DNA from: Deltaproteobacteria bacterium
Lineage (GTDB): Bacteria; Desulfobacterota; BSN033; UBA1163
Reading direction: 5' to 3'
Length of the DNA stretch: 64,000 bases
NCBI GenBank assembly: GCA_020059605.1
Contig: JAGVBT010000044.1
Location: forward strand, 42,554 to 106,553
Positions 1 to 64,000 of the stretch are shown here, in pieces. Every line of letters starts with the position of its first letter. Positions within the stretch are counted from its first letter, which is position 1. The notes beneath the pieces were generated by a model. It was not told the DNA's origin. It worked only from the letters and a program-made list of their open reading frames with translations, and searched no databases. Both the position numbers and the translations under genes were made by a program.

Positions 1-971
1 AGCATACTGCTCCCGTAGACCCGGCCGTCCGGACCCAAACCTACGACAAAAACAAAAGCGCCCGAAGCCTCATGCCGGAGGGAGATCTCTTTTTCTTCCT
101 TCGTCGTCGGATTCAGGATTTTGAGCATACGGCCATCAATCAGATGGAACGTTCGGCCGTCCGAAAGACCTCTTTTAAGAAATGGAATCTCCTGCTCCGG
201 AACCTCGCGGAGATTCTTTCCATCTTCAATGCGATACCACTTGCCCGATGGAAGCTTCGCATAGACCTTCCCATCCTCTCCCCTGGTCAAGCTGAGCCAG
301 CCGGACCTTCTTTCCTCGAACGGAATAAGGGAAGCCCGGGACTCTTTGACCGGGTCGAAGACGACAATGTCCGTCTTCTCAAAACGGATGGCACAGTAGA
401 TCCGTCCGTCCCCGCCCGCGGTGGGATAACAGTAAAACTGTGTTTCATCCATCCGGCCGAAATTCTTTGTCTCGCCCGTTTTCGGATCAAAAGAGAAGAG
501 TTTGGCAGAGGGAAACGTCCCGCCCCAGATTTTTCCATCCGGAGAAACCGTGAGCGCGCAGATGAAGGATTCGCTTTCTCCCCCGGGTCGCCCTAAATCA
601 TCCCACTTTTCGGTCTTCGGATCGAAACGGAGGAGGCGGGCATGGTAGTAACTACCCAGGTAGATCCGGTTCTCCTGATCCACTGCAAATCCCCAGGAGC
701 CCATCTCATCAGGAAGGGGACCGTCATATTGACGGATCTCACCGGTATCGGGATGGACAGCCAACAGCGAGACGGATTCCTTATAACGGCCGAGAACGAT
801 GTAGATCGTGTCCTGGCTGCCGCTTTTCCCCGGACCCGCATAGACGCCCCAAGCGACCCCTTCCTTGACCGGCGCGCCGAGATTATGAAATGCAAAAGAA
901 CCCTCAGGCTGGAAACTGAGAGAGATGAAAAAGAGGATAGTAAAGAAATATTTTAAGAGGTGATGGTTCAT
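1..971 (-). CDS. Secreted beta-propeller repeat protein (partial; the 3' end runs off the left window edge)
   Basis: An uninterrupted minus-strand frame runs from the ATG at 969-971 to position 1. It is absent from the ORF track because there is no stop in the window. The N-terminus MNHHLLKYFFTILFFISLSF is a signal peptide, and SPDGKIWGG/GPDGRVYGS-type blade motifs recur. The plus-strand ORFs here (72..596, 642..956) lie in its shadow. Confidence 0.6.
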   Translation of the reverse strand, partial: MNHHLLKYFFTILFFISLSFQPEGSFAFHNLGAPVKEGVAWGVYAGPGKSGSQDTIYIVLGRYKESVSLLAVHPDTGEIRQYDGPLPDEMGSWGFAVDQENRIYLGSYYHARLLRFDPKTEKWDDLGRPGGESESFICALTVSPDGKIWGGTFPSAKLFSFDPKTGETKNFGRMDETQFYCYPTAGGDGRIYCAIRFEKTDIVVFDPVKESRASLIPFEERRSGWLSLTRGEDGKVYAKLPSGKWYRIEDGKNLREVPEQEIPFLKRGLSDGRTFHLIDGRMLKILNPTTKEEKEISLRHEASGAFVFVVGLGPDGRVYGSSM

Positions 972-1145
972 CAGAAATAACTCCCCCTTCGCTCCCTCTT
1001 AACATAAGAGGGGGGTATTCCTCTCCTTAAAATAAGTCGATCAGACCCGGCCACGGGGGGAGGATAGGAGGGGTTATGGGTCATGGTCTCGATACTTTCA
1101 ATGGATGAACTATCTTGAGACTTTTAATAACCATTGATCCATATT

Positions 1146-2084
1146 CTATATGACGGGTTCTGTGTCCGGAGCAGGGGGAACATTGGTGACGGAATTCGTT
1201 GCCTCCGTCGCGGCTACGGTCGCCTGGGGTTTTGGTTTCCTCTGGCGTGGCCGCCATCGGGATCTCTGGGTCTTTCTTTCTTTGACCTCCTTCTTCTCTT
1301 TCGGCTCCGCCGGCACGCCTTTCTTCCCTTCCTTCCCGAAACCGGCGATGACATAAGTCCCGCTTCGGGCATCGGTCCGGAGATGAATCACCCCTTCCTT
1401 TTCAGCATCCTCCAGGAGGTCACTGAAGGTCCGGTAGCCATGATAGGATTCATTGAAGGAAGGCTTCTTCCGCTTCATCGTTTCTTTGACCAGGGAGGAC
1501 CAGAGCACTTCTTTATTTTCTCGGACAAGAGCCACGACGGAATCCACCAGGAGCTGGAAGGCCTCTTTCTTCTTCTCAGGCATGTCTTTTTCAATTTTCG
1601 GGGGGGTGCCGATCGATCGTTCCAGGTCTTCATAGTAGATGAATTCGTCGCAGTTATCGACTAAAAGGTTGGAGCTGGATTCCTTCATTCCAAGGCCGAT
1701 CGCCCGTTTCCCGTTCTCCTTCAGCTTGGAGACTAAGGGAGAGAAGTCGCTGTCGCCGGAGACGATGACAAAGGTGTCGATATGTTCCTTCGAATAACAG
1801 AGGTCGATGGCATCCACGCAGAGGCGGATGTCTGCTGAATTCTTTCCGCTCAACGAACGCTTCGGAATCTCGATCAGTTCGATGGCCGCTTCGTGCAGGG
1901 GCCTTTTATATTCGGAATAATCGGCCCAATCGGCATAAGCCTTTTTCACGATGATCTTCCCTTTTTCGACCAGTCGTTCGAGGACTTTCTGAATATCGAA
2001 GCGTTTATCCTTCTTGCCTCTAAAACCGAGGGCAAGGTTCTCAAAATCGATAAAAACCGCCAGGGTATGTTCTGCTTCAGCCAT
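1146..2084 (-). CDS. NYN (LabA-like) nuclease-fold domain protein with a C-terminal OST-HTH/LOTUS domain
   Basis: The N-terminus AVFIDFENL...IVSGDSDFSPLV matches the NYN/LabA pattern. The C-terminal SYHGYRTFSDLLEDAEKEGVIHL resembles the OST-HTH RNA-binding domain, followed by a basic tail. Confidence 0.65.
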   Translation of the reverse strand: MAEAEHTLAVFIDFENLALGFRGKKDKRFDIQKVLERLVEKGKIIVKKAYADWADYSEYKRPLHEAAIELIEIPKRSLSGKNSADIRLCVDAIDLCYSKEHIDTFVIVSGDSDFSPLVSKLKENGKRAIGLGMKESSSNLLVDNCDEFIYYEDLERSIGTPPKIEKDMPEKKKEAFQLLVDSVVALVRENKEVLWSSLVKETMKRKKPSFNESYHGYRTFSDLLEDAEKEGVIHLRTDARSGTYVIAGFGKEGKKGVPAEPKEKKEVKERKTQRSRWRPRQRKPKPQATVAATEATNSVTNVPPAPDTEPVI

Positions 2085-2241
2085 ATGCTCTCCTTTCCCT
2101 AAAGCCTCCTACAATGAAACGACACATTTGTAAACCTCTTGGGAAACTGTGTCTAAATATCAAAAAACCTCATTCTAAATCTTTGGAGGCCGACGAGCTC
2201 TCCCCCTTTTCTTTTGGTTGCGACACAGTCTCTGGCAATGT

Positions 2242-2658
2242 TCATCTTCTCTTTCGAGGAGTCTGCCCGAGATAATCCCGGGGCCGGCAGATCTTTACTC
2301 CATTGACCGTATGTCCGAAATATCTTCCGGAATGGGTTCCATCGCCGGTCAGCAAATAATCGGCTTGAATCGAAATGGCAGCCATGAGCACGGGCCGATC
2401 TTTTTCCGGCAATTCAATCGGACAGGGAAGAGTGAGATCCACCTCAGGGACAATATGAACCTCGGACAAATAATCCTCCAGCCTTTTTGTTTGCTCGGGA
2501 CGAGAGAGGTTGCGATTCGCCTCCTCGACCACAAAGTGAGAAGCAAAGAGCATACAGCGCTTCTGCCGGGTGAGCTCCCATAACCGGTTCAAGCCGGAAC
2601 TTCCGTAAGCTACCGAGAACAGGATGTTCGCATCAAGAAAAAGCCGGTCGACGGTCAT
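2242..2658 (-). CDS. vapC: PIN-domain ribonuclease toxin VapC
   Basis: 138 aa with LFLDANILFS and an acidic PIN signature. It overlaps the upstream antitoxin gene by 4 nt. Confidence 0.75.
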   Translation of the reverse strand: MTVDRLFLDANILFSVAYGSSGLNRLWELTRQKRCMLFASHFVVEEANRNLSRPEQTKRLEDYLSEVHIVPEVDLTLPCPIELPEKDRPVLMAAISIQADYLLTGDGTHSGRYFGHTVNGVKICRPRDYLGQTPRKRR

Positions 2659-2951
2659 CGGCGCCTTGGTCTCTCGTGAAGAATGGTCTTAGGGTCGATC
2701 CCCAGTTTCTTAACCTCTTTAAGGGCGAATGCATAGTCCTCGCGAGTGACCGCATTATTTAAGAGGAATTCGGCCTTTCTTTCGGGGGTATATCTTTCCA
2801 TGGGCAGAGTCACCGCCGGTCGCAGGAGGACTCCTTCCTCCCGTGCCTCTGCGACCACCAGGGATCCTTCTTCAAGCCCGTACTGGCGGCGGAGGCCCGC
2901 CGGAATGACCACGGCCCCGCGTTTTCCGATTTTCGTCGTCTCGATGCGCAT
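2655..2951 (-). CDS. vapB: AbrB/SpoVT-family antitoxin VapB
   Basis: 98 aa. The N-terminus RIETTKIGKRGAVVIPAGLRRQYGLEEG is a swapped-hairpin AbrB fold. There is an ATGA overlap with vapC. Confidence 0.7.
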   Translation of the reverse strand: MRIETTKIGKRGAVVIPAGLRRQYGLEEGSLVVAEAREEGVLLRPAVTLPMERYTPERKAEFLLNNAVTREDYAFALKEVKKLGIDPKTILHERPRRR

Positions 2952-2986
2952 GGAGCACCACCTCTAATTTTCAGATTATCAGATAT

Positions 2987-3787
2987 TCAGACCTCTGTCA
3001 AGACGGACCGGACCCCTTTCTTCAGAAGTGTGATCCTTGGCATTCCCGAGATGGGATTTTCATCGACCCACACCCTGCAACCGTAAACCTTTTCGATATT
3101 TGCCCGGGTGATGACCTCGCGGGGTGATCCGATCTTAAAAATCGTTCCTCCCTGAAGAAGGATCAGCCGGTCACAATATTCGGAGGCGATGTTCAGGTCG
3201 TGGGACGCCATGGCGATCGTCAGTCCTTTTTCACGGTTGAGGTTCAGGATGAGTTCGAGAAAATCGACCTGGTGATGAATATCAAGGTTTGCCGTGGGTT
3301 CGTCCAGAAGAATCACCTCCGGTTCCTGGACCAGCGCCCTTGCGATAAAGACCCTCTTGCGCTCGCCCCCTGAAAGTTCATCAATCAATCTCTCGCCGAT
3401 CGGAAGGGTCTCCGTCCACTCCATCGCCTTTTTGGCAATTTCAAGATCCCTGGCCCCTTCGAACATAAGACGACCCAGGTGAGGCGATCTCCCCATCAGA
3501 ACCATTTCTATCACACGAAAGGGAAATAGGGAATAGGCTTCCTGGGGAACCACGGCGATCTTCCTTGCAATCTCTCCCTGGCTCATCTCCTTTAACGGAA
3601 CAAGGTCCAGGAGGATTTCTCCTTTTTGAGGAGTGAGGAGACGGCAAAGCGTTTTAAGAAGAGTGCTTTTACCGGATCCGTTGGGACCGATCACGCCGAT
3701 GAATTCCCCCTTCCGGATCTGGAAGGAGATCTCCCGGAGCACCCAGTCCTGTCGATAGCGGAAAGAGACGGAATGAAGATCGATCAC
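2987..3787 (-). CDS. btuD: ABC transporter ATP-binding protein (cobalamin/iron-siderophore type, BtuD/FepC-like)
   Basis: Walker A GPNGSGKST, the signature LSGGERKRV and Walker B ILLDEPT are present. The likely true start is GTG at 3785-3787, overlapping the permease stop (GTGA). The 80 N-terminal codons of the track ORF overlap the permease gene. It lies in the riboswitch-controlled operon. Confidence 0.8.
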   Translation of the reverse strand: MIDLHSVSFRYRQDWVLREISFQIRKGEFIGVIGPNGSGKSTLLKTLCRLLTPQKGEILLDLVPLKEMSQGEIARKIAVVPQEAYSLFPFRVIEMVLMGRSPHLGRLMFEGARDLEIAKKAMEWTETLPIGERLIDELSGGERKRVFIARALVQEPEVILLDEPTANLDIHHQVDFLELILNLNREKGLTIAMASHDLNIASEYCDRLILLQGGTIFKIGSPREVITRANIEKVYGCRVWVDENPISGMPRITLLKKGVRSVLTEV

Positions 3788-4815
3788 AGCGTCTTCACCA
3801 CCTTTCTCTTTCTCAGGAGGTAGATGAAGAAGGGGCCGCCAAAGGCCGCGGTGATCACACCCACGGGAAGCTCGACCGGCGCCAGGAGTGTCCTGGCAAG
3901 GGTGTCTGAGGCGATCAGAAAGGATGCGCCGATCAGGGCGGAAGCAGGCAGGAGAAGTCGGTGGTCCGGTCCGAAGAGGAGTCGAACCGAGTGAGGAATG
4001 ATCAGGCCCACGAAGCCGATCAGGCCGCACAGGGAGACCGAGGCCGCCGTCATCAGAGAAGCGGAGAGATAAGAGATGATCTTCAATCGCTCCACATCCA
4101 CGCCCAACTGCAGCGCGTTTTCTTCGCCCGAAAGAATCAGGTTCAGATGGCGTGATCTCCAGTAGAGCAGGAAAAAACCTGCCCCGATATAAGGAAGGAC
4201 GATGCCGATGGCCCGGGGATTTGCAAAACTGAAATTTCCCATCAGCCAGAAGAGGATCGTGTGGAGCTCCTCTTTCTGGGAGATCGAGAGTAAGAACATG
4301 ATGATGGCCGAGAGAAAGGACCCGGTGATGACCCCTGCGAGGAGCAGGACATTGGGATGAATCTTTCCTTCCTGTTTTCCGAAATAGAAGACCAGGGCAA
4401 TGGTGATGAGCGCGCCCGCAAACGAGGCCAGGGGGAGGCCAAAGGAGAGGGCGCTTAACCCCAGAAGGATGGCGATGATCGCACCCACGGCCGAGCCGCT
4501 GGAGACGCCGAGGATATAGGGATCGGCCAGGGGATTTCTCAGAAGGGCCTGAAACACAGCGCCCGAAACAGAGAGCCCGGCTCCAACCAACCCCGCCAGC
4601 AGGGCCCTCGGAAACCGGAGGGAGAGGATGATCGTCCTTTCCATCTCGGTCCCGGTCTCCGTCAGGCCCAGGAGCGACTGGACGAGGATAGAGACCGAAT
4701 GTTTGGGTTCAACTTTGACGCTCCCCACCATCACCGAGAAGAGAATGACCAACACCAGGAGAGCGGCAAGAAGAAAAGAGACGGTGATGACTTTTTTAAG
4801 AGTAAGGATCTTCAT
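3784..4815 (-). CDS. btuC: FecCD-family ABC permease (BtuC/FepD-like)
   Basis: 343 aa polytopic membrane protein. The conserved glycine-rich FecCD segments are present. Confidence 0.8.
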   Translation of the reverse strand: MKILTLKKVITVSFLLAALLVLVILFSVMVGSVKVEPKHSVSILVQSLLGLTETGTEMERTIILSLRFPRALLAGLVGAGLSVSGAVFQALLRNPLADPYILGVSSGSAVGAIIAILLGLSALSFGLPLASFAGALITIALVFYFGKQEGKIHPNVLLLAGVITGSFLSAIIMFLLSISQKEELHTILFWLMGNFSFANPRAIGIVLPYIGAGFFLLYWRSRHLNLILSGEENALQLGVDVERLKIISYLSASLMTAASVSLCGLIGFVGLIIPHSVRLLFGPDHRLLLPASALIGASFLIASDTLARTLLAPVELPVGVITAAFGGPFFIYLLRKRKVVKTL

Positions 4816-4827
4816 TCAAATCTCATT

Positions 4828-4879
4828 GCCCCCTCACCCCCTCCCTCTCCCCGTTGGGGAGAGGGGAAGGGTGAGGGGT
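4828..4879. repeat. Dispersed repeat family 1: GC-rich hairpin CCCTCTCCCC-N3-GGGGAGAGGG flanked by GGGTGAGGGG (full copy)
   Basis: CCCCTCACCCCCTCCCTCTCCCCGTTGGGGAGAGGGGAAGGGTGAGGGG is a near-perfect 23-bp-arm palindrome between btuC and btuF. Related copies are at 36961-36992, 37119-37150 and 63607-63646. Confidence 0.8.
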
Positions 4880-4886
4880 GCTAATT

Positions 4887-5867
4887 TTACATTGGTTTTT
4901 TAAATCGATCCGGGTGAATCAACCTTGCCATCTCCTCCAGTCCATTGATGATTCTCGGAGCGGGACGATCGATCAGGTCCGAATCGATCAGGTGAATCCT
5001 GCCATGCTTCACAGCCGGAATCGTCTTCCATCGTTTCCATTCCCGCAAGACCCTCTCGTAATCTCCTCCCGGGTTCATCGAACTGACGAGGATCACCTCC
5101 GGCGATCTCTTCAGAATCTCCTCCATTCCCAGCCGGGGATACATCTCTCGATCCTTTCCCGAAATATTTTCACCGCCTGCGAGCCGGATAAGATCGTCGG
5201 CAAAACTCCCCTTTCCGACCGTCACAATGGGCGCCTCTCCGATCTGGAGAAAGACTTTCGGGCGAGAAATGGACCGGATCTGATCGGCCACCCTCTCCCT
5301 CCGCCTCTTCATCTCCTCAATCATCGAGACAGCCTCCTTCTCCCGTGCAACGGCCTGGCCGAGGAGACGAATGCTCCGGAGAACGTCATCAAACCTCTTT
5401 GGAAAGATCACAAAGGTCGGAAACCCCAACCTCTCCAATCGTTCCACCATCTCCCGGGTATTTCCGGATCCCGTGGCAATCACCAGGTCGGGCTTCAGCG
5501 AGATAACCCGCTCATAGTCGATGTGAATATAGCTTCCCACCTTCACCCGGTTCTTCACCTTCTCGGGATAGTTGCAATGGATTGACACCCCCACAACCTC
5601 CTCATCAAGGCCCAGGCTGAAGAGGATTTCCGTGATATTGGGAGCCAGGGAGACAATCCGCCTCGGAGGATAAGGAAAGGTAACTTCCCTGCCCACTTCA
5701 TCCTTCAATGTGATGGCTGGGGAATATGAAACCGACGTGCAGGTGAGAATGAGTACTGAAAGCAGGGTCATTGCCGGCGCAAACAAACCGATCTTTTGGA
5801 GCGTATTGCCCCGGGGTTTCATCCCTTGCAATGACGTCTTCTTCATGCTCTTGATCCATGGAGACAT
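4887..5867 (-). CDS. btuF: Periplasmic cobalamin/Fe3+-siderophore binding protein (BtuF-like)
   Basis: There is a signal peptide, and the class III PBP pattern PRRIVSLAPNITEILFSLGL...VSIHCNYP is present. The start is ambiguous (M1, M8 or M16). Confidence 0.75.
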   Translation of the reverse strand: MSPWIKSMKKTSLQGMKPRGNTLQKIGLFAPAMTLLSVLILTCTSVSYSPAITLKDEVGREVTFPYPPRRIVSLAPNITEILFSLGLDEEVVGVSIHCNYPEKVKNRVKVGSYIHIDYERVISLKPDLVIATGSGNTREMVERLERLGFPTFVIFPKRFDDVLRSIRLLGQAVAREKEAVSMIEEMKRRRERVADQIRSISRPKVFLQIGEAPIVTVGKGSFADDLIRLAGGENISGKDREMYPRLGMEEILKRSPEVILVSSMNPGGDYERVLREWKRWKTIPAVKHGRIHLIDSDLIDRPAPRIINGLEEMARLIHPDRFKKPM

Positions 5868-5874
5868 GGGGATC

Positions 5875-6738
5875 TCACCGAAGCTGAAAGGTAACGGGGA
5901 TGTTCACCCAGACGAGGACCGGGGATTCATCCTTCTTCGCGGGGATAAACTTCCACTGTTTCACTGCCGAGATGGCGGAACGGTCCAGGATGTCATGGCC
6001 CGAGGAACGCCTTATCTCGATCTCTCCCACCCGGCCGCTTGAAAGCACTTCCACCCTCAACACGACCTCTCCTTCGTATCCCTTCTTCCTCGCCTCCCGG
6101 GGATAGAGGGGCTGGGGATTCTCGGCATACCGGGGTTGAGCAAAAACGATTTCATTTTTGTTGAAAGAAAGGTTTTTTGCCGCCGCCCCGGGTGGTTGGG
6201 GAGAACTGATTTGGGGAATGGATTGTGTGTCGTTTTCTGATAAGGACCGGGGCGACTCCCTGACAGAAGCGACCTTTGTTTCACTTGGAAGGAATGGAAC
6301 GGATAAAGGTTCTTCATCCCTTTCTTGTTTCTGGCTTGGTTTTGCAACTTCAACCCTCTCGACCTGGGTTGGTTTTCTCTCCTCTTCGGTTCGTACAGGC
6401 GCCGGATCTTCGATGATCGCCTCCCGTTTCTCGGCTGTTTGCAAGGGTTCTTTCTCTTTATTCGGCATGGCTGCAGGGAAAGGTTCCCACGGTTCTGACC
6501 GGTCCGATACCGGGATACCGTTCCCAACCGAACTCTGGACTTCCACCCTTCGGTTTAAGTTTCTCACTGGCTCTTTTTTTCCCACGGTTAGGGGGAGTAA
6601 GGACACCTTGATCGGATGGACCGGAACGGAGGAAAGCCTAGTGAGTGGGAAAAAGATGGAAAAAATGGAGAAGACCAGGACATGGCCCGCCAATGAGATG
6701 AATAAGAAGTGTTTCAGGTTCCGATCTCTGCTCATCAT
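5875..6738 (-). CDS. tonB: TonB-family energy transducer
   Basis: An N-terminal TM anchor, a Pro/Glu/Lys-rich spacer and the C-terminal TonB domain ...GYEGEVVLRVEVLSSGRVGEIEIRRSSGHDILDRSAISAVKQWKFIPAK are present. It is the first gene after the riboswitch. Confidence 0.8.
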   Translation of the reverse strand: MMSRDRNLKHFLFISLAGHVLVFSIFSIFFPLTRLSSVPVHPIKVSLLPLTVGKKEPVRNLNRRVEVQSSVGNGIPVSDRSEPWEPFPAAMPNKEKEPLQTAEKREAIIEDPAPVRTEEERKPTQVERVEVAKPSQKQERDEEPLSVPFLPSETKVASVRESPRSLSENDTQSIPQISSPQPPGAAAKNLSFNKNEIVFAQPRYAENPQPLYPREARKKGYEGEVVLRVEVLSSGRVGEIEIRRSSGHDILDRSAISAVKQWKFIPAKKDESPVLVWVNIPVTFQLR

Positions 6739-6751
6739 CTGTAGGATGCAA

Positions 6752-6790
6752 TAAAAAACCCGATCTTCGGGAGAAAGACCGGGGTCATAT
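6752..6790 (-). terminator. Riboswitch expression-platform terminator hairpin plus U-tract
   Basis: The minus-strand RNA ...GACCCCGGUCUUUCUCCCGAAGAUCGGGUUUUUUAU lies about 14 nt upstream of the tonB start codon. Confidence 0.5.
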
Positions 6791-6834
6791 CAACATCACC
6801 CTTCACAGCCTTCCACCGAAGACCTGTTGTGAAG

Positions 6835-7020
6835 TGCGTTCAGGCAGGTTTTCTGGCTTACGGATCATCCTAATCCCTGCCCCTTCCCATCCTTCGACCC
6901 TTCGATAAACTCAGGGCTCAGGACAGTGGTTGCCGGCAGGTTTCGTCCCCGATTACAGCGGCGTGGCCGTCCCCGATTTCCACGGGGTTCCCTTATTCTG
7001 GCTTGGCGCCACCTGAACGC
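6835..7020 (-). promoter_or_regulatory. Cobalamin (B12) riboswitch aptamer
   Basis: The minus-strand RNA reads GCGUUCAGGUGGCGCCAAGCCAGAAUAAGGGAACCCCGUGGAAAUCGGGGACGGCCACGCCGCUGUAAUCGGGG...CCACUGUCCUG...GGGAAGGGGCAGGG...AGCCAGAAAACCUGCCUGAACGC. This carries the conserved GGUG, AAGGGAA, GUGGAAAUC, CCGCUGUAA, CCACUG, GGGAAGG and B12-box GCCAGnnnACCUGCC elements. A 9-bp P1 stem (GCGUUCAGG/CCUGAACGC) closes the aptamer. Confidence 0.9.
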
Positions 7021-7155
7021 AGATCAATTGTTTATAAATTACCATAATATTCGGCTTAATGTCAAATTTATTGAGTTTACATTTAGCCTAAAATATTGTA
7101 GAAGGAAGATAATTGCAGGTTTTTTAGGGATGGCTTCACGGGAGAAGGAGGGCAT

Positions 7156-8124
7156 ATGAACTTTCCTCAATACCGGCCCAGAAGGTTACGAAAGGATGAT
7201 CTCTTCCGTAGAATGATCAGGGAGACTCACCTCCGGCCGGACGACCTCATCCTTCCCCTCTTTGTCCGTCCTGGCAAAGGGGTAAAAAAACCCATCTCCT
7301 CGATGCCCGGCCATTTCCAGTACTCCATCGATCTCCTGATCAAAGAGGTCAAGGAAGCTAAAGCCTTGGGGATTCTTGGCGTCATCCTCTTCGGTATCCC
7401 GGAAAAGAAGGATGAAGCGGGTTCGGAAGCCTACTCAGAGGACGGGATCATCCAGAGGGCAGTGAAACAGATCAAAGAGAAAGTGGATGGAATCCTTATC
7501 ATCACCGATGTCTGCCTCTGCGAATATACGAGCCATGGACATTGCGGCGTGGTAAGGGACGGAAGGATCCTGAACGATGAAACCCTTCAACGGCTTGCTT
7601 GCCAGGCCCTCTCGCATGCCGAGGCCGGTGCGGACATCGTCGCCCCTTCTGATATGATGGATGGGAGGGTGGGGGCCATCCGGAAAGTCCTTGACGAAAA
7701 TCAATTTGAAGAGACGCCTATCCTCTCCTATGCCGCAAAATATGCCTCCGGTTTTTACGGCCCATTTCGGGTTGCCGCTGAATCGAAACCCCAATTCGGT
7801 GACCGGAAATCGTATCAGATGGACCCGGCCAATGGAGACGAGGCCCTCAGGGAGGTCCGTCTCGACATCGAGGAGGGTGCGGATATGGTCATGGTCAAGC
7901 CCGCCCTTCCCTACCTGGACATCATTTACCGTGTGAAACAGGCCTTCAACATTCCTGTGGCTGCATACAATGTGAGCGGCGAATTCTCCATGATCAAGGC
8001 AGCCTCCAAGCTGGGCTGGGTTGATGGAGATCAGGTGATGATGGAATCCCTCACCGCCATTAAAAGAGCGGGGGCGGATCTGATCCTCACCTACTTCGCC
8101 AAAGAAGCCGCAAAAAAGTTATGA
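7156..8124 (+). CDS. hemB: Porphobilinogen synthase (delta-aminolevulinate dehydratase)
   Basis: 322 aa with the Cys-rich metal site [12 protein letters not shown] and the active-site Lys region typical of HemB. Confidence 0.9.
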
Positions 8125-8175
8125 GTGAAAACCGATGAGTTCTAAATTAAAAGGAAATAATCAAAAATTAAAAAC

Positions 8176-8204
8176 TCCGAACTCCGAACTCCGAACTCCG
8201 AACT
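8176..8204. repeat. Tandem heptamer (CCGAACT) x4
   Basis: CTCCGAACTCCGAACTCCGAACTCCGAACTT lies between hemB and the radical SAM gene. In the track ORF it translates as PNSELRTPNSELRTPNF. Confidence 0.9.
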
Positions 8205-8215
8205 TTCAACTGCGG

Positions 8216-9238
8216 ATGGTCGCCTGGGAGTTGATCCGGAGCTGTAATCTGGCTTGCGTCCACTGCCGCGCCTCTTCGGAAAGGGGACCCTACCCGGGCG
8301 AGCTAACCACGGAGGAATGCTTCAGGGTGATGGATGAGATGGCCACCATCGGCAAACCCGTCATCATCCTCACCGGTGGAGAACCCCTTCTTCGGGCTGA
8401 CATCTTTGATCTGGCCGGTTATGGAACGAGGAAAGGGTTCCGGATGGTGATGGCCACCAACGGCACCCTGATCACCCAAGAGAACGTAAAAGCGATGAAG
8501 GGCTCGGGGATCCAGAGGATCAGCATCAGCCTGGACGGCCCTGATGCAGAGACCCATGACGCCTTCCGCAAGGTGAAAGGCTCTTTTGAGGGATCGCTCA
8601 GGGGTATCGAGGTCGCCAGGAAAGAGGAACTTCCCTTTCAAATCAATACCACGATCACAAAGACCAACCTCCATCTGATCGAAAAGATCCTTGGCCTTGC
8701 CGTTGACCTCGGCGCCGTCGCCCATCACATCTTTTTGCTGGTCCCAACGGGGAGAGGAAAGGAACTTCAGGATCAGGAGATATCGGCCCTCGATTATGAA
8801 AAGACCCTCCACTGGTTTTACGAACAGAACGATCGGGTGACCCTCCAGCTCAAGGCTACCTGTGCTCCCCATTACTACCGCATCCTCCGGCAGAGGGCGA
8901 AAAAAGAGGGGAAAAAAATCACCCCTCAAACCCATGGCCTGGATGCCGTGACTCGGGGATGTCTTGGCGGCATCTCTTTCTGCTTTATTTCCCATGTAGG
9001 ACAGGTTCAACCCTGCGGTTATCTGGACCTGGACGGCGGAAACGTGAGGGAGAAACCCTTTCAGGAAATCTGGGCAAAATCCTCCATTTTCCAGGATCTT
9101 CGGAATTTCGATGGTTACCATGGGAAATGCGGACCATGTGAGTTCAGAAAGGTCTGCGGAGGCTGCCGGGCGCGGGCTTACGAAATCTCGGGAGACTATA
9201 TGGGGGAGGAACCCTATTGCGTCTATGAGCCGTCTTAA
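8216..9238 (+). CDS. Radical SAM/SPASM-domain protein, AhbD/NirJ/AhbC-like (alternative heme biosynthesis)
   Basis: CNLACVHC is a CxxxCxxC cluster motif, and the C-terminal CGPCEFRKVCGGCRARAY is a SPASM auxiliary cluster. It sits next to hemB. The preferred start is M28 (8216), because the 27 N-terminal codons of the track ORF are the tandem repeat. Confidence 0.65.
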   Translation: MVAWELIRSCNLACVHCRASSERGPYPGELTTEECFRVMDEMATIGKPVIILTGGEPLLRADIFDLAGYGTRKGFRMVMATNGTLITQENVKAMKGSGIQRISISLDGPDAETHDAFRKVKGSFEGSLRGIEVARKEELPFQINTTITKTNLHLIEKILGLAVDLGAVAHHIFLLVPTGRGKELQDQEISALDYEKTLHWFYEQNDRVTLQLKATCAPHYYRILRQRAKKEGKKITPQTHGLDAVTRGCLGGISFCFISHVGQVQPCGYLDLDGGNVREKPFQEIWAKSSIFQDLRNFDGYHGKCGPCEFRKVCGGCRARAYEISGDYMGEEPYCVYEPS

Positions 9239-10490
9239 ATCTTTCTTCCGTTTCCGGATCAGTTTGACCCTCAAGTTCCTCATGGCCATGATCTGCCTGG
9301 TCATCATCACCTCGGCTGCCTTCGGATGGTTCTTCATCGGGAGAGAAGCTTCCCAACTTCAAGGCCAGTTGGAGGAAAGCGTGTTTCAAGCGAGAATGTC
9401 CCAATTGAAGATGGATATCCTCTTTGTCACCCTGGGAGTCATCGGCATTGGATTTCTGCTCACTCTCATCTTCACCCGGATTCTCCTGAAACCGATCGAA
9501 GAATTAGCCTCGGCTACGGAGAAGATCGCAGAGGGCGATTTGTCCCAGGCCGTTCAAATTCGCTCCAGGGATGAGATCGGAGATCTCGCCAGGGCCTTCA
9601 ATCAGATGACCCTCCAGTTGAAAGACTCCAGAAATGAACTCGAAAGCAGGGTGGAGGAGCGGACCCGGCAACTGGAAGGAAACATCGCCGAACTCAACCA
9701 TGCCAGGACGGTAACGCTCAAAATGCTCGAAAACCTCCAGTCTGCCAAAATGGAACTGGAGAGAGTCAATCTTGAGTTAAAGGAGGCGGATGAAACCCGG
9801 ATGAAATTTATCGGAATGGCCTCTCACGAATTGAAAACCCCGCTCACTGCCATCAAAGCCAACATCGACTTCATTCTCTCCGGAAAAGGAGGAAGGGTGC
9901 CCGATGATTTGAAGTCCCATCTCCTCACCATCCAGAGAAACACCAACCGCATCCAGGGGACGATGGATCATATGCTTGACCTCACCCGGATCAAATCGGG
10001 TCACCTCCCTCTTGATCCTGAGCCCATTCTCCTCTCCGAAGTGGTCGGGGGATATATCCACGAGGTGAAACCGGTTGAGAAGAACATCACCATCCAGGTC
10101 GATATTCCTGGAGATCTTTTCGTCTACGCCGATCGAAACCGACTTCACGATATTTTTATCAATCTCCTTTCCAACGCCTTTAAATTTACACCGGAGGGCG
10201 GGAAGGTTTCGGTTTTTGCCAGTCAAAGGGACGATGAAATCCTCCATGAGGTTCGGGATACCGGCTTGGGTATTCCGGAGGATAAACTCCAGAAGATCTT
10301 TGAAGAATTCTACCAGGCCGAGGGGGGCAAATACGGTGGCACGGGGTTAGGTCTTTCCATTGCCAAAAGGGTGATCGAAGAACATGGAGGAAAGATCTGG
10401 GTGGACTCCCGTCCCGGAGAAGGGTCCGTTTTTTATTTTACTCTCCCCGCCGTTTTGGAGAAGGAAGATGGAAGATCAATCCGGTCATAA
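9225..10490 (+). CDS. Sensor histidine kinase (TM, HAMP, HisKA and HATPase_c domains)
   Basis: Two TM helices, the HAMP segment (ASATEKIAEGDLSQ), the H-box MASHELKTPL and the G-box GGTGLGLSIAKR are present. The start at 9225 overlaps the upstream stop. Confidence 0.8.
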   Translation: MSRLKSFFRFRISLTLKFLMAMICLVIITSAAFGWFFIGREASQLQGQLEESVFQARMSQLKMDILFVTLGVIGIGFLLTLIFTRILLKPIEELASATEKIAEGDLSQAVQIRSRDEIGDLARAFNQMTLQLKDSRNELESRVEERTRQLEGNIAELNHARTVTLKMLENLQSAKMELERVNLELKEADETRMKFIGMASHELKTPLTAIKANIDFILSGKGGRVPDDLKSHLLTIQRNTNRIQGTMDHMLDLTRIKSGHLPLDPEPILLSEVVGGYIHEVKPVEKNITIQVDIPGDLFVYADRNRLHDIFINLLSNAFKFTPEGGKVSVFASQRDDEILHEVRDTGLGIPEDKLQKIFEEFYQAEGGKYGGTGLGLSIAKRVIEEHGGKIWVDSRPGEGSVFYFTLPAVLEKEDGRSIRS

Positions 10491-11382
10491 AGAGACAAAG
10501 GGAAAGGTCTTGGTCGTTGACGATGCTCTGGATACCCGGGAGATCATTCAGAAGCTTCTTCGCTATGAAGGATACGAGGTCATGACGGTCTCCACCGGAG
10601 AGGAAGGGGTGAAGAAGACCGAAGAAGAAAAGCCGGATGTCATTCTGATGGATATCAACCTTCCCGGAATCGACGGAAACGAAGCTTTGAGACAGGTAAA
10701 AAAGAAAAATCCCATTCAATGCGTCATCATGCTCACCGCCTATGCCACGGTGGACAACGCCATCCGGGCACTCAAGGAAGGGGCTTCTGACTTTATTAAG
10801 AAACCCTTTGAGAACGAACATCTCATCCATATCGTCAACCAGACGATGGAACAGCATCTGACCCTCACGGAAAAAGAAAAACTGGAGGAGGAGGTTCGGA
10901 GGCTCTCGATCACCGATGACTTGACCGGCCTTTACAATCATCGTCATTTTTTTAAGACCCTCGACTCCGAATTGGTTCGGCTGAAGCGACAGAAGACGTC
11001 TCTCTCCCTTCTCATGTTCGATCTTGACAATTTTAAACGGTATAATGATCTCTATGGGCATCTCGAGGGGGACCGGGTGTTGCGGCAGGTCGGCGAGATT
11101 GTCAGACACTCCATCCGGAGCAATGTCGATTCCGGTTATCGCTACGGGGGGGACGAATTTGCCGCCCTTCTCATCGGCGCCGCGCGAGATCAGGCCCTCA
11201 ATATTGCCGAACGAATCCGTTCAACCATCGAGCAAGCCGGATTCGAAAAGATTACGGTCAGCATCGGACTGTCGGAGTTCAGGGAGCACTTCGATCTGGA
11301 GGGTCTTGTGAAATCGGCAGATGATGCCATGTATATGGCCAAACACTCGGGCGGGAACCGGGTTTACACATCGACTCACTGA
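10468..11382 (+). CDS. Response regulator with receiver and GGDEF diguanylate cyclase domains
   Basis: The REC phospho-acceptor context (VLVVDDA...DVILMDINLPG) and an intact GGDEF motif (RYGGDEFAALL) are present. The RBS GGAGAAGGAAG precedes the ATG at 10468. It is translationally coupled to the kinase. Confidence 0.8.
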   Translation: MEDQSGHKETKGKVLVVDDALDTREIIQKLLRYEGYEVMTVSTGEEGVKKTEEEKPDVILMDINLPGIDGNEALRQVKKKNPIQCVIMLTAYATVDNAIRALKEGASDFIKKPFENEHLIHIVNQTMEQHLTLTEKEKLEEEVRRLSITDDLTGLYNHRHFFKTLDSELVRLKRQKTSLSLLMFDLDNFKRYNDLYGHLEGDRVLRQVGEIVRHSIRSNVDSGYRYGGDEFAALLIGAARDQALNIAERIRSTIEQAGFEKITVSIGLSEFREHFDLEGLVKSADDAMYMAKHSGGNRVYTSTH

Positions 11383-11465
11383 GAGATAAAAGGTATAGGG
11401 CGTCACATCGTCTTTCAGACGACCATAAGACTACGCGGCCATATGACTATTAGACGATAACGTTT

Positions 11466-14126
11466 ATGTCTTCCCACCCCCGACTCTTTCTTATCGATGG
11501 TTCTTCTTACATCTACCGGGCCTTTTACGCCATACGACACCTCTCGAATTCAAAGGGTTTTCCAACCAATGCCATTTATGGCTTCACCCAGATGCTGCTC
11601 AAGGTGCTCAAAGACCATCGGCCCGAGTATCTTGCGGTTGTCTTCGATTCGAAGGCCCCCACCTTCCGGAGCGAGGCCTATCAGGCTTATAAGGCGAACC
11701 GGCCCACCATGCCGGAGGGATTGATTCCCCAGATTCCTTATATCAAGAAAATCGTCGAAGGTTATCGCATTGCCACGTTGGAGATGGATGGATACGAAGC
11801 AGATGATATCATCGGAACCGTAGCAAAAGGGTTGGAGTCGGAAGCCGATGTGGTGGTCATCACCGGAGACAAGGACATCCTTCAGCTGGTGGGCGAGCGG
11901 ATCCGGGTTTATGATACGATGAAAGAGAAATGGATGGGGCCGGAGGAGGTGAAGGAGCGCTTTGGTGTGACACCCGAACAGGTGGTGGAAGTGATGGGTC
12001 TGGCCGGAGATGCCATCGACAATATTCCTGGCGTCCCTGGAATTGGAGAGAAAACGGCGATTGAATTGATTAAAAAATTCGGATCGATCGAGAACCTCCT
12101 CAACCGTTTAGACGAGGTTCCCCAGGAGAAGTTAAAAGAGAAGCTGAAAAGTCACAAGGATCTGGCGCGGCTGAGCCGGCGGTTAGCGACGATCCGGATC
12201 GATGTCCCCATCGTCTACCGGAAAGAGGATTTCGTCCTCTCTTCTCCGGACCCGGGAGGCCTCAGGGGACTCTTTAAAGAATTGGAGTTCCATAAACTTC
12301 TCAGGGAATTTTCTGAAGAATCTCCGGAAGGAAAGCCGGACCGGGATTATCGTCTGATCATGGACCGGGATGTGTTCCTTTCATTGCTGCAAGACCTGAA
12401 GGAATCGAAATGCTTTGCCATCGATATCGAGACCACCTCCCTCTATCCGATGTGGGCCAAACCCGTTGGAATCAGCCTCTCCCATGCACCCCATCAAGCC
12501 TTCTATATCCCCGTCGGCCACATGAATGCCGGGCAACTCCCCCTCGACTGGGTACTGGAACAATTAAAGCCGCTTCTGGATGAGGAAGGGGTGAAAAAGG
12601 CCGGGCAAAACATCAAATATGACTGGATCGTCCTTAAACGCCTCGGTATCGACGTACGAGGGATTCTCTGCGATACGATGATTGCCTCCTACCTTCTCAA
12701 CCCCACAAAACACAACCATAACCTCGGTGAGATTGCCCGCGAGTACCTGGACCGGGAAGTGACCGAATACAAGGAAGTGGTGGGCGGAAAGGAAATGACC
12801 TTTGATCAAGTCGATCTTGACAGGGCGAGGGATTACAGTTGTGAAGATGCAGATGTAACCCTCCAGCTCTCCCATCTCCTCCTCCCGAAGTTGAAGGAAG
12901 GAGGGTTTGAAGAACTTTTCGGCAGGGTGGAGATGCCTCTTGCCGTTGTCCTGGCTAAGATGGAGATGAACGGTGTAAAGATCGACATCGATTTTCTAAG
13001 GGGATTTTCTAAGGAGATTGAAGGACAGCTCCTTGGGAAAATGGACCGGATCTACGGGCTCGCAGGGGAAGCCTTCAATATCAACTCTTCCCGGCAGCTG
13101 GGAAAGATCCTCTTTGATAAATTCAACCTGCCTGTGATCAAAAAAACCAAGACAGGAGTCTCGACCGATGTGGAAGTTCTCGAAAAACTTTCCCTTCATC
13201 ATGATCTTCCCCTCGAGATCCTGGGATATCGTAATCTCTCCAAACTCAAATCGACCTACATCGATGCCTTGCCCAAATTGGTTCATCCTGAAACAGGTCG
13301 TGTCCATACTTCCTACAATCAGACGGTCACGGCGACGGGAAGGCTCTCTTCCAGCGATCCGAATCTTCAGAATATCCCCATCCGCACAGAGGAAGGAAAC
13401 CGTATCCGTCAGGCCTTTATCCCTGAGAAGGGATACGTGATCGTCTCGGCGGATTACTCTCAGATTGAGTTGAGGATTCTCGCCCACCTTTCCAGGGATG
13501 AAGTGCTGGTTGAGGCCTTTGAAAAGAATGAAGACATTCATAGCCGGACGGCCTCTGAGATCTTCGGGGTTTCGATGGAAAAGGTGACCCCTGGCATGAG
13601 AAGGGAGGCCAAGGTGATCAACTTCGGCATCATCTACGGAATGAGCGCCTATGGCCTCTCCCAGCAGTTGAAAATAGAACCCAAAATCGCACAGGCCTAC
13701 ATCGACCAATACTTTCAAAAATATACCGGAGTTCAAACCTATATCCGGACAAGCCTCGAGGAAGCCAGGAAGAAAGGTTTTGTCATAACCCTTCTCAATC
13801 GGAGGCGTTACCTGCCCGAGATCAATTCTCCAACGGCCACCATCCGGCAGGCTTCCGAAAGGATGGCCATCAACACCCCCCTCCAGGGAACAGCCGCAGA
13901 TATGATCAAAGTGGCGATGATCCGGATACAGACCCGGCTGGAAAACCTTCATCTTTCAACGAAGATGATCATGCAGGTTCACGACGAACTGGTCTTTGAA
14001 GTCCCCGAAGGAGAGATCGAAAATGCTCTCCCGATGATTCGGACGGAGATGGAGGCGGTGATGGAACTGCTCGTTCCTCTCAAAGTTTCAATCAGTAGAG
14101 GCAACAATTGGGCCGAAGCCCACTAA
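11466..14126 (+). CDS. polA: DNA polymerase I
   Basis: 886 aa with the 5'-3' exonuclease N-terminus (LIDGSSYIYRAFYA), a 3'-5' exonuclease domain and the polymerase motifs RRxAKxINFGxxYG and QVHDELV. Confidence 0.95.
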   Translation: MSSHPRLFLIDGSSYIYRAFYAIRHLSNSKGFPTNAIYGFTQMLLKVLKDHRPEYLAVVFDSKAPTFRSEAYQAYKANRPTMPEGLIPQIPYIKKIVEGYRIATLEMDGYEADDIIGTVAKGLESEADVVVITGDKDILQLVGERIRVYDTMKEKWMGPEEVKERFGVTPEQVVEVMGLAGDAIDNIPGVPGIGEKTAIELIKKFGSIENLLNRLDEVPQEKLKEKLKSHKDLARLSRRLATIRIDVPIVYRKEDFVLSSPDPGGLRGLFKELEFHKLLREFSEESPEGKPDRDYRLIMDRDVFLSLLQDLKESKCFAIDIETTSLYPMWAKPVGISLSHAPHQAFYIPVGHMNAGQLPLDWVLEQLKPLLDEEGVKKAGQNIKYDWIVLKRLGIDVRGILCDTMIASYLLNPTKHNHNLGEIAREYLDREVTEYKEVVGGKEMTFDQVDLDRARDYSCEDADVTLQLSHLLLPKLKEGGFEELFGRVEMPLAVVLAKMEMNGVKIDIDFLRGFSKEIEGQLLGKMDRIYGLAGEAFNINSSRQLGKILFDKFNLPVIKKTKTGVSTDVEVLEKLSLHHDLPLEILGYRNLSKLKSTYIDALPKLVHPETGRVHTSYNQTVTATGRLSSSDPNLQNIPIRTEEGNRIRQAFIPEKGYVIVSADYSQIELRILAHLSRDEVLVEAFEKNEDIHSRTASEIFGVSMEKVTPGMRREAKVINFGIIYGMSAYGLSQQLKIEPKIAQAYIDQYFQKYTGVQTYIRTSLEEARKKGFVITLLNRRRYLPEINSPTATIRQASERMAINTPLQGTAADMIKVAMIRIQTRLENLHLSTKMIMQVHDELVFEVPEGEIENALPMIRTEMEAVMELLVPLKVSISRGNNWAEAH

Positions 14127-14776
14127 CCCCCTGTTAGGAGTAATGAGTTCGGAGTGAGGTTTTCATTAATGTCCTGGTCTGAAAAGATAAGGCTTTCTTC
14201 AACTGACTCCCTTGTTTCACCCGGGCCTCCCAGCAATAAAAATCCAAATCGCTTGATCCCCTGGCCGGATAAGACATCTGAAATTTGCCGCACCTCTTCC
14301 AGGGTAAATCTTTTGTTCATCTCCGTTAGGATTTGTTCAGACCCGCTTTCAAACCCGATGCTTGCTTGCTCGCATCCGGCTCTGGCCATCCATTCCGCAA
14401 GCTTTTCATCGATCTGCCTGGGGTAAAGGATGCCCCACCACTTAATGTCAAGGTCTTCTTTGACGAGTTTCCGACAGATTTCTTCGGCATAAGAGGGTGG
14501 GAGGTTGAAGGTATTGTCGACGAAGTAGAACCGATCAACCCCGGCCTTACGCCAACGAGCGATCCACTCGACCATCGTCTCCGGGGAATGTCTCCGTAAC
14601 TTCCGCCCTTCAATCGTCTTCATGAGAATAGACGGTCCATCTTTTTCAGCCATCAAATCTACGACGGCCACGTCATGGCCAGCCTTTTGAGTCGAAGCGG
14701 CCACACATGCCAGGCCCAGGGGCAGGGTGGGCATATTGATCTTTTCCGTGTTAGCAGAAAGGAGTAAGACTTTCAT
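14123..14776 (-). pseudogene. B12-binding radical SAM homolog, internally deleted and C-terminally truncated remnant
   Basis: The N-terminus MKVLLLSANTEKINMPTLPLGLACVAASTQKAGHDVAVVDL is the start of a B12-binding domain. The C-terminal half (VDRFYFVDNTFN...AGCEQASIGFESGSEQILTEMNKRFT...GGPGETRESVEES) matches the radical SAM core. The roughly 170 aa between them, including the CxxxCxxC cluster motif, are absent, and the protein is only 217 aa. It converges on polA with a 4 nt overlap. Confidence 0.45.
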
Positions 14777-14877
14777 GGCTTAAATCCGGTCACCCTCTCA
14801 AAAGAGAAAAACCTTCCGTTTTCATTTGTGATAGTAAAGTGAACAAATTCAAAGACGTCCCCTCGGGCCACGGCAAT

Positions 14878-15507
14878 CTAATAGGGGAGCTTTCGTTTCT
14901 TCAGGCCACACTTTGTTAGGAATTGTTCGAAAGCTTCGTAGGGCTGGAACCCGACAATTTCTCGCCGATCAATCAAAAATGTGGGCACCCCGGTAATCCC
15001 GAGTTCACGAGAACGGGACCAATCGGTATCGACCGCCTCCTTGAAGGTTCTCGATTCAAGGGCCGATCTTGCTCCCTTTTCTGGGAGGCCGATTCCACTG
15101 GCAAGCCTCACCAGTTCATCTATCTTGCCGATATTTCTTCCCTCGACAAAATAAGCGTGAAACATGGCCTCATGGAATGGATCGCCTTTCTGCTCCGATT
15201 CCGCCCATTTTGCCAACTCCTGAGCAAGACGGCTGTTGTAGGTCCGTTTCCGCTCGCCGAGAGGAAGGCCCACTTCATCCGCTGTCTTCCGTAACCGGAT
15301 AAGGAGTTTATTGATGTCTACGGAGCGTCCGGCAAAGAGTTCCTCAAGGCTGAGCCCTTCTTCAGGTGTTTCCGGATGAAGAGGAAAAGCCTTCCAGCGG
15401 ACCTCAATTTCGTAATTCTTCCGTAATTGATCAATACGCACGGTACTGAAATAACACCAGGGTCAGACATAATCGGAAAATACTTCAAGGATTGCTGCTT
15501 CAGTCAT
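14878..15507 (-). CDS. FrnE/DsbA-like thiol-disulfide oxidoreductase with an in-frame TGA (candidate selenocysteine) in the redox motif: U-P-W-C
   Basis: The track ORF starts at GTG 15441. The frame continues upstream through TGA (complement 15463..15465) to ATG at 15505-15507, giving MTEAAILEVFSDYV[TGA]PWCYFSTVRIDQL.... This is the canonical FrnE N-terminus, with TGA at the position of the first Cys of CPWC. A hairpin CCGUGCGUAUUGAUCAAUUACGG lies about 20 nt 3' of the UGA. Confidence 0.6.
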
Positions 15508-15857
15508 AAGTCCCTCCGGTCTGCATTCAAATGCTTCTCAATCTGTTACATGTGAGGGGACGTTGGTTCAAATACAACTTATCAATTTTTAAAGGCCATG
15601 GGATCAATCAATCCTAATAGAGTGCTTTCCGGGGGAGTTAGTTTTTCACTCAATCTTGAATTCTTTTGCTTCTGTTCCAATTACCCCCCGGAAGTTGACC
15701 TCTTTATACCAAAAATTTAATTTTATGGCAATTTTTGATGCGGGAAGACAAAGAAAAGATCAGCATCATGGGGAGGTGGGAAGAGAGGCAGATCTCAACC
15801 GGTAACGTCTGGCTCAAACCGAAGGAATGGTTCGGAGTGAACAATGAAAAATCAAAT

Positions 15858-15890
15858 CTCCGAACTCCGGACTAATTACTCCGAACTTTT
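15858..15890. repeat. CTCCGAACT-word repeat cluster
   Basis: CTCCGAACTCCGGACTAATTACTCCGAACTTTT overlaps the stop codon of the GHL-domain gene. It shares its word with the 8176 tandem repeat and with an inverted copy at 14137-14160. Confidence 0.6.
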
Positions 15891-17489
15891 CTTAGTTCCA
15901 CTCCACTTCCCTTTGAACTGGTGGAGGGGGAATTGATGGAGGTAGGGAACAAAGGCCAAACTGACCTCCCCTTGTTCCAAGATCCTTTCCAAAACCTCCC
16001 CAATCTCTTTCTGTGGGGCGAGTTCATAGCCCACCGCCTCGTTGCTCTTCCAATCGAGGATCCAGACCTTCATCAATACCCTGGAGGGGTCGCCTGCGGC
16101 CTTGACCGCTTTTCCTGCGGCTTCAGCCATCAGGTCAATGGACTCTTTTAATCCGATCTCCCTGCCTTTCATGGCCTGGCGATGATAGGCCATGATGGCA
16201 TAGTAGTCAAATCCTTTCTTGATGGCCCCGGGCAAGGTTTGTGAAAACCAGGCCACCCCGTTGGAATCGTTGAGAACGGCTTCGAAATAGAGGTTGATCG
16301 CAAACTGCAACTTTGGGTTGGACTCCCTGGCCGCCGCCATCAGTCTCTCGGCCACCCCCATCAGCTGGCGGTTCTTCCAGTTGGCCCACGTCCAGAACTG
16401 TTCCGTATATCCCTTGACATAATACTTTCCGGATTCGGATCGGTAAGGGTCGATATAGAAGATATCCGGATGGGGAGAGTATCCGAACTCTTTCAGGAAG
16501 GCCTTGTTGGCGTCAGCGCTGAAATCTTCATTGTGGCGGAGAATCAGATCGTCCTGAAAGAGGATGCCGTCAATGGAATAACGGCCGAGGTCTCTAAAAA
16601 GCCCTTCGAGCCGTTGTAGAACGTCCGGATGAAACAGGTTCAACCCTCTTCCGATCTCCATCTTCTTCGTTTCGAAATGATAGTTCCTGGACCGGTGGTC
16701 CGTCTGCTTTTCGATGCCGTAGGTGGCGTGACGCGTCGTCATCCAGGCAAAAAGATCCAGTCCGTTCCGCCGGGCAATCTCGGCGATCTTTCCCAAAATA
16801 TCATCGACGACGGGAGCCTGTTCGGTCTCAAAATAAACCCCTTCCTGATGACGTGCCCTCACAAATTTATAGATGGGGTCCCCTCGATTCTGAAAGACCC
16901 TGAAGATCAGCGTGTCCACGCCCGAATTTTTTAACTCCTTGATCCTTTTTTCCACCTCAACGAGGCTCCTGCCATCGATATACGAGATCTGGGCGCAGAT
17001 CCTTCTCTTCGCATATTGAGGCTCCGAAGCGTCCCGGGTTGCAGGTCCCGGTGAAGGGGCTTTCTCTTCTGCCTTCTTGGGCTTCCCCGGTGTGGGGCCC
17101 GTTTCCATCCCGGTTCCGCCGATTCTATTCTCTGGTCCGGATTTCTCCGTGGCCATTTTCAATCCCCGCTCTGATTCCTTGACACGGTCGCCCTCGGGAT
17201 AGGTTTTGAGATAGTATTCGAATGTCCGGGCAGCCTCCCCGTATTTTTCCATCATTAAAAAAGATTGACCCGTCATGTAGTGGGCATAGGAGACCAATCG
17301 ACTGGTTGGAAAAGACTGGATCAATTGTGAAAACGCTTCGATGGCTTTCTGATATCTTCCCTGATCGAAATGCCCCACGGCAGAATCATAAATCTCTCCG
17401 GAGCTGGCGGGCTTTTCCTGCCCCTGGATAAATGGGATAGAAAGAAAGATAATGAGGAGCCAAAACAACCCGATGGAAAATCTCCTCAT
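15876..17489 (-). CDS. Secreted TPR-repeat protein with a C-terminal GHL13/PgaB-C-like glycoside-hydrolase-like domain
   Basis: The start is at M25 (AGGAGG RBS, then the signal peptide MRRFSIGLFWLLIIFLSIPFIQG). N-terminal YbgF-like TPRs are present. The C-terminal roughly 350 aa are TIM-barrel-like (DTLIFRVFQNRGD...DGILFQDD...YYAIMAYH). Confidence 0.55.
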   Translation of the reverse strand: MRRFSIGLFWLLIIFLSIPFIQGQEKPASSGEIYDSAVGHFDQGRYQKAIEAFSQLIQSFPTSRLVSYAHYMTGQSFLMMEKYGEAARTFEYYLKTYPEGDRVKESERGLKMATEKSGPENRIGGTGMETGPTPGKPKKAEEKAPSPGPATRDASEPQYAKRRICAQISYIDGRSLVEVEKRIKELKNSGVDTLIFRVFQNRGDPIYKFVRARHQEGVYFETEQAPVVDDILGKIAEIARRNGLDLFAWMTTRHATYGIEKQTDHRSRNYHFETKKMEIGRGLNLFHPDVLQRLEGLFRDLGRYSIDGILFQDDLILRHNEDFSADANKAFLKEFGYSPHPDIFYIDPYRSESGKYYVKGYTEQFWTWANWKNRQLMGVAERLMAAARESNPKLQFAINLYFEAVLNDSNGVAWFSQTLPGAIKKGFDYYAIMAYHRQAMKGREIGLKESIDLMAEAAGKAVKAAGDPSRVLMKVWILDWKSNEAVGYELAPQKEIGEVLERILEQGEVSLAFVPYLHQFPLHQFKGKWSGTKKSSE

Positions 17490-17532
17490 AAGGCCTCCTA
17501 TTAAAAACTTATTATAAATTGAAAAATTAACA

Positions 17533-17569
17533 ATTAGCATTTTAAATTGATAAATTTTCAATGCTAATT
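17533..17569. promoter_or_regulatory. Palindromic operator-like site TTAGCATT-N20-AATGCTAA
   Basis: AATTAGCATTTTAAATTGATAAATTTTCAATGCTAATT lies in the AT-rich radA/GHL intergenic region. It overlaps the track ORF start at 17561, which supports the downstream start at 17489. Confidence 0.4.
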
Positions 17570-17582
17570 TTGCAATGATTCT

Positions 17583-18947
17583 TTAAAAAAGCTTTTCCAT
17601 CGCTTCCTGAACGCTCCTCACGCCGATTAATTCGATCCCTTGAATCCCTCTCAGTTTCTCCTGGTTTGCTCTCGGCAAAAGGCACCGCTGGAATCCCAGC
17701 CTTGCTGCTTCCTTCACCCTGATCTCCGACCGGTTGATCCCCCTCACCTCTCCTCCCAGCCCCACCTCCCCGAACATGACGAGGTCCGGTTCAACAGGCC
17801 GGTTCTTCACGCTGGAGGTGATCGAGGCTATCACGCCCAGATCCGCCCCCGGCTCTTCCACTCTGATCCCGCCCGCAATGTTGAGGAAAATATCCTGATT
17901 GAGCAGAGGGATACCCAGTCGCTTCTCCATCACCGCCACCAGGAGTGAAACGCGGTTCGCATCAACCCCCTGAGACGTCCTCCTCGGAACACCATAGTGG
18001 CCGGGAACGACCAGCGCTTGAAGCTCCACCAGGATGGGCCTTGACCCCTCTATGCTCGCGATGACCGCTGAACCCGAGGTCGCCCGGGTCCGTTCGGAAA
18101 GAAAGAATTCGGAGGGGCTGACCACCTCCACCAGCCCAGAATCCTTCATTTCAAAAATCCCGATCTCATTGGTGGAGCCGAAACGGTTTTTCACCGCTCT
18201 CAAAATCCTGAAGGCGTGATTGGCTTCCCCTTCGATATAGAGAACGGTATCCACCATATGTTCCAGCACCTTCGGGCCTGCGATGAATCCTTCCTTGGTG
18301 ACATGGCCGACAAGAAAGATAGGGATGGACAGATGCTTCGCCAGGTAAAGCAACCTGCTGGATGCCTCCCTCACTTGAGTGATCGATCCCGGCGTCGAAG
18401 GGAGATCGGAAGCATAAATGGTCTGGATCGAATCGACGACCACCGCGGAAGGTTTGAGCATCTGGATGTCTTGCAGGATCTTTTCAAGGGACGTCTCCGA
18501 GACGACAAAGAGGTGATTTGAAGAAACCCCGAGCCGGTCCGCCCTCATTTTGGTCTGCTGGAGGGATTCCTCTCCGGAAACATAAAGGACCTTCTTCCCC
18601 GTCGAGGTTAGATGGCTCATCATCTGGAGAAGAAGGGTCGATTTACCGATGCCCGGATCGCCTCCGACCAGGATCACCGATCCGAAAACGATCCCCCCTC
18701 CCAGGACCCGGTCGAATTCTCCTATGCCGACCTGGAACCTCCCTTTCTCCTCGCTGATAATCTCGGTGATGGCTGTTGGAACCGCCCCGGCTTCAAACCC
18801 AAGGAGATCCCGTTCCGGGGCTTTCTCCTCCATCACCCGTTCTTCAACGAAGGTGTTCCATGCCTGACACCCCGGGCACCGTCCCAGCCACTTCGGAGCC
18901 GGATATCCGCAGGACTGGCAGACAAATTGGGTTTTGGTTTTGGCCAT
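17583..18947 (-). CDS. radA: DNA repair protein RadA (Sms)
   Basis: The N-terminal zinc ribbon CQSCGYPAPKWLGRCPGCQAW, the RecA-like Walker A GDPGIGKST and the C-terminal Lon-like domain are present. Confidence 0.95.
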   Translation of the reverse strand: MAKTKTQFVCQSCGYPAPKWLGRCPGCQAWNTFVEERVMEEKAPERDLLGFEAGAVPTAITEIISEEKGRFQVGIGEFDRVLGGGIVFGSVILVGGDPGIGKSTLLLQMMSHLTSTGKKVLYVSGEESLQQTKMRADRLGVSSNHLFVVSETSLEKILQDIQMLKPSAVVVDSIQTIYASDLPSTPGSITQVREASSRLLYLAKHLSIPIFLVGHVTKEGFIAGPKVLEHMVDTVLYIEGEANHAFRILRAVKNRFGSTNEIGIFEMKDSGLVEVVSPSEFFLSERTRATSGSAVIASIEGSRPILVELQALVVPGHYGVPRRTSQGVDANRVSLLVAVMEKRLGIPLLNQDIFLNIAGGIRVEEPGADLGVIASITSSVKNRPVEPDLVMFGEVGLGGEVRGINRSEIRVKEAARLGFQRCLLPRANQEKLRGIQGIELIGVRSVQEAMEKLF

Positions 18948-19157
18948 AAGATAACAGCCTCTGGTTCAAGGGCTAAGGTAAAGATGCCGGTTTCGAAAAA
19001 GGGTTATGTTATGGGTCTTTAAAGCTTTAGCCCTAACCTCTTGACATTAAACTAAACCGGCTTCCTAACCCTCACCCAATGATCCATTCGAATTTGAATT
19101 GAAGGCATTTTAGCAGAAAGGATTCTTGAGGTCAAAAAAAAAGACGATGATCCGGGA

Positions 19158-20144
19158 TCAATACCTGAACAGGGTTGCTCCCCAGGTTAAGCCGGCGCCG
19201 AAAGAATTGACCAGGATGAGATCGCCCTTGCGGATTCGGCCGCTTCGGACTGCCTCATCGAAGGCAACCGGTATGGTGGCGGCCGAAGTGTTGCCATACT
19301 TATGGACGGTGACGATCACCTTTTCAGTAGGAATCCCCAATTTTTCCGCCACAACATCCATAATCCGGATGTTTGCCTGGTGAGGGATAAACCAGTCTAT
19401 CTCATCGCTCGTGATCCCCTGTTCGGCCATGATCTTACGAGCTGATCCGACCAGGGTGCGGACCGCATGTTTGAAGACTTCGTTGCCCTGCATCCTCACA
19501 TACTGAAGGCCCTTCTCAATCATTTCATGAGAAGCAGGAATTCGCGAACCTCCTCCGGGTACATGAATCAGGTGCCAGAGATCTCCATCGGACTCGATAT
19601 CCATCGCAAGGATCTCTCCGTCATCGTTTCCATTCGAATGTCCGAGAACCACTGCACCCGCTCCGTCACCGAAAAGAACACAGGTGGAGCGGTCTTTATA
19701 ATCGAGTCGATTCGAAACGATCTCCCCGCCTACCACCAAGGCCTTGCTATAGGAACCGTCCTGCATGAACTTTTGTGCGACGGCCAGCCCATAGATGAAC
19801 CCGGGGCAGGCCGCATTCACATCGAAGGCCACGGCTTTCTTCGCGCCCAAACGGTGTTGGACCATACAACCACAGGAGGGGCTGAGCATGTCGGCCGTCG
19901 AGGTTCCGATCACGATCAGATCCAGTTCGTCAGCGGAAAATCCTGCCATTTGAAGGGCGGATGCAGAAGCCAGTGTGGCGAGGTCAGACATGGCCTGACC
20001 TTTCTCGATCATCCGGCGCTCTTTTATTCCCGTTCGGGTTGTAATCCATTCATCGCTTGTGTCGATAATCGTCTCAAAATAGGAATTCGGGACAACCCGC
20101 TCCGGGGAACAGGATCCCGTCCCTTTAATGGCAATCTTTTTCAA
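19158..20144 (-). CDS. fabH: 3-oxoacyl-ACP synthase III
   Basis: 328 aa with the active-site Cys in AFDVNAACPGFIYGL and the C-terminal ...NSFGAGLTWGA. Confidence 0.9.
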   Translation of the reverse strand: MKKIAIKGTGSCSPERVVPNSYFETIIDTSDEWITTRTGIKERRMIEKGQAMSDLATLASASALQMAGFSADELDLIVIGTSTADMLSPSCGCMVQHRLGAKKAVAFDVNAACPGFIYGLAVAQKFMQDGSYSKALVVGGEIVSNRLDYKDRSTCVLFGDGAGAVVLGHSNGNDDGEILAMDIESDGDLWHLIHVPGGGSRIPASHEMIEKGLQYVRMQGNEVFKHAVRTLVGSARKIMAEQGITSDEIDWFIPHQANIRIMDVVAEKLGIPTEKVIVTVHKYGNTSAATIPVAFDEAVRSGRIRKGDLILVNSFGAGLTWGATLFRY

Positions 20145-20350
20145 AAAAATTCTTTCCTCCTGAATGTGGTTTTCCCCACCCCCACGGAATGGCTACGTTA
20201 TATCCTATTTCCTTATCATTTTCCAGCATCCGATCAGAATTTTCCCCGGATGTTTAACGGTCAGGCGGGTGTCGTGAGTCATAAATCCCTTTACAATCCG
20301 TTTGTGGTGAGCCCGTCGAACCATGAACAGAACCCTCTGAAATCGTTAAT

Positions 20351-20377
20351 CCTTCGACAGGCTCAGAGTGAACGGGG
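20351..20377. repeat. Dispersed repeat family 2 (CTTCGACArGCTCAGrGTGAACGGGG), single copy
   Basis: CCTTCGACAGGCTCAGAGTGAACGGGG lies in the fabH/yihY intergenic region. It matches the copies at 37005-37038 and 39587-39661. Confidence 0.6.
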
Positions 20378-20422
20378 CGCGTAAAGAAGTGTTAGACGGA
20401 GTGCACTAATTCCTCTTTTTCG

Positions 20423-21751
20423 TTAAACCTCTTTGATCATAACATTGCCTGGCGCTTTTTCGGCGGCGTCGGAGATATTTTTTAAATGAGTAAAAATATT
20501 CTCTGTCTGATCCGACGGAGGGACAGAGGGAGGGTGGACTCCACGGGACTCGTAGACATCGAGAACCTCTTTGATCGTTATGTGTTCAATGGTCCGTCCG
20601 GGTTGGAAGGTGACTTCATGGTCGGGTCCGCGGACGGTTTCAACAACAAGCCCGACATCCGTTAATTCGTGGAGGAGTCGCCGGACAAGTTGAACCGGAA
20701 TTTCCAATCGTTCCGCGATCTCGGCGATACTGAGAGGTTTTTCTCCTTGAGAAAATGTCCGGGTCAGCAGGTGAAAGATCTGAAGAACAAACCGCTTTTT
20801 TGAAGAGAGACTGATGTTGGAATATTCCGGTTGAAATCCGTATGTTTCATAATGCTCGTAGGCATGGGAAATCTCCGCTCCGAAAAGGACAATCATCCAG
20901 CTGAGTTGAAGCATTGCCAAGAAAAGGGGCAAGGCCGCAAAACTTCCGTAAATGGCCCCATAACTCGCCGCTCCGATCTGAAATTTAATATAGAGCCACT
21001 GAACAATCTGCATCAGGGTCCCGGCGAAGATCCCTCCTGCAATCGCCCCCCTGAGCGGAATTCGAGTGTTCGGCATGACCAGGTAGAGCATGGTTAACAG
21101 AACCCAGATGGAAACATAAGGCAGCAGGTTCAACAGGAAAAAGATCATTGGACCAAAAACACCCAGCAGGGCAATTTTTTTGACAATCATTTGCAACTGG
21201 CTTGCCACGAGGATGGTTGCACTGCTGGCGATGCTCAGGAGAACGGGAGCAAAGACAATGATCGCAATATAATCGCTAAATTTTCTTACGAGTGTCCTTG
21301 GCTTCTTGACTTCCCATATCTCATCGAGGGAGCCTTCTATTTTCCCCAGGATGGAGATCACCGTCCAGAAGAGCAAGACAACACCAACGCCTGCGATGAC
21401 TCCCCCCTTGGCCTGATCAAGCAGCTTGTGGGAAAACATCAGAATTTGGCTTGTGATCTCCGCCTGCCAATTTGCCTTATCCGCCATCTGAAGGATCTGT
21501 TTTTCGATCATTTTCTCAAGGCCGAAACCTTTTGAAATGGCAAACGCCACGGCTACAATTGGAACAACATTGAGGAGGGAATAATAGGTCAAAACCGAAG
21601 CCGTCTTTTGACACCGATCTCCCCAAAAACCTCGGATGGCCAAAAGAATAATGCGCAGATATTTAACGAAAAAGAACTTGATCGGATGCAAATCCTTTAA
21701 CCGGATTTCCCAGAGGTCGATATTGATAAAATGGACAATTTGTGAAAGCAT
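20423..21751 (-). CDS. YihY/BrkB-family inner membrane protein with a C-terminal winged-helix-like extension
   Basis: Six-TM YihY core (VLTYYSLLNVVPIVAVAFAISKGFG...). The C-terminal roughly 110 aa (LSIAEIAERLEIPVQLVRRLLHELTDVGLV) resemble a wHTH. Confidence 0.7.
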   Translation of the reverse strand: MLSQIVHFINIDLWEIRLKDLHPIKFFFVKYLRIILLAIRGFWGDRCQKTASVLTYYSLLNVVPIVAVAFAISKGFGLEKMIEKQILQMADKANWQAEITSQILMFSHKLLDQAKGGVIAGVGVVLLFWTVISILGKIEGSLDEIWEVKKPRTLVRKFSDYIAIIVFAPVLLSIASSATILVASQLQMIVKKIALLGVFGPMIFFLLNLLPYVSIWVLLTMLYLVMPNTRIPLRGAIAGGIFAGTLMQIVQWLYIKFQIGAASYGAIYGSFAALPLFLAMLQLSWMIVLFGAEISHAYEHYETYGFQPEYSNISLSSKKRFVLQIFHLLTRTFSQGEKPLSIAEIAERLEIPVQLVRRLLHELTDVGLVVETVRGPDHEVTFQPGRTIEHITIKEVLDVYESRGVHPPSVPPSDQTENIFTHLKNISDAAEKAPGNVMIKEV

Positions 21752-21897
21752 GGTGGCTTTCCATTTCTATTCGGAGTCAGCGAAAGGTCCGATGTTTTCC
21801 CCTCAAGACGTGGAAATTTTTATTCCTCATCCTTTAAGGGAAACAGGGAAAGTAGAGGTCGACAATGCATCCGTTTATTATTGTGCATCAGCGTTTC

Positions 21898-22356
21898 TCA
21901 ACCCACCTTCAATTCAGAAGTGCACTGAGGACAACGCGTTGCCTTGATCGGAATGGGACTAAAACAATAAATGCATTCTTTGGTCGTTTGCACAGGAGGC
22001 GGAGCCTCCTCTTGGCGTTTAAATCTATTAATATTTCGAATCAAAAGGAACACCGCGAAGGCCACGATCAAGAATGTGACGATCGTATTGATGAAAAGAC
22101 CATAGTTGATCGAGGTTGCTCCCGCAGCCTTGGCAGCCGTGAGGGATTCATACGGTGGAGGCGCCTTGGCCCCTTCCCTTAAAACGATAAATAGGTTTGA
22201 GAAGTCGATGTTCCCTAAAAGAAGACCAATCGGCGGCATAATCACATCGGCAACAAGAGAGTTGACGATGGTCCCAAAAGCAGCACCGATGATAATTCCC
22301 ACCGCCATATCCACTACATTTCCGCGCATGGCAAATTCCCTAAATTCTTTTAACAT
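21898..22356 (-). CDS. mscL: Large-conductance mechanosensitive channel MscL with a C-terminal CxxC...CxxC zinc-ribbon tail
   Basis: The start is at M16, with AAGGAGG 7 nt upstream. The MscL TM1 is [22 protein letters not shown]. The C-terminal [18 protein letters not shown] replaces the usual helical bundle. Confidence 0.8.
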
Positions 22357-22400
22357 GTGAGACCCTCCTTTCTGTCTATGGTCTGAATGGGGTTCTATCA

Positions 22401-25400
22401 TTATTTGAGTTTAAAATCAACGCGGCTATCTTTCAGCTTTTCCTTCTTTGCCGGTGTAAGAGATTTTGGTTCAAGGATGAATATTCTCTCGGGTTCAACC
22501 GGCCCGGATGTTACGATGGCCTCCTTGACTTTCATGGCCCGCTGGGAAGCGAGGGCCCGCAGGTCACTCTCCCTGATCTCCAAATGCGTCAGAATCAACT
22601 TTTCCATTTCCGGGGCGGGGATGTCTTTGGCTATTCCCAGAATATTTCTCGGTTTTGGAAATTTCTCTTCCTTATAGGCCATCTTCAAATATTTTTCGTA
22701 TTCCTGTTTTTCGATTTTCACCTCATCCACTGGAATAGGAGGCTGTCCTTTCTTGACCATCTCTTTCAGTTTCTGGGCCTTCAATTTTCTGTCGAATAAA
22801 TACTGTTTCAACCATTCCCTGTCTTTCTCCGGATCCACATAACCCTCAATATCCATCTTGAGTTGAGGTCGATTGAGCAGAGCCTTTGCTATGGTCTCAA
22901 GTTTTTTAACACTCGGCTCGGTGAGGGTGGCGCTTCCGTATTCAAACTCCACGAAACTCAGTTCTTCTCCTCCTCCGATGATCGCCCCGAGGAGTGAAAA
23001 GGGCGAGGTGGCGGCCTTCGCTATCAGATTGATGAGGATCTTCAGGATGATTCCCCAAACGCTGAATTTCGGGTCATCCAGGCTTCCGGTGACCGGGATG
23101 TCCAGTTTGATTTCTCCTTTTCGATCCTTCAAAAGGGAGATGGCAAGTTTGACAGGCAACTTGGTCGCATGAGGGCTTTCCACCTTCTCTCCCAGGTTGA
23201 ACTGGTCAATGAAGATTTGATTCTGGGATTCGAGCTTTCTCTGTTTGATCAAATATTTCAAGTCGAATGAGAGCTTTCCCTTCTCGACGGTGTACCCGAC
23301 ATATTTCCCCGCATAAGGGGTCGTCGGACTGAGTTCCATATCCTTAAATCTCGCTTTCAGATCCACATAAAGGTCTTCTTTCAACGGATTGATCTTGCCG
23401 GTAATTTCGAGAGGGGCATAATCATCGAGTTTTGCACGAAGCTCCAAATCCGCCAGAGTGGTTTCCTCGGAAGAAAGACCGGAGATTCGTCCCCCGATCT
23501 CGGTCAGCTTTGCCGAATAATCGGGTTGAATGGATCGGTCTGAGAAGTCAACCCTCCCTCCCTGCAGGGTGATTGTTTCAATCTTGATCGTACTGGGGGG
23601 GTCTGCTGTTTTCTTCCCGGGCGAAGAAGGGGGGGCGCTTTCTTTGGAGGGACGTGTTTCTTGTTTTTTTTCTTCTTTCCCGATGAGTTGCTGGACATTG
23701 AGCAGGCCGTCCGGGTGGATGATCACTTGGGCATAGAAATCGCTTAATGAAATTCCTTTGATGTCCAATAAAAATGGATCGGAGTCGAAACGGAGATCAT
23801 CCAATGCCAGGGATTCCACTTTCAGGAAATCGGTGGCATGCTGTTTGTCAATGGAAGCAAAATGGGTCAGGGAGGCTTTCCCACGGTAGGTGGACTTAAG
23901 CTCTTTTTTATCTGAAAATTCCAGAGCAAGATTACCGTTGGTCGAAACGGCGCCACCGGTGACGTTCACCTTCACTCTGTCCGTAAAGTAGGCCTGAAGG
24001 GGCTTGATGCCAATCTCTTTCAAGCTCACTTTCAAATTTGCGGAGAGAGGGTTGATTCCGACCGCTCCCTCAGTTGAAATCGTGCCCTTTTGGTTGAACC
24101 GGAAGGAAAGGGCGGCATTTCCCTTTTGGCCTTTGGCTGTTGAGAAACGTTCGGCTCTTAGCCGCAATTCATCCATCACCAGCGCCACCGGCTCGGCGGG
24201 GGTTAGATCTTCACCGTTGATCGTATAATCATCCACTGAAACCTTTCCCACTTTGATCAGCCATGGTTTTTTTTCCGTTTTCTCCTGTACGGGTGCGAGC
24301 TTTTCCGCTGTTTTTTCTTCCTTTTTTTCACTTTCTGGGAAAAGGGACTGGAGGTTGATTTTCCCATCTTTAAAGCGACGGACGGAGAGTGTCCCTTTTT
24401 GAGTTGAAACATCCCCGACAGCAACCTCTTTTTGATTCAGATCCAATCCGGTGTTGTTGATCGTCAGCAGGGGAATATCCGCGAAGGCTTCCTCTTCATC
24501 CCTTTTTTTTAATTTCAAGCCTTTGAATGAGGCCGAAAGACCCGAGAGCTTGGTGATAATGTCTTTCCCTGTTTTTCGGTATTGATAGTTGGTAAAAAAG
24601 TCGAGGTCTCCCCCATCGATATTGAAGAGGATGCTATCCTGATAGTAAGGGGCGTATTTATTTAAGACGATACGTTTGATCTCTAAGGAGCCTTCGATTC
24701 TCAAAGGGTCAAGGCCAATCGTGTTTTGGGTGGAAAGGACGCTTGTCTGGTCCAGCAGGAATGAAAGGGATAATTTCCCAAGGGCATTTTGGGCAGTGGA
24801 TATATTTTCACCCTTGAGGGTAATCTTTTCTCCGATCAGGACAGTGGGTTGTTGGGGGGCTTGGTCTCTCATGTTGACTGCATATTGATCAACGGAGATT
24901 TTTCTCAGGGCCACCACCCATTTTTTTTCTTCTCCCTTCCCTTTGCTCTGCACAGGAGACGATTTCTCAGGGGGAGAAGGAGGGAAGAGCTTCATCAAAT
25001 CGAGGTCCCCGTTTTTTAAGCGGGTTAAGGTCAGCACCCCCTTTTCCGTTGAGAAGGTCCCGATCGTCACTTGTGTCTGGGTCACATCCACGAGGGTATC
25101 TTTGACCGAAAGAAGAGGTATTTTAAGGAAATCTTCTTTTTCCTCCGGCCTTTTAAGCCTTAAGGAATTCAAAAGGACGGACATTGCCGACAAAGAAATT
25201 TCAGGTTCTTTCTCTCCCCTGGCATATTTGTAACGGGTTGAGAAGTCCAAGCGACCTTCCTCAAGGGTAAAAAGAATTTGATCCTGATAATAGGGTGAAT
25301 ATTTCATCAGAGGGATAGACCTGATCTCCAAATTGCCCTCTGCCCACAAAGGCTCTACGGAAAGCTCGCCCTCCACTTTGATATTTTCCTTGGCCTCAGA

Positions 25401-26645
25401 CGCAATGGAAAGGGAATAGTTAGTTTTTTTGCCTTTGCCGTTGCTGAAAGGAGCAACCCTTAATTCAATGGGGGCCAGGGTCGTCTTAAAAGGTTTCTTT
25501 GTTGACAAATCCGAAAATGAGACCTTTCCGCCAATCAACTGCACCTCATCAATATCAAGGGATAGGGTGGCCTGATCTTCCTTTTTTTCGGCCGCGGGGG
25601 GAGGCTGGGTTTCTTTCTTTTTAGGGAGTAACGATTCAATGTTCAAAGCTCCTTCCGGATTTCGCCTTACGTTAAGTTCGGGAGACTGAAGGGAGACCCT
25701 TGACAGATGAAAGACCATCTTGAGGGGTTCTGTCGGGGCAATTTCGATTTCAAGCAGAGGAAGCCTGAATAAAGGATTTTTCTTACCATCGTCCAGTGCC
25801 ACTTTTTTCAAGGAGACATTTCCTGTCATAGTCAAGGTAGGCTGTTCCTCTTTAGGCTGGATAAACGAAACCTTTGTCTGGACATCAAGAAAGGCGGAGA
25901 CGATCTTGAAATTTAATTTAACAGGAAGGTAGGCCAGGTAATGGGGGATATCCAGGTTCTGAATATGGATGTCAAAAACTGTCTCGAGGGTGTCGCGAAA
26001 AGGTTTTGTATTCCCTTCAAGCCGATAAGGGGTTTCGTTAATCTTGGCGAAAAAGGTGGGTTGAACAAAGATGTCAATATGAGAGGGAATATTGGATAAG
26101 AAAGGAACCCCGATATTCAACTCTTTTACAGTATGCTTGGTCTGTTTGGGACCATCCCAAAAATCGATGCTTCCGCTTTCGATAATGATGTTATTAAGGG
26201 AGAACCGGAGAGGTTTTGGTTTTTCCGTCGGCTTCTCCGGCGGGTGGGTCTCCTTTTTTTCGAGCAGGTCATCAAAATTATAGGACCCGTCTTCATCGCG
26301 ATGGATTCTGATGTAAGGCTGTTTTAACCTGATCTCTTTAAGAATGAGCGCCATTCTCAGGGCGGAAAGGCTCTGGAGGTTTAAGAAAAGCTCATCGAAG
26401 GATAAAAAAGGTTCCGGACGTCCGTGGTCCTTCACCTGAAATCCTCTGATGGTTAAAGAAAGGGTATAGGGGTTTGCCTTGATTTGAGTGATCGCCACCT
26501 CGCGATGGAGGTTTTCCGAAAGTTTCTTGGTCAAGATCGATTTGAGAATTGGGGGAAGGATCAAAAAACCGAAGAGGGTATAGACCGCTAAAGAAATGAT
26601 GACCCAGACGATCGTCTTTTTCAACCGTTTCATATATCCCCCCAC
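22401..26645 (-). CDS. DUF748/AsmA-like giant envelope protein (1414 aa)
   Basis: An N-terminal TM anchor, a long beta-rich body and an internal duplication (...[27 protein letters not shown]... versus ...[27 protein letters not shown]...) are typical of the AsmA/TamB-like lipid-transfer superfamily. Confidence 0.6.
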
Positions 26646-27358
26646 TATCTTCCGAAAACCTCTTTTAAAAGATCGGTCACGCGGGCGGCAGGATTGGTCC
26701 GGATCTTTCGCTCCTCTTCGCCCAGCACACGAAACAATCCGTCAAGCGCCTTGGTCACAACATAATGGTCGATATCGAAAGTCTCTTTCTTGACAAACGG
26801 GATAGTCTCATAGCGTCCTACCAGGTCCTTATATTGACGGGTGACACCGACGTCATTCATCGCTTTATCGACGATTGGTTTAAAAACGGTCACAAGTTGA
26901 TCAGAGGTCTTGCCCTTGAAATACTCTGTGGCCGCTGTCTCATGTCCTGAAAAGATTTTCCTCACATCCTGGAAGGTCATCTCGCCGATCGCATTCCAGA
27001 AAATCTCCTTGGCGAAGGGGGCGGCCTTCTCGGCCGCCCGGTTCATGCTGAGAACAAACTCATCCACTTGCGGGCCATAGCCCACGGTTCTCAGTCCCTT
27101 CTCAAGGGTCCTGAGTTTCTCAGGCATCAGGATCTTAATCGCCTGGTTTAGGAAATATCCATCCGTCTTTCCCGTCAAGGTTACCGTGTTTTCAGTGCCT
27201 ACCTTTAGCGCTTCCTTCAACCCCTCGCCGATCTTTGCATCGCTGAGCCCTTTCTGCCCGCCTACGCCAATGCCTTTAAGTAGCCGGTCAAGCTGGGCCG
27301 AGGCGGGGAAAGAGATAAAAAGAATCATCAGGCCGATGGCAACAATTCTGAGAAACAT
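26645..27358 (-). CDS. Secreted DUF4197-like protein
   Basis: 237 aa with a signal peptide. Its stop overlaps the start of the downstream AsmA-like gene. Confidence 0.45.
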
Positions 27359-27643
27359 AGGGTACCTCCTTCAAGTGTTCAAAGCGGGTGTGGAATTAAT
27401 TTTTTGAAAACCTTTAAATTCACTCTATGGCAGTTTTAAAAATAAGGCAATAGAAAAATTATACATAGCGACATAATAAATTTCGCATAACCTTTGAAAA
27501 ATGTTCGAAATGAAGGATTTATCAGCTATCAGGATGGGCAGAAATGAATGACGCCATGTATAATAACTTCTTTTCCTCAATAATGTTAGGAGGATCGATT
27601 CTTCTCTTTTAAACGGACTCCAACTATGGTATCAGTTTAAAGC

Positions 27644-28288
27644 ATGGAGACCGAAAATAGAGAACTACTCGTCAAGGGGGCAAGAGTATTTGGAATTGCT
27701 CTGGTTGAACAGCACGTTGAGGCCTTTGACCACTATCTCCGGCAGCTCCTCAAATGGAATGAGAAGATAAATCTCACGGCCATCCGGTCGGAAAAAGGAA
27801 TCGTCCTGAAGCATTTCCTCGATTCCCTGTCGCTCTTTCCTCATCTTCCGGCAATCTCCTCTCTCCTGGATGTCGGCTCAGGCGCAGGTTTTCCCGGAAT
27901 TCCTTTGAAAATGATTCAACCCTCCCTGAAGGTTATTCTGATCGATTCCGTTCGTAAAAAAATCGATTTCCAAAAACATGTCATTCGGACACTCGGGTTA
28001 AAAGGGATTGAAGCAATCCATGGGCGTGTCCAGGACCAGCAGGTCCTTGCCGACCTGGGTGGGCGGTTTGATGCAATTACTGCAAGGGCATTCTCGGATC
28101 TTGAGGCCCTCCTTCTTCTCAGCTATCCATTGTTGAAAAAAGGAGGAATCCTTTTGGCCATGAAAGGAGAAGAAATAGAACGTCTTTCTTTCATCGAGAA
28201 GGCACGGTATCGATTGCAAAGGTCTGTTCGGTTCTACCTCCCCTTCAGCTCGATCAAAAGGTCGATTCTGCTTTTCGAAAAAGAATAA
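27644..28288 (+). CDS. rsmG: 16S rRNA (guanine527-N7)-methyltransferase
   Basis: The GidB pattern ...LLKWNEKINLTAIRSEKGIVLKHFLDSL...LDVGSGAGFPGIPLK is present. Confidence 0.9.
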   Translation: METENRELLVKGARVFGIALVEQHVEAFDHYLRQLLKWNEKINLTAIRSEKGIVLKHFLDSLSLFPHLPAISSLLDVGSGAGFPGIPLKMIQPSLKVILIDSVRKKIDFQKHVIRTLGLKGIEAIHGRVQDQQVLADLGGRFDAITARAFSDLEALLLLSYPLLKKGGILLAMKGEEIERLSFIEKARYRLQRSVRFYLPFSSIKRSILLFEKE

Positions 28289-28402
28289 ATCAAGACTTTT
28301 CTTTATCATTCCCCTATTCCGAAATCCAAATGAGTGAAGCCAAGGTCAACCGAAATGTTTTGAGAAAGAAAAGGAGCTACCGGTCATGTGTTGAAGTGAG
28401 CC

Positions 28403-28430
28403 GTAAGTTGTTTTAGAACCAACGTCCCCT
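28403..28430. repeat. 28-nt element GTAAGTTGTTTTAGAACCAACGTCCCCT (copy 1)
   Basis: It is identical over 27 nt to 56049-56075. It is followed by GTCCCCTTTTTTATTGGGGGAC, a hairpin with a T-run, and lies upstream of priA. Confidence 0.7.
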
Positions 28431-28447
28431 TTTTTATTGGGGGACAT

Positions 28448-30907
28448 TTGACAAAACCAGTTAAAGGAGATAATTTGGGGTCGATGAAGACGATTGTCGA
28501 GGTGGCGGTCGGACTTCCTGTCTCAAGGACTTTTCACTACCTGATTCCCGAGCACATGAGAGGTTCCTTCCAGGTCGGAATGAGGGTGCTCGTTCCTTTT
28601 AAAGGGCGGAAGGTGACCGGCTTTGCCATCGATTTTTTAGACCGGCCCCCGGAAGGAATTGAAGAGAAGCTGAGAGAGGTGGAGGACCTCCTTGATGAAG
28701 CGCCCCTGATCGAACCGAAGATGCTCCGCTTCTACCGTTGGATTTCGGACTATTACCTCTATCCGCTGGGAGAGGTCATCAAGACCGGGCTTCCACCGGG
28801 GCTCCATTTAAAAAGCGAACTGATTTTAAGCCTGACCGCCGCCGGATTCGACTCTCTCCATCAGGGAAATTTAGGGCCGGCCGCGGAGAAGGTCCTGAGG
28901 GAGATCGCAAGATGCGGGAAGATTTCCTTGAAGGGGATACTAAAAACGTTTCCCAACTTTCCCTCGAGATCTCAACTCTTCTCCATGAAGAGAAAGGGAC
29001 TCCTCCATATGGAGGCAAGCCTGGAAGGCAAGGAAGTCAAGCCCAAACTCGAGAGAATTGTCCGTTATCAGGAGAGCGAATCTGTTCCACCGATCTCAAA
29101 AAAGGAGTCCGGGATCCTGAAATGGATAGAGGAGAGAAAAGAAATCTCTTATTCCGAATTGAATAAGAGATTCAAATCTCCTTCCAAATGCTTGCGGTCT
29201 CTCCAGGAAAAAAGACTCATTTCAATCATACCACGTGAGGTCTGCCGCAACCACTCGGTCCAATCCGAGCTCAATCCCTATCCAAAGCCCGAGCTCACTT
29301 CGGATCAGGAAAAAGTGCTCGGAGAGATCCTGAGGGGAATCGATTCGAAACGATACGCCCCCTTTCTCATCCACGGGGTCACAGGAAGCGGTAAGACGGA
29401 AGTTTACCTTCGGGCAATCGAAGCTGTTCTGCGCCAGGGAAGAGAGGCGATCATCCTTGTCCCGGAGATCTCGTTGACACCCCAGCTTCTTTCCCGTTTC
29501 AAGGACCGCTTCGAGGAGAACCTTGTTCTGCTCCACAGCGGGCTCGGAAGGGGGGAGCGCTACGACCAGTGGAGGAAGATCTGGAGGGGAGAGGCAAAGA
29601 TTGCCCTGGGGACGCGCTCCGCGATCTTTGCACCCTTTAAGAATGTGGGAATCATCATCGTGGACGAGGAGCATGATCCTGCCTATAAGCAAGAGGAAAA
29701 GTTGAAATATCATGCCAGAGATATTGCCGTCGTCAGGGTGAAAGAGGCCGAGGCGACACTTCTGCTCGGTTCAGCCACTCCTTCTTTGGAATCGTTCTAT
29801 AACGCGGAGAAGGGAAAATTCCGTCTGCTCGCTCTTCCCGAAAGGATCGAAGGAAAGTCCCTTCCGAAAGTGGAGGTGGTGGACATGAGGGGGGAGCAAG
29901 GCCTTCTCTCAGAGAAGTTGAAAGCGGCGCTCCGGAAGAATATCGAGGAGAAGAGGCAGAGCCTCCTCTTCCTTAACCGGAGGGGGTTTGCCAATTTTAT
30001 CCTCTGCCCGGAATGCGGCTTCACCTTCAAGTGTCCAAACTGCAGCGTCACACTCACCTACCATATGAGAGATCGCACCCTTCAGTGCCACTATTGCGAT
30101 TATCGAATCAAAGCGCCGGGGGACTGCCCGAAATGCGAAGGTCACCGTCTCCGGGGAATGGGAGTTGGAACGGAGCGCCTGGAACATGAGATAAAAGACT
30201 TATTTCCCGGAAAAGAGATAGGGCGGATGGATCGCGACACGACTACAAAGAGGCAATCTCATCAACAGATTCTTAAGGGGCTCCAGTCCGGGAAGACTGA
30301 CATCCTGGTCGGGACGCAGATGATTGTCAAAGGCCATGACTTCCCCAATGTGACCTTTGTCGGGGTGATCTCTGCCGATGCCTCCCTCCACTTCCCCGAC
30401 TTCCGCTCGGGCGAGAGAACCTTCCAGCTCCTCACGCAGGCGGCCGGGAGGGCGGGCAGAGGGGAAGCGGCCGGAGAGGTGGTGATCCAGACCCTTAACC
30501 CGGACCATTACAGCATCGTAAGGGCAAAGGATCATGACTTTGATGGATTCTACCGCGAAGAGATCGGATTCCGGAGATCCCTGGGTTATCCTCCTTTCTT
30601 CCGGTTCATCAATTTCAGGCTGACCGGAAACAGTGAGAAGGGAACCAAGACGCTGGCAGAGGAGATGGGAAGGATTGGACAGTCCCTCTTGAAAAGGGGG
30701 TTTGAAAAGGGAATTGAGCTTTTGGGCCCCAGTACAGCCCCATTTGTCAGGATGAAGGGCAAGTTCCGTATCCAGATGATAGCCAAAGGGGTAAACTCCC
30801 GGCTCCTTCATCAATTTGCCGAGGAGCTCGCCAAGAGGATGGAGGGTCAGATGAAGGGCCGGGGCATCCATCTGGATATTGATGTGGACCCGATCTTCCT
30901 CCTATAA
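28448..30907 (+). CDS. priA: Primosomal protein N' (replication restart helicase PriA)
   Basis: The N-terminal 3'-binding domain, the DEAH-box helicase motifs (GVTGSGKTEVY, DEEHD) and the Cys-rich zinc fingers CPECG...CPNC...CHYCDY...CPKC are present. The true start may be M13 (28484). Confidence 0.95.
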   Translation: MTKPVKGDNLGSMKTIVEVAVGLPVSRTFHYLIPEHMRGSFQVGMRVLVPFKGRKVTGFAIDFLDRPPEGIEEKLREVEDLLDEAPLIEPKMLRFYRWISDYYLYPLGEVIKTGLPPGLHLKSELILSLTAAGFDSLHQGNLGPAAEKVLREIARCGKISLKGILKTFPNFPSRSQLFSMKRKGLLHMEASLEGKEVKPKLERIVRYQESESVPPISKKESGILKWIEERKEISYSELNKRFKSPSKCLRSLQEKRLISIIPREVCRNHSVQSELNPYPKPELTSDQEKVLGEILRGIDSKRYAPFLIHGVTGSGKTEVYLRAIEAVLRQGREAIILVPEISLTPQLLSRFKDRFEENLVLLHSGLGRGERYDQWRKIWRGEAKIALGTRSAIFAPFKNVGIIIVDEEHDPAYKQEEKLKYHARDIAVVRVKEAEATLLLGSATPSLESFYNAEKGKFRLLALPERIEGKSLPKVEVVDMRGEQGLLSEKLKAALRKNIEEKRQSLLFLNRRGFANFILCPECGFTFKCPNCSVTLTYHMRDRTLQCHYCDYRIKAPGDCPKCEGHRLRGMGVGTERLEHEIKDLFPGKEIGRMDRDTTTKRQSHQQILKGLQSGKTDILVGTQMIVKGHDFPNVTFVGVISADASLHFPDFRSGERTFQLLTQAAGRAGRGEAAGEVVIQTLNPDHYSIVRAKDHDFDGFYREEIGFRRSLGYPPFFRFINFRLTGNSEKGTKTLAEEMGRIGQSLLKRGFEKGIELLGPSTAPFVRMKGKFRIQMIAKGVNSRLLHQFAEELAKRMEGQMKGRGIHLDIDVDPIFLL

Positions 30908-30920
30908 TGAGCGAATCAAC

Positions 30921-31050
30921 ACCATCCATTGGAATGATGGAATGTTGGAAAAATGGAATAATGGGTTGCAGGAAATAAAGGACTATATCGATGTTTTTTC
31001 TATTAAACCCATCATTCCAATATTCCATTATTCCACCATTCCAGTCCATT
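30921..31050. repeat. AT-rich TGGAAT/ATTCCA word repeats forming an imperfect palindrome
   Basis: CCATTGGAATGATGGAATGTTGGAAAAATGGAATAATGGG ... CCCATCATTCCAATATTCCATTATTCCACCATTCCAGTCCATTG lies in the priA/paaK-like intergenic region. Confidence 0.8.
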
Positions 31051-31062
31051 GAGGAGATCATG

Positions 31063-32340
31063 ATGATCGATCGGAGACATGGCTATTACAATGAAGGTCA
31101 GGAGACGATGTCAAAGGAGAAGAGGGAAGCCTATCAGGGGGAGAAGCTCTCTGAAATCCTGATGCATGGGTATCGCCATTCAAAGGCGATCCGCTCGGGG
31201 TTTGAAAGGGTGGGGTTAAAACCCGACGCAATACGAGATTTGAAAGATCTGGAGAAACTCCCCATCACCAAAAAGCCCGATCTGGTGAACGCCCAGAAGG
31301 ACACCCTTCCCTTTGGAGGGTTCGAGGTTCTTCCAGAGGAAGGCGTTCGAAGAATCTACGTTTCACCCGGACCGGTTTATGAACCCGGGGAATGGGATTA
31401 TGAAGATTTTCGCTGGGCGCAAGCCCTCTTTGCCTGCGGGATAAGAAGAGGCGATATCGCTCTCAACACCTTCAACTACCATCTCACGCCCCTGGCCCTC
31501 ATGCTGGACGAATCGCTCCGGATGCTCAAGGCCACGGTCGTCCCTGCGGGTCCCGGAAATATCTCGATGCAGATCAACCTGATGAGGCAGCTCCGGGCCA
31601 CAGCCTATATCGGGACCCCCAGTTTTCTCATGGCGATCATTGAGGCAGCGGAGGGAATGCATCTTGATCTGAAGAAGGATCTTCATCTGCAGGCCACCTT
31701 TGTCGGCGCGGAGATGTTTCCGGAATCGCTCCGTCAAAAGCTCGAGTCCAAGCTCGCTCTCCTCGTCCGGCAGGGCTATGGCACGGTGGATGTGGGCTGC
31801 CTTGGATTTGAATGCCCTGAGATGAAGGGGATGCACATTCCCGAGGATGTGATCGTGGAAATCGTCGATACGGAGACCGGAAAGGAGCTCGAGATCGGGG
31901 CGACCGGGGAGATCGTAGCCACCAATTTCAGCAAAGTCTTCCCGATGCTTCGCTTTGCCACAGGAGACCTCTCCTACCTGATCGAAGAACCCTGCGCCTG
32001 TGGCCGGACCTCGATGCGCCTTGGAAAAATCATGGGGCGGACGGACCAGGTGACCAAGGTCTGGGGAATCTTCATCCATCCTTGGCAGGTGGATGAGCTC
32101 ATGGCCAGGTTTCCGGTCATCGCCAACTACCAGGTGGTGGTGACGAGAAAAGATTACAAAGATGAGATGGCGATTTACATCGAATTGAAAGAGGAGATTG
32201 GGGATAAGATCGACCTGAAGAGGAGGCTGGAGAAAGAGGTCCGTGAAACCCTTAAGGTGATCTCCGATGTGATCTTTACCGCCAAGGGAGGAATTCCGGA
32301 CCGGGCCAAAAAGATTGATGACCGGCGGATCTGGGAGTAA
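31063..32340 (+). CDS. Phenylacetate-CoA ligase family protein (PaaK-like adenylate-forming enzyme)
   Basis: The PaaK-like AMP-binding core (...FNYHLTPLALM..., ...ATGDLSY...) is present. The start is placed at the second ATG, 6 nt after GAGGAG. Confidence 0.75.
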   Translation: MIDRRHGYYNEGQETMSKEKREAYQGEKLSEILMHGYRHSKAIRSGFERVGLKPDAIRDLKDLEKLPITKKPDLVNAQKDTLPFGGFEVLPEEGVRRIYVSPGPVYEPGEWDYEDFRWAQALFACGIRRGDIALNTFNYHLTPLALMLDESLRMLKATVVPAGPGNISMQINLMRQLRATAYIGTPSFLMAIIEAAEGMHLDLKKDLHLQATFVGAEMFPESLRQKLESKLALLVRQGYGTVDVGCLGFECPEMKGMHIPEDVIVEIVDTETGKELEIGATGEIVATNFSKVFPMLRFATGDLSYLIEEPCACGRTSMRLGKIMGRTDQVTKVWGIFIHPWQVDELMARFPVIANYQVVVTRKDYKDEMAIYIELKEEIGDKIDLKRRLEKEVRETLKVISDVIFTAKGGIPDRAKKIDDRRIWE

Positions 32341-32846
32341 TGGGGAACGAAGTTAAAATCAAAGTGGGGGGCATCATGGCGGCTACCGGTCTGTCGACGG
32401 TGAGCATCCTTTCGTTGCCCGACCGGCCCGATGTCCCGGGGATGGTCCTCCATGCAATGGGGGGCCATACGATCAATATCGAATTTGTCGTCCACAATAT
32501 CGATATCGACGGAAATGGAAATATGACCTTCTGTATCGACCAGAAGAATCTGGAGGCGGCCCTCGAGGTGTTAGAAGGGGTCAAGCCCCTGATCGACGCA
32601 AAAGGAATCTCATACCACCCCAATGTGGCCACGGTCAGCGTTTTCGGCCCCCACTTCAGGGAGAGGCCGATGATCTCCGGCCTGATGTTCAGTGCCCTGG
32701 GGACGGCCGGGATCAATGTCATGGCGATCAGCACCTCGATCTCCAGTTGCTCCTGTGTGATCGAGGCCAATCAGATCGAGGATGCCATGAGGGTCTTACA
32801 CGAAACCTTTGAGGCCCCCCATCAAGTTACCAAGTTTGCACCCTGA
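32340..32846 (+). CDS. Tandem ACT-domain protein
   Basis: 168 aa with two ACT-like ligand-binding repeats. There is a TAATG overlap with the ligase gene, the common PaaK-ACT pairing. Confidence 0.7.
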   Translation: MGNEVKIKVGGIMAATGLSTVSILSLPDRPDVPGMVLHAMGGHTINIEFVVHNIDIDGNGNMTFCIDQKNLEAALEVLEGVKPLIDAKGISYHPNVATVSVFGPHFRERPMISGLMFSALGTAGINVMAISTSISSCSCVIEANQIEDAMRVLHETFEAPHQVTKFAP

Positions 32847-32849
32847 TAA

Positions 32850-33125
32850 ATGAAAGAGGGAATTTTTATGGAAAAGGCTCTTGAGAAGCTGGCTGAACAG
32901 ATCCTTGCTTTTGACGAAGCTTCCCTCTCCAGCCTGAGGGAAAAGTACCGGCTGAGGATAGAACAGTTTGACGGAACAAGGGATTGGGAGAGGGCAATGA
33001 TCATCTATTCCATCATCAATGCCGTCAGTCTCAAGAACAACCTCTTCAATGACAACGTATTGAAGACAAGGAAGGGGATGGAAAAACGGGCCCCCAAACG
33101 ACCGGGCTTAAAAAGGGTGAAATAG
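32850..33125 (+). CDS. Small hypothetical protein (91 aa)
   Basis: The ORF runs in the same direction, 3 nt after the ACT gene. No recognisable motif. Confidence 0.35.
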   Translation: MKEGIFMEKALEKLAEQILAFDEASLSSLREKYRLRIEQFDGTRDWERAMIIYSIINAVSLKNNLFNDNVLKTRKGMEKRAPKRPGLKRVK

Positions 33126-33139
33126 CGAGGAAAAGATCG

Positions 33140-34312
33140 ATGATATTGAGGTCCCAGGCACTCTGCCCTATCCCCCCCCTTTTCATCTTCTGGTGTCTCT
33201 GGTATCTTAACTTTTCGACCCGGACGATCTTCTCACCCATTCTCCCCCTCATTGAAGACAGTCTTCTACTTTCCCATGGAAAGGCCGGGGGGCTCTTCAT
33301 CTCTCTTTCGGTCGGATATAGCCTTGCCCTCCTGGCCACCGGCCGTCTGATCCCTGTCTGGGGTTACAAGAGAACCGTGGTCATTGGTTTTTGGGGTGTG
33401 AGCCTCGTCTTCTTCGGATTTCAGTTTGCGGAGAGTTATGTTTCTTTCCACCTTCTCTTCTTTCTTCTTGGCATGGCCACAGGAACTTACATCCCCGGCA
33501 TTCTCCCCATCATCACCAACACCTATGAGTTTAGAAATTGGGGGAAGGCCATCGGCTTTCATGACTCCGCTGCAAGTTTTTCAATCTTCTCCATTCCCAT
33601 TCTGATGGCTTTTGGGTTGCAGTTCTTTTCCTATAAAACCCCTCTCCTCCTTTTAGGAATCGCTTCCCTGATCTTCCCCCTCTTTTTCTGGAAAGTATCG
33701 GTGGAGCCTGAAAAAGAGCCACTCCAAAAGGGAGAGGGGTATCTTAGCCTCTTTGGAAAGAGGACGATCTGGATCATGATCCTTTTCTGGATATTATCCT
33801 CAGGGTCCAGCATGGGGGTTTATTCCATCCTTCCTCTTTATCTCATCAAAGAGAGGGGGATTGACTTCAATTTAGCTAATAATCTACTGGGGATCTCCAG
33901 GGCGGGCGGAATGGCTGTGCCCATCCTTATCGGCTTTCTGGTCGATCGCTATGGGTACCGGACTATCCTTTTCCTGAGCCTTCTTCTGACCGGATTGAGC
34001 ACGATTGGACTCTCCCTATCGTCCCACCTGAGCCTCATTTTTATCTCCCTCATCCTCCAGTCCGTCTTCTCCCTGGGATTCTTTCCGGTAGCCCTGGCCA
34101 CGATTTCAAAGTTAACCCCCCTTTCCAGCCGGTCGATGGTACTCGGGGTGATCATGTCGGTCGGTGTTGGGTTTGGAATGGGAGTTACTCCCTTTCTTCT
34201 CGGATTGACCGCTGACCATTTCAACTTCAGAGTCGGGATGTTCTGGCTGGGTATATTAACCTCCCTTTCCTCCCTTTCAGTTCATCTTCTTAAGGAAGAG
34301 AGAACCGGATAG
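33140..34312 (+). CDS. MFS transporter
   Basis: 390 aa with 12 predicted TM helices and the MFS loop signature. Confidence 0.75.
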   Translation: MILRSQALCPIPPLFIFWCLWYLNFSTRTIFSPILPLIEDSLLLSHGKAGGLFISLSVGYSLALLATGRLIPVWGYKRTVVIGFWGVSLVFFGFQFAESYVSFHLLFFLLGMATGTYIPGILPIITNTYEFRNWGKAIGFHDSAASFSIFSIPILMAFGLQFFSYKTPLLLLGIASLIFPLFFWKVSVEPEKEPLQKGEGYLSLFGKRTIWIMILFWILSSGSSMGVYSILPLYLIKERGIDFNLANNLLGISRAGGMAVPILIGFLVDRYGYRTILFLSLLLTGLSTIGLSLSSHLSLIFISLILQSVFSLGFFPVALATISKLTPLSSRSMVLGVIMSVGVGFGMGVTPFLLGLTADHFNFRVGMFWLGILTSLSSLSVHLLKEERTG

Positions 34313-34411
34313 GCTATCACAATAGCTTGTGAAAGAATTTGATTGTTCGACTTGACAAAGGGGGGTTTTTCATGTTAACCTTGTGAAAACTTGTTACAAG
34401 GAGGTCGCAAC

Positions 34412-35047
34412 ATGGAATTAAAGGAGCCGCTGATACGGACGGGGCATCCTCCCCATTCCTTAAAACTAAAAAGAAGTGGATTTGGCTTCCGCAGTCTTCT
34501 CCCGAAAATCATCCTGGTCATCCTCATCTCCTCTCTCACCATACACCTCCCCAACTTCACAATCCAGACCACGAAAGGGGAGCTGGCTATCCGGGAGATT
34601 ACGGGGATACTGGAGAGATACTCGATCGATATCGACCATGTGACCAGAATCGAGCTGGCAGAAGCGATCTACGAGGAGTCGGTCCGGTATAACCATGATC
34701 CCAAGTTTATTCTGGCGCTCATTGCCATTGAGAGTTCCTTTCGAAACGGATCTGTCTCCGAAAAGGGCGCTAAGGGGCTGATGCAACTTATGCCCTACGT
34801 AGCGGAGTCGCTTGCCCAGGAACTGGGCATTGAGTGGAACGGAGATCCCACTCTTTTCAACCCCTTACTGAACATAAAGATGGGAATTCATTACCTTTCC
34901 CGGCTCATCCTTGACTTTAATGATGTCAGGGTTGCCCTGGTAGCATACAATTATGGACCCACCTATGTCAGAAGCCTTATCGACAGGAAGCAGAGAATTC
35001 CCTCCAACTACTATCATAAGGTCATCAACGCCTACCAGACCCTTTGA
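34412..35047 (+). CDS. Lytic transglycosylase (SLT domain) protein
   Basis: The SLT motifs ALIAIESSF and GAKGLMQLMP are present, with an N-terminal membrane anchor. Confidence 0.75.
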   Translation: MELKEPLIRTGHPPHSLKLKRSGFGFRSLLPKIILVILISSLTIHLPNFTIQTTKGELAIREITGILERYSIDIDHVTRIELAEAIYEESVRYNHDPKFILALIAIESSFRNGSVSEKGAKGLMQLMPYVAESLAQELGIEWNGDPTLFNPLLNIKMGIHYLSRLILDFNDVRVALVAYNYGPTYVRSLIDRKQRIPSNYYHKVINAYQTL

Positions 35048-35177
35048 TTTGCTATGCTCCCAATAGCATTCCCCGCGCCTTTGTGATAAGGTAGGATTGA
35101 ATTAAAAATGAAAGCTGGCCTCTCCTTATCCTTATCCAACCCAAAAACCATTTAGATGATCCGCAGGTGACTTTAAA

Positions 35178-36083
35178 ATGGCTTTTGTCCCTTCTTATAT
35201 CGGCTTTTACCAAAAAGGGGAGCTCGGTAAGAGAATCGGACTCCTCATGGATATTCTCAAGGAGTGCCGGCTCTGCCCGAGGGAGTGCCGGATCAACCGG
35301 TTGAGCGGGGAGGTTGGCTATTGCAAGGCGCCCAAGGAGCTGATGATCTCAAGCGCATTTCCCCATTTTGGCGAAGAACCCCCCCTGGTCGGATACCACG
35401 GGTCAGGGACGATCTTTCTCACCCACTGCAGCCTCCGATGCCTCTTCTGCCAGAATTATGATATCAGCCACGAGGGAAGTGGCGAGCGTGTCACCCCCTC
35501 TGATATGGCCCGGGCCATGAAGAGGCTTCAGGAGATGGGCTGCCATAACATCAACTTCGTCACTCCCACCCATTATACCCCTCAGATCATAGCCTCTCTT
35601 CCCGAGGCGATTGAGATGGGACTTCATCTCCCCATTGTCTACAATTGCTCCGGTTATGAATCGATGGAGGTGATTCAGCTCCTTGACGGGATTGTGGACA
35701 TCTATATGCCTGATGCGAAGTATATGGATGAGAAGCATGCCCGGAGGTATTCCAATGCTCCGGACTACCCGGAGGTCCTTAAAAAGATTCTCAAGGAAAT
35801 GCACCGCCAGGTAGGAGACCTGAGAATGAATTCCGCAGGAATTGCTGAAAGGGGACTTCTCATCCGGCACCTGGTGATGCCAAATGGGGTCGCTTCCTCT
35901 GAAGCGCTCCTGAAGTTCATCGCCGAGGAGGTCTCCGCTGACTCCTATGTTAACATCATGGCTCAGTACCGGCCTGAATACCGGGCTTTCGATCATCCAG
36001 AGATCAGTCGGAGAATTGCCCAGAAGGAGTATGCGGAGGCGATCCAGATTGCAAAACGCTTCCATCTCTATCGGGGTTTTTAG
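35178..36083 (+). CDS. Radical SAM protein of the PflX family (PFL-activase-like)
   Basis: The C-x3-C-x2-C motif is in THCSLRCLFCQNYD. The rest matches the COG1313-like pattern. Confidence 0.7.
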   Translation: MAFVPSYIGFYQKGELGKRIGLLMDILKECRLCPRECRINRLSGEVGYCKAPKELMISSAFPHFGEEPPLVGYHGSGTIFLTHCSLRCLFCQNYDISHEGSGERVTPSDMARAMKRLQEMGCHNINFVTPTHYTPQIIASLPEAIEMGLHLPIVYNCSGYESMEVIQLLDGIVDIYMPDAKYMDEKHARRYSNAPDYPEVLKKILKEMHRQVGDLRMNSAGIAERGLLIRHLVMPNGVASSEALLKFIAEEVSADSYVNIMAQYRPEYRAFDHPEISRRIAQKEYAEAIQIAKRFHLYRGF

Positions 36084-37034
36084 GTGAAATTGCAGGAAGC
36101 CTTTCGAGAGATTCAATGCCTTAAAAAGAGAGTCCGATCCCTTACCAAAGAGATTGAATCCATCAGGGGGATCTCGATAGAAGGGCCGTCTCCCGTGGAG
36201 GGGTTGCTTAGGATGAGAGGGATTCGGGTCTTCAGAAAAAATCCCGGCGATCGGCTCTTCTTCCCTTCCGACCTATCCGGATCCTGTCAAACCCGATTCT
36301 ATGAGATGATGAAGAGGTACTCCTTCCGGCTCGTGCTCCGGGATATGATCAAGAACCAGGATGGGTTTCGCATCCGGGATTTGACCCACTACTGCTCTTC
36401 AGAAGTCGTCCGGCGGTATTGTCAGATTCTCTGTGATATGGGAGTGATCATAAAGAGCGGAAGGGCGAGTTACCGGACCGGCGTCAGGCCCCTTTACAGT
36501 TTCGGGCCGACCTTAGAGTGGTTCATTGCCGAGATGTTTAAAAGGGAGTTCGCTTCCCCTGCCCTTTATGGAGTGAGCGTGAAGAAGACCCGCTCCGGCG
36601 GAGATTACGATGTAATGGGCTCCTGGAATCAGAGACTGGTCTATGCGGAGGTGAAGTCCTCCCCTCCCAAAGGGGTTGAACAGGCTGAGATCTCCACCTT
36701 CTTCTCAAGGCTGGAAGACCTCTTGCCCGATGTGGCCATCCTCTTCAATGATACTCAATTGAGGATGAAGGATAAACTGGTGGTGATGTTTGAGGAGGCA
36801 CTGAGCCGAAGATATGGAGAGGAGTCGAAAAAGCTTTATGCTGTGGAGAGGCTGATCGGAGAACTCTTCCATATCCAGCACCGTATCTTCATCGTCAACA
36901 GCAAAAAAGATGTGGCGGAAAATTTTGGGATCTGCCTCAGGGATTATCTGAGACACGGAACCCCTTCTCCCTCTTCTCGCCCCGTTGGGGTGGTGTCACA
37001 ATTAACCGTTCGCCCTGAGGTTCTCGAAGGGTGA
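36084..37034 (+). CDS. Hypothetical protein, with a predicted winged-helix domain followed by a PD-(D/E)xK-like motif
   Basis: GTG start overlapping the PflX stop. A coiled-coil N-terminus and a wHTH-like segment (RFYEMMKRYSFRLVLRDMIKNQDGFRIRDL) are present. GGDYDVMGSWNQRLVYAEVKS fits a D...E-x-K nuclease core. The last roughly 25 codons are encoded by dispersed repeats. Confidence 0.4.
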   Translation: MKLQEAFREIQCLKKRVRSLTKEIESIRGISIEGPSPVEGLLRMRGIRVFRKNPGDRLFFPSDLSGSCQTRFYEMMKRYSFRLVLRDMIKNQDGFRIRDLTHYCSSEVVRRYCQILCDMGVIIKSGRASYRTGVRPLYSFGPTLEWFIAEMFKREFASPALYGVSVKKTRSGGDYDVMGSWNQRLVYAEVKSSPPKGVEQAEISTFFSRLEDLLPDVAILFNDTQLRMKDKLVVMFEEALSRRYGEESKKLYAVERLIGELFHIQHRIFIVNSKKDVAENFGICLRDYLRHGTPSPSSRPVGVVSQLTVRPEVLEG

Positions 37035-37153
37035 ACGGTTTGCTCAGCCTCCGGCTCAGAGAGCCTCTGGCTCGGAGAGGAGAGGCTCTGTCGAACCGAG
37101 AGGGACTTGCGACACAACCTCCCCTGCGGGGAGAGGGTCGGGGTGAGGGGCGA
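36961..37153. repeat. Composite cluster of dispersed palindromic repeats (family 1 half-copies plus a family 2 hairpin plus an extra hairpin)
   Basis: 36961-36992 CCCCTTCTCCCTCTTCTCGCCCCGTTGGGGTGG is a family-1 left arm. 37005-37038 AACCGTTCGCCCTGAGGTTCTCGAAGGGTGAACGGTT is a family-2 hairpin. 37046-37082 CAGAGAGCCTCTGGCTCGGAGAGGAGAGGCTCTG is a hairpin. 37119-37150 CCCCTGCGGGGAGAGGGTCGGGGTGAGGGG is a family-1 right arm. Confidence 0.7.
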
Positions 37154-37173
37154 ATCTTCAAAAGGTAAGTAAG

Positions 37174-38886
37174 GTGAAAAATAAAGAACTCGCTGACCTC
37201 TTCGATAAGATGGCGGATATCCTTGAATTCAAAAACGAGAATCCTTTCAAGACCAACGCCTATCGAAAGGCCTCGCGGGTTCTGGGCGATCTCACGCAGG
37301 ATATCGAAGGGGTTTCGGAGAGAGGGGAACTGAAAAAGATTTCAGGAATTGGCGAGGGAATCGCCCAAAAGATTGAAGAGTACCTAAAGACCGGAAAGGT
37401 CTCCAAATTTGAAGAGGTGAGAAAAGGGGTCGGGGATGAATTGATCGCCTTGATGGGTATACCGGGAATGGGACCGAAAACGCTTTCCCTCATTCATAAA
37501 GAGAAGGGGATTAAAAACTTATCCCAACTTGAAAAGGCCGTGAAGAATGGTTCCCTCATCGATCTTCCCGGGATGGGTGAGAAGAAGGTTGAAAACATCA
37601 AGCGGGGCATCCAGCTCCTCAAACAGAGTAAAGGAAGGATGAACCTGGGAATGGCCTTTCCCGTGGCAAAACGGATTGTTGAGTCCATGAGAGAGAGGAC
37701 AGGTTCAGAGAAGATCGAATGGGCAGGTTCCCTCCGGAGGATGAGGGAAAACATCGGAGACATCGACATCTTAGCCACTGGCCCCGACCATGAGAAGATC
37801 GTTCATGCCTTCACCCATCTCCCTGAAGTCAAAGAGGTCTTAACCTCCGGAGAAACAAAGGCTTCTATCATTGTTGAGGGAGGAATTCAGATTGACCTCC
37901 GGGTGGTGGAAGAGGGTTCCTATGGAGCGGCCCTTCAGTATTTCACAGGATCAAAAGCTCATAACATCCATCTCAGAGGAATTGCCAGGGCAAGAGGGAT
38001 TAAGATCAATGAGTACGGTGTTTTCAAAGGTGAGAAGAAGATCGGTGGCAAAGAAGAGAAGGATGTTTATAAAGCTCTTGGAATGGTTTGGATCGAACCT
38101 GAACTTCGGGAAGATCGGGGAGAGATCGAGGCGGCACAGAATCAGAACCTTCCCAAACTGATTGAGGAGTCTGAAATCAAGGGGGACTTTCATGTCCATT
38201 CCAACTGGAGCGACGGATCTTCTTCGATTGAAGAGGTCGCCAGGGCAGCTCAAAAGAAGGGCTATCAGTATATAGCGATCTGCGATCACTCCAAATCGTT
38301 AAAAATTGCCCACGGACTCGATGAGACAAGGCTGATAAAGCAGATGGAGGAGATCGACCGTCTCAATGAGAAGATGAAAGGATTTCAGATTTTAAAAGGA
38401 ACCGAAGTCGACATCCTGAGCGACGGAAGGTTAGATATTTCGGACAAGGTTCTGGAAAAACTCGATATTGTTGTTGCCTCTATCCACAGCGGTTTCAAGC
38501 AGGATAAGGAGAGGATGACCAAACGAATCCTAAAGGCTTTAGAGAATCCTTATGTCCACGTTCTCGGACACCCTACCGGCAGGCTTTTAGGAGCCAGGGA
38601 CCCCTATCAGGTTGAGATGGACGAGGTGATGAAGGCAGCCAGGAAATACGGAAAGGCGCTGGAGATCAATGCCTATTTCGAGCGCCTCGATCTGGATGAC
38701 CTCCACTGCCGGAAGGCAAAGGAGATGGGAATTCGAGTGGCCATCGGGACCGATTCCCACCATCTGGATCAGATGTGGGTGATGAGCCTTGGAATCGCGG
38801 TGGCCAGAAGAGGCTGGCTCGAAACTCAGGATGTCCTTAATGCCTTATCGCTTAAAGAATTCCTGAAGTGGTGTCACAAAAAATGA
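37174..38886 (+). CDS. Family X DNA polymerase with a C-terminal PHP phosphoesterase domain (PolX)
   Basis: The Pol-beta-like HhH and palm (GSLRRMRENIGDIDIL) and the PHP domain (HVHSNWSDG...) are present. Confidence 0.85.
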   Translation: MKNKELADLFDKMADILEFKNENPFKTNAYRKASRVLGDLTQDIEGVSERGELKKISGIGEGIAQKIEEYLKTGKVSKFEEVRKGVGDELIALMGIPGMGPKTLSLIHKEKGIKNLSQLEKAVKNGSLIDLPGMGEKKVENIKRGIQLLKQSKGRMNLGMAFPVAKRIVESMRERTGSEKIEWAGSLRRMRENIGDIDILATGPDHEKIVHAFTHLPEVKEVLTSGETKASIIVEGGIQIDLRVVEEGSYGAALQYFTGSKAHNIHLRGIARARGIKINEYGVFKGEKKIGGKEEKDVYKALGMVWIEPELREDRGEIEAAQNQNLPKLIEESEIKGDFHVHSNWSDGSSSIEEVARAAQKKGYQYIAICDHSKSLKIAHGLDETRLIKQMEEIDRLNEKMKGFQILKGTEVDILSDGRLDISDKVLEKLDIVVASIHSGFKQDKERMTKRILKALENPYVHVLGHPTGRLLGARDPYQVEMDEVMKAARKYGKALEINAYFERLDLDDLHCRKAKEMGIRVAIGTDSHHLDQMWVMSLGIAVARRGWLETQDVLNALSLKEFLKWCHKK

Positions 38887-38955
38887 ATTTCGGAATGCGG
38901 ATTGCGGAAAGCAGAATGCAGAAGGGAGAAGCAAACAGAAGGACTAGTAAGCGCA

Positions 38956-39234
38956 CTAAAGCCTCTTTATATATCGATCTGCCTCTTTTTTGCTGATAAC
39001 CCTGAGGATGACGATTTTCATAGACTGAATTTCGAAGAAGGCCCGAAACTTATCAATTCTCAGTCTGTAAAAAGTAGTCTTTTTACCTTTAATCTTCTTG
39101 ATCAATTTTCCCCTTGGGAAAGGGTTTTCTTTAAGGATCTTTAAATCCGAAACTACTTTTGTAACGATCCCCATTCCCAAATCATCCAGGTCCCTTGAGG
39201 CTGCCGGTGAGAGTTCGATCTTGAACCTATCCAT
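38956..39234 (-). CDS. RelE/ParE-family type II toxin
   Basis: 92 aa with the ...FYRLRIDKFRAFFEIQSMKIVILRV... RelE-like C-terminal pattern. It overlaps the upstream antitoxin. Confidence 0.65.
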   Translation of the reverse strand: MDRFKIELSPAASRDLDDLGMGIVTKVVSDLKILKENPFPRGKLIKKIKGKKTTFYRLRIDKFRAFFEIQSMKIVILRVISKKEADRYIKRL

Positions 39235-39490
39235 GCTTTGACTTTCTCTTTTTCAGATATTCATCGATTTCTATACCGCCAAGCTCCAGATATTCCTCTC
39301 TCGCTTTCTCCAGGGCGGCCTGAAACCTGGGATTGTTTTCAAGTAAGTAGTCTTCAAAATCGTCCTCTGAAATGCCTTTGATAATAGCCGTCGGTTTTCC
39401 CCTGGAGGTTACAACGACCTCCTCCTTTTCAGCCACTTTCAAAATTTCCGAAGTTTTGTTCTTAAGTTCCCTGACATTTGCAAATCTCAT
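39227..39490 (-). CDS. Phd/YefM-family antitoxin
   Basis: 87 aa with the Phd-like N-terminus MRFANVRELKNKTSEILKVAEKEEVVVTSRGKPTAII. There is an 8-nt overlap with the toxin gene. Confidence 0.7.
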   Translation of the reverse strand: MRFANVRELKNKTSEILKVAEKEEVVVTSRGKPTAIIKGISEDDFEDYLLENNPRFQAALEKAREEYLELGGIEIDEYLKKRKSKHG

Positions 39491-39586
39491 GGTTTTCTCC
39501 TTGTAGCTATATTCGTAGCTACAATATAAATCAATTATTTATTTCCGTCAAGCAAATTCCCCCCTTACCCCAATGCTCTTCACTTA

Positions 39587-39661
39587 AGCCGTTCGTGCTG
39601 AGCTTGTCGAAGCATGAACGGCTTAGCGACACACCCTTCGACAAGCTCAGGGTGAACGGGG
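39587..39661. repeat. Two inverted copies of the family-2 repeat forming a long composite palindrome
   Basis: GCCGTTCGTGCTGAGCTTGTCGAAGCATGAACGGC and CCCTTCGACAAGCTCAGGGTGAACGGGG. In the shadow ORF 39478..39738 it translates as ...LSLSKHERLSDTPFDKLRVNGD.... Confidence 0.7.
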
Positions 39662-39772
39662 ACAGCCTAACTGAACAGCACCACCCCTTACCCTCTTTTC
39701 TAAAGGGGGGATTGCAAACAAATATATGCTCTGAGTAATAAAAGAGAAAATTTGAACCCTCCCCCGATTTAT

Positions 39773-40705
39773 CTAAGATAAAAAATCTATGGCCAGCTTG
39801 TTGAACTTCTCCGGATACTCTTCGTGCGGGCTGTGTCCGGCCTTATCAAAGATCACCAATTTTGATCCATTCCAAAGACCATTTAATTTTTGTGACCGAT
39901 CTAAGGGAACGGCTTTATCCTCCCTACCGTGAATGATTAAGGTCGGTATGCTCATTTTGGACAAAAGGTTGGCTTCTTTTTCAACATACGGCTCTTTTAA
40001 GACATTACGTAGGATAAACATAAAACCAGCGGAAGATCCTTTGATACAAAGCGGCTGCAAGACTTCTTTACAATACTCCTCGGTTACCTTGTTTTTATCG
40101 TAGAACCATATCGTTTTAATATTGTTCTTCATCAAAGCATCTCCGGGAATGGCATTCATAAATTCACCAATAAAAGGGAACTGATAAATCTTGCCAATTG
40201 TCGTCATCGGCTGAGGGATAACGGTTGGGTCAACTAAAATAAGCCGATCAACCCTTCCGGGATGATGGGCAGCCACATAAACTGAAATCCCTCCACCCAT
40301 GGATTGTCCCACAAGAGTGGCTTTTTTGATATTCAGGGCATCCATGAATCCCACGATCTGTTTTCCATATCGTTCGAAGCTGTATTCCTTTTCCCCCAAT
40401 CTTTCGCTATACCCCCATCCCCAGAGGTCGATTGCGTAGACCTTAAATTTTTCGGCCAGGGCATCAATATTTTTCTTCCACATGACCGTATGATAGAGAA
40501 AGCCATGAATCAGTATGATGGGCGGGCCATTCCCGGCTTCCACATAGTGGACCTTTTTGCCATCTACGGTGACAAATTTCCCCTTGGCAAATTTTTGGAC
40601 AGCTTCCTCATAGGTACAGGTTTCTTTAGATGTCAATTGTGGGAGAATGATGATGAATAATACCAATGCGCCGACGATAATTAATAATGTGATGAATAAT
40701 TTCAT
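39773..40705 (-). CDS. Alpha/beta hydrolase-fold protein, membrane-anchored or secreted
   Basis: An N-terminal TM or signal segment and the nucleophile elbow GQSMGGG are present. The segment is AT-rich. Confidence 0.75.
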   Translation of the reverse strand: MKLFITLLIIVGALVLFIIILPQLTSKETCTYEEAVQKFAKGKFVTVDGKKVHYVEAGNGPPIILIHGFLYHTVMWKKNIDALAEKFKVYAIDLWGWGYSERLGEKEYSFERYGKQIVGFMDALNIKKATLVGQSMGGGISVYVAAHHPGRVDRLILVDPTVIPQPMTTIGKIYQFPFIGEFMNAIPGDALMKNNIKTIWFYDKNKVTEEYCKEVLQPLCIKGSSAGFMFILRNVLKEPYVEKEANLLSKMSIPTLIIHGREDKAVPLDRSQKLNGLWNGSKLVIFDKAGHSPHEEYPEKFNKLAIDFLS

Positions 40706-40916
40706 GGTTTCCTCCTTCTTTTCATTATGAACTGAGTCTTATCGGCTTGTCATTCCGGGGTTGAGTTAGCCTGCCCCGTACTCGATACGGGGGAATCCAG
40801 TGTTTTCCGGGATTTCCGCTTTCTCGGGAATGACGCCTTTTGCTACGATAAATGTCGCTGTGTATAATTCCTGTAATTTATTCCGAATTATTTTAAATTT
40901 GAACCCGTCCCCGATT

Positions 40917-40955
40917 TTACTATGGCTTTGCCGAGATTCTCATGTTAATTGGCAC
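40917..40955 (-). pseudogene. Degraded duplicate of the 3' end of the cyclase-STAND gene (fragment 1)
   Basis: The reverse complement encodes HENLGKAI..., matching the C-terminus of the 42476..45844 product ([14 protein letters not shown]...). Confidence 0.6.
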
Positions 40956-41031
40956 CTGTCTTTAATCCCATATTTGACAATTGTTACAAATGGGATTATC
41001 ATTGTAAACAAAACAAATTGGAGAAATCGAC

Positions 41032-41307
41032 ATGGCTGAAACTAAAATCTTGAAAACAGATTCGAGGGGACGAGTCGTTCTCCCTCCTCCTTTTCGAAGG
41101 GAATCTTTGTTCGAATATGCCGTTAAGGGTGATCAGATCATCCTCTATCCAGTCCGGACAGTCCGAAGATACCCCGATATGTCAGACCTGCCTGAAGAGG
41201 TTCTCTCCCCGGATTGGGTTGAAAGAGAGAAGAAAATTAATGCAGATACGCGACCCGGAATCGTTGCTCCAACCCCTTCAAAGGCGCTCAGAAAAAAGAA
41301 GAAATGA
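41032..41307 (+). CDS. AbrB/MazE/SpoVT-family antitoxin
   Basis: KILKTDSRGRVVLPPPFRRE is a swapped-hairpin motif. It is followed 6 nt later by the toxin gene. Confidence 0.6.
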   Translation: MAETKILKTDSRGRVVLPPPFRRESLFEYAVKGDQIILYPVRTVRRYPDMSDLPEEVLSPDWVEREKKINADTRPGIVAPTPSKALRKKKK

Positions 41308-41313
41308 CTTTCT

Positions 41314-41625
41314 ATGCCAGCGAAACCATTTCTCTTTGAACTCCACTTCGAAATCATCTTCTTGGAAAGCTATTCCCATTTGAAACCGGGTGAACAAAAA
41401 GCGATTGATAAAGCGGTCAGGTTTCTCAGTGCAAATCCTCGACATCCATCCCTCAATGTTCATAAGGGGAAAAACGTCAAAGGAAAGTATGCCGAGGGAG
41501 GAAATGATGTCTTCATCGCATATGCTTCGAAAAGTTTAAGACTCACCTTTGAATACGGTCCTCAACCGGGCATGATCGCCCTACGCAATTGTGGGCATCA
41601 TGAATCATGCGAAAGAAAAATGTGA
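41314..41625 (+). CDS. RelE/ParE-superfamily toxin (probable)
   Basis: 103 aa. The pattern ...KGKNVKGKY...DVFIAY..SLRLTFEY is RelE-like. It pairs with the AbrB-like gene. Confidence 0.45.
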   Translation: MPAKPFLFELHFEIIFLESYSHLKPGEQKAIDKAVRFLSANPRHPSLNVHKGKNVKGKYAEGGNDVFIAYASKSLRLTFEYGPQPGMIALRNCGHHESCERKM

Positions 41626-41649
41626 ACCCTCCCTAATTTCTTACAAAAG

Positions 41650-41760
41650 GGCTAACATTTCTTTTTCATATTTTTCGACCCAGCCGTCGGCGCCGCATTC
41701 TTTCAAGATTTCTATGGCTTTGCCGAGATTCTCATGTAGATTGGAACCCTTCTTTAATTT
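41650..41760 (-). pseudogene. Degraded duplicate of the 3' end of the cyclase-STAND gene (fragment 2, with its own stop)
   Basis: The reverse complement encodes ...[38 protein letters not shown]. The authentic end is ...[32 protein letters not shown]. The identical run TCGACCCAGCCGTCGGCGCCGCATTCTTT starts the copy here (41673-41701) and at 42510-42538. Confidence 0.75.
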
Positions 41761-41801
41761 CTACTCTTGACGTAATCAAAAAATTACGCTATTTTGATAG
41801 G

Positions 41802-42122
41802 GTGATTAAGCCAGACCCCTCTCTTGAGCCCGATTGGGATGAGGACAATATTGACCATATTGCCGAACATGGTCTTCGGCCGGAACAGGTTGAAGAAGTC
41901 TATTATGGTGAAGGGCCATTTCCTACTCTCGCTCTTAAAACTAAAAAACAAAAGGGTCGAGTTGCCGAGTATCGTTATCGGTTATGGGGGACTGATGCAT
42001 CGGGAATGTATATCGAAGCCATTATTGCCCCATACCCTGAATTTAGGCTTTGGAGGTGTGTTACCGCATTCCCCATGTCACCCTCCACACAGAAAGCCTA
42101 TTTAAGGAGAATCAAAAAATGA
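41802..42122 (+). CDS. BrnT-family (DUF497) ribonuclease toxin
   Basis: 106 aa. ...WDEDNIDHIAEHGLRPEQVEEV... is the BrnT pattern. Confidence 0.6.
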   Translation: MIKPDPSLEPDWDEDNIDHIAEHGLRPEQVEEVYYGEGPFPTLALKTKKQKGRVAEYRYRLWGTDASGMYIEAIIAPYPEFRLWRCVTAFPMSPSTQKAYLRRIKK

Positions 42123-42406
42123 AGAAAATTCCTCTCAAAATCAAAAAGAAGCTAAAAAGCGAGGCTAAAACATGGGATTCTTCTATTTCTCAAGAGAAGC
42201 CCAAAGAGGTATCCAGGCTGATCGAAAAAGCAGATTTATTTGTCGCCTACCGGCCTCCTCGGCAACCCGTTTCAGTGCGCTTAGATCCCTTCGACCTTGC
42301 ATTATTAAAGCGGATTGCCCGTAATAAAGGACTCCCTTTCACCCAGCTTATGTCCATGTGGCTGCACGAAAAAGTTGAGCAGGAGAAAACCAGAGTCGGA
42401 GCTTAA
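42119..42406 (+). CDS. BrnA-family antitoxin
   Basis: The start is at ATG 42119, with an ATGA overlap on the BrnT stop. The C-terminal RHH-like ...VSVRLDPFDLALLKRIARNKGLPFTQLMSMWL is present. Confidence 0.55.
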   Translation: MKKIPLKIKKKLKSEAKTWDSSISQEKPKEVSRLIEKADLFVAYRPPRQPVSVRLDPFDLALLKRIARNKGLPFTQLMSMWLHEKVEQEKTRVGA

Positions 42407-42475
42407 GTATATGCTCCTGAATCCCATTAATCCTCTAATGTAAACCCATCCCCAATTTCTACTATTCCGCTAATT

Positions 42476-45400
42476 TCACAAAGGCTGAGCCAATACTTTC
42501 TCGTACTTCTCGACCCAGCCGTCGGCGCCGCATTCTTTGAGAATCTCTATGGCCTTGCCGAGATTCTCCTGGGCTTTTAATCTATCCCCTTTTCGTTTAA
42601 ACAACTCTGCATAAAGAGCATAATCATTTCCCAGGTGGAACATCGTTCGATTTCTCTGATCGGCTTCAATGGCCTTCTGAATCCAATACTCTGCTTCAGA
42701 TAAGTGCTGGTCATCAATGTTAAGCAGAATCTCTCCGATAAGTCTTTGCATCCCACCTTCGGCTGCCTTTACTTTATTGTTTCGTGAATGCACATACAAA
42801 GATTCCAAATCCACACCCTTTTCTTTATTCATCACTTTCGATCTTGCTATAGCAACTCTTCCCCACCCCACCCAGGAAGGCCATAAACGATTGCGCTCGA
42901 AAGCCGAAATCCCTTTTTCGAAACGTTCTTTAGAGCCCTGGAAATTTCCCATTTCAAAATAGGTATCTCCCAGGTGATATTGGTTTCCCGCATCCCAGCC
43001 AGAAATATTAATCTTTTCACAAAATTCGAACCCCTTCAGCAGGTATTTTTCAGCTTCTTCAAGCAATCCTTTCCCATAGCAGGAAGTTCCGTGACTTGAA
43101 TATGCTATTGCCTTTGAATAAATATCACCGCTCTCTTCAGCAATCTGGAGGCCTTCATTCGAAGTCTTGAATTGCAGATCTATTCTCCCATGGTACCAAT
43201 GAGAAAAATAGGCCAAATTACTCATCGTTACCGCAATGCCCCAAAAATTTTTTGCTGCCACATTAATATCAATAGCTCTTTGTGAAAATTTAATTGCTCT
43301 TTCAAATTCGCAGTTCGCCCCTAAAGCATATCCAAACCAGCTACTTGCTAAAACTAAACTAACAATATCTTTTATCTCTTCCGATATTTTTAGGGCTTCC
43401 TCAAATGCTTTAAATGCCTCTGGATAATTTTCTTCTCCAGACCAATAGTATGTTCCGAGAATCATGTATATGTGAGAAAGTCTCCTTTTATAATCACGTT
43501 TGATGGCCAAATCAATAATTGGATCTATGGCTTCTTTGGCCTCAACAAAATGGTTCATTTGAGCGATATAAAGTCCAAGAACCGTCCTGGCATCGACAAT
43601 CTGTTTTTCAATATTCGCTGCCTGGGTTAATCGCTCAAGAGATGCTATTCTCGTCTTTGCATAAGCAATCGCATCATTAAACGAAGCTGTCTTCTCGGCC
43701 CTCCTGCTTGCCAACCTCGAATACTCAGCGCATTTTGAATAATTCTCACTCAAGAGGTAGTGTCCGGATAATACTTCATAACATTCACTTAAATTATCCT
43801 TGTAAAGTTCCTCGATATTGTTCCCAATCTCCTCATGAAGTTTCTTCTTCCTTTTGGCCAAGATGGAATTATAAACCACCTCACGAGTTAAAGCGTGTTT
43901 GAAGACATAATTCGATTGAGGGTATATGCCTCTTTCATAAAGAAGTTCTGAGTCTTTAAGGATAGAAAGGTAAGAGAGCAGGTCTTTTTCTGGGAGGCCC
44001 ATAATGCGGTTTATCAATGGATAACTAAACTCTCTCTCAATGACAGACCCGCTTTGGAGCACCTCTTTTGCCCTCTCAGGTAAGGAATCTACTCTTGCCA
44101 TAATCACATCCTGGAGTGTTAAAGGAATGGTCAGCTCATGGATATCTTTTGATAAACGAAATTTGTTATCTTCTCTCTCTATGATTCTTAATTCTCTCAG
44201 GGACTGTATAAACTCTTCAATGAAAAAAGGGACTCCTTCTGTCTTCTCCAGGATCAATTCCTCAAGTGATTTTTCAATCTCTTTTGTCCCTAAAATATGG
44301 GTTGCCATCTCAAGGCTCTCCCTATTCGAGAGCCGATGCAACGTTAATTGATTGTGATAAGACTTTGCGCCCCAGGTGTGTAAAAACTCAGGCCGGTAGG
44401 TAAATATTAATAACACCCTTGCTCCCGGGATGCTCTCCAAATTGTTTCTTAATACGTCCTCTGAACTCTTATCCAGCCAGTGCAGGTCTTCAAATGCCAT
44501 CACCAGAGGCCGTATCTCAGACCCTCTAAGAATGATCCGTTTTATTGATTCAATAATCCTATCTTTCTTTGATTCAGGGCTCATGGAAATCTGTTCGATC
44601 CCACTATCCTTGACTGAGAGAAGCTCAAGGAGATATGGGAGAGTCGAGGCTTCATCGACTCCTATTAATCTCAACCCTCTTGTGACTTTTTCTTTGATTT
44701 CCTGGTCCCCTTCTCCTTCATGAATATCGAAGTTTGACTTCAGGATGTCTATCACCGGGTGATAAGCTACCCCCCTGCTGTAGGAGAGGCATTTCCCTTC
44801 CAAAAAGGTTACATTTTCGTTGACTATTGCCTTCCTGAATTCATACAAAAGCCTCGATTTACCACAACCGGCCTCAGATACAATAGAAAACGCCTGGCCC
44901 TTTCCTGATTTGGCTCTCGTAAATCCATCGAGCAGAAGCTCAAGCTCACGTTCCCTTCCAACAAAGGGAGTCAGCCCGCGCTCAGCACTGACATCAAATC
45001 TTGTCCTTCTCGTGCTGGGAGCGATCACCTGAAAAACCTTTATGGGTTCTTCCTTGCCCTTAACATTTTTTTTCCCCAAAGCCTCAAACCTAAAAAACCC
45101 CTCCGTGAGTTTGAAGGTATCTTCGGTCACATAGGTTGTTCCTGGTTCTGCCAAGCCTTCCATTCGGGATGATAGATTCACCGTATCTCCAACCGCCTTG
45201 AACTCAACCCGAAGATCATTACCCAAGCTACCCACCACCACAGGACCTGTGTGAATACCAATACGCATCTTAATTGGCGTTATTCTGCTTTCGATTTTGA
45301 GCTGATCGCTGAACTTGCTCATCTCCCGATGGATGGTTAATGCAGATCGAATTGCACGCTGTGGAGCGTCCTCCAGAGCAATCGGCGCCCCAAAAAGAGC

Positions 45401-45844
45401 CACAATCCCATCACCGGTTAATTCGTTGACAGTCCCTTCATAATCATGGACCTTGTGGATGAGGATTTCGTAAACCTGATCCATCATGGAGTAAGCTTCC
45501 TCAGGACCGAGCTTTTCGGTAAGTCCCGTATACCCCTCCATGTCACAGAACATCACCGTGACCTGTTTGCGTTCACCTTCAATTCGGTCGCGTTGAGATA
45601 AGATTTTTTCGGTTAGACCCCCGGGAAGGTATTTTTGAATCTTGGCTATCTTCTCATCAAAGGAAAGTTCTCTGGTGAGCGGTTTTGAAGGAAGGGTTAA
45701 GTCGTGGCCACACTCACCACAGAATTTGAATTGAGGAGGGTTTGAAGAATTGCAATGGGGACAGATCTTTTCTAATTTGGCACCACACTCCCCACAAAAC
45801 TTCAAGTTTTCGGGATTTTCAGTCTGACATTTTGGGCATTTCAC
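42476..45844 (-). CDS. Multidomain signalling protein: double zinc ribbon, class III adenylate/guanylate cyclase, STAND-type AAA ATPase and TPR repeats
   Basis: The N-terminal CPKCQ...CGECG / CPHCN...CGECG is a double zinc ribbon. The cyclase core has [10 protein letters not shown]...[11 protein letters not shown]...[10 protein letters not shown]. The Walker A is [11 protein letters not shown]. The C-terminal roughly 450 aa are TPR-like. The gene is AT-rich. Confidence 0.8.
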
Positions 45845-45983
45845 TCTTTTCCCCCTTCAATTGCATGATACTAAATAAATTGGGTGCCCCTAATTTTATT
45901 CGGCTGGCGGAAGGGTCTTCATCCGAAACGCCTTGCTCTATAGGTTTCCAGCACTGAAAAGATAGTCATCCTTGATACGTTCC

Positions 45984-47378
45984 TCATCGATTAGCATCTG
46001 TTCCATGAGCAGGCATACCCAAAAACTCACCCGTGATGCGTAGCACAGCATCCGCATCACCAAAGAAAGGCATATGAATACTTCCTTCTAATGGAACGAA
46101 GCGAGAGTTTGGAATCAAAGATGCCATCTCCCTCCCAAGATGGAATGGCATAGCCTTGCAACCCTTACGATGAATCACCAATGTAGGAACATGTAATCTG
46201 GGGAGAAGGTCTGTCACATCAAGGTCATATGTAAGATCTAACAATTTTGCAGCCATTTCTGCAGTAGCTGCCTCACGCTGTAAACGGATAACCCATTTGA
46301 GGGTAGAAACATCAGCGCCGGGTAAGAACATATCAGCCAAGGCCTTAGAACCAACTCCCCAGGCAGAACGAATCAGGGATGTAAAAGACTCCTTGAATTC
46401 CTTTGTAGTTATTGCCTCACCATTAGCATAAGAATCGAATAAGATTAAATGTGAAACACGTCTTGGATACTTAATTGCATAAGCGATGGCAACAGGACCA
46501 CCACAAGAAAATCCACACAATGCGAAACGTTTGAGCTTAAGATGGTCAATAACAGCCTCCAATGACCGAACCTCCGACTCTAATGTAAATTCTGTTCTGT
46601 TCCGTTCAGAAAGGCCACAGCCGTGTCTATCGTAAAGTACAAAGGTTTGATTACGAGTTCCTTTCTCTAAGTATTCACGTGTAAATGGATGTTCCCATTG
46701 TAACTGTAAATGACTGACCCATGCCGGAGGAAAAACCAAAAATGGTCCTTGGCCTACCACGGAGTAAGCGATGCGGACTCCATCAACGGTAGTGCAGAAT
46801 TGAATATGCTGGTCTATCACCTCCGCTGGAGAAAAAGTTCCACGCCCTATCAATACTCGATAAACCCTCACCGGCTTTGCAATATTCTTAACCGTTTGTT
46901 CGCCAAGATTCTCATAGCTTAACCCAAGTTTACCCTCAACTTGATCATAAGCTGTTCCTGAGATGCAGATCCCTCCGCCATTGGCCAGGCTCTGAACCCG
47001 AGCGGTGACATTGACTCCGTCACCGTAGATCCGCTCCCCTTCCTCAACAACATCTCCAAGATTGATCCCGATTCGAAATTCCATCCTGCTCTTTTCAGGT
47101 AGCTCAGCATTCTTTAGTTTGAGTTCCTTTTGGATTTCCACTGCACATTGCACAGCCTCTACGACACTAACAAATTCAGCTAAAAGATTATCTCCAGGGG
47201 AATCTACGACGCGCCCTTTGTGCTGTCTGATGAAGTTGGCCATGATTTCTCTATAAGTGGTTAGAGTCCGGATGGTCTCAATTTCATTCTCCTCCATGAG
47301 GCGGCTGTAACCTTTAACATCTGCACTGAAAATGGCAGCAAGCTTACGTTTAACCTCTTGGCTGTTCATGAAATTCAC
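45984..47378 (-). CDS. Class III adenylate/guanylate cyclase fused to an alpha/beta hydrolase domain
   Basis: The cyclase core has FSADVKGYSRLM...GDNLLAEF...RIGINLGDVV. The hydrolase part has GFSCGG (GxSxG) and downstream catalytic residues. Confidence 0.75.
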   Translation of the reverse strand: MNFMNSQEVKRKLAAIFSADVKGYSRLMEENEIETIRTLTTYREIMANFIRQHKGRVVDSPGDNLLAEFVSVVEAVQCAVEIQKELKLKNAELPEKSRMEFRIGINLGDVVEEGERIYGDGVNVTARVQSLANGGGICISGTAYDQVEGKLGLSYENLGEQTVKNIAKPVRVYRVLIGRGTFSPAEVIDQHIQFCTTVDGVRIAYSVVGQGPFLVFPPAWVSHLQLQWEHPFTREYLEKGTRNQTFVLYDRHGCGLSERNRTEFTLESEVRSLEAVIDHLKLKRFALCGFSCGGPVAIAYAIKYPRRVSHLILFDSYANGEAITTKEFKESFTSLIRSAWGVGSKALADMFLPGADVSTLKWVIRLQREAATAEMAAKLLDLTYDLDVTDLLPRLHVPTLVIHRKGCKAMPFHLGREMASLIPNSRFVPLEGSIHMPFFGDADAVLRITGEFLGMPAHGTDANR

Positions 47379-47559
47379 CCTCTAAAGGTTCTTAGGTTGG
47401 AAGAAGAGAACGCTGAAGAAAATATGAATCCGTCCTCAGTTGTGAATGATATAGGTTTATCGAGATGATCCACCTAACAGAACAAGAGGTTCTATTAAGT
47501 GGCAGATAGGCACATTTTGAGGCTCTTTCTCATTTAGAATACTGTGGTAACGGTGTCCA

Positions 47560-47994
47560 TTACTGAATTACTGACCCTGTCTCAGCTTTTCGAAAATACT
47601 GGCAGAGGGAGATCAGGATCTTTCTCTGGAGGCCCGGAACCGTATCAAGCAAATGGTCAAAAGATTTGCTGTTTACGATCAACAGGGTCATATCAGTTTC
47701 AGCAATGACCGTTGCGGTTCGGGGGCCCCTGTCAATGAGGGAGACCTCGCCAAAAAAGTCGCCTGAAGCCAGACGGTTTATCACCTTACCGCCTTTCTCG
47801 ACTCGGGTTTTACCCTCTAAGATGAAAACGAATTCCCATCCCATATCCCCCTGCTCGGCCAGGACCTTGCCAGCTTTGACCGACAACTGATCTGCATACT
47901 TGGCAATCTCGTTCAGATGGCGGTTGCTAAGATTACTAAACATGGGTACCTTTTTAAGGAGTTCGACCTTTTCGGAACGCCGGCGGAGTAGCAT
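47560..47994 (-). CDS. Standalone cyclic-nucleotide-binding domain protein
   Basis: 144 aa. The CAP-like cNMP pocket is ...FGEVSLIDRGPRTATVIA.... There is no output domain. Confidence 0.7.
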   Translation of the reverse strand: MLLRRRSEKVELLKKVPMFSNLSNRHLNEIAKYADQLSVKAGKVLAEQGDMGWEFVFILEGKTRVEKGGKVINRLASGDFFGEVSLIDRGPRTATVIAETDMTLLIVNSKSFDHLLDTVPGLQRKILISLCQYFRKAETGSVIQ

Positions 47995-48095
47995 CCTTCT
48001 CCTCCTTTATGAAATGATTTCTTTTTAGGTAATGGGTTCTGATGGAAGTGTAATATGATGGAAATGTATCAAAATTCATTCACCAAAGTCAAGGA

Positions 48096-48914
48096 TTAAA
48101 ACCAGCCGAGAGCCTTTTTGATCTCGTCGGCAAATTGGGGGAAGGGGGAAGGAGTAAAGGAGAGGAAGAAGACCAGGAACATGAAGCCCCCGATCACTTT
48201 TCGCTTTCCATCGATAGGGGTTTGATCATCGAGCGGCATGGGGTGGCGGAAACCAAAGAGGATCATGAGGATGAGCAGGAGAATCCATCCGGGATTGTAG
48301 AAGATCGTGATAAAGCCCATGACTGCAATGGCGATGAGGAAGATGGCGCGGCTCCTTTTTCCGAAGAGGGCATAGGCGATGTGGCCCCCGTCCAATTGTC
48401 CCACCGGAATCAGATTGAGGGCGGTGACGAAGAGACCGACCCATCCGGCATATCCGATCGGATGGAGCAAAACATCAAAGCCTTCCGGAACCTTTCCCAT
48501 CACCAGTTTCTGAATAAATGCAAATAGAAAAGGGTCCGCAAGGTGGATGGTCCCTTCTCTCAGATGGGAGGTTGGGATGACTTCGGAAAGCTTTAAGCCA
48601 ATAGCGATGGCGGGAATGCTCAAGATGAGGCTGACCAGTGGGCCTGCCACTCCCGTGTCGAAGAGTGCTTTCCTTGAGGAGAGGTGGCCTTCCATCCGGA
48701 TAACAGCCCCCAGCGTTCCAAAAGGCGACAGAGGGAAAGGCAGAAAGAAGGGCAACGTGGCTTTTATCCCATGCCTCCGGGACATGAAGTAGTGACCCAT
48801 TTCATGTCCCAGGAGGATGAGGATAATGGCAATGGAGTAACCCGGTCCTCCGGTCATCCAGGTGGAGGCCACCGTCAGGATGAAGAGAAGGAGATGGATG
48901 GCTTTCCGGCGCAT
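48096..48914 (-). CDS. Site-2 protease family (M50) intramembrane metalloprotease
   Basis: HEMGHY (HExxH) sits in a TM helix. It is a multi-TM protein with a second conserved LDGG motif. Confidence 0.75.
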   Translation of the reverse strand: MRRKAIHLLLFILTVASTWMTGGPGYSIAIILILLGHEMGHYFMSRRHGIKATLPFFLPFPLSPFGTLGAVIRMEGHLSSRKALFDTGVAGPLVSLILSIPAIAIGLKLSEVIPTSHLREGTIHLADPFLFAFIQKLVMGKVPEGFDVLLHPIGYAGWVGLFVTALNLIPVGQLDGGHIAYALFGKRSRAIFLIAIAVMGFITIFYNPGWILLLILMILFGFRHPMPLDDQTPIDGKRKVIGGFMFLVFFLSFTPSPFPQFADEIKKALGWF

Positions 48915-48923
48915 GAAAAAGGG

Positions 48924-49016
48924 TTATTTCTTCTTCTTGTGACGATCCCGGTCTAATTGCTTTTTGTGTTTATGCTTACGCATCTTCTTTCGTCTCTTTT
49001 TGACAACACTTCCCAT
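48924..49016 (-). CDS. Small basic protein resembling ribosomal protein bS22 (DUF1713-like), 30 aa
   Basis: It translates as MGSVVKKRRKKMRKHKHKKQLDRDRHKKKK, the MGSV-KKRRK-M-K-KHKK pattern of bS22-type proteins. It lies 9 nt upstream of the S2P gene. It is below the ORF-track length cutoff. Confidence 0.5.
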   Translation of the reverse strand: MGSVVKKRRKKMRKHKHKKQLDRDRHKKKK

Positions 49017-49049
49017 AGGCTGTTCTCCTTCGTTGGTTTAGACCGGGGG

Positions 49050-49283
49050 TTAATCGACAATCACATTCGTCTGGGTCCTTAAAACGCCCGAAAGCCCCTG
49101 GATTTTGGTGACGATGAAATCGCCAAGGATATTGATATCCGGTGCCTCCACCAGAGCGATCACGTCATAGGGACCCGTTGTTGCATTCGCCCGCTTCACT
49201 CCCTGGATCTTGGTGGCCTCTCTGGCCACATCCCTGGCAGTCCCTGCGGTGCATTCAATAAAAACATAAGCAGAGATCGGCAT
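49050..49283 (-). CDS. Lrp/AsnC-type standalone ligand-binding (RAM) domain protein
   Basis: 77 aa with the ...VFIECTAG...VKRANATTGPYDVIALVEAPD... fold pattern. Confidence 0.6.
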   Translation of the reverse strand: MPISAYVFIECTAGTARDVAREATKIQGVKRANATTGPYDVIALVEAPDINILGDFIVTKIQGLSGVLRTQTNVIVD

Positions 49284-49424
49284 ACGATCACCTCCTTTGA
49301 GGATTAAATTATCCCAATTCGCTTACAATTTCAAGTCGAAAAGAGGATCAAAAGGAAAAGGGGGCTTAGAAAATCATTGGACAACCCCGGGAGGAAGGTC
49401 CAGAGGTTGAAGTTATACCCATAT

Positions 49425-50261
49425 TTATTTTAGCTTCTCCAATTCTTTTTGGTCGATGTGGAAACTGTGCTGGTCTGCCGGAAACTTTTCCTTAAACACT
49501 TCCTCCCTGTAGGTTTCGAAGGCATTGAGAATCACTTCGCTCAGGTTGACATACCGTTTGGCAAACCTGGGCGTGAAGCGATCGAAGAGGCCGAGCATGT
49601 CGTGGACGACCAAAACTTGTCCGTCGCAATGGACCCCGGCGCCGATTCCGATCGTTGGAACGGTCAGCCGCTCGGTTACCCTCTTCGCAATCGGGGCGGG
49701 AACGGCCTCGAGAAGGACGCAAAACGCACCGGCGTCTTCCAGTAAAAGGGCGTCATCGATTATTTTTTGAGCGGCCTGGGCATCCTTTCCCTGGACCTTG
49801 AATCCTCCGAGCATGGAAATCGTTTGGGGAGTCAAGCCGATATGACCCATCACCGGAATGCCTGCTTTCACAATGGCCCTGACAATATCCCTGACGCTTG
49901 CCCCGCCCTCTAACTTCACAGCATCGGCCTTTGCCTCTTTCATAAACCGACCGGCGTTGAGGATCGCATCCCGCTCCGAGGTGTTATATGACATGAAAGG
50001 CATATCGCCAAGGATGAGGGCATACTTGGCCCCCCGGGCCACCGCCTTCGCATGGTGGATCATCTCTTCCATGGTGACAGGAATCGTATTCTCATAACCC
50101 AGGACCGTCATTCCCAGGGAATCCCCGACCAGGATGATTTCAATCCCCGCCCGGTCTTCGAGCAGGGCCATGGGATAGTCATAGGCCGTGAGCATCGTGA
50201 TCTTTTTCCCTTCTTTCTTCATCGCCTGGATATCGACAGGAGTTATTTTTTTACGGTCCAT
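49425..50261 (-). CDS. panB: 3-methyl-2-oxobutanoate hydroxymethyltransferase
   Basis: 278 aa. ...LTAYDYPMA...VGDSLGM...VKLEGG... is the PanB signature. Confidence 0.9.
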   Translation of the reverse strand: MDRKKITPVDIQAMKKEGKKITMLTAYDYPMALLEDRAGIEIILVGDSLGMTVLGYENTIPVTMEEMIHHAKAVARGAKYALILGDMPFMSYNTSERDAILNAGRFMKEAKADAVKLEGGASVRDIVRAIVKAGIPVMGHIGLTPQTISMLGGFKVQGKDAQAAQKIIDDALLLEDAGAFCVLLEAVPAPIAKRVTERLTVPTIGIGAGVHCDGQVLVVHDMLGLFDRFTPRFAKRYVNLSEVILNAFETYREEVFKEKFPADQHSFHIDQKELEKLK

Positions 50262-50366
50262 CTTCCTTCTCCTTCTTCGTGGTGGTGAATGGTGTTGGTG
50301 GCTCGTTAATGATCACCCCTAAAGGGCTGAGTTACGATATCGGGGTATTGAACGTAACTCAAGGCT

Positions 50367-51287
50367 TTAGCCTTGATGGAACCCTTTTTCTATGACTTTG
50401 ATCAAATCCGTGATCATCAGGTTATAGGGCACGGAGATGCCTAAACGTTTTGCTTCTTTCACCACTGCGCCGTTGATGGCATCGATCTCGGTTTTTCGTT
50501 TGTAGTCAAGGTCCTGCCCCATGGAGCAGCGGTTTTCCCGGGTCGCTTCGACCACCGCTTTCACCCTATCCATTGGGTTTCCCTCGATACGAATTCCTTT
50601 TTTTTTGGCTATTTCGATGGCTTCATTGACAAGGGCTTCCATCAATCTTAATGTTTCGGGATGATCTAAAAGTTGGCCGTTCTTAAATTCAAGAAGGGCG
50701 GCCAGGGCATTGATACCAACATTGACCAAGAGTTTCTCCCAGACAAGGTCATGGATACGGAAGGAGACATCTGTTTCAATCTCAACCTTACGAAACATTT
50801 GAGCTACCCGGTTTAGTCGATCCGTGATCTTCCCGTCCAGTTCGCCCACAGAGGTTTTGCCCCATCCGGCATGGCGAATACTTCCGGGTCCCAATAAGGT
50901 TGCTCCCTGCCCCGTAACCCCCAGAATCACCTTTTTCCGATCCACCTGCTTACAAATGATCTCTTCGTTCCCAAGACCGTTCTGGAGGGTGAGAAAAAGG
51001 GTATCCTCTTTTTCGAGGACCAAAGAGTCCTTGACGGCCTTTTCCGTGTGATAGGTTTTAACAAAATAGAGGACGAGGTCTGCTTTTCCTATGGACCGGG
51101 CATCCGTGGCGGCATTGACAGAAATGTTCCGTGTCTCTCCTTTCTCCTCGATGGCAAGACCTTTTGAGCGAATGGCATCGATATGTTCTTTCCAGACATC
51201 CACCAGCCAGACCTCCTCTCCCGATAGAGTGAGGTGACCTCCAAAAAGACTTCCCATCGCTCCAGCCCCGATGATAACTGTCTTCAT
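50367..51287 (-). CDS. panE: 2-dehydropantoate 2-reductase
   Basis: The Rossmann motif IIGAGAMGS and the ApbA C-domain are present. It is in an operon with panB. Confidence 0.85.
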   Translation of the reverse strand: MKTVIIGAGAMGSLFGGHLTLSGEEVWLVDVWKEHIDAIRSKGLAIEEKGETRNISVNAATDARSIGKADLVLYFVKTYHTEKAVKDSLVLEKEDTLFLTLQNGLGNEEIICKQVDRKKVILGVTGQGATLLGPGSIRHAGWGKTSVGELDGKITDRLNRVAQMFRKVEIETDVSFRIHDLVWEKLLVNVGINALAALLEFKNGQLLDHPETLRLMEALVNEAIEIAKKKGIRIEGNPMDRVKAVVEATRENRCSMGQDLDYKRKTEIDAINGAVVKEAKRLGISVPYNLMITDLIKVIEKGFHQG

Positions 51288-51458
51288 CTCTTCCTATTTT
51301 CCGTACTGAGCAGTTGAGAATGGATTGAAAAACTATCACATAATAGGATGAAAATCAAGTTTTTCGCCAAACCGTGTGCGACCTTTTTTAAAACCATTTT
51401 TTTCTTGTCCGTTTAGGTCAGATATATTATAAAATAATTGAAGAAACGGGAGAAGAAG

Positions 51459-52007
51459 ATGATTGAGATCCGGTTTCATGGAAGGGGGGGACAGGGAGCG
51501 GTGGTGGCTTCCAAGGTGTTGGCCGTTGCCTTTTTTCATGAAGGGCTCTATGTCCAATCTTTTCCTGCCTTTGGAGTGGAGAGGCGCGGGGCGCCTGTGA
51601 TGGCCTTCTTGCGGTTGGATAAGGAGCCCATCCTATTAAGGGTGAACATCTATAAACCCGATCACATCATCGTTTTAGATCCCACCCTGATCAGAGCCGT
51701 GGATGTCACCTCCGGCCTGAAACCCAACGGATGGATTCTGATCAATTCAGGTCATTCTCCTGAAACATTTAATGATCTGAAGGATTTTAGAATCGCCACC
51801 GTCGATGCAACCTCCATTGCAATCCGAAATGGTTTGGGTTCCCGAACAAACCCGATTGTCAATACAGCCATCTTAGGAGCCTTCTCAAAGGCGAGTGGGC
51901 TGGTGGGAATTGATTCCATTGCCCTGTCGATCCGTGAAGAGACTCCCGGAAAGAAGAATGAGAATGCCAAGGCAGCAAGAGAAGCGTATGAGGAAGTGAA
52001 ATTCTGA
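51459..52007 (+). CDS. 2-oxoacid:ferredoxin oxidoreductase, gamma subunit
   Basis: [19 protein letters not shown]...[14 protein letters not shown] is the gamma-subunit motif. The RBS GGGAGAAGAAG is present. Confidence 0.85.
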
Positions 52008-52106
52008 GGAATGTCAAATGTCAAAATCCAAATACCAAATGAATGTCAAATTTCAAAAATAGGAATTTTGATATTTGAGCTTTGGATTTGATTTGACATT
52101 TGAACT
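52008..52106. repeat. AT-rich TGTCAAAT/CCAAAT word repeats forming a long imperfect palindrome
   Basis: GAATGTCAAATGTCAAAATCCAAATACCAAATGAATGTCAAATTTC ... TTTGGATTTGATTTGACATTTGAACTTTGTCATTTGGCATTGACAT lies between the gamma-subunit gene and the fused oxidoreductase gene. Confidence 0.8.
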
Positions 52107-52157
52107 TTGTCATTTGGCATTGACATCTGTCAGATCAATCAGGGACAAGAGGAGAGG

Positions 52158-53903
52158 ATGTCCAAACAATTCCAATTCAAGAGTGTTTCTGAGATGCCCA
52201 TGATCTCTGTTTCGCTGGGGGATATGGAATGGAACAAAACGGGGGCATGGAGAACGCAGCGCCCTTTTTATGAAGATAAGACCCCTCCGTGCAGTGCGGC
52301 CTGTCCGGCAGGAAATGATATCGTTGCATTCATCCAAAAAATTGCAAAGGGAGATTTTGAGGGAGCCTGGAATATCATCAAGGAGGAGAACCCCTTTCCA
52401 GGAGTCTGCGGCAGAGTCTGTTTTCATCCCTGCGAGTCAAAATGTAACCGGGGATCCTTCGATGAACCCATTGCGATTCATGCTCTGGAGAGGTTTGTAG
52501 CGGGCTTTGGTTCCCGCCTGAGCAAGAACACCGGAAAGTCCGGAGAGAAAAGGAAGGAGAAGGTTGCCATTATCGGCTCCGGGCCAGCCGGGATGAGCTG
52601 CGCCTATCATCTTGCAAGGCTCCATCACGATGTGACGGTCTTCGAATCCTTACCCCTTGCAGGCGGCATGCTCAGGATGGGCATTCCCTCCTACCGGTTG
52701 CCCAGGGAGGTCCTGGACAGAGAACTCTCAGGGATTGAAGCCCTGGGAGTAAAAATCCAAACAGGGGTTGCTCTGGGGGAGGATGTAAGGTTAGAGGACT
52801 TGAAGAACTATCGGGCCATCTTCATCAGCACAGGGGCTCACCGGAGCAGAGGTCTTCAGATTCCAGGAGAAAAAGAGAAGGGTATCCTGGGTGGTCTTGA
52901 TCTGCTGAAGAGGATGAACCTGGGCAAAAGAATGAAGCTGGGCGACAAGATTGCCATCATCGGCGGGGGAAATACGGCGATCGATGTGGCCCGGTCAGTG
53001 ATCCGGCTCGGTAAAAAAGCAACGATTCTCTATCGTCGTTCAAGGGAGGAGATGCCGGCCTTTGCAGAAGAGATTACGGAGGCTCTCGAAGAGGGGGTAA
53101 AGATCAGATATCTGGTCAATCCCATCCGCCTTCAACAGAAAGATGGTCTTAAACGATTGGAGTGCCTCCGCATGGAGCTGGGGGAGCAGGATGAGAGTGG
53201 CCGGAGAAAGCCGGTTCCCATCCCCAATTCCAATCTCCGCATCGATGTGGATCATGTGATCGTTGCGGCAGGAGAGGAGATCGAAGCCTCCTTTCTTCCG
53301 GAGGGGTTGGAGAAGAAAGAGGGGATCGTTCTCACCCGGAGAGACGCAAGCACCGGCATCAAAGGGGTCTTTGCCGGAGGAGATCTCACCTCCACCCAGC
53401 GAACTGTAGCCCATGCCATTGGTTCGGGCAAGAAAGCTGCAATGGCGATCGATGCCTTCCTGGAGGGGAAGGATACGGAAGAGGCGATTGTTCAACATCT
53501 GGTAGGAGAGGGCCCATCCCTCTCCATCTTTAGATATCTCCATCCGGGGGAGAGGCCCAGGAATCCTCATATCGTACCTTTTGAAGAATTGAATATGGAC
53601 TACTTCGAACTTGCGAAAAGACAGGAAGAATCGAAAAGGAGGGTGAAGGAGAGAATCAGGGACTTCAATGAGGTCACCTCCACCCTTACCGAGGACGCTG
53701 TCCTCGAGGAGGCCGGGCGGTGTTTCGGTTGCGGGACCTGTAATGAATGTGAGAATTGTTATGTCTTCTGCCCCGATGTCTCCATCTTAAAGTCAGGGGG
53801 AATCCTCTCCCATCAGGTCGATTATGATTATTGTAAGGGCTGTGGCATCTGTTTCACCGAATGTCCTCGGGGCGCCATCTCTCTAAAAGAGGAGGCTAAA
53901 TGA
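52158..53903 (+). CDS. GltD/SudA-like NAD(P)H-dependent FAD oxidoreductase fused to a C-terminal PorD-type 2x[4Fe-4S] ferredoxin domain
   Basis: The N-terminal Cys cluster region is CSAACPAGNDI...CGRVCFHPCESKCNRG. The FAD/NAD GxGxxG motifs (IIGSGPAG, IIGGGNTA) are present. The C-terminal CFGCGTCNECENCYVFCPD...CKGCGICFTECP is PorD-like. It sits in the slot where a delta subunit normally lies. Confidence 0.7.
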   Translation: MSKQFQFKSVSEMPMISVSLGDMEWNKTGAWRTQRPFYEDKTPPCSAACPAGNDIVAFIQKIAKGDFEGAWNIIKEENPFPGVCGRVCFHPCESKCNRGSFDEPIAIHALERFVAGFGSRLSKNTGKSGEKRKEKVAIIGSGPAGMSCAYHLARLHHDVTVFESLPLAGGMLRMGIPSYRLPREVLDRELSGIEALGVKIQTGVALGEDVRLEDLKNYRAIFISTGAHRSRGLQIPGEKEKGILGGLDLLKRMNLGKRMKLGDKIAIIGGGNTAIDVARSVIRLGKKATILYRRSREEMPAFAEEITEALEEGVKIRYLVNPIRLQQKDGLKRLECLRMELGEQDESGRRKPVPIPNSNLRIDVDHVIVAAGEEIEASFLPEGLEKKEGIVLTRRDASTGIKGVFAGGDLTSTQRTVAHAIGSGKKAAMAIDAFLEGKDTEEAIVQHLVGEGPSLSIFRYLHPGERPRNPHIVPFEELNMDYFELAKRQEESKRRVKERIRDFNEVTSTLTEDAVLEEAGRCFGCGTCNECENCYVFCPDVSILKSGGILSHQVDYDYCKGCGICFTECPRGAISLKEEAK

Positions 53904-55054
53904 AGAGGGTCATCACAGGAAACCAGGCAGTGGCCTACGGCGTCATCTTGAGCCGTGTGGATGTCATCTCCGCATACCCCATCACACCCCAGACGACGAT
54001 TGTGGAAGAGCTTTCAGAACTGATTGCAAGCGGCCGCCTGAAGACAAAATTCCTGAAGGTAGAATCAGAACATTCCGCCATGGCCGCACTGATCGGAGCC
54101 TCCACCGGAGGGGTTAGAACCTTTACGGCTACATCCTCTCATGGATTAGCCTATATGCATGAGATGCTCCACTGGGCTTCCGGAGCGAGGCTTCCCATTG
54201 TTCTGGTCAATGTCAATCGGGCCCTTGGCGCACCTTGGAATATATGGGGCGATCAGAGTGATTCTCTCTCCCAGCGGGATACGGGATGGATTCAACTCTA
54301 TTGCGAAAATAATCAGGAGGTCCTCGATACCATTGTTCAGGCTTATCTGATCGCAGAAACGGTGAGACTTCCTGTGATGGTTGTCCTCGATGCTTTTGTC
54401 CTTTCCCACACCGCTGAGGCTGTTGAAATTCCAAGCATCGAGGAGGTGGACTCCATCTTGCCGCCTTTCTGTCCGGATTATCCGATCGACACCCAGGAAC
54501 CGAGAGCCTATTCCGTGATCACCACCCCTGATTATTTTTTGGAGTTTCGTTACAAGGTCCAGAAGGCCATGGAGCAGGTCCCAGAGGTTGCCAAGAAGGT
54601 GGATGATGAATTCAAAGCCCGGTTTGGCCGGGGTTATGGAGCGATTGAAAGATATGGAAAAGAAGGGGCCAAAGTGTTGTTGATGACCTCTGGAACGGTC
54701 ACCAGCACGTCAAGAACAGTGATCAAGAAGCTGGTGGAGAAAGGTTTAAGCGTTGCCGGAATCAAGATCAAACGGTTCAGACCCTTTCCCTCCGAAGAGA
54801 TTTGCGAAGCGATTCAGGGGGCAAAGAAGATCGCTGTCATCGACCGGAACCTTTCTGCCGGAGTGGGTGGCATCTTTGCACAGGAGTTAAGAGCCTCTTT
54901 GTATTCTCGGGAGGAGAGGCCTCCTGTCTTCGGATTCGTTTCCGGATTGGGTGGACGAGATATTACTCCGGAACTGATCGAAGAAGCGATTCAATATACA
55001 ATGGAGCACCCTCAGCCCGAAGGAGATATTGTGTGGCTAGGACTGAAAAGATAA
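53900..55054 (+). CDS. 2-oxoacid:ferredoxin oxidoreductase, alpha subunit
   Basis: 384 aa with the PorA/VorA-like domains I and II. It overlaps the upstream stop by 4 nt. Confidence 0.85.
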   Translation: MKRVITGNQAVAYGVILSRVDVISAYPITPQTTIVEELSELIASGRLKTKFLKVESEHSAMAALIGASTGGVRTFTATSSHGLAYMHEMLHWASGARLPIVLVNVNRALGAPWNIWGDQSDSLSQRDTGWIQLYCENNQEVLDTIVQAYLIAETVRLPVMVVLDAFVLSHTAEAVEIPSIEEVDSILPPFCPDYPIDTQEPRAYSVITTPDYFLEFRYKVQKAMEQVPEVAKKVDDEFKARFGRGYGAIERYGKEGAKVLLMTSGTVTSTSRTVIKKLVEKGLSVAGIKIKRFRPFPSEEICEAIQGAKKIAVIDRNLSAGVGGIFAQELRASLYSREERPPVFGFVSGLGGRDITPELIEEAIQYTMEHPQPEGDIVWLGLKR

Positions 55055-55059
55055 ATTTC

Positions 55060-55125
55060 TAAATTCGAATTTCGAAATTGTTTCGAGTTTCGATATTCGG
55101 ATTTCGGATTTTAGAGATCCCAAAA
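55060..55125. repeat. AT-rich TTTCGA/TTCGGA word repeats including the perfect palindrome AATTTCGAAATT
   Basis: TTCTAAATTCGAATTTCGAAATTGTTTCGAGTTTCGATATTCGGATTTCGGATTTTAGAG lies between the alpha and beta subunit genes. Confidence 0.8.
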
Positions 55126-55137
55126 AATGAGGCTTAG

Positions 55138-56016
55138 ATGAATAAAGTAAAGGTCCCTATTGCGGAGAATCTTGGTCATGGTCATCTGGCCTGTGCTGGA
55201 TGCGGGGCTGCGGTTGCCATGCGGTTAACATTGAAGGCCCTCGGTGAGAAGACAGTCATGGTCTTTCCTGCCTCGTGCTGGTCAATTGTCCCCGGATTCT
55301 GGCCCTATTCCAGTTACAAGATTACAGCTGTCCATGCCGGGTTTGTCACAGGAGCTGCGACTGCGTCAGGAGTCAGGGCCGCCCTGGATGTTCGAGGGGA
55401 CGATGAAACCCTGGTGGCGGTGTGGGCGGGAGATGGTGGGACTTTTGATATTGGGCTTCAGGCTCTCTCCGGCGCAGCGGAGAGAAATGAAGATTTGCTC
55501 TATATCTGTAATGATAATGAAGGGTATATGAATACAGGCACTCAGAGAAGTTCAGCCACACCGCTTCTTGCCTGGACAACGACCACTCCGGTGATGCAGC
55601 CCAAAGAGAATCCAAAGAAAGATATTATGGCCATCATGGCTGACCACCATATTCCCTATGCGGCAACAGCAACGATCGCCTACCCGGAAGACCTCATCCG
55701 AAAACTGGAGAAAGCAAGAAGCATCCGTGGAACTCGGTTCATCCATCTTTTCTCTCCTTGTCCGCCGGGATGGAAGATGCCCTCCGAACAGACCATCAAA
55801 ATTTCGAGGCTTGCCGTCCGCTCAAGGATCTTTCCCCTTTATGAGATTGAGAATGGAAGATTCTATACGATTCAGGAAGAAACCCGTGTTGTCTCTGTGA
55901 AAGAGTATTTAAAAATCCAGGGTCGATTCAGCCACCTCACTGAAAAAGATATCGAGATGACTCAAAGAAATACGGACGATGCCTGGGAACGCCTTCAGAG
56001 AAAAGCCCGTTGCTGA
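55138..56016 (+). CDS. 2-oxoacid:ferredoxin oxidoreductase, beta subunit (TPP-binding)
   Basis: The Cys ligands of the proximal cluster (CAGCG...C) and the TPP motif GDGG...NN are present. Confidence 0.85.
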   Translation: MNKVKVPIAENLGHGHLACAGCGAAVAMRLTLKALGEKTVMVFPASCWSIVPGFWPYSSYKITAVHAGFVTGAATASGVRAALDVRGDDETLVAVWAGDGGTFDIGLQALSGAAERNEDLLYICNDNEGYMNTGTQRSSATPLLAWTTTTPVMQPKENPKKDIMAIMADHHIPYAATATIAYPEDLIRKLEKARSIRGTRFIHLFSPCPPGWKMPSEQTIKISRLAVRSRIFPLYEIENGRFYTIQEETRVVSVKEYLKIQGRFSHLTEKDIEMTQRNTDDAWERLQRKARC

Positions 56017-56024
56017 TTTCCTAT

Positions 56025-56046
56025 CGATAGGTTTTTAACTTCTTGG
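56025..56046 (+). terminator. Weak intrinsic terminator after the oxidoreductase operon
   Basis: CCTATCGATAGG is a palindrome followed by TTTTTAA, 10 nt after the beta-subunit stop. Confidence 0.35.
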
Positions 56047-56048
56047 AA

Positions 56049-56075
56049 TAAGTTGTTTTAGAACCAACGTCCCCT
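56049..56075. repeat. 27-nt element TAAGTTGTTTTAGAACCAACGTCCCCT (copy 2)
   Basis: It is identical to 28404-28430. Confidence 0.7.
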
Positions 56076-56088
56076 AAATTCTAAACGG

Positions 56089-57345
56089 TTAAATCATCTG
56101 AATCAGAAGGAGGATGCTGAAGCCTATCAAGAGAACCGTTGTTGTCCAGGCGATGATGTTGAAGACGGGGCCATTGGTGTACTGCATCATCAGTTTTTTG
56201 TCATTGACGAGCAGGAGGATAAAGACGAGGATGAATGGAAGCACGATCCCATTGACCACCTGCGAGACGTACATGATGGCGATGAGAGGAAGGTCCGGAT
56301 AGAGGATGATCCCTGCTCCCAGGAAGATGATCAGGGAATAGATTCCGTAGAACTGGGGGGCTTCGACAAACTTCTTGTCGATCCCCACCTCCCAGCCTAA
56401 CCCCTCGCAGATGAGATAGGTTGTGGAAAGAGGGAGGATCGAGGCCGCAAAGAGGGAGGCATTGACCAGCCCGAAGGCAAAGAGATAGGTGCAGTATTTT
56501 CCTGCAAGGGGCGCCAGGGAGAGAGCTGCATCCTTTGCTGTTTCGATTCTCACCCCGGTTTTGAAGAGCGTCTCCGCACAGACCAGAATGATGAAGAAGG
56601 CGACGATGTGGACAACGACGGATCCCATGACCACATCGAATCGTGCGAACTTATATTCTTCTATCTTGATTCCTTTTTCAACGATTGAAGCCTGAAGATA
56701 GAACTGCATCCAGGGAGCGATCGTGGTCCCCACGAGGCCGATCACCATCGCCATCTCCGAAGGCTGGAGGCTCAATTGAGGGTTTAAAAATTGTTCGGCC
56801 ACATGGTTCCAATCGGGCCTCACGATGATGCCGGTGATGATGTAGGAGATGTAAAAGACGCAGGCGACCAGGAAGGCCTTTTCCACCGACTTATAAGTCC
56901 CCTTGACGACCATCCACCAGACGAGAAATGCGCTAAGGGGAACGGAGATGAATTTGTCGACCCCAAAGATTTCCATTCCTGCAGCCACGCCTGCGAAGTT
57001 GGAGATGGCATTGCCCATATTGGTCAAAAACATACCAATCATCAAGTAGAAGGTGATCCTAGCTCCAAATTTTTCGCGGATCAGGTCCGAAAGTCCTTTG
57101 CCCGTCACCACTCCCATCCGGGCGCACATCTCCTGGACCACGATCAGGACAATCATGATGGGGACAAGAGACCAAATGAGTTTCAGTCCGAATTCCGCAC
57201 CGGCGAGCGAGTAGGTGGTGATACCACCGGCGTCATTATCCACATTGGAAGTAATGATGCCCGGTCCCATCAGAATGAAGAAGAGACCGACCGTCCTCCA
57301 GAGGGACCGTCTTGAGCTGGAAAACCAATTTTTATAATCGGTCAT
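56089..57345 (-). CDS. mntH: NRAMP-family divalent metal (Mn2+/Fe2+) transporter
   Basis: 418 aa with 11-12 TM helices and the NRAMP motifs (...GPGIITSNVDNDAGGITTYS..., ...MGNAISNFAGVAAG...). Confidence 0.85.
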   Translation of the reverse strand: MTDYKNWFSSSRRSLWRTVGLFFILMGPGIITSNVDNDAGGITTYSLAGAEFGLKLIWSLVPIMIVLIVVQEMCARMGVVTGKGLSDLIREKFGARITFYLMIGMFLTNMGNAISNFAGVAAGMEIFGVDKFISVPLSAFLVWWMVVKGTYKSVEKAFLVACVFYISYIITGIIVRPDWNHVAEQFLNPQLSLQPSEMAMVIGLVGTTIAPWMQFYLQASIVEKGIKIEEYKFARFDVVMGSVVVHIVAFFIILVCAETLFKTGVRIETAKDAALSLAPLAGKYCTYLFAFGLVNASLFAASILPLSTTYLICEGLGWEVGIDKKFVEAPQFYGIYSLIIFLGAGIILYPDLPLIAIMYVSQVVNGIVLPFILVFILLLVNDKKLMMQYTNGPVFNIIAWTTTVLLIGFSILLLIQMI

Positions 57346-57351
57346 GTTTAT

Positions 57352-57425
57352 TCTTTATCCACGAATCATGCAAAGAATACCCAATCACCAAATAATAACC
57401 AATATCCAAATTCCAATGATTTTAT
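57352..57425. repeat. AT-rich CCAAT/CCAAAT word repeats in the mntH leader
   Basis: ACCCAATCACCAAATAATAACCAATATCCAAATTCCAATGATT. Confidence 0.6.
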
Positions 57426-57605
57426 TTAAATCGCATCTAAAAACCCCTTCCTGTGGACGGGGATGAAAGATACGTCTGCTGAAAGCAGAAAAAACCCAAC
57501 CAGATGCTGAAACAAGTTCAGCATGACAAGAGGGTTTGGTTCTGGTGTTTTTGTCATCCCGAACTTGTTTCGGGATCCCGGTTTTGGATTTAGAATTTAG
57601 GTTTT

Positions 57606-57640
57606 TAAGCCCCTCCCTGTTGGCGGGGCTTTTTATTGAT
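57606..57640 (+). terminator. Terminator-like hairpin on the plus strand in the mntH leader region
   Basis: AAGCCCCTCCCTGTTGGCGGGGCTTTTTATTG. A related hairpin, CCCCTTCCTGTGGACGGGG at 57446-57466, reads on the minus strand as CCCCGUCCACAGGAAGGGGUUUUUA. Confidence 0.35.
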
Positions 57641-57721
57641 GATTGGTCATTGAACTATTGGAATTTATTTGGTGTTTGCCTGCCTGCCGCAGGCAGGGAA
57701 TTTGGTTATTGGAGCTTTAAA

Positions 57722-59005
57722 TTATCCGGCATCGGGGGCAAGCACATCGAGGACGCTTCGAAAACTGATCACGCCTCTCAAACGGTTTTCGTCGTCCAAG
57801 ACGGGCAAGGCCCTGAATCCATACTTGGCGAAGGCATCCACCACCTTATTCTGGTCCTCGTCCTGTTTGACGCTAACCACCCTCGGAGTCTGGATTTCGG
57901 AGAGGGGCTTCTGGGAATGGGCCGTGAGAAGGTCCCGGATGCTGATCACTCCCTGAAGCGCTTCTTCCTCATCCACCACATAGATGTAATCGATGATATC
58001 CAGATTTGGAGCTTCCGACTTTAACCGCGAAATGGCGGCCTCCACCGTGATATCCGGTGTCAGGCTGAGATAAGCCGTGGTCATCAAGCCTCCAGCGGAC
58101 TCATCGGGATGGACAAGCAGTTCTCTCACGTCTTCGGCCCTCTCTTGTTCCATCCCTTCAAGGATTTCTTCAGCCCTCTCTTCTGAGAGATCGCCCAGAA
58201 GATCAGCCGCATCGCTGGGCGACATCTCCTCCACAATATCCGATGCCTTCTCCAGGGGAGTGGTCTCGATGAGGGCCTTCTGAATTTTGGGATCGATCTC
58301 CTCGAGGGTTTCAGCCGCCGTCTCGGGGTCCAGGGCATGGAAGATGGCGGACCGCTCGCGACCGCTCAAGTCCTCGATGATATCGGCCAGGTCCGCGGGA
58401 TGCAGGTGCGACAATTTCTTCTGGGAGACGCTGAGATGGAGCAGGTCCGAGCCGGAGAGGAGTTGAACGTATTTCCAGGAGATGAATTGATTGGGAAGCT
58501 TGTAGGAGAAGAGCCATTCGAGGATCCGATCGACCGGCTTCTCCCATCCCACCCGTCTCATCAATCCCCGGAATCCCACGTCGACATGAACCAGCCTTAA
58601 CCGGGAGTCGATTTTTAAGACATGGAGATCGTTGACCCTCACCACTTTCGCACCATAGGTGTCGACGATCTGTTTGTCCATCACCTCGTCTCGAAGCAGG
58701 ACCACGTCCCTTCCAGAGAGAAAGGCGTTAAGATCGACAAGGTTTCCCTCGGGCAGGATGATTCTAGGTTCGATTTGAATCGCTTTCTCCCAGGGGAGGT
58801 AAAATTTCTTCCTCCCTGCCCGGATCACCATTCCGAGGATCATCGGATACGGCTCGATCCGCTCGGCCACGAAGTCAACGATCTTTCCCGCTTTCTTCCC
58901 CGAGTGGGAATAGACCTTCCGGTTCAAGAAATCGCTAAAAAAATAAAACTCTTTAAGGTTCTGATTCATAGGCCTGTTCTTTCGATGCCTGCCAAAACTG
59001 CTCAA
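57722..59005 (-). CDS. Soluble MgtE-N plus tandem-CBS domain protein with an N-terminal PRC-barrel-like domain and no MgtE membrane domain
   Basis: The central region matches the MgtE N-domain (...DLADIIEDLSGRERSAIFHAL...AADLLGDL...). The C-terminal CBS pair is present (GVISIRDLL, GVISFRSVL). The protein ends right after the CBS pair, with no TM helices. Confidence 0.6.
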   Translation of the reverse strand: MSSFGRHRKNRPMNQNLKEFYFFSDFLNRKVYSHSGKKAGKIVDFVAERIEPYPMILGMVIRAGRKKFYLPWEKAIQIEPRIILPEGNLVDLNAFLSGRDVVLLRDEVMDKQIVDTYGAKVVRVNDLHVLKIDSRLRLVHVDVGFRGLMRRVGWEKPVDRILEWLFSYKLPNQFISWKYVQLLSGSDLLHLSVSQKKLSHLHPADLADIIEDLSGRERSAIFHALDPETAAETLEEIDPKIQKALIETTPLEKASDIVEEMSPSDAADLLGDLSEERAEEILEGMEQERAEDVRELLVHPDESAGGLMTTAYLSLTPDITVEAAISRLKSEAPNLDIIDYIYVVDEEEALQGVISIRDLLTAHSQKPLSEIQTPRVVSVKQDEDQNKVVDAFAKYGFRALPVLDDENRLRGVISFRSVLDVLAPDAG

Positions 59006-59034
59006 GCCACTTTATAACGATTTCAGGGAGGGTG

Positions 59035-59928
59035 TCAAACGATTAGCGTTTTCACCGTTCCTTCCTCCATCTCATCGAGGGTTTTTTTCATCAAATCAAG
59101 CAGGCCGCCCTCGAGCTCTCTGGAGGAATGGATGGCGATCAGGATGCATTTGAGCGTTGAGAGCGTTTCGGTCTCCAACAAGCGCCGAAACACCCTCTCC
59201 AGCTCCGCGGGATTCACTTCTTTCAAATGGGCAAGCAGTCCGTGAAGTTCATCTTGGGTATACCGTTCGAGGATATCATGCTCCCGCAATCTGATTCGTG
59301 AATAGACCTCGTCCAGGAGGCCCGCTTTCCCCCTGATGCAAAACAGGGTGAGGTACCGAACTTGCCCCTCATCGACTTTCCGTCTTTCTGCGATGTCCGG
59401 ATCGGTGGGGATTTCGTAATCCAGCTCGTTCAGAATCCGAAGGTTCCTCATGAAAATAGCTTGATGGTCCCTGGAGTGAAACCACTGAAAGGGAAAGCCC
59501 TTCTGTGCCGCCCTGGAGATTTCTTCTTCCTTTTTCTTGGCTAGGGCTTGTTTTTGAAGGAGGATATATTCAAATTTGGAATAGAGGTTCTTTGTGAGAA
59601 ATCCGAATTCCGTAATCGATTTGTCGCGCAGGGAATCCCGACGATAGTACTGCCTGTATTTCCCCTGGAGGAGTTGCTGGATGGCTTTGATTTCTGCGAG
59701 GCGATCGCGGATTTCTTTGTAGAGCTGCCGGATATCGACGATGATATCCTGGGGCGTATGTTTTTCAGGGGTAACAACCAGACAGAGCGCCTTGAAATCC
59801 TCGACCATTTCCTTCAGATGGCTGTAGTTATGCTGAACCGTTTTTTCCAGGCTTTCGGCATACCTTTGCATCGCATCCTTCGGCATAAACGGCTCTCCAG
59901 AAACTATTATATACTTAATCCCCTTCAC
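59035..59928 (-). CDS. Hypothetical protein (297 aa), no recognisable domain
   Basis: A long ORF in the same direction in a tight gene string. It is helical and charged in composition. Confidence 0.4.
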   Translation of the reverse strand: MKGIKYIIVSGEPFMPKDAMQRYAESLEKTVQHNYSHLKEMVEDFKALCLVVTPEKHTPQDIIVDIRQLYKEIRDRLAEIKAIQQLLQGKYRQYYRRDSLRDKSITEFGFLTKNLYSKFEYILLQKQALAKKKEEEISRAAQKGFPFQWFHSRDHQAIFMRNLRILNELDYEIPTDPDIAERRKVDEGQVRYLTLFCIRGKAGLLDEVYSRIRLREHDILERYTQDELHGLLAHLKEVNPAELERVFRRLLETETLSTLKCILIAIHSSRELEGGLLDLMKKTLDEMEEGTVKTLIV

Positions 59929-59952
59929 TCTCCAGGATAGAAAAACCCTGCC

Positions 59953-60354
59953 TTAGATGAACCCTTCTCCGGAGGAACTCATCCGGCTTCGAACCGGTTC
60001 ATCCGCAGGGGACATGGCCAACCGGTTTAATTCCTCTAAACCGACCCAACGGAGATCCTGGCATCCGATGGGTTTCGGAACGCCCTTCTTGATGCGGCAG
60101 CGATAGGCGAGCAGGAGGATTGGATATTCCGGATACGAATGAAAGACGACCTCGAGAATCCCCTCCGGTTCCACATCGATATCCAGCTCCTCTTTCAACT
60201 CCCTTCGCAGGGCATCCCTCGGGTCTTCACCCTCCCTCGCCTTGCCTCCCGGAAATTCCCAGAGCCCGCCGCGGTGAGACCCCTCTTTTCTCTTGGCCAC
60301 AAGGACTTTCTTCTGTTCAATAATCACGCCTGCAGTGACGATGACCGTTTTCAT
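59953..60354 (-). CDS. NUDIX hydrolase (MutT-like)
   Basis: The Nudix box is GGLWEFPGGKAREGEDPRDALRRELKEELDI. The start is taken at M22 (MKTVIV). Confidence 0.75.
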   Translation of the reverse strand: MKTVIVTAGVIIEQKKVLVAKRKEGSHRGGLWEFPGGKAREGEDPRDALRRELKEELDIDVEPEGILEVVFHSYPEYPILLLAYRCRIKKGVPKPIGCQDLRWVGLEELNRLAMSPADEPVRSRMSSSGEGFI

Positions 60355-60355
60355 C

Positions 60356-61387
60356 TCACCCCTCGATGCGGTTGCGGCCGGTCTTTTTGGCGCGGTAGAG
60401 GGCATGGTCGGCTTCACGGATCAGATCGGTGAGGGTCGGGGTGGAGGAGGAAAACGTGGCCACGCCAATGCTCACCGTTAGATCTCCATTGGGCTGTTCC
60501 TTCTCATTGGGAAACCGGGTTTCGGAGACGAGCCTCCTCACCCTTTCTGCGATCTCTCTGGCTTCCTCCTTTCCCGCCTTGATCAGGATGGCGGCAAACT
60601 CCTCTCCACCGTACCGGGATACGATATCGCTTTGCCGGACTCCATGCTGGATGAGAATGGCGATCGCCTTCAACACCTCGTCTCCGGCTAAATGCCCATT
60701 GCGGTCATTGTAATGTTTAAAATAGTCGATATCGATCATGAGAAGGGAGAGGGGAACGGGATATCGTTTCTGTCGTTCTACTTCCACGGTCAGTTGTTGA
60801 ATGAAAAAACGGTGGTTATAGATTTGGGTGAGGTCGTCGATATAAGAGAGCAGCATGGCCTCCTCTCTCATCTTCTCAACCTCCTTCACCTTCTCCTTGA
60901 AGAGGTCTTTCATGGCTTGAAGTTCCCTGGCGTATTGATCCCTTTCCCGAATCTTCTCCAGGAACTGTTTTTTCGAGCTCTCCCACTCCTCTTCAAGCCG
61001 TATCCGTTCCCTCAGATCCCTCAGAGTGATCCAACAGGTCTCTCCACGGAGGGCGGCAGAGCATTCCACAGGGATTTCTTCCCTGCGCCGGTTGACGACA
61101 CGGAGGTTCAGATGGATCTCGCGCCCTTTCTCCATCTCGTCGAAGGCCTCCCTCACCGCGTTGAGATCGTCGAGAGCCACCACCTCCATGAAAACCGTCT
61201 GCCGGAGTTCTTCCGCAGAGTAGCCCAGCAGATCCGTTCCCTTCGGGTTTATCTTCAAGAATTCTCCCCTTCGATTGAGCATGAAGAAAGGGTCATGGAT
61301 CAACTCAAAGATGGTGCTGAGGAGATAAACCTCTCTCTCGAGTGCTTCCACCTTCATCCGGATCTCTTTTAGAGAAGAAGCGTTCAT
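60356..61387 (-). CDS. PAS-GGDEF diguanylate cyclase
   Basis: An N-terminal PAS-like segment and a C-terminal GGEEF site (RYGGEEFAAIL) are present. Confidence 0.75.
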   Translation of the reverse strand: MNASSLKEIRMKVEALEREVYLLSTIFELIHDPFFMLNRRGEFLKINPKGTDLLGYSAEELRQTVFMEVVALDDLNAVREAFDEMEKGREIHLNLRVVNRRREEIPVECSAALRGETCWITLRDLRERIRLEEEWESSKKQFLEKIRERDQYARELQAMKDLFKEKVKEVEKMREEAMLLSYIDDLTQIYNHRFFIQQLTVEVERQKRYPVPLSLLMIDIDYFKHYNDRNGHLAGDEVLKAIAILIQHGVRQSDIVSRYGGEEFAAILIKAGKEEAREIAERVRRLVSETRFPNEKEQPNGDLTVSIGVATFSSSTPTLTDLIREADHALYRAKKTGRNRIEG

Positions 61388-61401
61388 ATCTATGAAATGA
61401 G

Positions 61402-62082
61402 TTATACCATCTCTTGGACGGTCTTTTCCATCTCCTTCAGGACTTTCGGGTCGTAAGGGAGGGCTTTTTTAAGCGCGGGGTCCAGCGGATCCTCCGGGTT
61501 GAAATTCTGGAGGATCAACCTTGGCCCCGCTCTCAACTGCTTGCCCAGGATTCGGACCTCTTCCTCGCTATGGAGTGTAGGGACAACGGTCATTCGAAAT
61601 TGATACCCCACCTTCTCCCCCTTGAGGATCTCAATCGACCTGGAGATGAGGGAAAGGTCAACGGGAAGCCCGGCTGCTCTCCGGTAACTGAAGGAATCCA
61701 GGGGACCCTTCACATCCATGGAGACGAAATCGACCCTTCCTTCTTCAATCAGTTTTCCCAACATCTCTGGCCGGGAGCCATTTGTGTCGAGCTTGACTGA
61801 AAATCCGCCTTCTTTTATCTTCTGAATCAGAAGAGGAAGATCCTCGTGCAGGGTCGGCTCGCCGCCCGTGATGCAAACCCCGTCAATCCAACCCCTGAAG
61901 GCGTAAAGCCGCGAAAGGACTTCTTCCAGGGGAATGGAGGTCAACCGCGCGGGGGAAAAGACCAGGGGATGGTTATGGCAGTAAGGACAACGGAAGTTGC
62001 AGCCGGGGAGGAAAAGGACGGAGCAGATCTTCCCGGGCCAGTCCAAAAAGGAAGTCTCTAAAAATCCCTTGATCTCGATCAT
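61402..62082 (-). CDS. Radical SAM activating enzyme of the NrdG-like (anaerobic RNR activase-like) family
   Basis: IKGFLETSFLDWPGKICSVLFLPGCNFRCPYCHN is the characteristic N-terminus with CxxxCxxC. The start is taken at M18. Confidence 0.65.
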   Translation of the reverse strand: MIEIKGFLETSFLDWPGKICSVLFLPGCNFRCPYCHNHPLVFSPARLTSIPLEEVLSRLYAFRGWIDGVCITGGEPTLHEDLPLLIQKIKEGGFSVKLDTNGSRPEMLGKLIEEGRVDFVSMDVKGPLDSFSYRRAAGLPVDLSLISRSIEILKGEKVGYQFRMTVVPTLHSEEEVRILGKQLRAGPRLILQNFNPEDPLDPALKKALPYDPKVLKEMEKTVQEMV

Positions 62083-62250
62083 GGTTCTTCTTAAAGGCGC
62101 GGATGCTGTTTTCGGACACTCGTTCAGGCCCATTCATCCGTTGGTTATTAATTTTCCGGGTATATGTTGTTTATATATAAGTCCCATCCAATAATCAAGT
62201 AAAAAGAACGGCTTGAATGTATATCCATACCAAATTAGAATGAAGGGGAG

Positions 62251-62928
62251 ATGAGCATTTCAATCATCATTCCGGTCTTAAATGAAGCTCCGGGAATTGT
62301 CCAGGCTCTCGTTGCCCTTGGGCCTTTGCGCCAGGCAGGTCATGAAGTAATCTTGATTGACGGCGGAAGCCGCGATGATACCATCCTCCTTTCCGAGGCT
62401 TATGCCGACCAAATCATTCGGGCCCCGCGCGGCAGGAGTGTTCAGATGAATGCCGGTGCAAAACTGGCCGGAGGCGAGATTCTCCTTTTTCTCCATGGCG
62501 ATACCTTTCTGCCCAAAGGAGCTGACCGGTTGATCATTGAGGGCATGGACCGGAAGGGAACGAAATGGGGTCGTTTTGATGTGACATTGTCGGGAGTCCA
62601 TCTCTTGCTTCGCCTCATCGAGTTTCTGATGAACTGGCGGTCCCGACTCTTTCAGATCGCCACAGGAGACCAGGCCATCTTTGTAAAAAGAGACCTCTTT
62701 GAGGCCATCGGTGGTTTCCCGGAAATTGACCTGATGGAAGATATCGCCTTATCCAGGATTTTAAAAAAACATGGCCGCCCCCTCTGTCTCCGGCAACGGG
62801 TGGTCACTTCCAGCCGCCGCTGGGAGGAGAAGGGTTTATTCCGTACGATCTTTCTCATGTGGTTTTTAAGGCTGGCCTATTTTTTCAACATAAACCCGAA
62901 ACGACTGGCAAAGCTTTATTATCCGTAG
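62251..62928 (+). CDS. Family 2 glycosyltransferase (TIGR04283-like)
   Basis: IIIPVLNEAPGI...GGSRDDT is a GT-A fold with a DxD-like region. Confidence 0.6.
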   Translation: MSISIIIPVLNEAPGIVQALVALGPLRQAGHEVILIDGGSRDDTILLSEAYADQIIRAPRGRSVQMNAGAKLAGGEILLFLHGDTFLPKGADRLIIEGMDRKGTKWGRFDVTLSGVHLLLRLIEFLMNWRSRLFQIATGDQAIFVKRDLFEAIGGFPEIDLMEDIALSRILKKHGRPLCLRQRVVTSSRRWEEKGLFRTIFLMWFLRLAYFFNINPKRLAKLYYP

Positions 62929-62933
62929 CTCGA

Positions 62934-63572
62934 ATGACACGAATGAAATCGAATTTCGCGGATTGCCGCATCATCGTTCTTTCCAGGGCGCCCATCGCGG
63001 GAGAGGTGAAGACACGCCTGCTCTCCTCCATGGATCCCCAAACCGTTACAATCCTGCATGAACAACTCGTGTTGCATTCATTGAATACGGCGGTGGACTC
63101 GAAAGCGGGTCCTGTTGAGCTCTGGTGTTCGCCCTCGAAGGAACATCCCTTCTTTCTTCGATGCGCTGAAATGTTCCGGCTCGAGCTCCATCAACAGGTA
63201 GAAGGTGATCTTGGCAGAAGGATGGCCCTGGCCTTTGATGAAACATTGAAAAGGTCCCGCGCGGCCCTGCTGATGGGAACGGATTGCCCCTCTCTCAGCC
63301 GTGACGATCTGTCGGAGGCCAAACAAAACTTAATGGAGGGCGTCCCGGCGGTGGTCTCTCCTGCGGAGGATGGAGGCTATGTCCTGATCGGTCTTCGCCG
63401 ATATGAACCATCCCTTTTCGAGGGAATCTCCTGGGGGACCGGCTCTGTCCTGGAGGAGACCAAGGAGCGGCTTGGCCGCCTAAGATGGAAGTGGAAGGAA
63501 CTCCCCGTTCGGTGGGATGTGGACCGTCCCGAAGACGTGGGAAGATTAAGAAGAGAAGGCTTGATAGAATGA
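62934..63572 (+). CDS. DUF2064/TIGR04282-like nucleotidyltransferase-fold protein, partner of the glycosyltransferase
   Basis: ...RIIVLSRAPIAGEVKTRL...LLMGTDCPSLS...GVPAVVSPAEDGGYVLIG... is the family pattern. The start is ambiguous (62934 or 62943). Confidence 0.55.
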   Translation: MTRMKSNFADCRIIVLSRAPIAGEVKTRLLSSMDPQTVTILHEQLVLHSLNTAVDSKAGPVELWCSPSKEHPFFLRCAEMFRLELHQQVEGDLGRRMALAFDETLKRSRAALLMGTDCPSLSRDDLSEAKQNLMEGVPAVVSPAEDGGYVLIGLRRYEPSLFEGISWGTGSVLEETKERLGRLRWKWKELPVRWDVDRPEDVGRLRREGLIE

Positions 63573-63949
63573 AATTGAAAATCGATTGGATAAACATTCA
63601 AAAGGGCCTCCCTCTCCCCTGGTGGGAGAGGGCTGGGGTGAGGGGGAAATGGAAATATTCACCCCCACCTTCACCCATCAATGTTTTTTCCATCATCCTG
63701 TTTCTCATGTTCCCTCTATCAGCATCCCCTCAACCCCAGACCATCATCGAAGTGGGGAAATTCTCAGGTGAAAAAATAGAAAACAAAACTCCTTCGGATT
63801 GGAAACCTCTGACCTTTAAAAAGATCGAACGCCAGACAGCTTATTCCCTTGTAAAAGAGGGAGGGACAGTGGTAGTGAAAGCCGTTTCCGAATCTTCAGC
63901 CTCGGGACTGGTCCGGGAGATCAAAATCGATCCGGATTTGATGTATTGA
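63569..63949 (+). CDS. Hypothetical exported protein
   Basis: ATGA coupling to the upstream gene and the RBS AAGAGAAGG. A hydrophobic segment (FSIILFLMFPLSA) is present. Codons 13-27 (LPLPWWERAGVRGKW) are encoded by a family-1 dispersed repeat. Confidence 0.4.
   Translation: MKLKIDWINIQKGLPLPWWERAGVRGKWKYSPPPSPINVFSIILFLMFPLSASPQPQTIIEVGKFSGEKIENKTPSDWKPLTFKKIERQTAYSLVKEGGTVVVKAVSESSASGLVREIKIDPDLMY
63607..63646. repeat. Dispersed repeat family 1 copy inside coding sequence
   Basis: CCTCCCTCTCCCCTGGTGGGAGAGGGCTGGGGTGAGGGGG. Confidence 0.7.
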
Positions 63950-64000
63950 TGTGTGCCAGGTCAAGCCTTAGTTTTGCCGCTTCCTCTCCCTGCCTGCTTC

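Follow-up and report, generated by a model that had tools for sequence, protein, structure and literature searches.

Class III nucleotidyl cyclases must dimerise to be active; their active sites lie at the interface. In M. tuberculosis Rv0386, Rv1358 and Rv2488c, to which one protein described here can be likened by description, a class III cyclase is joined to a MalT-type ATPase, TPRs and a LuxR helix-turn-helix. MalT, Streptomyces AfsR and Pyrococcus PH0952 are signal-transduction STANDs with TPR-like sensors. The small, stand-alone cyclases PycC (Pycsar) and PucC (Pucsar) occur in defence contexts, partnered by TIR or membrane effectors that bind cNMPs. Of the two positions that specify the base, the first is Glu in guanylyl cyclases and the second classically C, S, T, H, A or G (PMC4215837), and the E488K variant of Cya2 turns this guanylyl cyclase into an adenylyl cyclase (PMC5995499). 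PfPucC, shown to form cGMP, has Glu118/Lys195 at the same two positions, and an AlphaFold 3 model in that preprint has the pair contact guanine at its Watson-Crick edge (bioRxiv 10.64898/2026.08.12.744502).

Here we analyse three genes in a 64,000-nucleotide stretch of DNA from a Deltaproteobacteria bacterium (the window). Our preferred reading, with a probability of roughly 0.55, is that they form a chromosomal cyclic-nucleotide signalling cluster and not a defence system. The genes flanking the cluster encode PriA, PolX, panB, panE and a PFOR-like oxidoreductase, and the host appears to be a Syntrophaceae-like, sulfate-reducer-like member of the Thermodesulfobacteriota.

Architecture of the locus

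The initial annotation placed two class III cyclases in adjacent genes, one with STAND and TPR parts and one fused to an alpha/beta hydrolase, downstream of a 144-aa protein consisting solely of a cNMP-binding domain. The three minus-strand ORFs and this domain reading hold up, and the Pfam scores for the trio domains exceed the gathering cut-offs, so these are not chance matches. The features are as follows.

47560..47994, minus strand: cNMP-binding protein, 144 aa (Pfam cNMP_binding); predicted to receive or buffer the messenger
45984..47369, minus strand: cyclase and alpha/beta hydrolase fusion, 461 aa (Pfam Guanylate_cyc and Abhydrolase_1/6); extendable to a GTG at 47378
42476..45844, minus strand: the "giant", 1122 aa, with double zinc ribbon, class III cyclase, AAA_16 STAND NTPase, winged-helix/arm and TPR array
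45707..45844, minus strand: double zinc ribbon of the giant, aa 1-46, four CxxC pairs (Pfam DZR)
45041..45571, minus strand: class III nucleotidyl cyclase domain of the giant, aa 92-268 (Pfam Guanylate_cyc)
44408..44968, minus strand: AAA_16 STAND NTPase core of the giant, aa 293-479 (Pfam AAA_16)
42479..44407, minus strand: winged-helix/arm and TPR sensor superhelix of the giant, aa 480-1122 (hhalign, TPR models)
41656..41754, minus strand: relic, the last ~32 codons and stop of a second giant gene (tblastn, blastn)
40917-40966: further 50-nt relic fragment of a giant
39773..40705, minus strand: alpha/beta hydrolase, 310 aa, with a hydrophobic N-terminus (Pfam Abhydrolase_1, E 1e-35)
38956-39490: ParE/Phd toxin-antitoxin pair (Pfam, above cut-offs)
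41032-41625 and 41802-42406: two weaker toxin-antitoxin pairs

The fusion ORF (45984-47378) encodes 464 aa from the GTG or 461 aa from the ATG at 47369, and the ATG is the most likely start; P0121, its twin in the databases, has 461 aa too, as do almost all homologues. The relic at 41656..41754 is 77% identical to giant aa 1084-1118 by tblastn and 82% identical to the intact giant 3' end by blastn, and stops break the reading frame upstream of it. Its blastn identity reaches 95% with the 3' end of a giant that abuts a hydrolase gene in L002/L003, which are the same contig; an orthologue (85% identical) of the 310-aa hydrolase starts 12 nt past a giant's stop in L002. The 310-aa hydrolase would correspond to this kept downstream neighbour of a giant array in one relative, and is possibly part of the cluster.

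Pfam matches of the giant comprise DZR (aa 3-46, E 5e-12), Guanylate_cyc (aa 92-268, E 1e-24; PF00211, 87.5 bits versus a cut-off of 21.9), AAA_16 (aa 293-479, E 2e-22; 80.7 bits versus 32.6) and, between ~aa 730 and 1114, TPR_12 and further TPR models. The C-terminus consists of TPRs, and Pfam found no HTH (LuxR/GerE) domain. Across 118 full-length homologues (77-100% identity), the cyclase and the NTPase are the best-conserved parts, with invariant Walker A (G-C-G-K329-S; GxGKS) and Walker B (E452-D453; hhhhED) motifs. The loops between the Cys pairs of the zinc ribbon are the most variable part, and within aa 480-1122 the TPR stretch at aa 800-1000 varies most. None of the eight zinc-ribbon cysteines is replaced by another residue, although a gap takes the place of Cys3 and Cys6 in three of the 118 homologues. 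An AlphaFold model is confident for aa 660-1120 only, all of it helical repeats, and poor for aa 1-660.

The Avs/NLR-like architecture that the initial annotation saw in the giant matches formally in its tripartite layout, but not by profile. Over aa 280-748, AAA_16 is the sole Pfam family at E<=10, with NACHT and NB-ARC absent even at that threshold, and PADLOC gave no Avs, NACHT or other STAND defence model on the giant, where PycC cyclase-domain matches alone appear at E<=0.01. By hhalign, a 42-sequence giant profile matched the arm and sensor of E. coli MalT over 491 columns (columns 584-1107 onto MalT 260-763) at 82% probability (81.6%) and E 1.1e-5; the probability was 8% with a shallower profile, and no significant alignment with MalT was obtained for the NTPase core. 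The Pfam TPR_MalT model reached 24 bits, under its cut-off of 45, and the TPR part of the giant profile matched AfsR (E 3e-18) and PH0952 (E 5e-18). Judged by its P-loop motifs and the collinearity of winged helix, arm and sensor, the STAND part is of the AAA_16/MalT type.

In the 144-aa protein, the cNMP_binding match spans aa 38-118 (E 1e-18; PF00027, 67.6 bits versus a cut-off of 27.5), and Pfam found no second domain. The domain is of the CAP/CRP family and has an intact phosphate-binding cassette (F81-G82-E83 ... R92-T93-A94-T95), kept in nearly all of 120 homologues, which are 69-99% identical and nearly all 142-144 aa long. Two candidate identities were rejected. The protein is not a CRP/FNR transcription factor, as it has no C-terminal helix-turn-helix (no HTH_Crp match; NCBIfam CRP, 22 bits versus a cut-off of 266), and it is not a Pycsar/Pucsar effector, as the PADLOC PycTIR match spans model positions 30-139 of 288, the binding domain alone.

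Catalytic residues and predicted product

The metal-binding D101 and D145 and the transition-state residues N223 and R227 of the giant are invariant in 118/118 homologues, and its base-specifying positions hold E141 (115/118) and K216 (117/118). The mapping used Cya2 E488 with its E488K variant, CYG12 (E/C), CyaC (K/T) and CyaB. The E141 column holds Glu488 of Cya2 and the Glu of CYG12, and the K216 column the Cys of CYG12, the Gly of Cya2 and the Thr of CyaC. The fusion, mapped against Ma1120 K101/D157 and 3mr7, carries metal-binding D17 and D60, transition-state N120 and R124 and base-specifying D56 and R113 (461-aa numbering). In a joint alignment, the catalytic residues of the two proteins fall in the same columns. 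The metal Asp pair and the Asn/Arg pair are intact in both, and the possibility raised initially that the cyclases lack catalytic residues falls away.

By Foldseek, the cyclase aligns with CyaB, CyaC and Cya2 at a TM of ~0.75-0.8. The closest solved cyclases, CyaB and Cya2 (E 1e-26), are physiological, and the cytidylate cyclase 8jsf reaches just E 1.5e-4; the best solved match to the cyclase domain of the fusion is 3mr7 (E 8e-38).

Both cyclases lack the adenine-specifying Lys/Asp and have charge-swapped pairs instead: the giant has Glu/Lys, the fusion Asp/Arg. The first residue is acidic in both, as it is at the adenine-Lys position of 115/118 giants and 82/90 fusion proteins, and the second, Lys or Arg, lies outside the known guanylyl cyclase set of C/S/T/H/A/G. 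We found no characterised precedent for the Asp/Arg pair of the fusion. Glu141/Lys216 and Asp56/Arg113, in place of Lys with Asp/Thr/Ser, rule against an ATP-specific adenylyl cyclase. For the giant, cGMP is predicted because PucC, which forms cGMP, is reported to carry Glu/Lys as well. As read from these residues, cGMP rather than cAMP is most likely the product of both enzymes, and the cAMP signalling considered in the initial annotation probably named the wrong nucleotide.

It is rather unlikely that the same signalling cluster instead makes cAMP, another cNMP or a mixture, with a looser base preference like that of M. tuberculosis Rv0386 (Gln/Asn). The database label is "class 3 adenylate cyclase", and two residues are an unreliable guide, since a swap in Ma1120 chiefly cut activity (PMC4215837). 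The M. tuberculosis cyclase-ATPases combine adenylyl with a Gln/Asn-dependent guanylyl side activity (bioRxiv 10.1101/2024.03.06.583649), and many different pairs occur among same-architecture relatives (Q/T in 72, E/K in 23 and K/T in 11 of the best 150 representatives). Weighing on the other side are the conserved acidic replacement of the adenine Lys noted above, the fact that Lys-to-Glu at this position is a known adenylyl/guanylyl switch (PMC5995499), and the demonstrated cGMP formation by a cyclase with E/K (bioRxiv 10.64898/2026.08.12.744502).

Pfam matches of the fusion (464-aa form) are Guanylate_cyc at aa 15-171 (E 3e-12; PF00211, 47 bits versus a cut-off of 21.9) and Abhydrolase_1/6 at aa 214-446 (E 2e-15). 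Ser288 (in GFSCG) and His432 of the hydrolase are invariant among homologues. The usual position of the triad acid is Cys404 in the window copy and Asp in 83/105 homologues, though another acid could substitute. From these residues, the hydrolase domain is more likely a sensor than an efficient enzyme.

Gene family, synteny and neighbourhoods

In the Thermodesulfobacteriota the giant is one of a very large set of paralogs; a genome holds several of them, and tandem arrays reach seven copies. Orthologues across genomes are 85% identical versus 77-78% for paralogs within one array, a pattern that suggests old and stable paralogs. The order panB-M50-cNMP-cyclase/hydrolase-giant is shared with L023, L020 and L012. 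A receptor and cyclase set recurs at a CorA ... ligA-mraZ site in more distant relatives (L080, L082, L084 and L086), where the cyclase gene lies directly downstream of the receptor gene or within two genes; L086 has the full trio, its fusion protein being 59% identical. Each gene of this 143-aa receptor family that was inspected on a long contig has a class III cyclase downstream. Further neighbours read cNMPs in physiological roles: giants adjoin a cNMP-gated Na/sulfate symporter in L011 and a TPR-2xCNB protein in L071, and a Crp regulator adjoins a cyclase/hydrolase orthologue in L085.

That the three genes are merely neighbours, with the giant one of many independent paralogs whose position has no functional meaning, strikes us as improbable. 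A cNMP-binding gene lies within 5 kb of the giant in ~9 of the ~50 loci with enough flank, leaving ~80% without one, so most giants work without an adjacent receptor. The enrichment of such genes near giants (12 in 393 kb versus 3 in 264 kb) is modest and includes some loci fetched via the receptor. The spacers between the three genes are ~100-190 nt, with no tight coupling, and promoter and terminator scans around them gave chance-level results. From the receptor side, however, the link is consistent, as a cyclase follows in all the long-contig cases inspected and the trio is complete in L086. The one thing that suggests a functional link within the trio is this recurrent adjacency.

The initial annotation also placed the genes in an acquired island beside toxin-antitoxin cassettes. 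The cassettes are nearby, but an acquired island is not supported. G+C in the window falls to 0.41-0.46 over ~38-48 kb versus 0.50-0.53 in the flanks, and a low value of ~0.42-0.43 is usual for this gene family in five of six sampled relatives (L084, at 0.47, is the exception; a more distant copy, L047, has 0.49). There is no tRNA in the window and no integrase or transposase among the Pfam-scanned ORFs at ~28-55 kb.

An anti-phage or conflict system would have an Avs/NLR-like giant bind an invader protein through its TPRs, oligomerise, switch on its cyclase and trigger an effector through the cNMP, as in Pycsar/Pucsar. We regard this as very unlikely. It draws on the effector-STAND-repeat layout, on the toxin-antitoxin genes and G+C dip, and on the tandem arrays and variable TPR stretch, since a conflict system could look so. 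The giant and the defence cyclase PucC have the E/K pair in common, and "immune clade 1" cyclases fused to STAND NTPases have been reported (bioRxiv 10.64898/2026.08.12.744502). PADLOC PycC models match the cyclase domains and PycTIR models the cNMP-binding protein, yet these matches are confined to shared domains and include no STAND defence model. The preprint describes NACHT and AP-ATPase as the fusion partners (bioRxiv 10.64898/2026.08.12.744502), whereas here AAA_16 is found with a MalT-type arm and sensor. We found no TIR, pore-forming or nuclease effector in the cluster, and the cNMP-binding protein has no output domain. The 149 proteins encoded within 5 kb of giants in ~28 loci gave four cNMP-domain matches and otherwise scattered single matches, with no defence enrichment, and 50,697 phage records held no full-length relative. 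The synteny at panB/M50 or CorA/ligA-mraZ also argues against defence, as does the physiological role of the closest solved cyclases. The cyclase evolves slowly, with orthologues closer than paralogs, while immune cyclases are long-branched (bioRxiv 10.64898/2026.08.12.744502). Orthologous loci thus appear essentially stable and chromosomal by synteny, the STAND part resembles MalT and AfsR, and the initial suggestion of a conflict system is left unsupported.

More speculatively, and with little probability in our estimation, the giants may be an NLR-like repertoire of dozens of stable paralogs per lineage, each presenting a different TPR surface to a different intracellular ligand, possibly including proteins of invaders or partner organisms. 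cGMP would then feed a shared small receptor, and paralogs with other pairs (Q/T, E/T, K/T) would write different cNMPs. Were this so, the Thermodesulfobacteriota would harbour bacterial guanylyl cyclases and STAND-gated messenger synthesis on a large and unrecognised scale, with some members immune.

Proposed signalling and comparison with known systems

As a chromosomal signalling cluster, the locus could work as follows. The giant would transduce a signal as a STAND protein of the MalT type, with a class III cyclase as its output domain. A ligand or partner on the TPR superhelix would release autoinhibition and permit nucleotide exchange on the AAA_16 NTPase, and oligomerisation would then pair two cyclase domains. 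With Glu141/Lys216, the predicted substrate is GTP and the product 3',5'-cGMP. The cyclase/hydrolase fusion, with its analogous Asp/Arg, may provide a second input to the same messenger pool. The 144-aa protein would read or buffer the messenger and, having no output domain, would have to act via protein contacts.

Among described systems, Avs and bacterial NACHT proteins share with the giant the order of N-terminal effector, STAND NTPase and C-terminal repeat sensor, but the giant has no profile match to them, no defence neighbourhood and many conserved copies per genome. Pucsar and Pycsar resemble the cluster in the class III fold and the cNMP-binding protein next door, and PfPucC in its Glu/Lys pair (bioRxiv 10.64898/2026.08.12.744502). 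The window cluster differs in having no effector domain, a STAND-TPR part fused to the cyclase and a syntenic housekeeping locus.

LipJ (Rv1900c) and Ruegeria pomeroyi 3mr7 likewise join a class III cyclase to an alpha/beta hydrolase. The domain order of LipJ is opposite (hydrolase N-terminal), and the fusion scores 115.5 on NF058673 versus a cut-off of 800; 3mr7 has the canonical Lys/Asp, in contrast to Asp/Arg. TOMM kinase/cyclase fusions are homologous to the giant over the cyclase, NTPase, helical region and first TPRs (NCBIfam TIGR03903, 349 bits over aa 88-926). The match begins at model position 281, so the giant has no N-terminal kinase; the score is under the cut-off of 706 (705.75), and no TOMM biosynthesis genes lie nearby.

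Xanthomonas campestris XC_0250 resembles the trio at the domain level: its 886 aa combine a cyclase with TPRs, its product is cGMP, not cAMP, and a gene for a cNMP receptor is adjacent (PMC3770947). It differs in lacking the Asn/Arg pair and in having Ala at a substrate position, and the receptor of the XC_0249 pathway has a GGDEF output where the window receptor has none. Rv0386 is like the giant in its N-terminal cyclase, P-loop STAND ATPase, TPR array and length of ~1100 aa. Its group has a non-canonical Gln/Asn pair and guanylyl side activity (bioRxiv 10.1101/2024.03.06.583649), whereas the giant has Glu/Lys, lacks the LuxR DNA-binding domain and adds an N-terminal double zinc ribbon. With MalT, AfsR and PH0952 the giant shares the arm and sensor or the TPR part, and like them it would be expected to oligomerise on ligand in a nucleotide-dependent manner, its output being an enzyme where that of the MalT type is a DNA-binding domain.

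Gene content and history of the cluster

An ORF check placed three genes on the minus strand of the window at 42476-47994, and all key Pfam matches of the three proteins exceed the gathering threshold. The domain description in the initial annotation agrees with Pfam. The features of the cluster and of the adjoining interval are as follows.

Cyclase cluster and the interval between PolX and the giant
38956-39490 (-): toxin-antitoxin pair 1, ParE/Phd, clear and above Pfam cut-offs
39773-40705 (-): 310-aa alpha/beta hydrolase with a hydrophobic N-terminal segment
40917-40966: further 50-nt fragment of a giant
41032-41625 (+): toxin-antitoxin-like pair 2, MazE/AbrB-like and ParE-like, below Pfam cut-offs
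41656-41754 (-): relic of a second giant, last ~32 codons and stop
41802-42406 (+): toxin-antitoxin-like pair 3, BrnT-like and CopG/BrnA-like, below Pfam cut-offs
42476-45844 (-): giant, 1122 aa; double zinc ribbon (aa 3-46), class III cyclase (aa 92-268), AAA_16 (aa 293-479), TPRs to aa 1114
45984-47369 (-): fusion, from an ORF of 464 aa; cyclase (aa 15-171), then alpha/beta hydrolase (aa 214-446)
47560-47994 (-): receptor, 144 aa, a cNMP-binding domain alone

For the fusion, the ATG at 47369 is the most likely start codon; the resulting 461 aa match the length of its database twin and of nearly all homologues. The cluster lies among ordinary genes, with an M50 peptidase, panB, panE and a PFOR-like oxidoreductase on one flank and PolX, a radical-SAM protein, an MFS transporter, an AMP-binding-domain enzyme and PriA on the other (Pfam). 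Promoter and terminator scans returned matches at chance level only. Elsewhere, the window holds a cobalamin riboswitch at 6826-7031 (-) (Rfam RF00174, 101.9 bits, E 2e-24) and a 1414-aa AsmA/DUF748 protein at 22401-26645 (-) (DUF748 at 1285 bits), with a probable role in lipid transport at the envelope. The 316-aa ORF at 36084-37034 (+), between the radical-SAM gene and PolX, has no Pfam match at E<=1e-5.

The module had been described as part of an acquired island. G+C is 0.41-0.46 over ~38-48 kb of the window versus 0.50-0.53 in the flanks. In five of six relatives sampled, the giants themselves have a G+C of ~0.42-0.43, with flanking genes at ~0.44-0.49; the dip may therefore mirror family composition or an old exchange among relatives, and not a recent insertion. 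No tRNA was found in the window and no integrase or transposase among its ORFs scanned with Pfam. With giants of five of the six relatives low in G+C whatever the host background, we rejected recent horizontal acquisition as unproven, and the island description is not borne out.

The two pieces of a second giant, split by a toxin-antitoxin pair, lie upstream of the 310-aa hydrolase. In Syntrophaceae UBA2188 (L002/L003, a single contig; L-numbers denote loci fetched from related genomes), the orthologue of this hydrolase (85% identical) comes directly after an intact giant. These relics indicate that the locus was remodelled, with one giant copy lost from a former tandem array beside the hydrolase, which may itself be functionally part of the cyclase array. 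Since the relics lie between toxin-antitoxin pairs, the cassettes appear to have settled in the decaying part of the array. Unrelated ParE/Phd pairs adjoin giant loci in L080 and L086 as well.

Catalytic residues and predicted nucleotide product

The catalytic residues, whose inspection the initial annotation had suggested, are intact in both cyclases. Alignment of the giant to solved cyclases assigned D101 and D145 as the metal-binding Asp residues and N223 and R227 as the transition-state residues, all four of which are invariant among its 118 full-length homologues. In the fusion, mapped by alignment to Ma1120 (K101/D157, plus mutants) and 3mr7, the corresponding residues are D17, D60, N120 and R124. 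Both enzymes are therefore predicted to be active.

The remaining two positions specify the base, and in a joint alignment the giant and the fusion share columns at all six. Where adenylyl cyclases carry Lys and Asp, both proteins have a charge-swapped pair, an acid followed by a base. Glu141 of the giant (conserved in 115 of 118 full-length homologues) lines up with Glu488 in the guanylyl cyclase Cya2 (2w01), which is replaced by Lys in the engineered E488K variant (6fht); this substitution alone turns Cya2 into an adenylyl cyclase (PMC5995499). Lys216 (117 of 118) corresponds to Cys in the Chlamydomonas guanylyl cyclase CYG12 (3et6) and Gly in Cya2, and also to Thr in the adenylyl cyclases CyaC and CyaB. 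The fusion has Asp56 and Arg113; its family keeps Asp at the first position in 82 of the 90 sequences aligning across the cyclase domain, with Arg, Lys or Gln at the second.

Guanylyl cyclases combine Glu at the first position with assorted small residues at the second (PMC4215837). PfPucC of the Pucsar defence system makes 3',5'-cGMP, and its Glu118 and Lys195 occupy exactly the same two positions, lying on the guanine Watson-Crick edge in an AlphaFold 3 model (2026 preprint, bioRxiv 10.64898/2026.08.12.744502). From this residue pattern and the PfPucC precedent, the product is predicted to be cGMP. The earlier cAMP reading is probably wrong, as neither cyclase has a Lys/Asp pair.

Base-specifying pairs (first/second) vary among copies in relatives. 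The tandem array of L015 (1-19368) has one E/K and four Q/T copies, L019 (6580-21452) has four E/T copies, and L084 (9944-16432) combines an E/S cyclase with two giants, one Q/T and one E/K. These mixed pairs hint that neighbouring paralogs in arrays may differ in nucleotide specificity.

The STAND core and the giant family

The giant was compared with Pfam, PADLOC and NCBIfam models and with known STAND proteins. Pfam at E<=10 found no family other than AAA_16 in aa 280-748, and no Avs or other STAND defence model of PADLOC matches the giant. PADLOC matches within the cluster are at the domain level only: the cyclase domains match PycC models, and the cNMP-binding domain matches PycTIR models. 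The best NCBIfam match, below cut-off, is the TOMM kinase/cyclase fusion family (aa 88-926), which has a kinase that the giant lacks. A diverse profile of 42 relatives is collinear with E. coli MalT from winged helix through sensor (probability 82%, E 1e-5) and also matches AfsR and PH0952, an archaeal STAND-TPR protein, in their TPR regions. Among giant homologues, Walker A Lys329 and Walker B Glu452-Asp453 never vary. The AAA_16-only result, the MalT collinearity and the AfsR/PH0952 matches place the giant, at the level of sequence profiles, among signal-transduction STANDs of the MalT/AfsR kind, a grouping that the initial annotation had named beforehand as speaking against defence.

The MalT comparison needed the more diverse profile; a shallow 53-sequence alignment (77-85% identity) gave a probability of 8% by hhalign, and a PDB search by phmmer with the single sequence of aa 280-1122 yielded generic TPR proteins only. 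An AlphaFold2 model built from the 53-sequence alignment is confident in the TPR half alone (mean pLDDT 67, <50 over most of aa 480-660) and is therefore of no use for classifying the NTPase. Foldseek with this model returned cyclases, generic TPR proteins and, at rank 39, PH0952.

The giant has near-identical-length relatives (77-86% identity) in >120 database clusters at 90% identity, one labelled Syntrophaceae. At E<=1e-30 it matches 25,264 representatives of a library clustered at 50% identity, many with the whole architecture in common, zinc ribbon included. When one genome per species was scanned, copies turned up across Syntrophaceae, Desulfobacterales, Desulfatiglandales and other Thermodesulfobacteriota, often several in a single MAG, with tandem arrays of seven (L015), four (L019) and three (L002) giants. 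Full-length but distant relatives (33-37% identity) occur on Cupriavidus and Burkholderia replicons, some annotated as adenylate/guanylate cyclase domain protein and others without annotation; many rhizobial plasmids carry shorter matches. The architecture was absent from the phage records searched. Paralogs within one array are 77-78% identical and the window giant is 85% identical to a copy in another genome; these identities therefore imply old paralogs, each of them maintained. Most of the variation falls in the zinc-ribbon loops and TPR residues 800-1000, and the cyclase and NTPase are highly conserved.

We give the cluster a small chance of being a defence system. Such a role is compatible with the tandem arrays, the variable sensor and the PucC-like residue pair, and cyclase-STAND fusions are reported from an 'immune clade', although these are fusions to NACHT and AP-ATPase NTPases (bioRxiv 10.64898/2026.08.12.744502).

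Conserved neighbours and the proposed signalling system

The order panB, M50 peptidase, cNMP-binding gene, cyclase/hydrolase, giant is orthologous in L023, L020 and L012. More widely, the receptor belongs to a 143-aa cNMP-binding family (69-91% identical), each relative having a different cyclase set downstream. These receptor loci are bounded by CorA or DUF6982, and on the other side by ligA-mraZ except at L084, whose retrieved sequence stops within the giants.

Neighbours of the 143-aa cNMP-binding gene in relatives: CorA magnesium-channel gene and/or 133-aa DUF6982 gene just upstream; genes downstream
L080: 7436-7837; giant
L082: 3076-4616; hydrolase-cyclase
L084: 6670-7734; FIST, cyclase, two giants
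L086: 1347-2411; giant, cyclase/hydrolase, giant

In the window, the M50 peptidase takes the CorA/DUF6982 place. It was rejected as a part of the module, being a locus partner only in the closest relatives, with CorA or DUF6982 elsewhere.

Viewed from the receptor side, the link to cyclases is consistent; from the giants' side it is weak, with a cNMP-binding gene within 5 kb at ~9 of ~50 giant loci with enough flank. Putative cNMP readers of a physiological type adjoin other giants and one cyclase/hydrolase orthologue. Between two giant genes of L011 (3826-5742, +) lies a 639-aa protein with an N-terminal cNMP-binding domain and a Na+/sulfate (SLC13-type) symporter, likely a cNMP-gated transporter in a sulfate-reducer lineage. 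A TPR-2xCNB protein adjoins a giant in L071, and a Crp-type regulator adjoins a cyclase/hydrolase orthologue in L085. Comparison of 149 giant neighbours with PADLOC gave four matches to cNMP-binding domains; the other matches were scattered single ones. One neighbour matches PycTM/2TM effector models (E 8e-19 to 1e-16); a local cNMP-binding domain search combined with a crude hydrophobic-segment count did not pin this match to one protein.

The best-supported reading of the cluster is chromosomal signalling, in which a cyclic nucleotide, probably cGMP, would be written by one sensor cyclase or by several with different input modules, and read by the small receptor encoded alongside. The initial annotation is borne out in part: its architecture stands and the catalytic residues are intact, and the defence, island and cAMP readings do not hold up. 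In MalT-type STANDs, ligand binding at the repeat sensor is followed by nucleotide exchange and then oligomerisation. By analogy, the giant would follow the same sequence of events, and its oligomerisation would bring the cyclase domains together as dimers. In the hydrolase-fold domain of the fusion, Ser and His are kept but the window copy has Cys in place of the usual acid; this domain may act as a sensor of ligands.

Guanylyl cyclases are considered rare in bacteria. The single point of wider interest is the cGMP prediction for a very large STAND-gated cyclase family in Thermodesulfobacteriota. If Glu/Lys and Asp/Arg specify GTP, this would suggest that cGMP signalling is widespread in syntrophic and sulfate-reducing Deltaproteobacteria; beyond close relatives, tens of thousands of more distant representatives have related architecture. 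If true, the giant would also offer a tractable example, from outside immunity and transcription, of an enzyme that a STAND NTPase gates through induced proximity. The layout of effector, STAND NTPase and repeats, even beside toxin-antitoxin genes, is by itself no sign of defence. The closest characterised analogues are M. tuberculosis Rv0386, which combines a cyclase, a MalT-type ATPase, TPRs and LuxR, and Xanthomonas XC_0250/XC_0249, where a cyclase-TPR protein makes cGMP for the adjacent cNMP-binding protein (PMC3770947).

Follow-up and report, generated by a model that had tools for sequence, protein, structure and literature searches.

A gene of just 30 codons lies on the minus strand of the window, that is, the whole 64,000-nucleotide stretch of DNA analysed here, between the gene for a stand-alone ligand-binding domain of the Lrp/AsnC type and that for a membrane-embedded protease of the site-2 family. 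Read in the direction of the minus strand, the features of this region are:

49050..49283, minus strand: stand-alone Lrp/AsnC ligand-binding (RAM) domain protein, 77 aa (PF01037, 47.9 bits)
49038-49047 and 48947-48956, minus strand: perfect 10-bp inverted repeat, CCCGGTCTAA / TTAGACCGGG
49025..49029, minus strand: Shine-Dalgarno motif AGGAG of the short frame, the end of the motif lying 8 nt before the ATG
48924..49016, minus strand: gene assigned here to bS22, 30 codons plus TAA, product MGSVVKKRRKKMRKHKHKKQLDRDRHKKKK
48915..48923, minus strand: spacer from the bS22 stop to the M50 start, 9 nt (ccctttttc), no Shine-Dalgarno motif
48096..48914, minus strand: Peptidase_M50 (site-2 protease family) membrane protein, 272 aa, HEMGH motif (PF02163, 79.2 bits)

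The short frame opens with ATG at 49016-49014, runs through 30 sense codons and closes with TAA at 48926-48924, and both its nucleotides and its translation are exactly as given in an earlier, sequence-only reading of this DNA. That reading had also placed the frame 9 nt upstream of an S2P protease gene, which is borne out by the length of the spacer and by the identification of the downstream product as a Peptidase_M50 protein, the ATG of which begins at 48914. On the other side, the RAM-domain gene stops 33 nt before the bS22 ATG and encodes a protein that lacks a DNA-binding domain; panB and a panE/ApbA-type gene are found further upstream on the same strand.

The composition of the product is extreme. 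The 30 residues of MGSVVKKRRKKMRKHKHKKQLDRDRHKKKK comprise 12 lysines and 5 arginines (57%) together with 3 histidines, and of the 389 ATG-started open reading frames in the window that are 20-60 aa long, no other reaches 45% Lys+Arg. A content of 55-65% Lys+Arg has been reported for bS22/eL41 (PMC10085706), and the peptide fits the family both in size (about 30-33 residues) and in its hyper-basic composition. The GC content of the frame is 38%, against 50% for the window. A frame of this length is lost at an open reading frame cut-off of 60-75 aa, much as the sequence-only reading had said of a 60-aa limit, and is listed when the cut-off is lowered to 25 aa.

Downstream of the M50 gene, the minus strand carries a cyclic-nucleotide signalling gene cluster (42476-47994) with the following members:

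47560-47994, minus strand: cNMP-binding protein
45984-47378, minus strand: cyclase fused to an alpha/beta hydrolase
42476-45844, minus strand: 1122-aa protein with zinc-ribbon, cyclase, AAA_16 and TPR domains

In most relatives, a PHP/HHH-domain gene and a radical SAM gene are found downstream of M50 instead of this cluster. Elsewhere in the window there is a full-length cobalamin riboswitch at 6826-7031 on the minus strand (Rfam RF00174, 101.9 bits). Going by translations alone, adjacent or overlapping frames of 106 aa and 118 aa at 41802-42406 (plus strand) resemble a toxin-antitoxin pair, and a divergently oriented run of frames at 51438-56016 (plus strand) resembles the subunits of a 2-oxoacid:ferredoxin oxidoreductase, accompanied by a glutamate-synthase-like Fe-S flavoprotein. 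An Rfam scan of the 64 kb found no rRNA genes.

Assignment to the bS22 family

Membership of MGSVVKKRRKKMRKHKHKKQLDRDRHKKKK in the bS22 family is indicated by profile scores above curated cut-offs and by similarity to chains that have been solved within ribosomes. The peptide scores 37.9 bits against the NCBIfam equivalog model for the 30S ribosomal protein bS22 (NF047430, ribo_bS22; cut-off 34), in a full-length match that covers positions 1-30 of 31, and 26.7 bits against the Pfam family COX24_C, formerly DUF1713 (PF08213; cut-off 23). These searches uphold the proposal, made from the letters of the DNA, of a bS22-like (DUF1713-type) hyper-basic ribosomal protein gene. Because a basic peptide of low complexity could match such models on composition alone, nine composition-preserving shuffles of MGSVVKKRRKKMRKHKHKKQLDRDRHKKKK, with the initiator methionine fixed, were scanned as a control, and bS22 was matched by none of them at E<=10. 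Of the variants in the 16 relatives reached by way of M50 (see below), the most divergent, that of L011, scores 39.1 bits with NF047430.

When MGSVVKKRRKKMRKHKHKKQLDRDRHKKKK was compared by phmmer with all PDB chains, the only matches were to bS22/DUF1713 chains of ribosomes, and these come from Actinomycetota and Bacteroidota. The bS22 chains of Mycobacterium smegmatis, M. tuberculosis and Cutibacterium acnes are matched with E-values of 2e-7 to 3e-3, whereas the Bacteroidota chains are matched weakly (Porphyromonas gingivalis, 9I5V, E 0.63; Flavobacterium johnsoniae, 7JIL, E 4.9). In the searches as a whole the E-values are modest, 1e-9 at best, for a query of just 30 residues with an extreme composition. 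The sequence-only reading had regarded the N-terminal pattern as characteristic of bS22, a protein that it gave as first described in Actinobacteria and Bacteroidetes; the pattern is of the actinobacterial type, and the matches to the Bacteroidota chains are weak (E 0.6-4.9).

Comparison with actinobacterial bS22, as exemplified by M. smegmatis MSMEG_0945 and its counterparts in M. tuberculosis and C. acnes (PDB 5O5J/5O61, 8CRX), brings out the shared block MGSV(I/V)KKRRK(K/R)M and, beyond it, shared residues K14, K16, H17, K19, L21, R23 and R25. Size class, charge and profile families are also held in common, and identity to the M. smegmatis protein is 18/30 (~60%) by hand count from the alignment. 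Among the residues kept is K16, which in M. smegmatis bS22 is reported to contact the backbone of h44 (PMC10081302). The two types part company towards the C-terminus: the window protein has 30 aa rather than 33, its C-terminal half reads QLDRDRHKKKK, with two aspartates and a terminal lysine run, in place of the actinobacterial LLRRTRVQRRKLGK, and D22 and D24 stand where the actinobacterial protein has Arg/Thr. They differ too in that the window gene comes from Thermodesulfobacteriota and has a RAM-domain gene and an M50 gene as its neighbours, and in that a place in the ribosome is predicted for its product by homology.

Likeness to the bS22 of Bacteroidota (F. johnsoniae Fjoh_1533, 7JIL; P. 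gingivalis, 9I5V) and of Borrelia burgdorferi (bb0822) is of a more general kind, that is, a hyper-basic single helix (of 30 aa in the window protein, as modelled) encoded by a short gene that is easily missed in annotation. With F. johnsoniae bS22 the window protein also shares a C-terminal run of four lysines, which in the Flavobacterium ribosome face the 50S subunit (PMC13000457). Sequence similarity to the Bacteroidota proteins is nevertheless weak, as noted above, and the N-terminus of the window protein is of the actinobacterial type; unlike the Borrelia gene, which has a GUG start, the window gene has an ordinary ATG and a Shine-Dalgarno motif. The PF08213 (COX24_C) domain is shared with mitochondrial mS38 (AURKAIP1 / yeast Cox24). 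However, mS38 proteins range in length from 111 to over 500 aa and carry the domain at their C-terminus (PMC10081302), whereas the window protein consists of the 30-aa domain alone and is encoded in a bacterial genome, so that its architecture is not that of an mS38 orthologue. The eL41 protein of eukaryotic and archaeal cytosolic ribosomes shows no sequence similarity at E<=10, its chains being absent from the PDB matches at that threshold, and its published relation to bS22 is structural and positional: both mS38 and eL41 occupy a pocket of the small subunit equivalent to that of bS22 (PMC10081302, PMC10085706 and the Borrelia ribosome paper).

AlphaFold models MGSVVKKRRKKMRKHKHKKQLDRDRHKKKK as one continuous helix over residues 3-29 (pLDDT 93.9), a generic shape that agrees with bS22 without singling it out. 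The bend or kink of ribosome-bound bS22 is absent from this model of a very short helix, and a Foldseek search of the PDB with it returned no matches, at a length too short to be informative. Taking the profile and chain matches together with the conservation described below, the frame is very likely to be the gene for the small-subunit ribosomal protein bS22 of an uncultured Thermodesulfobacteriota bacterium.

Conservation of the frame in relatives

The exact product MGSVVKKRRKKMRKHKHKKQLDRDRHKKKK has already been gene-called in 227 blocks of a public assembly collection. In this respect the description of the gene as unannotated, although true of any annotation made at a cut-off of 60-75 aa, was overstated as a general claim, since gene callers already call the exact product. 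In all ten of the exact matches listed, the gene is flanked by an AsnC_trans_reg gene on one side and a Peptidase_M50 gene on the other. At the nucleotide level the ten loci fall into nine distinct sequences, each with 11-17 changes relative to the window over the 93 positions, all of them synonymous, a pattern that arises partly by construction because the loci were picked by exact protein identity; their flanks are too diverged to align, and the frame is retained.

Given this bias, a second and unbiased sample was taken through homology of the neighbouring M50 protein, with one genome per species, and gave 16 loci with an M50 protein 68-87% identical to that of the window. The close relatives in this sample are labelled Thermodesulfobacteriota, Deltaproteobacteria, Syntrophaceae and Syntrophorhabdus, and the lineage is known from metagenome-assembled genomes (MAGs) only; the Delta-like affiliation suggested by the sequence-only reading was therefore close. 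All 16 genomes have the frame at the same position beside M50, with an ATG, a motif resembling Shine-Dalgarno and 8-9 nt between its stop and the start of M50. The ribosome-binding motif takes the form GGAGG, GAGAGG or GGGGTG and stands at the same distance in every relative, and the remainder of the upstream region has diverged.

The conserved frame in this sample is the bS22 frame itself. Seventeen distinct nucleotide sequences yield only five protein variants, which differ at position 13 (R/A), 18 (K/E) and 20 (Q/R/M) and, in one case, by one C-terminal lysine fewer. The variable nucleotide sites are distributed 8/2/23 over the three codon positions, and only 17% of random single-nucleotide changes to this sequence would be synonymous. 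Across these genomes, in which M50 identity is 68-87%, the peptide stays 90-100% identical. The frame is thus translatable, with its own Shine-Dalgarno motif, and is under strong purifying selection. That it is no chance feature follows from its unique Lys+Arg content, from the failure of the shuffles to match and from the coding-type conservation in relatives.

A more divergent form, MGSVVKKRRKKIRKHKHKKLLDKTRHKKKRR, is found in two further loci (L091, 5109-5204; L092, 3384-3479) in which M50 is 57% identical. This variant scores 42.8 bits with NF047430 and its gene has been called as an over-extended 67-aa product; its C-terminal half is intermediate between the window clade and the actinobacterial type, and both loci keep the trio of RAM-domain, bS22 and M50 genes. 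Among the other genomes with an M50 protein at most 60% identical (L027-L090, which are Syntrophorhabdus-labelled MAGs and members of other phyla), neither a regular expression nor a permissive tblastn found a bS22-like frame within the 3 kb around M50 that were searched. A tandem-duplicated query of 60 aa gave 20 hits and a phmmer search of all representatives gave 10, and those examined were over-extended calls of the bS22 frame; JGI gives over-extended versions of it the name 'DUF1713'. Entries listed by the collections searched were all of 38 aa or more, and a query of 30 residues is too short to reach distant relatives at E<=0.001.

Gene order, coupling and other possible roles

In the clade, bS22 is followed by M50 as a conserved partner, and the RAM-domain gene lies directly upstream in all 26 clade loci (L001-L026), with products that are 78-99% identical and better conserved across the clade than the M50 protease. 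No terminator-like sites were found between the RAM-domain, bS22 and M50 genes, and counts of promoter- and terminator-like sites are at chance level. From this local arrangement, the three genes are probably co-transcribed. It also suggests that translation of M50 is probably coupled to termination at the bS22 frame, because the 9-nt spacer has no Shine-Dalgarno motif of its own and because, in four relatives (L003, L005, L007 and L008, at 5090-5093), the bS22 stop and the start of M50 overlap in an ATGA. A further step, in which the trio, with its stand-alone RAM (amino-acid-sensing) domain protein, would be a translationally coupled module through which the output of a ribosomal protein at the decoding centre is linked to nutrient sensing or to regulated intramembrane proteolysis, is an unlikely one.

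The setting of the gene is unusual for a ribosomal protein, and the conserved association with a membrane protease has to be weighed as a sign that a peptide of the bS22 family might act mainly outside the ribosome, either as a cationic, helical antimicrobial or translation-inhibiting agent or as a partner or modulator of the adjacent M50/RAM module. C. acnes bS22 does inhibit bacterial growth, and E. coli cell-free translation, in vitro (PMC10085706), and the acidic D22 and D24 set the window peptide apart from actinobacterial bS22. Nonetheless, the peptide has no signal peptide and no export system adjoins its gene; S2P proteases cleave transmembrane segments, and a hyper-basic helix is not one of these; its extreme conservation, with K16 retained, is in keeping with the constraint expected of rRNA binding; and the NCBIfam threshold passed belongs to a model of the equivalog type. 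Such a role is accordingly given little credence.

The spacing towards M50 has also to be considered from the standpoint of regulation, as the frame might primarily be a regulatory upstream open reading frame or leader peptide that sets M50 expression, its resemblance to bS22 being incidental. In every relative the frame ends 8-9 nt short of the M50 start or overlaps it, the spacer has no Shine-Dalgarno motif, and the frame keeps its pairing with M50 throughout the clade and in L091/L092, all of which would suit a leader. Yet leader peptides are rarely 90-100% identical over 30 residues while the gene they regulate drifts to 57-87%, and an incidental resemblance is hard to reconcile with the passing of two independent curated bS22/DUF1713 thresholds that shuffled peptides fail. 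Moreover, a real ribosomal protein gene could also be coupled to the gene that follows it. We consider a leader function very improbable.

The RNA around the frame folds somewhat better than shuffles (z = -2.5) by way of the perfect inverted repeat, one arm of which lies in the spacer that follows the RAM-domain gene and the other in codons 21-24 of the bS22 frame. A structured RNA or ribosomal protein leader was rejected as a conserved element at this site, since the relatives closest to the window (L012, L016 and L017) lack the inverted repeat, and no Rfam family matches there; the repeat is probably incidental. That the frame is an untranslated cis-acting RNA element, or a chance opening in a purine-rich spacer, is an idea to which its very short length, A-richness and low complexity, along with this local fold, lend some colour, but it is effectively refuted by the distribution of variable sites over codon positions, and the few proteins encoded by many nucleotide sequences, the start, stop and Shine-Dalgarno motif kept in all 16 relatives, the loss of the repeat and the behaviour of the shuffled peptides leave it with next to no likelihood.

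Phyletic range and expected place in the ribosome

With the frame read as a bS22 gene, the expected behaviour of its product can be drawn from homologues. In the ribosomes of Mycobacterium, Cutibacterium, Flavobacterium, Porphyromonas and Borrelia, bS22 has been seen in a pocket formed by h27, h44 and h45 and contributes an intersubunit bridge. By homology, the basic helix of about 30 residues encoded in the window would bind the ribosome by inserting into this pocket of 16S rRNA in the 30S subunit, beside the decoding centre; its Lys16 would touch the h44 backbone, and its C-terminal KKKK may reach 23S rRNA (H67-H70) to form an extra intersubunit bridge. Elsewhere, bS22 is known to lie beside the decoding centre and to form an additional bridge between the subunits, and in mycobacteria it modulates sensitivity to aminoglycosides.

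In the literature examined, published structures of ribosomes that contain bS22 come from Actinomycetota, Bacteroidota and Borrelia, and a 2026 paper places the protein in 'Mycobacteria and Bacteroidia' (PMC13000457). The authors of the Borrelia ribosome paper predicted bS22 in other bacteria, short genes being missed. No survey of the distribution of DUF1713/COX24 in other phyla was found in a literature search that was partly poorly targeted, and the distribution of bS22 is poorly described in the literature examined because genes of 30 codons are often skipped. The bS22 of Thermodesulfobacteriota is thus an addition to a known family and extends its documented range modestly, in that the structures found in that literature are confined to Actinomycetota, Bacteroidota and Borrelia. 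To this extent the sequence-only reading, which thought the occurrence phylogenetically notable, was mildly right; against it, an NCBI equivalog model captures the sequence. The identification itself is ordinary, as existing NCBI and Pfam models recognise MGSVVKKRRKKMRKHKHKKQLDRDRHKKKK, and the picture of the family's function is unchanged. The only new detail is the conserved arrangement of RAM-domain, bS22 and M50 genes, in the clade and in one more distant lineage.

A weaker version of the unlikely module reading would take the actinobacterial-type bS22 seen here, in a fourth phylum, as support for an ancient and near-universal 'uS22'. The Thermodesulfobacteriota protein adds to the evidence for a wide spread of bS22 among bacteria, and its gene illustrates how cut-offs on the length of open reading frames hide real components of the ribosome.

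Follow-up and report, generated by a model that had tools for sequence, protein, structure and literature searches.

A four-gene operon of a 2-oxoacid oxidoreductase of the pyruvate/2-ketoisovalerate type is located on the forward strand of the window (the whole 64-kb stretch of DNA that was analysed), and its delta subunit forms one polypeptide with an NADPH-binding flavoprotein (Table 1). The ORFs were found in the order gamma, fusion, alpha, beta, as described in an earlier reading of this DNA from its letters alone (the sequence-only reading). The ATG of gamma agrees with the start of its homologues by protein start comparison. The fusion ORF, which ends at 53903, likely starts with the ATG at 52158, with AGGAGAGG just 5' of it, and its stop codon shares a 4-base overlap (ATGA) with the start of alpha. 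The best solved relative of alpha is the PFOR alpha chain (9bt4_B, 6.3e-90). The beta translation contains a TPP site (GDGG...NDNEGYMNTG) and four cysteines for one [4Fe-4S] cluster. The spacer between gamma and the fusion gene harbors an imperfect palindrome (RNA fold of -41.6 kcal/mol, z -3.9); the corresponding spacers of three relatives (L001, L003 and L006) have other sequences with similar folding.

Table 1. Features of the operon and of the fusion protein (positions in the window).
Feature	Position	Strand	Evidence
gamma subunit (PorC/VorC type), 182 aa	51459..52007	+	PF01558 2.4e-38; TIGR02175 PorC_KorC 213.9 bits vs cutoff 81.1
intercistronic imperfect palindrome, gamma/fusion spacer	52010..52121	+	arms 51 nt, 75% complementary
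fusion protein, 581 aa, NfnB/GltD-like NADP(H) flavoprotein + PorD-type delta domain	52158..53903	+	NF009410/PRK12771
N-terminal Fe-S domain, aa 41-115	52278..52502	+	PF14691 Fer4_20 4.9e-27
FAD and NADP(H) binding domains, aa 130-440	52545..53477	+	PF07992 Pyr_redox_2 at aa 135-424, 2.9e-34
linker of ~80 aa (aa 441-520), ending in C522-x2-C525	53478..53732	+	homologous to GltD/NfnL N-terminal segment
PorD-type 2x[4Fe-4S] delta domain, aa 527-579	53736..53894	+	C528, C531, C534, C538P; C559, C562, C565, C569P
alpha subunit, 384 aa	53900..55054	+	PF01855 7.4e-77; PF17147 3.1e-23
beta subunit, 292 aa	55138..56016	+	PF02775 1e-16

The scores of the oxidoreductase are slightly under the NCBIfam equivalog cutoffs for POR and VOR alike, so that either pyruvate or a branched-chain 2-oxoacid may be the substrate; beta, for example, reaches 400.9 bits with NF008818 (cutoff 405) and 359.2 bits with the PorB model NF008819. 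A PaaK-like ligase and ACT genes had been taken as a clue to the substrate. This link is not supported, since these genes lie 19 kb upstream behind unrelated genes on both strands (MFS, SLT, radical-SAM, Pol X, hydrolase, cyclase, M50 peptidase, panB and panE).

The fusion protein matches the curated family NF009410 (PRK12771) over its full length with 583.9 bits (cutoff 516), and AF2 predicts a compact structure for it with high confidence (pLDDT 91.8, pTM 0.91). The GltD-type N-terminal Fe-S region and the two dinucleotide-binding motifs that had been claimed for it are present, the former as the PF14691 domain and the latter as IIGSGPAG (residues 138–145) and IIGGGNTAID (residues 267–276). 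Residues 292–294 (YRR, found in 80–82 of 95 family members) align with the NADP-phosphate motif of NfnB, which marks the NADP types (PMC7596348). [quoted passage not shown]

The claim that an NfnB/GltD/SudA-like flavoprotein carries the delta subunit as its C-terminal domain is borne out by the PF14691, PF07992 and PorD-model matches. The Cys-rich C-terminus does align with PorD: the last 53 residues match NF040684 (PorD_Arch, 2.2e-19) and TIGR02179 (2.5e-15; 56.3 bits, under the cutoff of 60.05), the domain matches the solved PorD chain 9bt4_G (1e-11), and a Pfam Fer4 dicluster covers residues 527–575. A six-frame regular-expression search of the 64 kb for CxxCxxCxxxCP found two sites, both within the fusion ORF; hence there is no separate porD or further ferredoxin motif in the window by this search, in agreement with the claim that delta is not a separate gene. 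The idea that an assembly error or frameshift joined a gltD-like gene to porD found no supporting point and is refuted by the curated full-length family, by 95 full-length homologues (37–86% identity) with invariant junction and by an identical protein on record (P0001), which leaves it next to no probability.

Conservation of the cluster ligands was counted over the alignment of the 95 homologues. Six N-terminal ligands (C45, C49, C88, C92, C96 and E111) are conserved in 94–95 of them and align with C47, C51, C90, C96, C100 and E117 of Thermotoga maritima NfnB (4ylf_B). By analogy with the ligand roles in NfnB (PMC7596348), C49, C88, C92 and E111 are the putative ligands of the proximal cluster, and C45 and C96 may represent half of the ligands of the distal one. 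NfnB has two more cysteines (C39 and C42) in the preceding segment, whereas the 20 residues ahead of C45 are free of Cys in 87 of the 95 members. It is C522 and C525, invariant in 95/95, that appear to substitute for the absent N-terminal pair. Residues ~486–534 match positions 8–58 of TIGR01317 and 6–54 of TIGR01318, as well as residues 11–57 of NfnL (5jca_L), 12–77 of GltD (6s6s_G) and 8–57 of 5vj7_A. The individual scores are weak (E 0.0065–0.018 for PDB chains, 3e-6 to 1e-4 for NCBIfam models), and the matched GltD/NfnL segment is the one bearing the first two distal-cluster cysteines. The same split Cys pattern occurs in 12 of 12 other NfnB-like proteins inspected, one of which terminates directly after RCxxC. 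Exactly 16 invariant or near-invariant ligands (the six N-terminal ones, C522, C525 and the eight cysteines of the delta domain) would thus account for four [4Fe-4S] clusters in the fusion.

The design is widespread among uncultured anaerobes. The survey called for by the sequence-only reading found the same full-length architecture in about 100 of the best 150 cluster representatives at 50% identity, and a fusion-alpha order at 37 loci in genomes of Thermodesulfobacteriota, Deferribacteres and Acidobacteriota, down to 41% identity, with beta next wherever the contig extends far enough. Gamma lies immediately 5' of the fusion in 30 of these loci and is not adjacent in some clades (L016, L018, L019, L081, L082). 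Natural fusions join the flavoprotein and its ferredoxin domain to gamma (P0206, P0220, P0233), to a beta-type TPP domain (P0247) and to alpha plus beta (P0256, 19 members). [quoted passage not shown]

The hard-wired link to pyridine nucleotides proposed earlier is the most economical reading of the translational coupling, the 37 loci and the natural fusions. With its ferredoxin subunit built into a flavoprotein that binds NADPH, the enzyme probably delivers electrons directly to NADP+ and not to free ferredoxin; the complex would have its own pyridine-nucleotide port. Electrons would leave the TPP on beta through the [4Fe-4S] cluster of beta, enter the two clusters of the delta domain, and then pass the distal and the Glu-ligated proximal [4Fe-4S] clusters of the flavoprotein to FAD and NADP+, which makes a predicted five-cluster wire from TPP to FAD. 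As judged from ligand bookkeeping and homology, the distal cluster would be held by two residues of the N-terminal domain (C45 and C96) and two of the returning linker (C522 and C525), which would leave two residues between it and the delta domain. The flavin step would be a simple non-bifurcating transfer in two steps. Probably (at about 0.6), the operon encodes a non-bifurcating, CoA-acylating 2-oxoacid:NADP+ oxidoreductase that forms a complex specific for NADP(H) and needs no free ferredoxin.

At the established standard potentials of about -500 mV (2-oxoacid couple) and -320 mV (NADP), oxidative decarboxylation is the thermodynamically favoured direction and releases roughly 35 kJ/mol. 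Such a loss speaks against simple coupling, as it is odd in energy-limited syntroph-like bacteria. The same wiring could serve an anabolic role, in which an acyl-CoA is reductively carboxylated at the expense of NADPH (acetyl-CoA to pyruvate or isobutyryl-CoA to 2-ketoisovalerate) with the help of high NADPH/NADP+ and CO2 and fast product removal, and ferredoxin is spared. This is consistent with the hosts being anaerobes from syntroph-like lineages that produce acetyl-CoA and to which reduced ferredoxin comes at a high cost, with the retained Glu-ligated low-potential proximal cluster and with a HisC-like aminotransferase gene after beta in L082, L018 and L019. The window and close relatives have panB (its product uses 3-methyl-2-oxobutanoate) and NADPH-dependent panE upstream in divergent orientation, but only relatives with 72% identity or more keep this neighbourhood, and distant operons have unrelated neighbours. 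Unless a second reaction drives it, the carboxylation would have to overcome about 35 kJ/mol at standard potentials, and the known NAD(P)-linked relatives (Euglena PNO and the Azoarcus 2-oxoglutarate:NADP+ oxidoreductase) run oxidatively; an anabolic role is thus unlikely.

The energy loss would also be escaped by a truly bifurcating or confurcating flavin as in NfnB, with the oxidoreductase in the low-potential place of ferredoxin and a high-potential partner (NfnA-like or other) encoded elsewhere, for example 2-oxoacid + NADH + 2 NADP+ -> acyl-CoA + CO2 + NAD+ + 2 NADPH, or the reverse. The sequence is compatible with this, since E111 (94/95) corresponds to the Glu ligand of bifurcating NfnB and not to the Lys of StnC/NfnA (PMC10482914, PMC12018979), and R180 of the IPxYRLP motif is also kept (94/95), both of which speak against a non-bifurcating flavin. 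Nevertheless, confurcation, raised as a possibility in the sequence-only reading, is not supported, because no NfnA-like gene was found among 43 window ORFs (Pfam), three operon neighbours (NCBIfam) or the genes called around two distant operons, whereas NfnAB genes are adjacent or fused (PMC6405883). The unit conserved over the 37 loci is gamma-fusion-alpha-beta only, and the fusion is nearer to the non-bifurcating NfnA/StnC domains than to NfnB both by sequence (4.7e-116 vs 2.2e-91) and by fold, which makes a bifurcating flavin decidedly improbable. The fusion might also be an independent enzyme, either a DsrL-like NAD(P)H:acceptor oxidoreductase or a ferredoxin:NADP+ reductase, beside an oxidoreductase that has three subunits or a delta encoded elsewhere. 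Its architecture is the same as that of DsrL (PMC7596348), and the non-adjacent gamma of some clades implies a flexible operon. However, the C-terminal domain scores highest with PorD models and not with generic ferredoxins, the 64 kb contain no free porD, the gene overlaps alpha and keeps its place between gamma and alpha, and the flavoprotein also occurs covalently joined to gamma, beta and alpha-beta modules. An independent function is therefore very improbable.

The operon has in common with the four-subunit POR/VOR enzymes of Thermococcales and methanogens (such as Methanosarcina PFOR, 9bt4) the alpha, beta and gamma subunits, the dicluster delta fold, the TPP site and the four cysteines of the beta cluster. 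There, delta is a free subunit of ~85 residues and the acceptor is free ferredoxin; here, delta is the C-terminus of a 581-residue flavoprotein, the flavoprotein linker stands in place of the ~30 N-terminal residues of PorD, and the presumed acceptor is NADP+.

NfnB/NfnL (SudA), the NADPH-binding large subunit of the bifurcating transhydrogenase NfnAB, resembles the fusion in its GltD fold, its sites for FAD and NADPH, YRR, two [4Fe-4S] clusters and the Glu-ligated proximal cluster (NfnB 4ylf_B, 2.2e-91; NfnL 5jca_L, 3.1e-84; TM 0.65 over a core of ~430 residues). Unlike NfnB, the fusion, for which no NfnA partner was found, lacks the first two distal-cluster cysteines at the N-terminus, apparently supplied from after the flavoprotein domain, and carries the extra linker and PorD domain. 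Closest by sequence (4.7e-116) and the best fold matches (TM 0.76–0.78 over about 610 columns, linker included) are the NfnL-like NADPH-input domains of NfnA/StnC in the Bfu-type NfnABC/StnABC complexes (9bov, 8oh5, 9n5u). These are non-bifurcating, their FAD simply feeding NADPH electrons to the Fe-S chain (PMC10482914, PMC12018979). They ligate the proximal cluster by Lys in place of Glu; the fusion has neither their NuoG/Fdh-like domain nor NfnB/C partners, and its Fe-S chain leads to the delta domain of the oxidoreductase.

The domain order of DsrL is the same (N-terminal Fe-S, FAD/NAD(P), a linker of about 100 residues, C-terminal 2x[4Fe-4S] ferredoxin), and its distal cluster also has non-standard N-terminal ligands (PMC7596348). 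Its partner is DsrAB, whereas that of the fusion is a TPP oxidoreductase; no dsr family matched among the window ORFs scanned. PadEFGHI (phenylglyoxylate:NAD+ oxidoreductase) follows the same concept, in which the core of a ferredoxin-type oxidoreductase has its own flavoprotein for the reduction of NAD(P)+, but with different flavoprotein modules and wiring and with delta (PadF, 78 positions) as a separate subunit; the Pad models for gamma, alpha, beta and delta match the window proteins weakly, far under cutoff (PadG 288.6 vs 700). The same concept is realized, again with other modules and wiring, in the Azoarcus 2-oxoglutarate:NADP+ oxidoreductase and in the pyruvate:NADP+ oxidoreductase of Euglena and Cryptosporidium, the flavoprotein module of which is a P450-reductase-type domain.

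The 2-oxoacid oxidoreductase operon is composed of the genes for gamma, a fusion flavoprotein, alpha and beta, and the ORF coordinates (Table) confirm the positions at which the sequence-only reading had placed these four genes. Gamma is of the PorC_KorC type (213.9 bits vs a cutoff of 81.1). Alpha carries the Pfam domains POR_N (7.4e-77) and PFOR_II (3.1e-23) and matches 9bt4_B of the Methanosarcina PFOR at 6.3e-90. Beta contains the TPP-binding domain (1e-16 in Pfam), the TPP motif GDGG...NDNEGYMNTG and four cysteines for one [4Fe-4S] cluster, located in CAGC, ASCW and SPCPPGW. The best start of the fusion gene is the ATG at 52158 with AGGAGAGG just 5' of it.

Coordinates of the operon, its surroundings and related regions (window positions unless a related locus is named)
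Feature	Position	Strand	Description
gamma	51459-52007	+	PF01558; TIGR02175 (PorC_KorC) above cutoff
spacer palindrome	52010-52121		between gamma and fusion gene
fusion gene	52158-53903	+	581 aa; PF14691 (Fe-S domain of GltD/DPD type) aa 41-115, PF07992 aa 135-424, C-terminal dicluster
putative Fe-S domain, first piece	52278-52502	+	aa 41-115
putative Fe-S domain, second piece	53613-53732	+	aa ~486-525
alpha	53900-55054	+	PF01855 + PF17147; start overlaps fusion stop by ATGA
beta	55138-56016	+	PF02775
panB	49425-50261	-	3-methyl-2-oxobutanoate hydroxymethyltransferase; above NCBIfam cutoff
panE	50367-51287	-	2-dehydropantoate 2-reductase
RAM protein	49050-49283	-	77 aa
cyclase-domain protein	42476-45844	-	neighbour of the next
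cyclase-domain protein	45984-47378	-	
PaaK-like ligase	30991-32340		19 kb from operon
ACT protein	32340-32846		19 kb from operon
long ORF	22401-26645	-	1414 aa
operon region of locus L082	6001-13358		
operon region of locus L081	6001-9509		
spacer of locus L001	~4835-4975		hairpin
spacer of locus L003	~4830-4975		hairpin
spacer of locus L006	~1830-1975		hairpin

No separate small 2x[4Fe-4S] subunit is encoded in the operon: the delta fold is found only at aa 527-579 of the fusion protein. As the sequence-only reading had proposed, this C-terminal dicluster aligns to PorD, the PorD models giving the top scores (NF040684, 2.2e-19; TIGR02179, 56.3 bits vs a cutoff of 60.05), and it also matches PorD of the solved Methanosarcina PFOR (9bt4_G, 1e-11). 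The accompanying claim that the canonical delta subunit is not a gene of its own holds as well, since a six-frame search of the entire 64 kb for CxxCxxCxxxCP gives two motifs, both within the fusion ORF, and thus no free porD is present in the window. The whole fusion protein matches the curated model NF009410 (PRK12771) at 583.9 bits vs a cutoff of 516, aa 25-579 being aligned to model positions 30-565/566, and a homologue of 567 aa (P0001) is identical to it from residue 15 of the window protein onward. A frameshift or an assembly artefact as the source of the fusion is ruled out by this full-length model, by the cluster homologues and by a family alignment of 95 sequences.

Gamma and the fusion gene are separated by 150 bp. 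This spacer contains an AT-rich imperfect palindrome with short CAAAT/ATTTG-type repeats, and its RNA fold has an energy of -41.6 kcal/mol (z -3.9). The spacers of three related loci (L001, L003 and L006) differ in sequence, the repeats of the relatives being CGAAAT, CTAAA and CCAAAT, and their hairpins are equally stable; such a hairpin is absent from loci L004 and L010. The palindrome may act in the processing or stability of the mRNA, or may represent a small repeat element.

More than 7,800 homologues of the fusion protein came up in a word-indexed search, and the best 120 are all 566-598 aa long with the same domains; at JGI the homologues are often named "2-oxoacid:acceptor oxidoreductase delta subunit" or [quoted passage not shown]. 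When 1.84 billion cluster representatives were searched exhaustively, 4,968 matched below 1e-30; among the top 150, about 100 match over the full length (545-610 aa). At 37 loci of the genome collection, with identity down to 41%, the fusion gene is directly followed by alpha and then, where the contig allows, by beta. Gamma is located directly upstream in 30/37, and some clades (L016, L018, L019, L081, L082) have no adjacent gamma; the called beta of L081 is just 228 aa. The matches belong to Thermodesulfobacteriota (Syntrophaceae, Syntrophorhabdus, Syntrophobacterales, Desulfatiglandales, Desulfobacteraceae), Deferribacteres and Acidobacteriota, as well as to one Methanomicrobia contig.

Larger "Rosetta stone" fusions physically tie the flavoprotein to the oxidoreductase. 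Gamma is joined to the flavoprotein and its ferredoxin domain (Fd) in three proteins of 730-760 aa (P0206, P0220, P0233), a TPP-binding domain in P0247 (991 aa), and both alpha and beta in P0256 (1131 aa, 19 cluster members). P0238 (1108 aa) combines flavoprotein and Fd with an N-terminus that by eye resembles indolepyruvate oxidoreductase. NAD(P)H modules are therefore attached to several oxidoreductase types.

The cluster ligands of the fusion protein were placed by alignment to T. maritima NfnB (4ylf_B) and P. furiosus NfnL (5jca_L), with ligand roles taken from PMC7596348, and their conservation was followed in the 95-sequence alignment (37-86% identity). C49, C88, C92 and E111 align with the proximal-cluster ligands of NfnB, and C45 and C96 with two of its four distal-cluster ligands. 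Conservation of all of them in the family is complete or almost complete, E111 being present in 94/95 sequences. Y292-R293-R294 aligns with the YRR motif, which in NfnB binds the 2'-phosphate of NADP(H) (PMC7596348). YRR is found in 80-82 of the 95 members, and about 15% of the family replace it at aa 292-294, for example by C/L/E with Glu in the third position. Judging from this substitution, members without YRR may be NAD(H)-specific variants, comparable to the case of DsrL-1 vs DsrL-2.

All four distal-cluster ligands of NfnB belong to its N-terminal domain, but the first pair (C39/C42) has no counterpart at the N-terminus of the fusion: C45 is the first cysteine of the window protein, and 87/95 relatives have none within the 20 residues before it. 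Another pair, C522 and C525 (RCxxCG), is invariant in 95/95 sequences and is located immediately N-terminal to the PorD motif C528-x2-C531-x2-C534-x3-C538-P. The segment that harbors it (~aa 486-534) aligns with the N-terminal region of the GltD models (TIGR01317 positions 8-58, TIGR01318 6-54, as well as PRK13984 and PRK12769) and with the N-termini of NfnL 5jca_L (11-57), GltD 6s6s_G (12-77) and 5vj7_A (8-57), while the N-terminus of the window protein enters the GltD models only from positions 48-49. The two pieces are thus complementary, in a circular-permutation-like manner, as if the Fe-S domain of GltD/NfnB type had been split or circularly permuted. A further 12 NfnB-like proteins bearing various C-terminal extensions were inspected (P0238-P0323). 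All of them lack the N-terminal Cys pair and carry EAxRCxxC after a linker of ~90 aa, and in P0305 the chain stops at RCLRC. It is possible that the split domain is general for the NfnA/StnC/DsrL-like branch.

The fusion protein has exactly sixteen ligands, enough for four [4Fe-4S] clusters. From the aligned positions we infer C49, C88, C92 and E111 for the proximal cluster and C45, C96, C522 and C525 for the distal one, and the delta-domain clusters would be held by C528, C531, C534 and C569 and by C559, C562, C565 and C538. The linker would fold back onto the N-terminal domain and complete the distal cluster with C522 and C525, which would fix the delta domain two residues from that cluster.

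The fold was predicted with AF2. The use of 30 close homologues gave pLDDT 68 with unusable Fe-S regions, and the 95-sequence alignment was used instead, which resulted in pLDDT 91.8 and pTM 0.91. Confidence in this model stays high across the linker and the first Cys block, which favors a compact predicted arrangement over a floppy tether. The top Foldseek matches in the PDB are the NfnL-like NADPH-input domains of Bfu-type NfnA/StnC (9bov_A, 8oh5_C, 9n5u_A; TM 0.76-0.78 over ~610 columns), followed by NfnL/NfnB (TM ~0.65 over the 430-residue core) and then by GltD and dihydropyrimidine dehydrogenase. The ranking by sequence agrees with that by fold (4.7e-116 for Bfu-type NfnA vs 2.2e-91 for NfnB).

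With the anatomy of the genes, its conservation and the natural fusions observed directly, the best-supported reading of the operon is a 2-oxoacid:NADP+ oxidoreductase, for which we infer complex formation, NADP specificity and non-bifurcating chemistry in addition to the cluster assignment. Electrons would pass from TPP via the beta cluster and the two delta-domain clusters to the distal cluster, and then through the Glu-ligated proximal cluster and FAD to NADP+, along a wire of five clusters per protomer. Textbook potentials of ~-500 mV for the acyl-CoA + CO2/2-oxoacid couple and -320 mV for NADP favour the oxidative direction by ~35 kJ/mol. A serious rival is that the physiological role is anabolic and the enzyme works in reverse, as a reductive carboxylase, but thermodynamically this direction is possible only at extreme metabolite ratios.

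The sequence-only reading had also raised confurcation, and retention of the Glu-ligated, low-potential proximal cluster of NfnB type would be in line with the tethered NfnB-like flavin being a true bifurcating or confurcating centre. If so, a new class of flavin-based electron-bifurcating enzymes would be built directly onto a TPP enzyme, and energy-limited anaerobes, with no need of free ferredoxin, could use NADPH to power the reductive carboxylation of acyl-CoA or, alternatively, exploit all of the -500 mV available from 2-oxoacid oxidation. Such a centre requires a third, high-potential partner, however, and no genetic evidence for one was found: an NfnA-like protein ([2Fe-2S] + FAD/NAD) is absent from the 43 window ORFs scanned with Pfam, from the three operon neighbours scanned with NCBIfam and from the called genes of L081 and L082. 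We regard a bifurcating or confurcating flavin as improbable, and prefer the plain NADP+-linked oxidoreductase.

Candidate substrates are pyruvate and a branched-chain 2-oxoacid. Among the NCBIfam POR/VOR models, archaeal PorA scores best for alpha, below its cutoff (PorA_Arch 473 vs 550; VorA 418 vs 646); beta falls just under the cutoff of the Vor-beta subfamily (400.9 vs 405; PorB 359 vs 405), and gamma scores 217.4 vs 225 in the same comparison. The PaaK-like ligase and ACT genes, suggested earlier as a substrate hint, are rejected as such: they are distant, and genes for MFS, SLT, radical-SAM, Pol X, hydrolase, two cyclase-domain and M50 peptidase proteins as well as panB and panE intervene. 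The substrate of PanB, 3-methyl-2-oxobutanoate, is also that of VOR, and panB and panE are transcribed divergently from the operon. Only relatives with 72% identity or more retain their adjacency to it, and a functional link was thus discarded in favor of lineage synteny. The neighbours of distant operons are unrelated and have no common theme; in the L082/L018/L019 clade a HisC-like aminotransferase gene lies 3' of beta, followed in L082 by Rnf genes.

According to the ORF domain scans, the rest of the window is housekeeping and signalling DNA. The stand-alone RAM protein aligns with Lrp/AsnC-type regulators over their C-terminal, ligand-binding half alone (LysM model positions 60-133) and lacks a DNA-binding domain; its gene adjoins that of the M50 peptidase, an arrangement conserved in L003, L010, L012 and L014. 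The two adenylate/guanylate-cyclase-domain proteins are encoded in an AT-richer stretch (GC 0.42-0.46). One of them (1122 aa) also contains zinc ribbons, AAA_16 and TPR, and in the other the cyclase domain is joined to an alpha/beta hydrolase.

The full-text literature, with most subscription journals outside it, yielded no biochemical study of the fusion, the sole mention being its exclusion from a DsrL survey, in which linkage to POR/VOR subunit genes was an explicit exclusion criterion (PMC7596348). The class has already been seen but set aside, because it was excluded there and because its NCBIfam model, NF009410, is named merely "NAD(P)-binding protein". The fusion is a common, uncharacterised enzyme type of moderate interest with a clear, testable prediction. 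Metabolic reconstructions normally treat oxidoreductases of the POR/VOR type as ferredoxin-dependent. If the family couples directly to NADP(H), then for uncultured members of Thermodesulfobacteriota, Deferribacteres, Acidobacteriota and other groups many reconstructions assign the wrong electron carrier, and therefore the wrong energy balance, to pyruvate or branched-chain 2-oxoacid conversion. The family is also a compact, testable case of re-use of the NfnB/GltD module, with an apparently split Fe-S domain in which the returning linker would supply two cluster ligands and set the partner ferredoxin domain beside the distal cluster. The enzyme could find use as a ferredoxin-free, NADP-linked decarboxylase or carboxylase.

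The fusion protein shares with NfnB/NfnL the GltD fold with FAD, the NADPH site and the Glu-ligated proximal [4Fe-4S] cluster, but in NfnAB the NfnA partner is adjacent or fused, and the scanned genes contain none for the fusion operon. Bfu-type NfnA/StnC has NuoG/Fdh-like domains, whereas the fusion ends after the PorD domain. The flavin of StnC/NfnA is reported to be non-bifurcating and simply to feed NADPH electrons into the cluster chain, and its proximal cluster has a Lys (StnC K170, Tsi NfnA K165) where E111 of the fusion is Glu, as in bifurcating NfnB (PMC10482914, PMC12018979). In contrast to GltD, the fusion scores below the GltD cutoffs (TIGR01317, 209.9 vs 447.7; TIGR01318, 244.2 vs 482.95) and no gltB partner is adjacent to the operon. 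The Pad enzyme (PadEFGHI), named in NCBIfam as NADH-dependent phenylglyoxylate dehydrogenase, is a precedent for NAD(P)-linked 2-oxoacid oxidoreductases, but among the NCBIfam matches listed, the Pad models for gamma, delta, alpha and beta all score below their cutoffs (PadE 161.8 vs 300, PadF 33.8 vs 150, PadG 288.6 vs 700, PadI 224.9 vs 700). Further NAD(P)-linked enzymes of this kind are Azoarcus KGOR (2-oxoglutarate:NADP+ oxidoreductase) and Euglena PNO. DsrL has the same domain order as the fusion (Fe-S domain, FAD/NAD(P) domains, ~100-aa linker and C-terminal dicluster ferredoxin) and is defined as coming from an organism with dsrAB and as not linked to POR/VOR subunit genes (PMC7596348), while the fusion gene sits between those for gamma and alpha. 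The parts of the operon are all of known kinds: its oxidoreductase is of POR/VOR type, its flavoprotein is an NfnB/GltD module, the domain order is that of DsrL (PMC7596348), and the idea of a 2-oxoacid oxidoreductase linked to NAD(P) has precedents.
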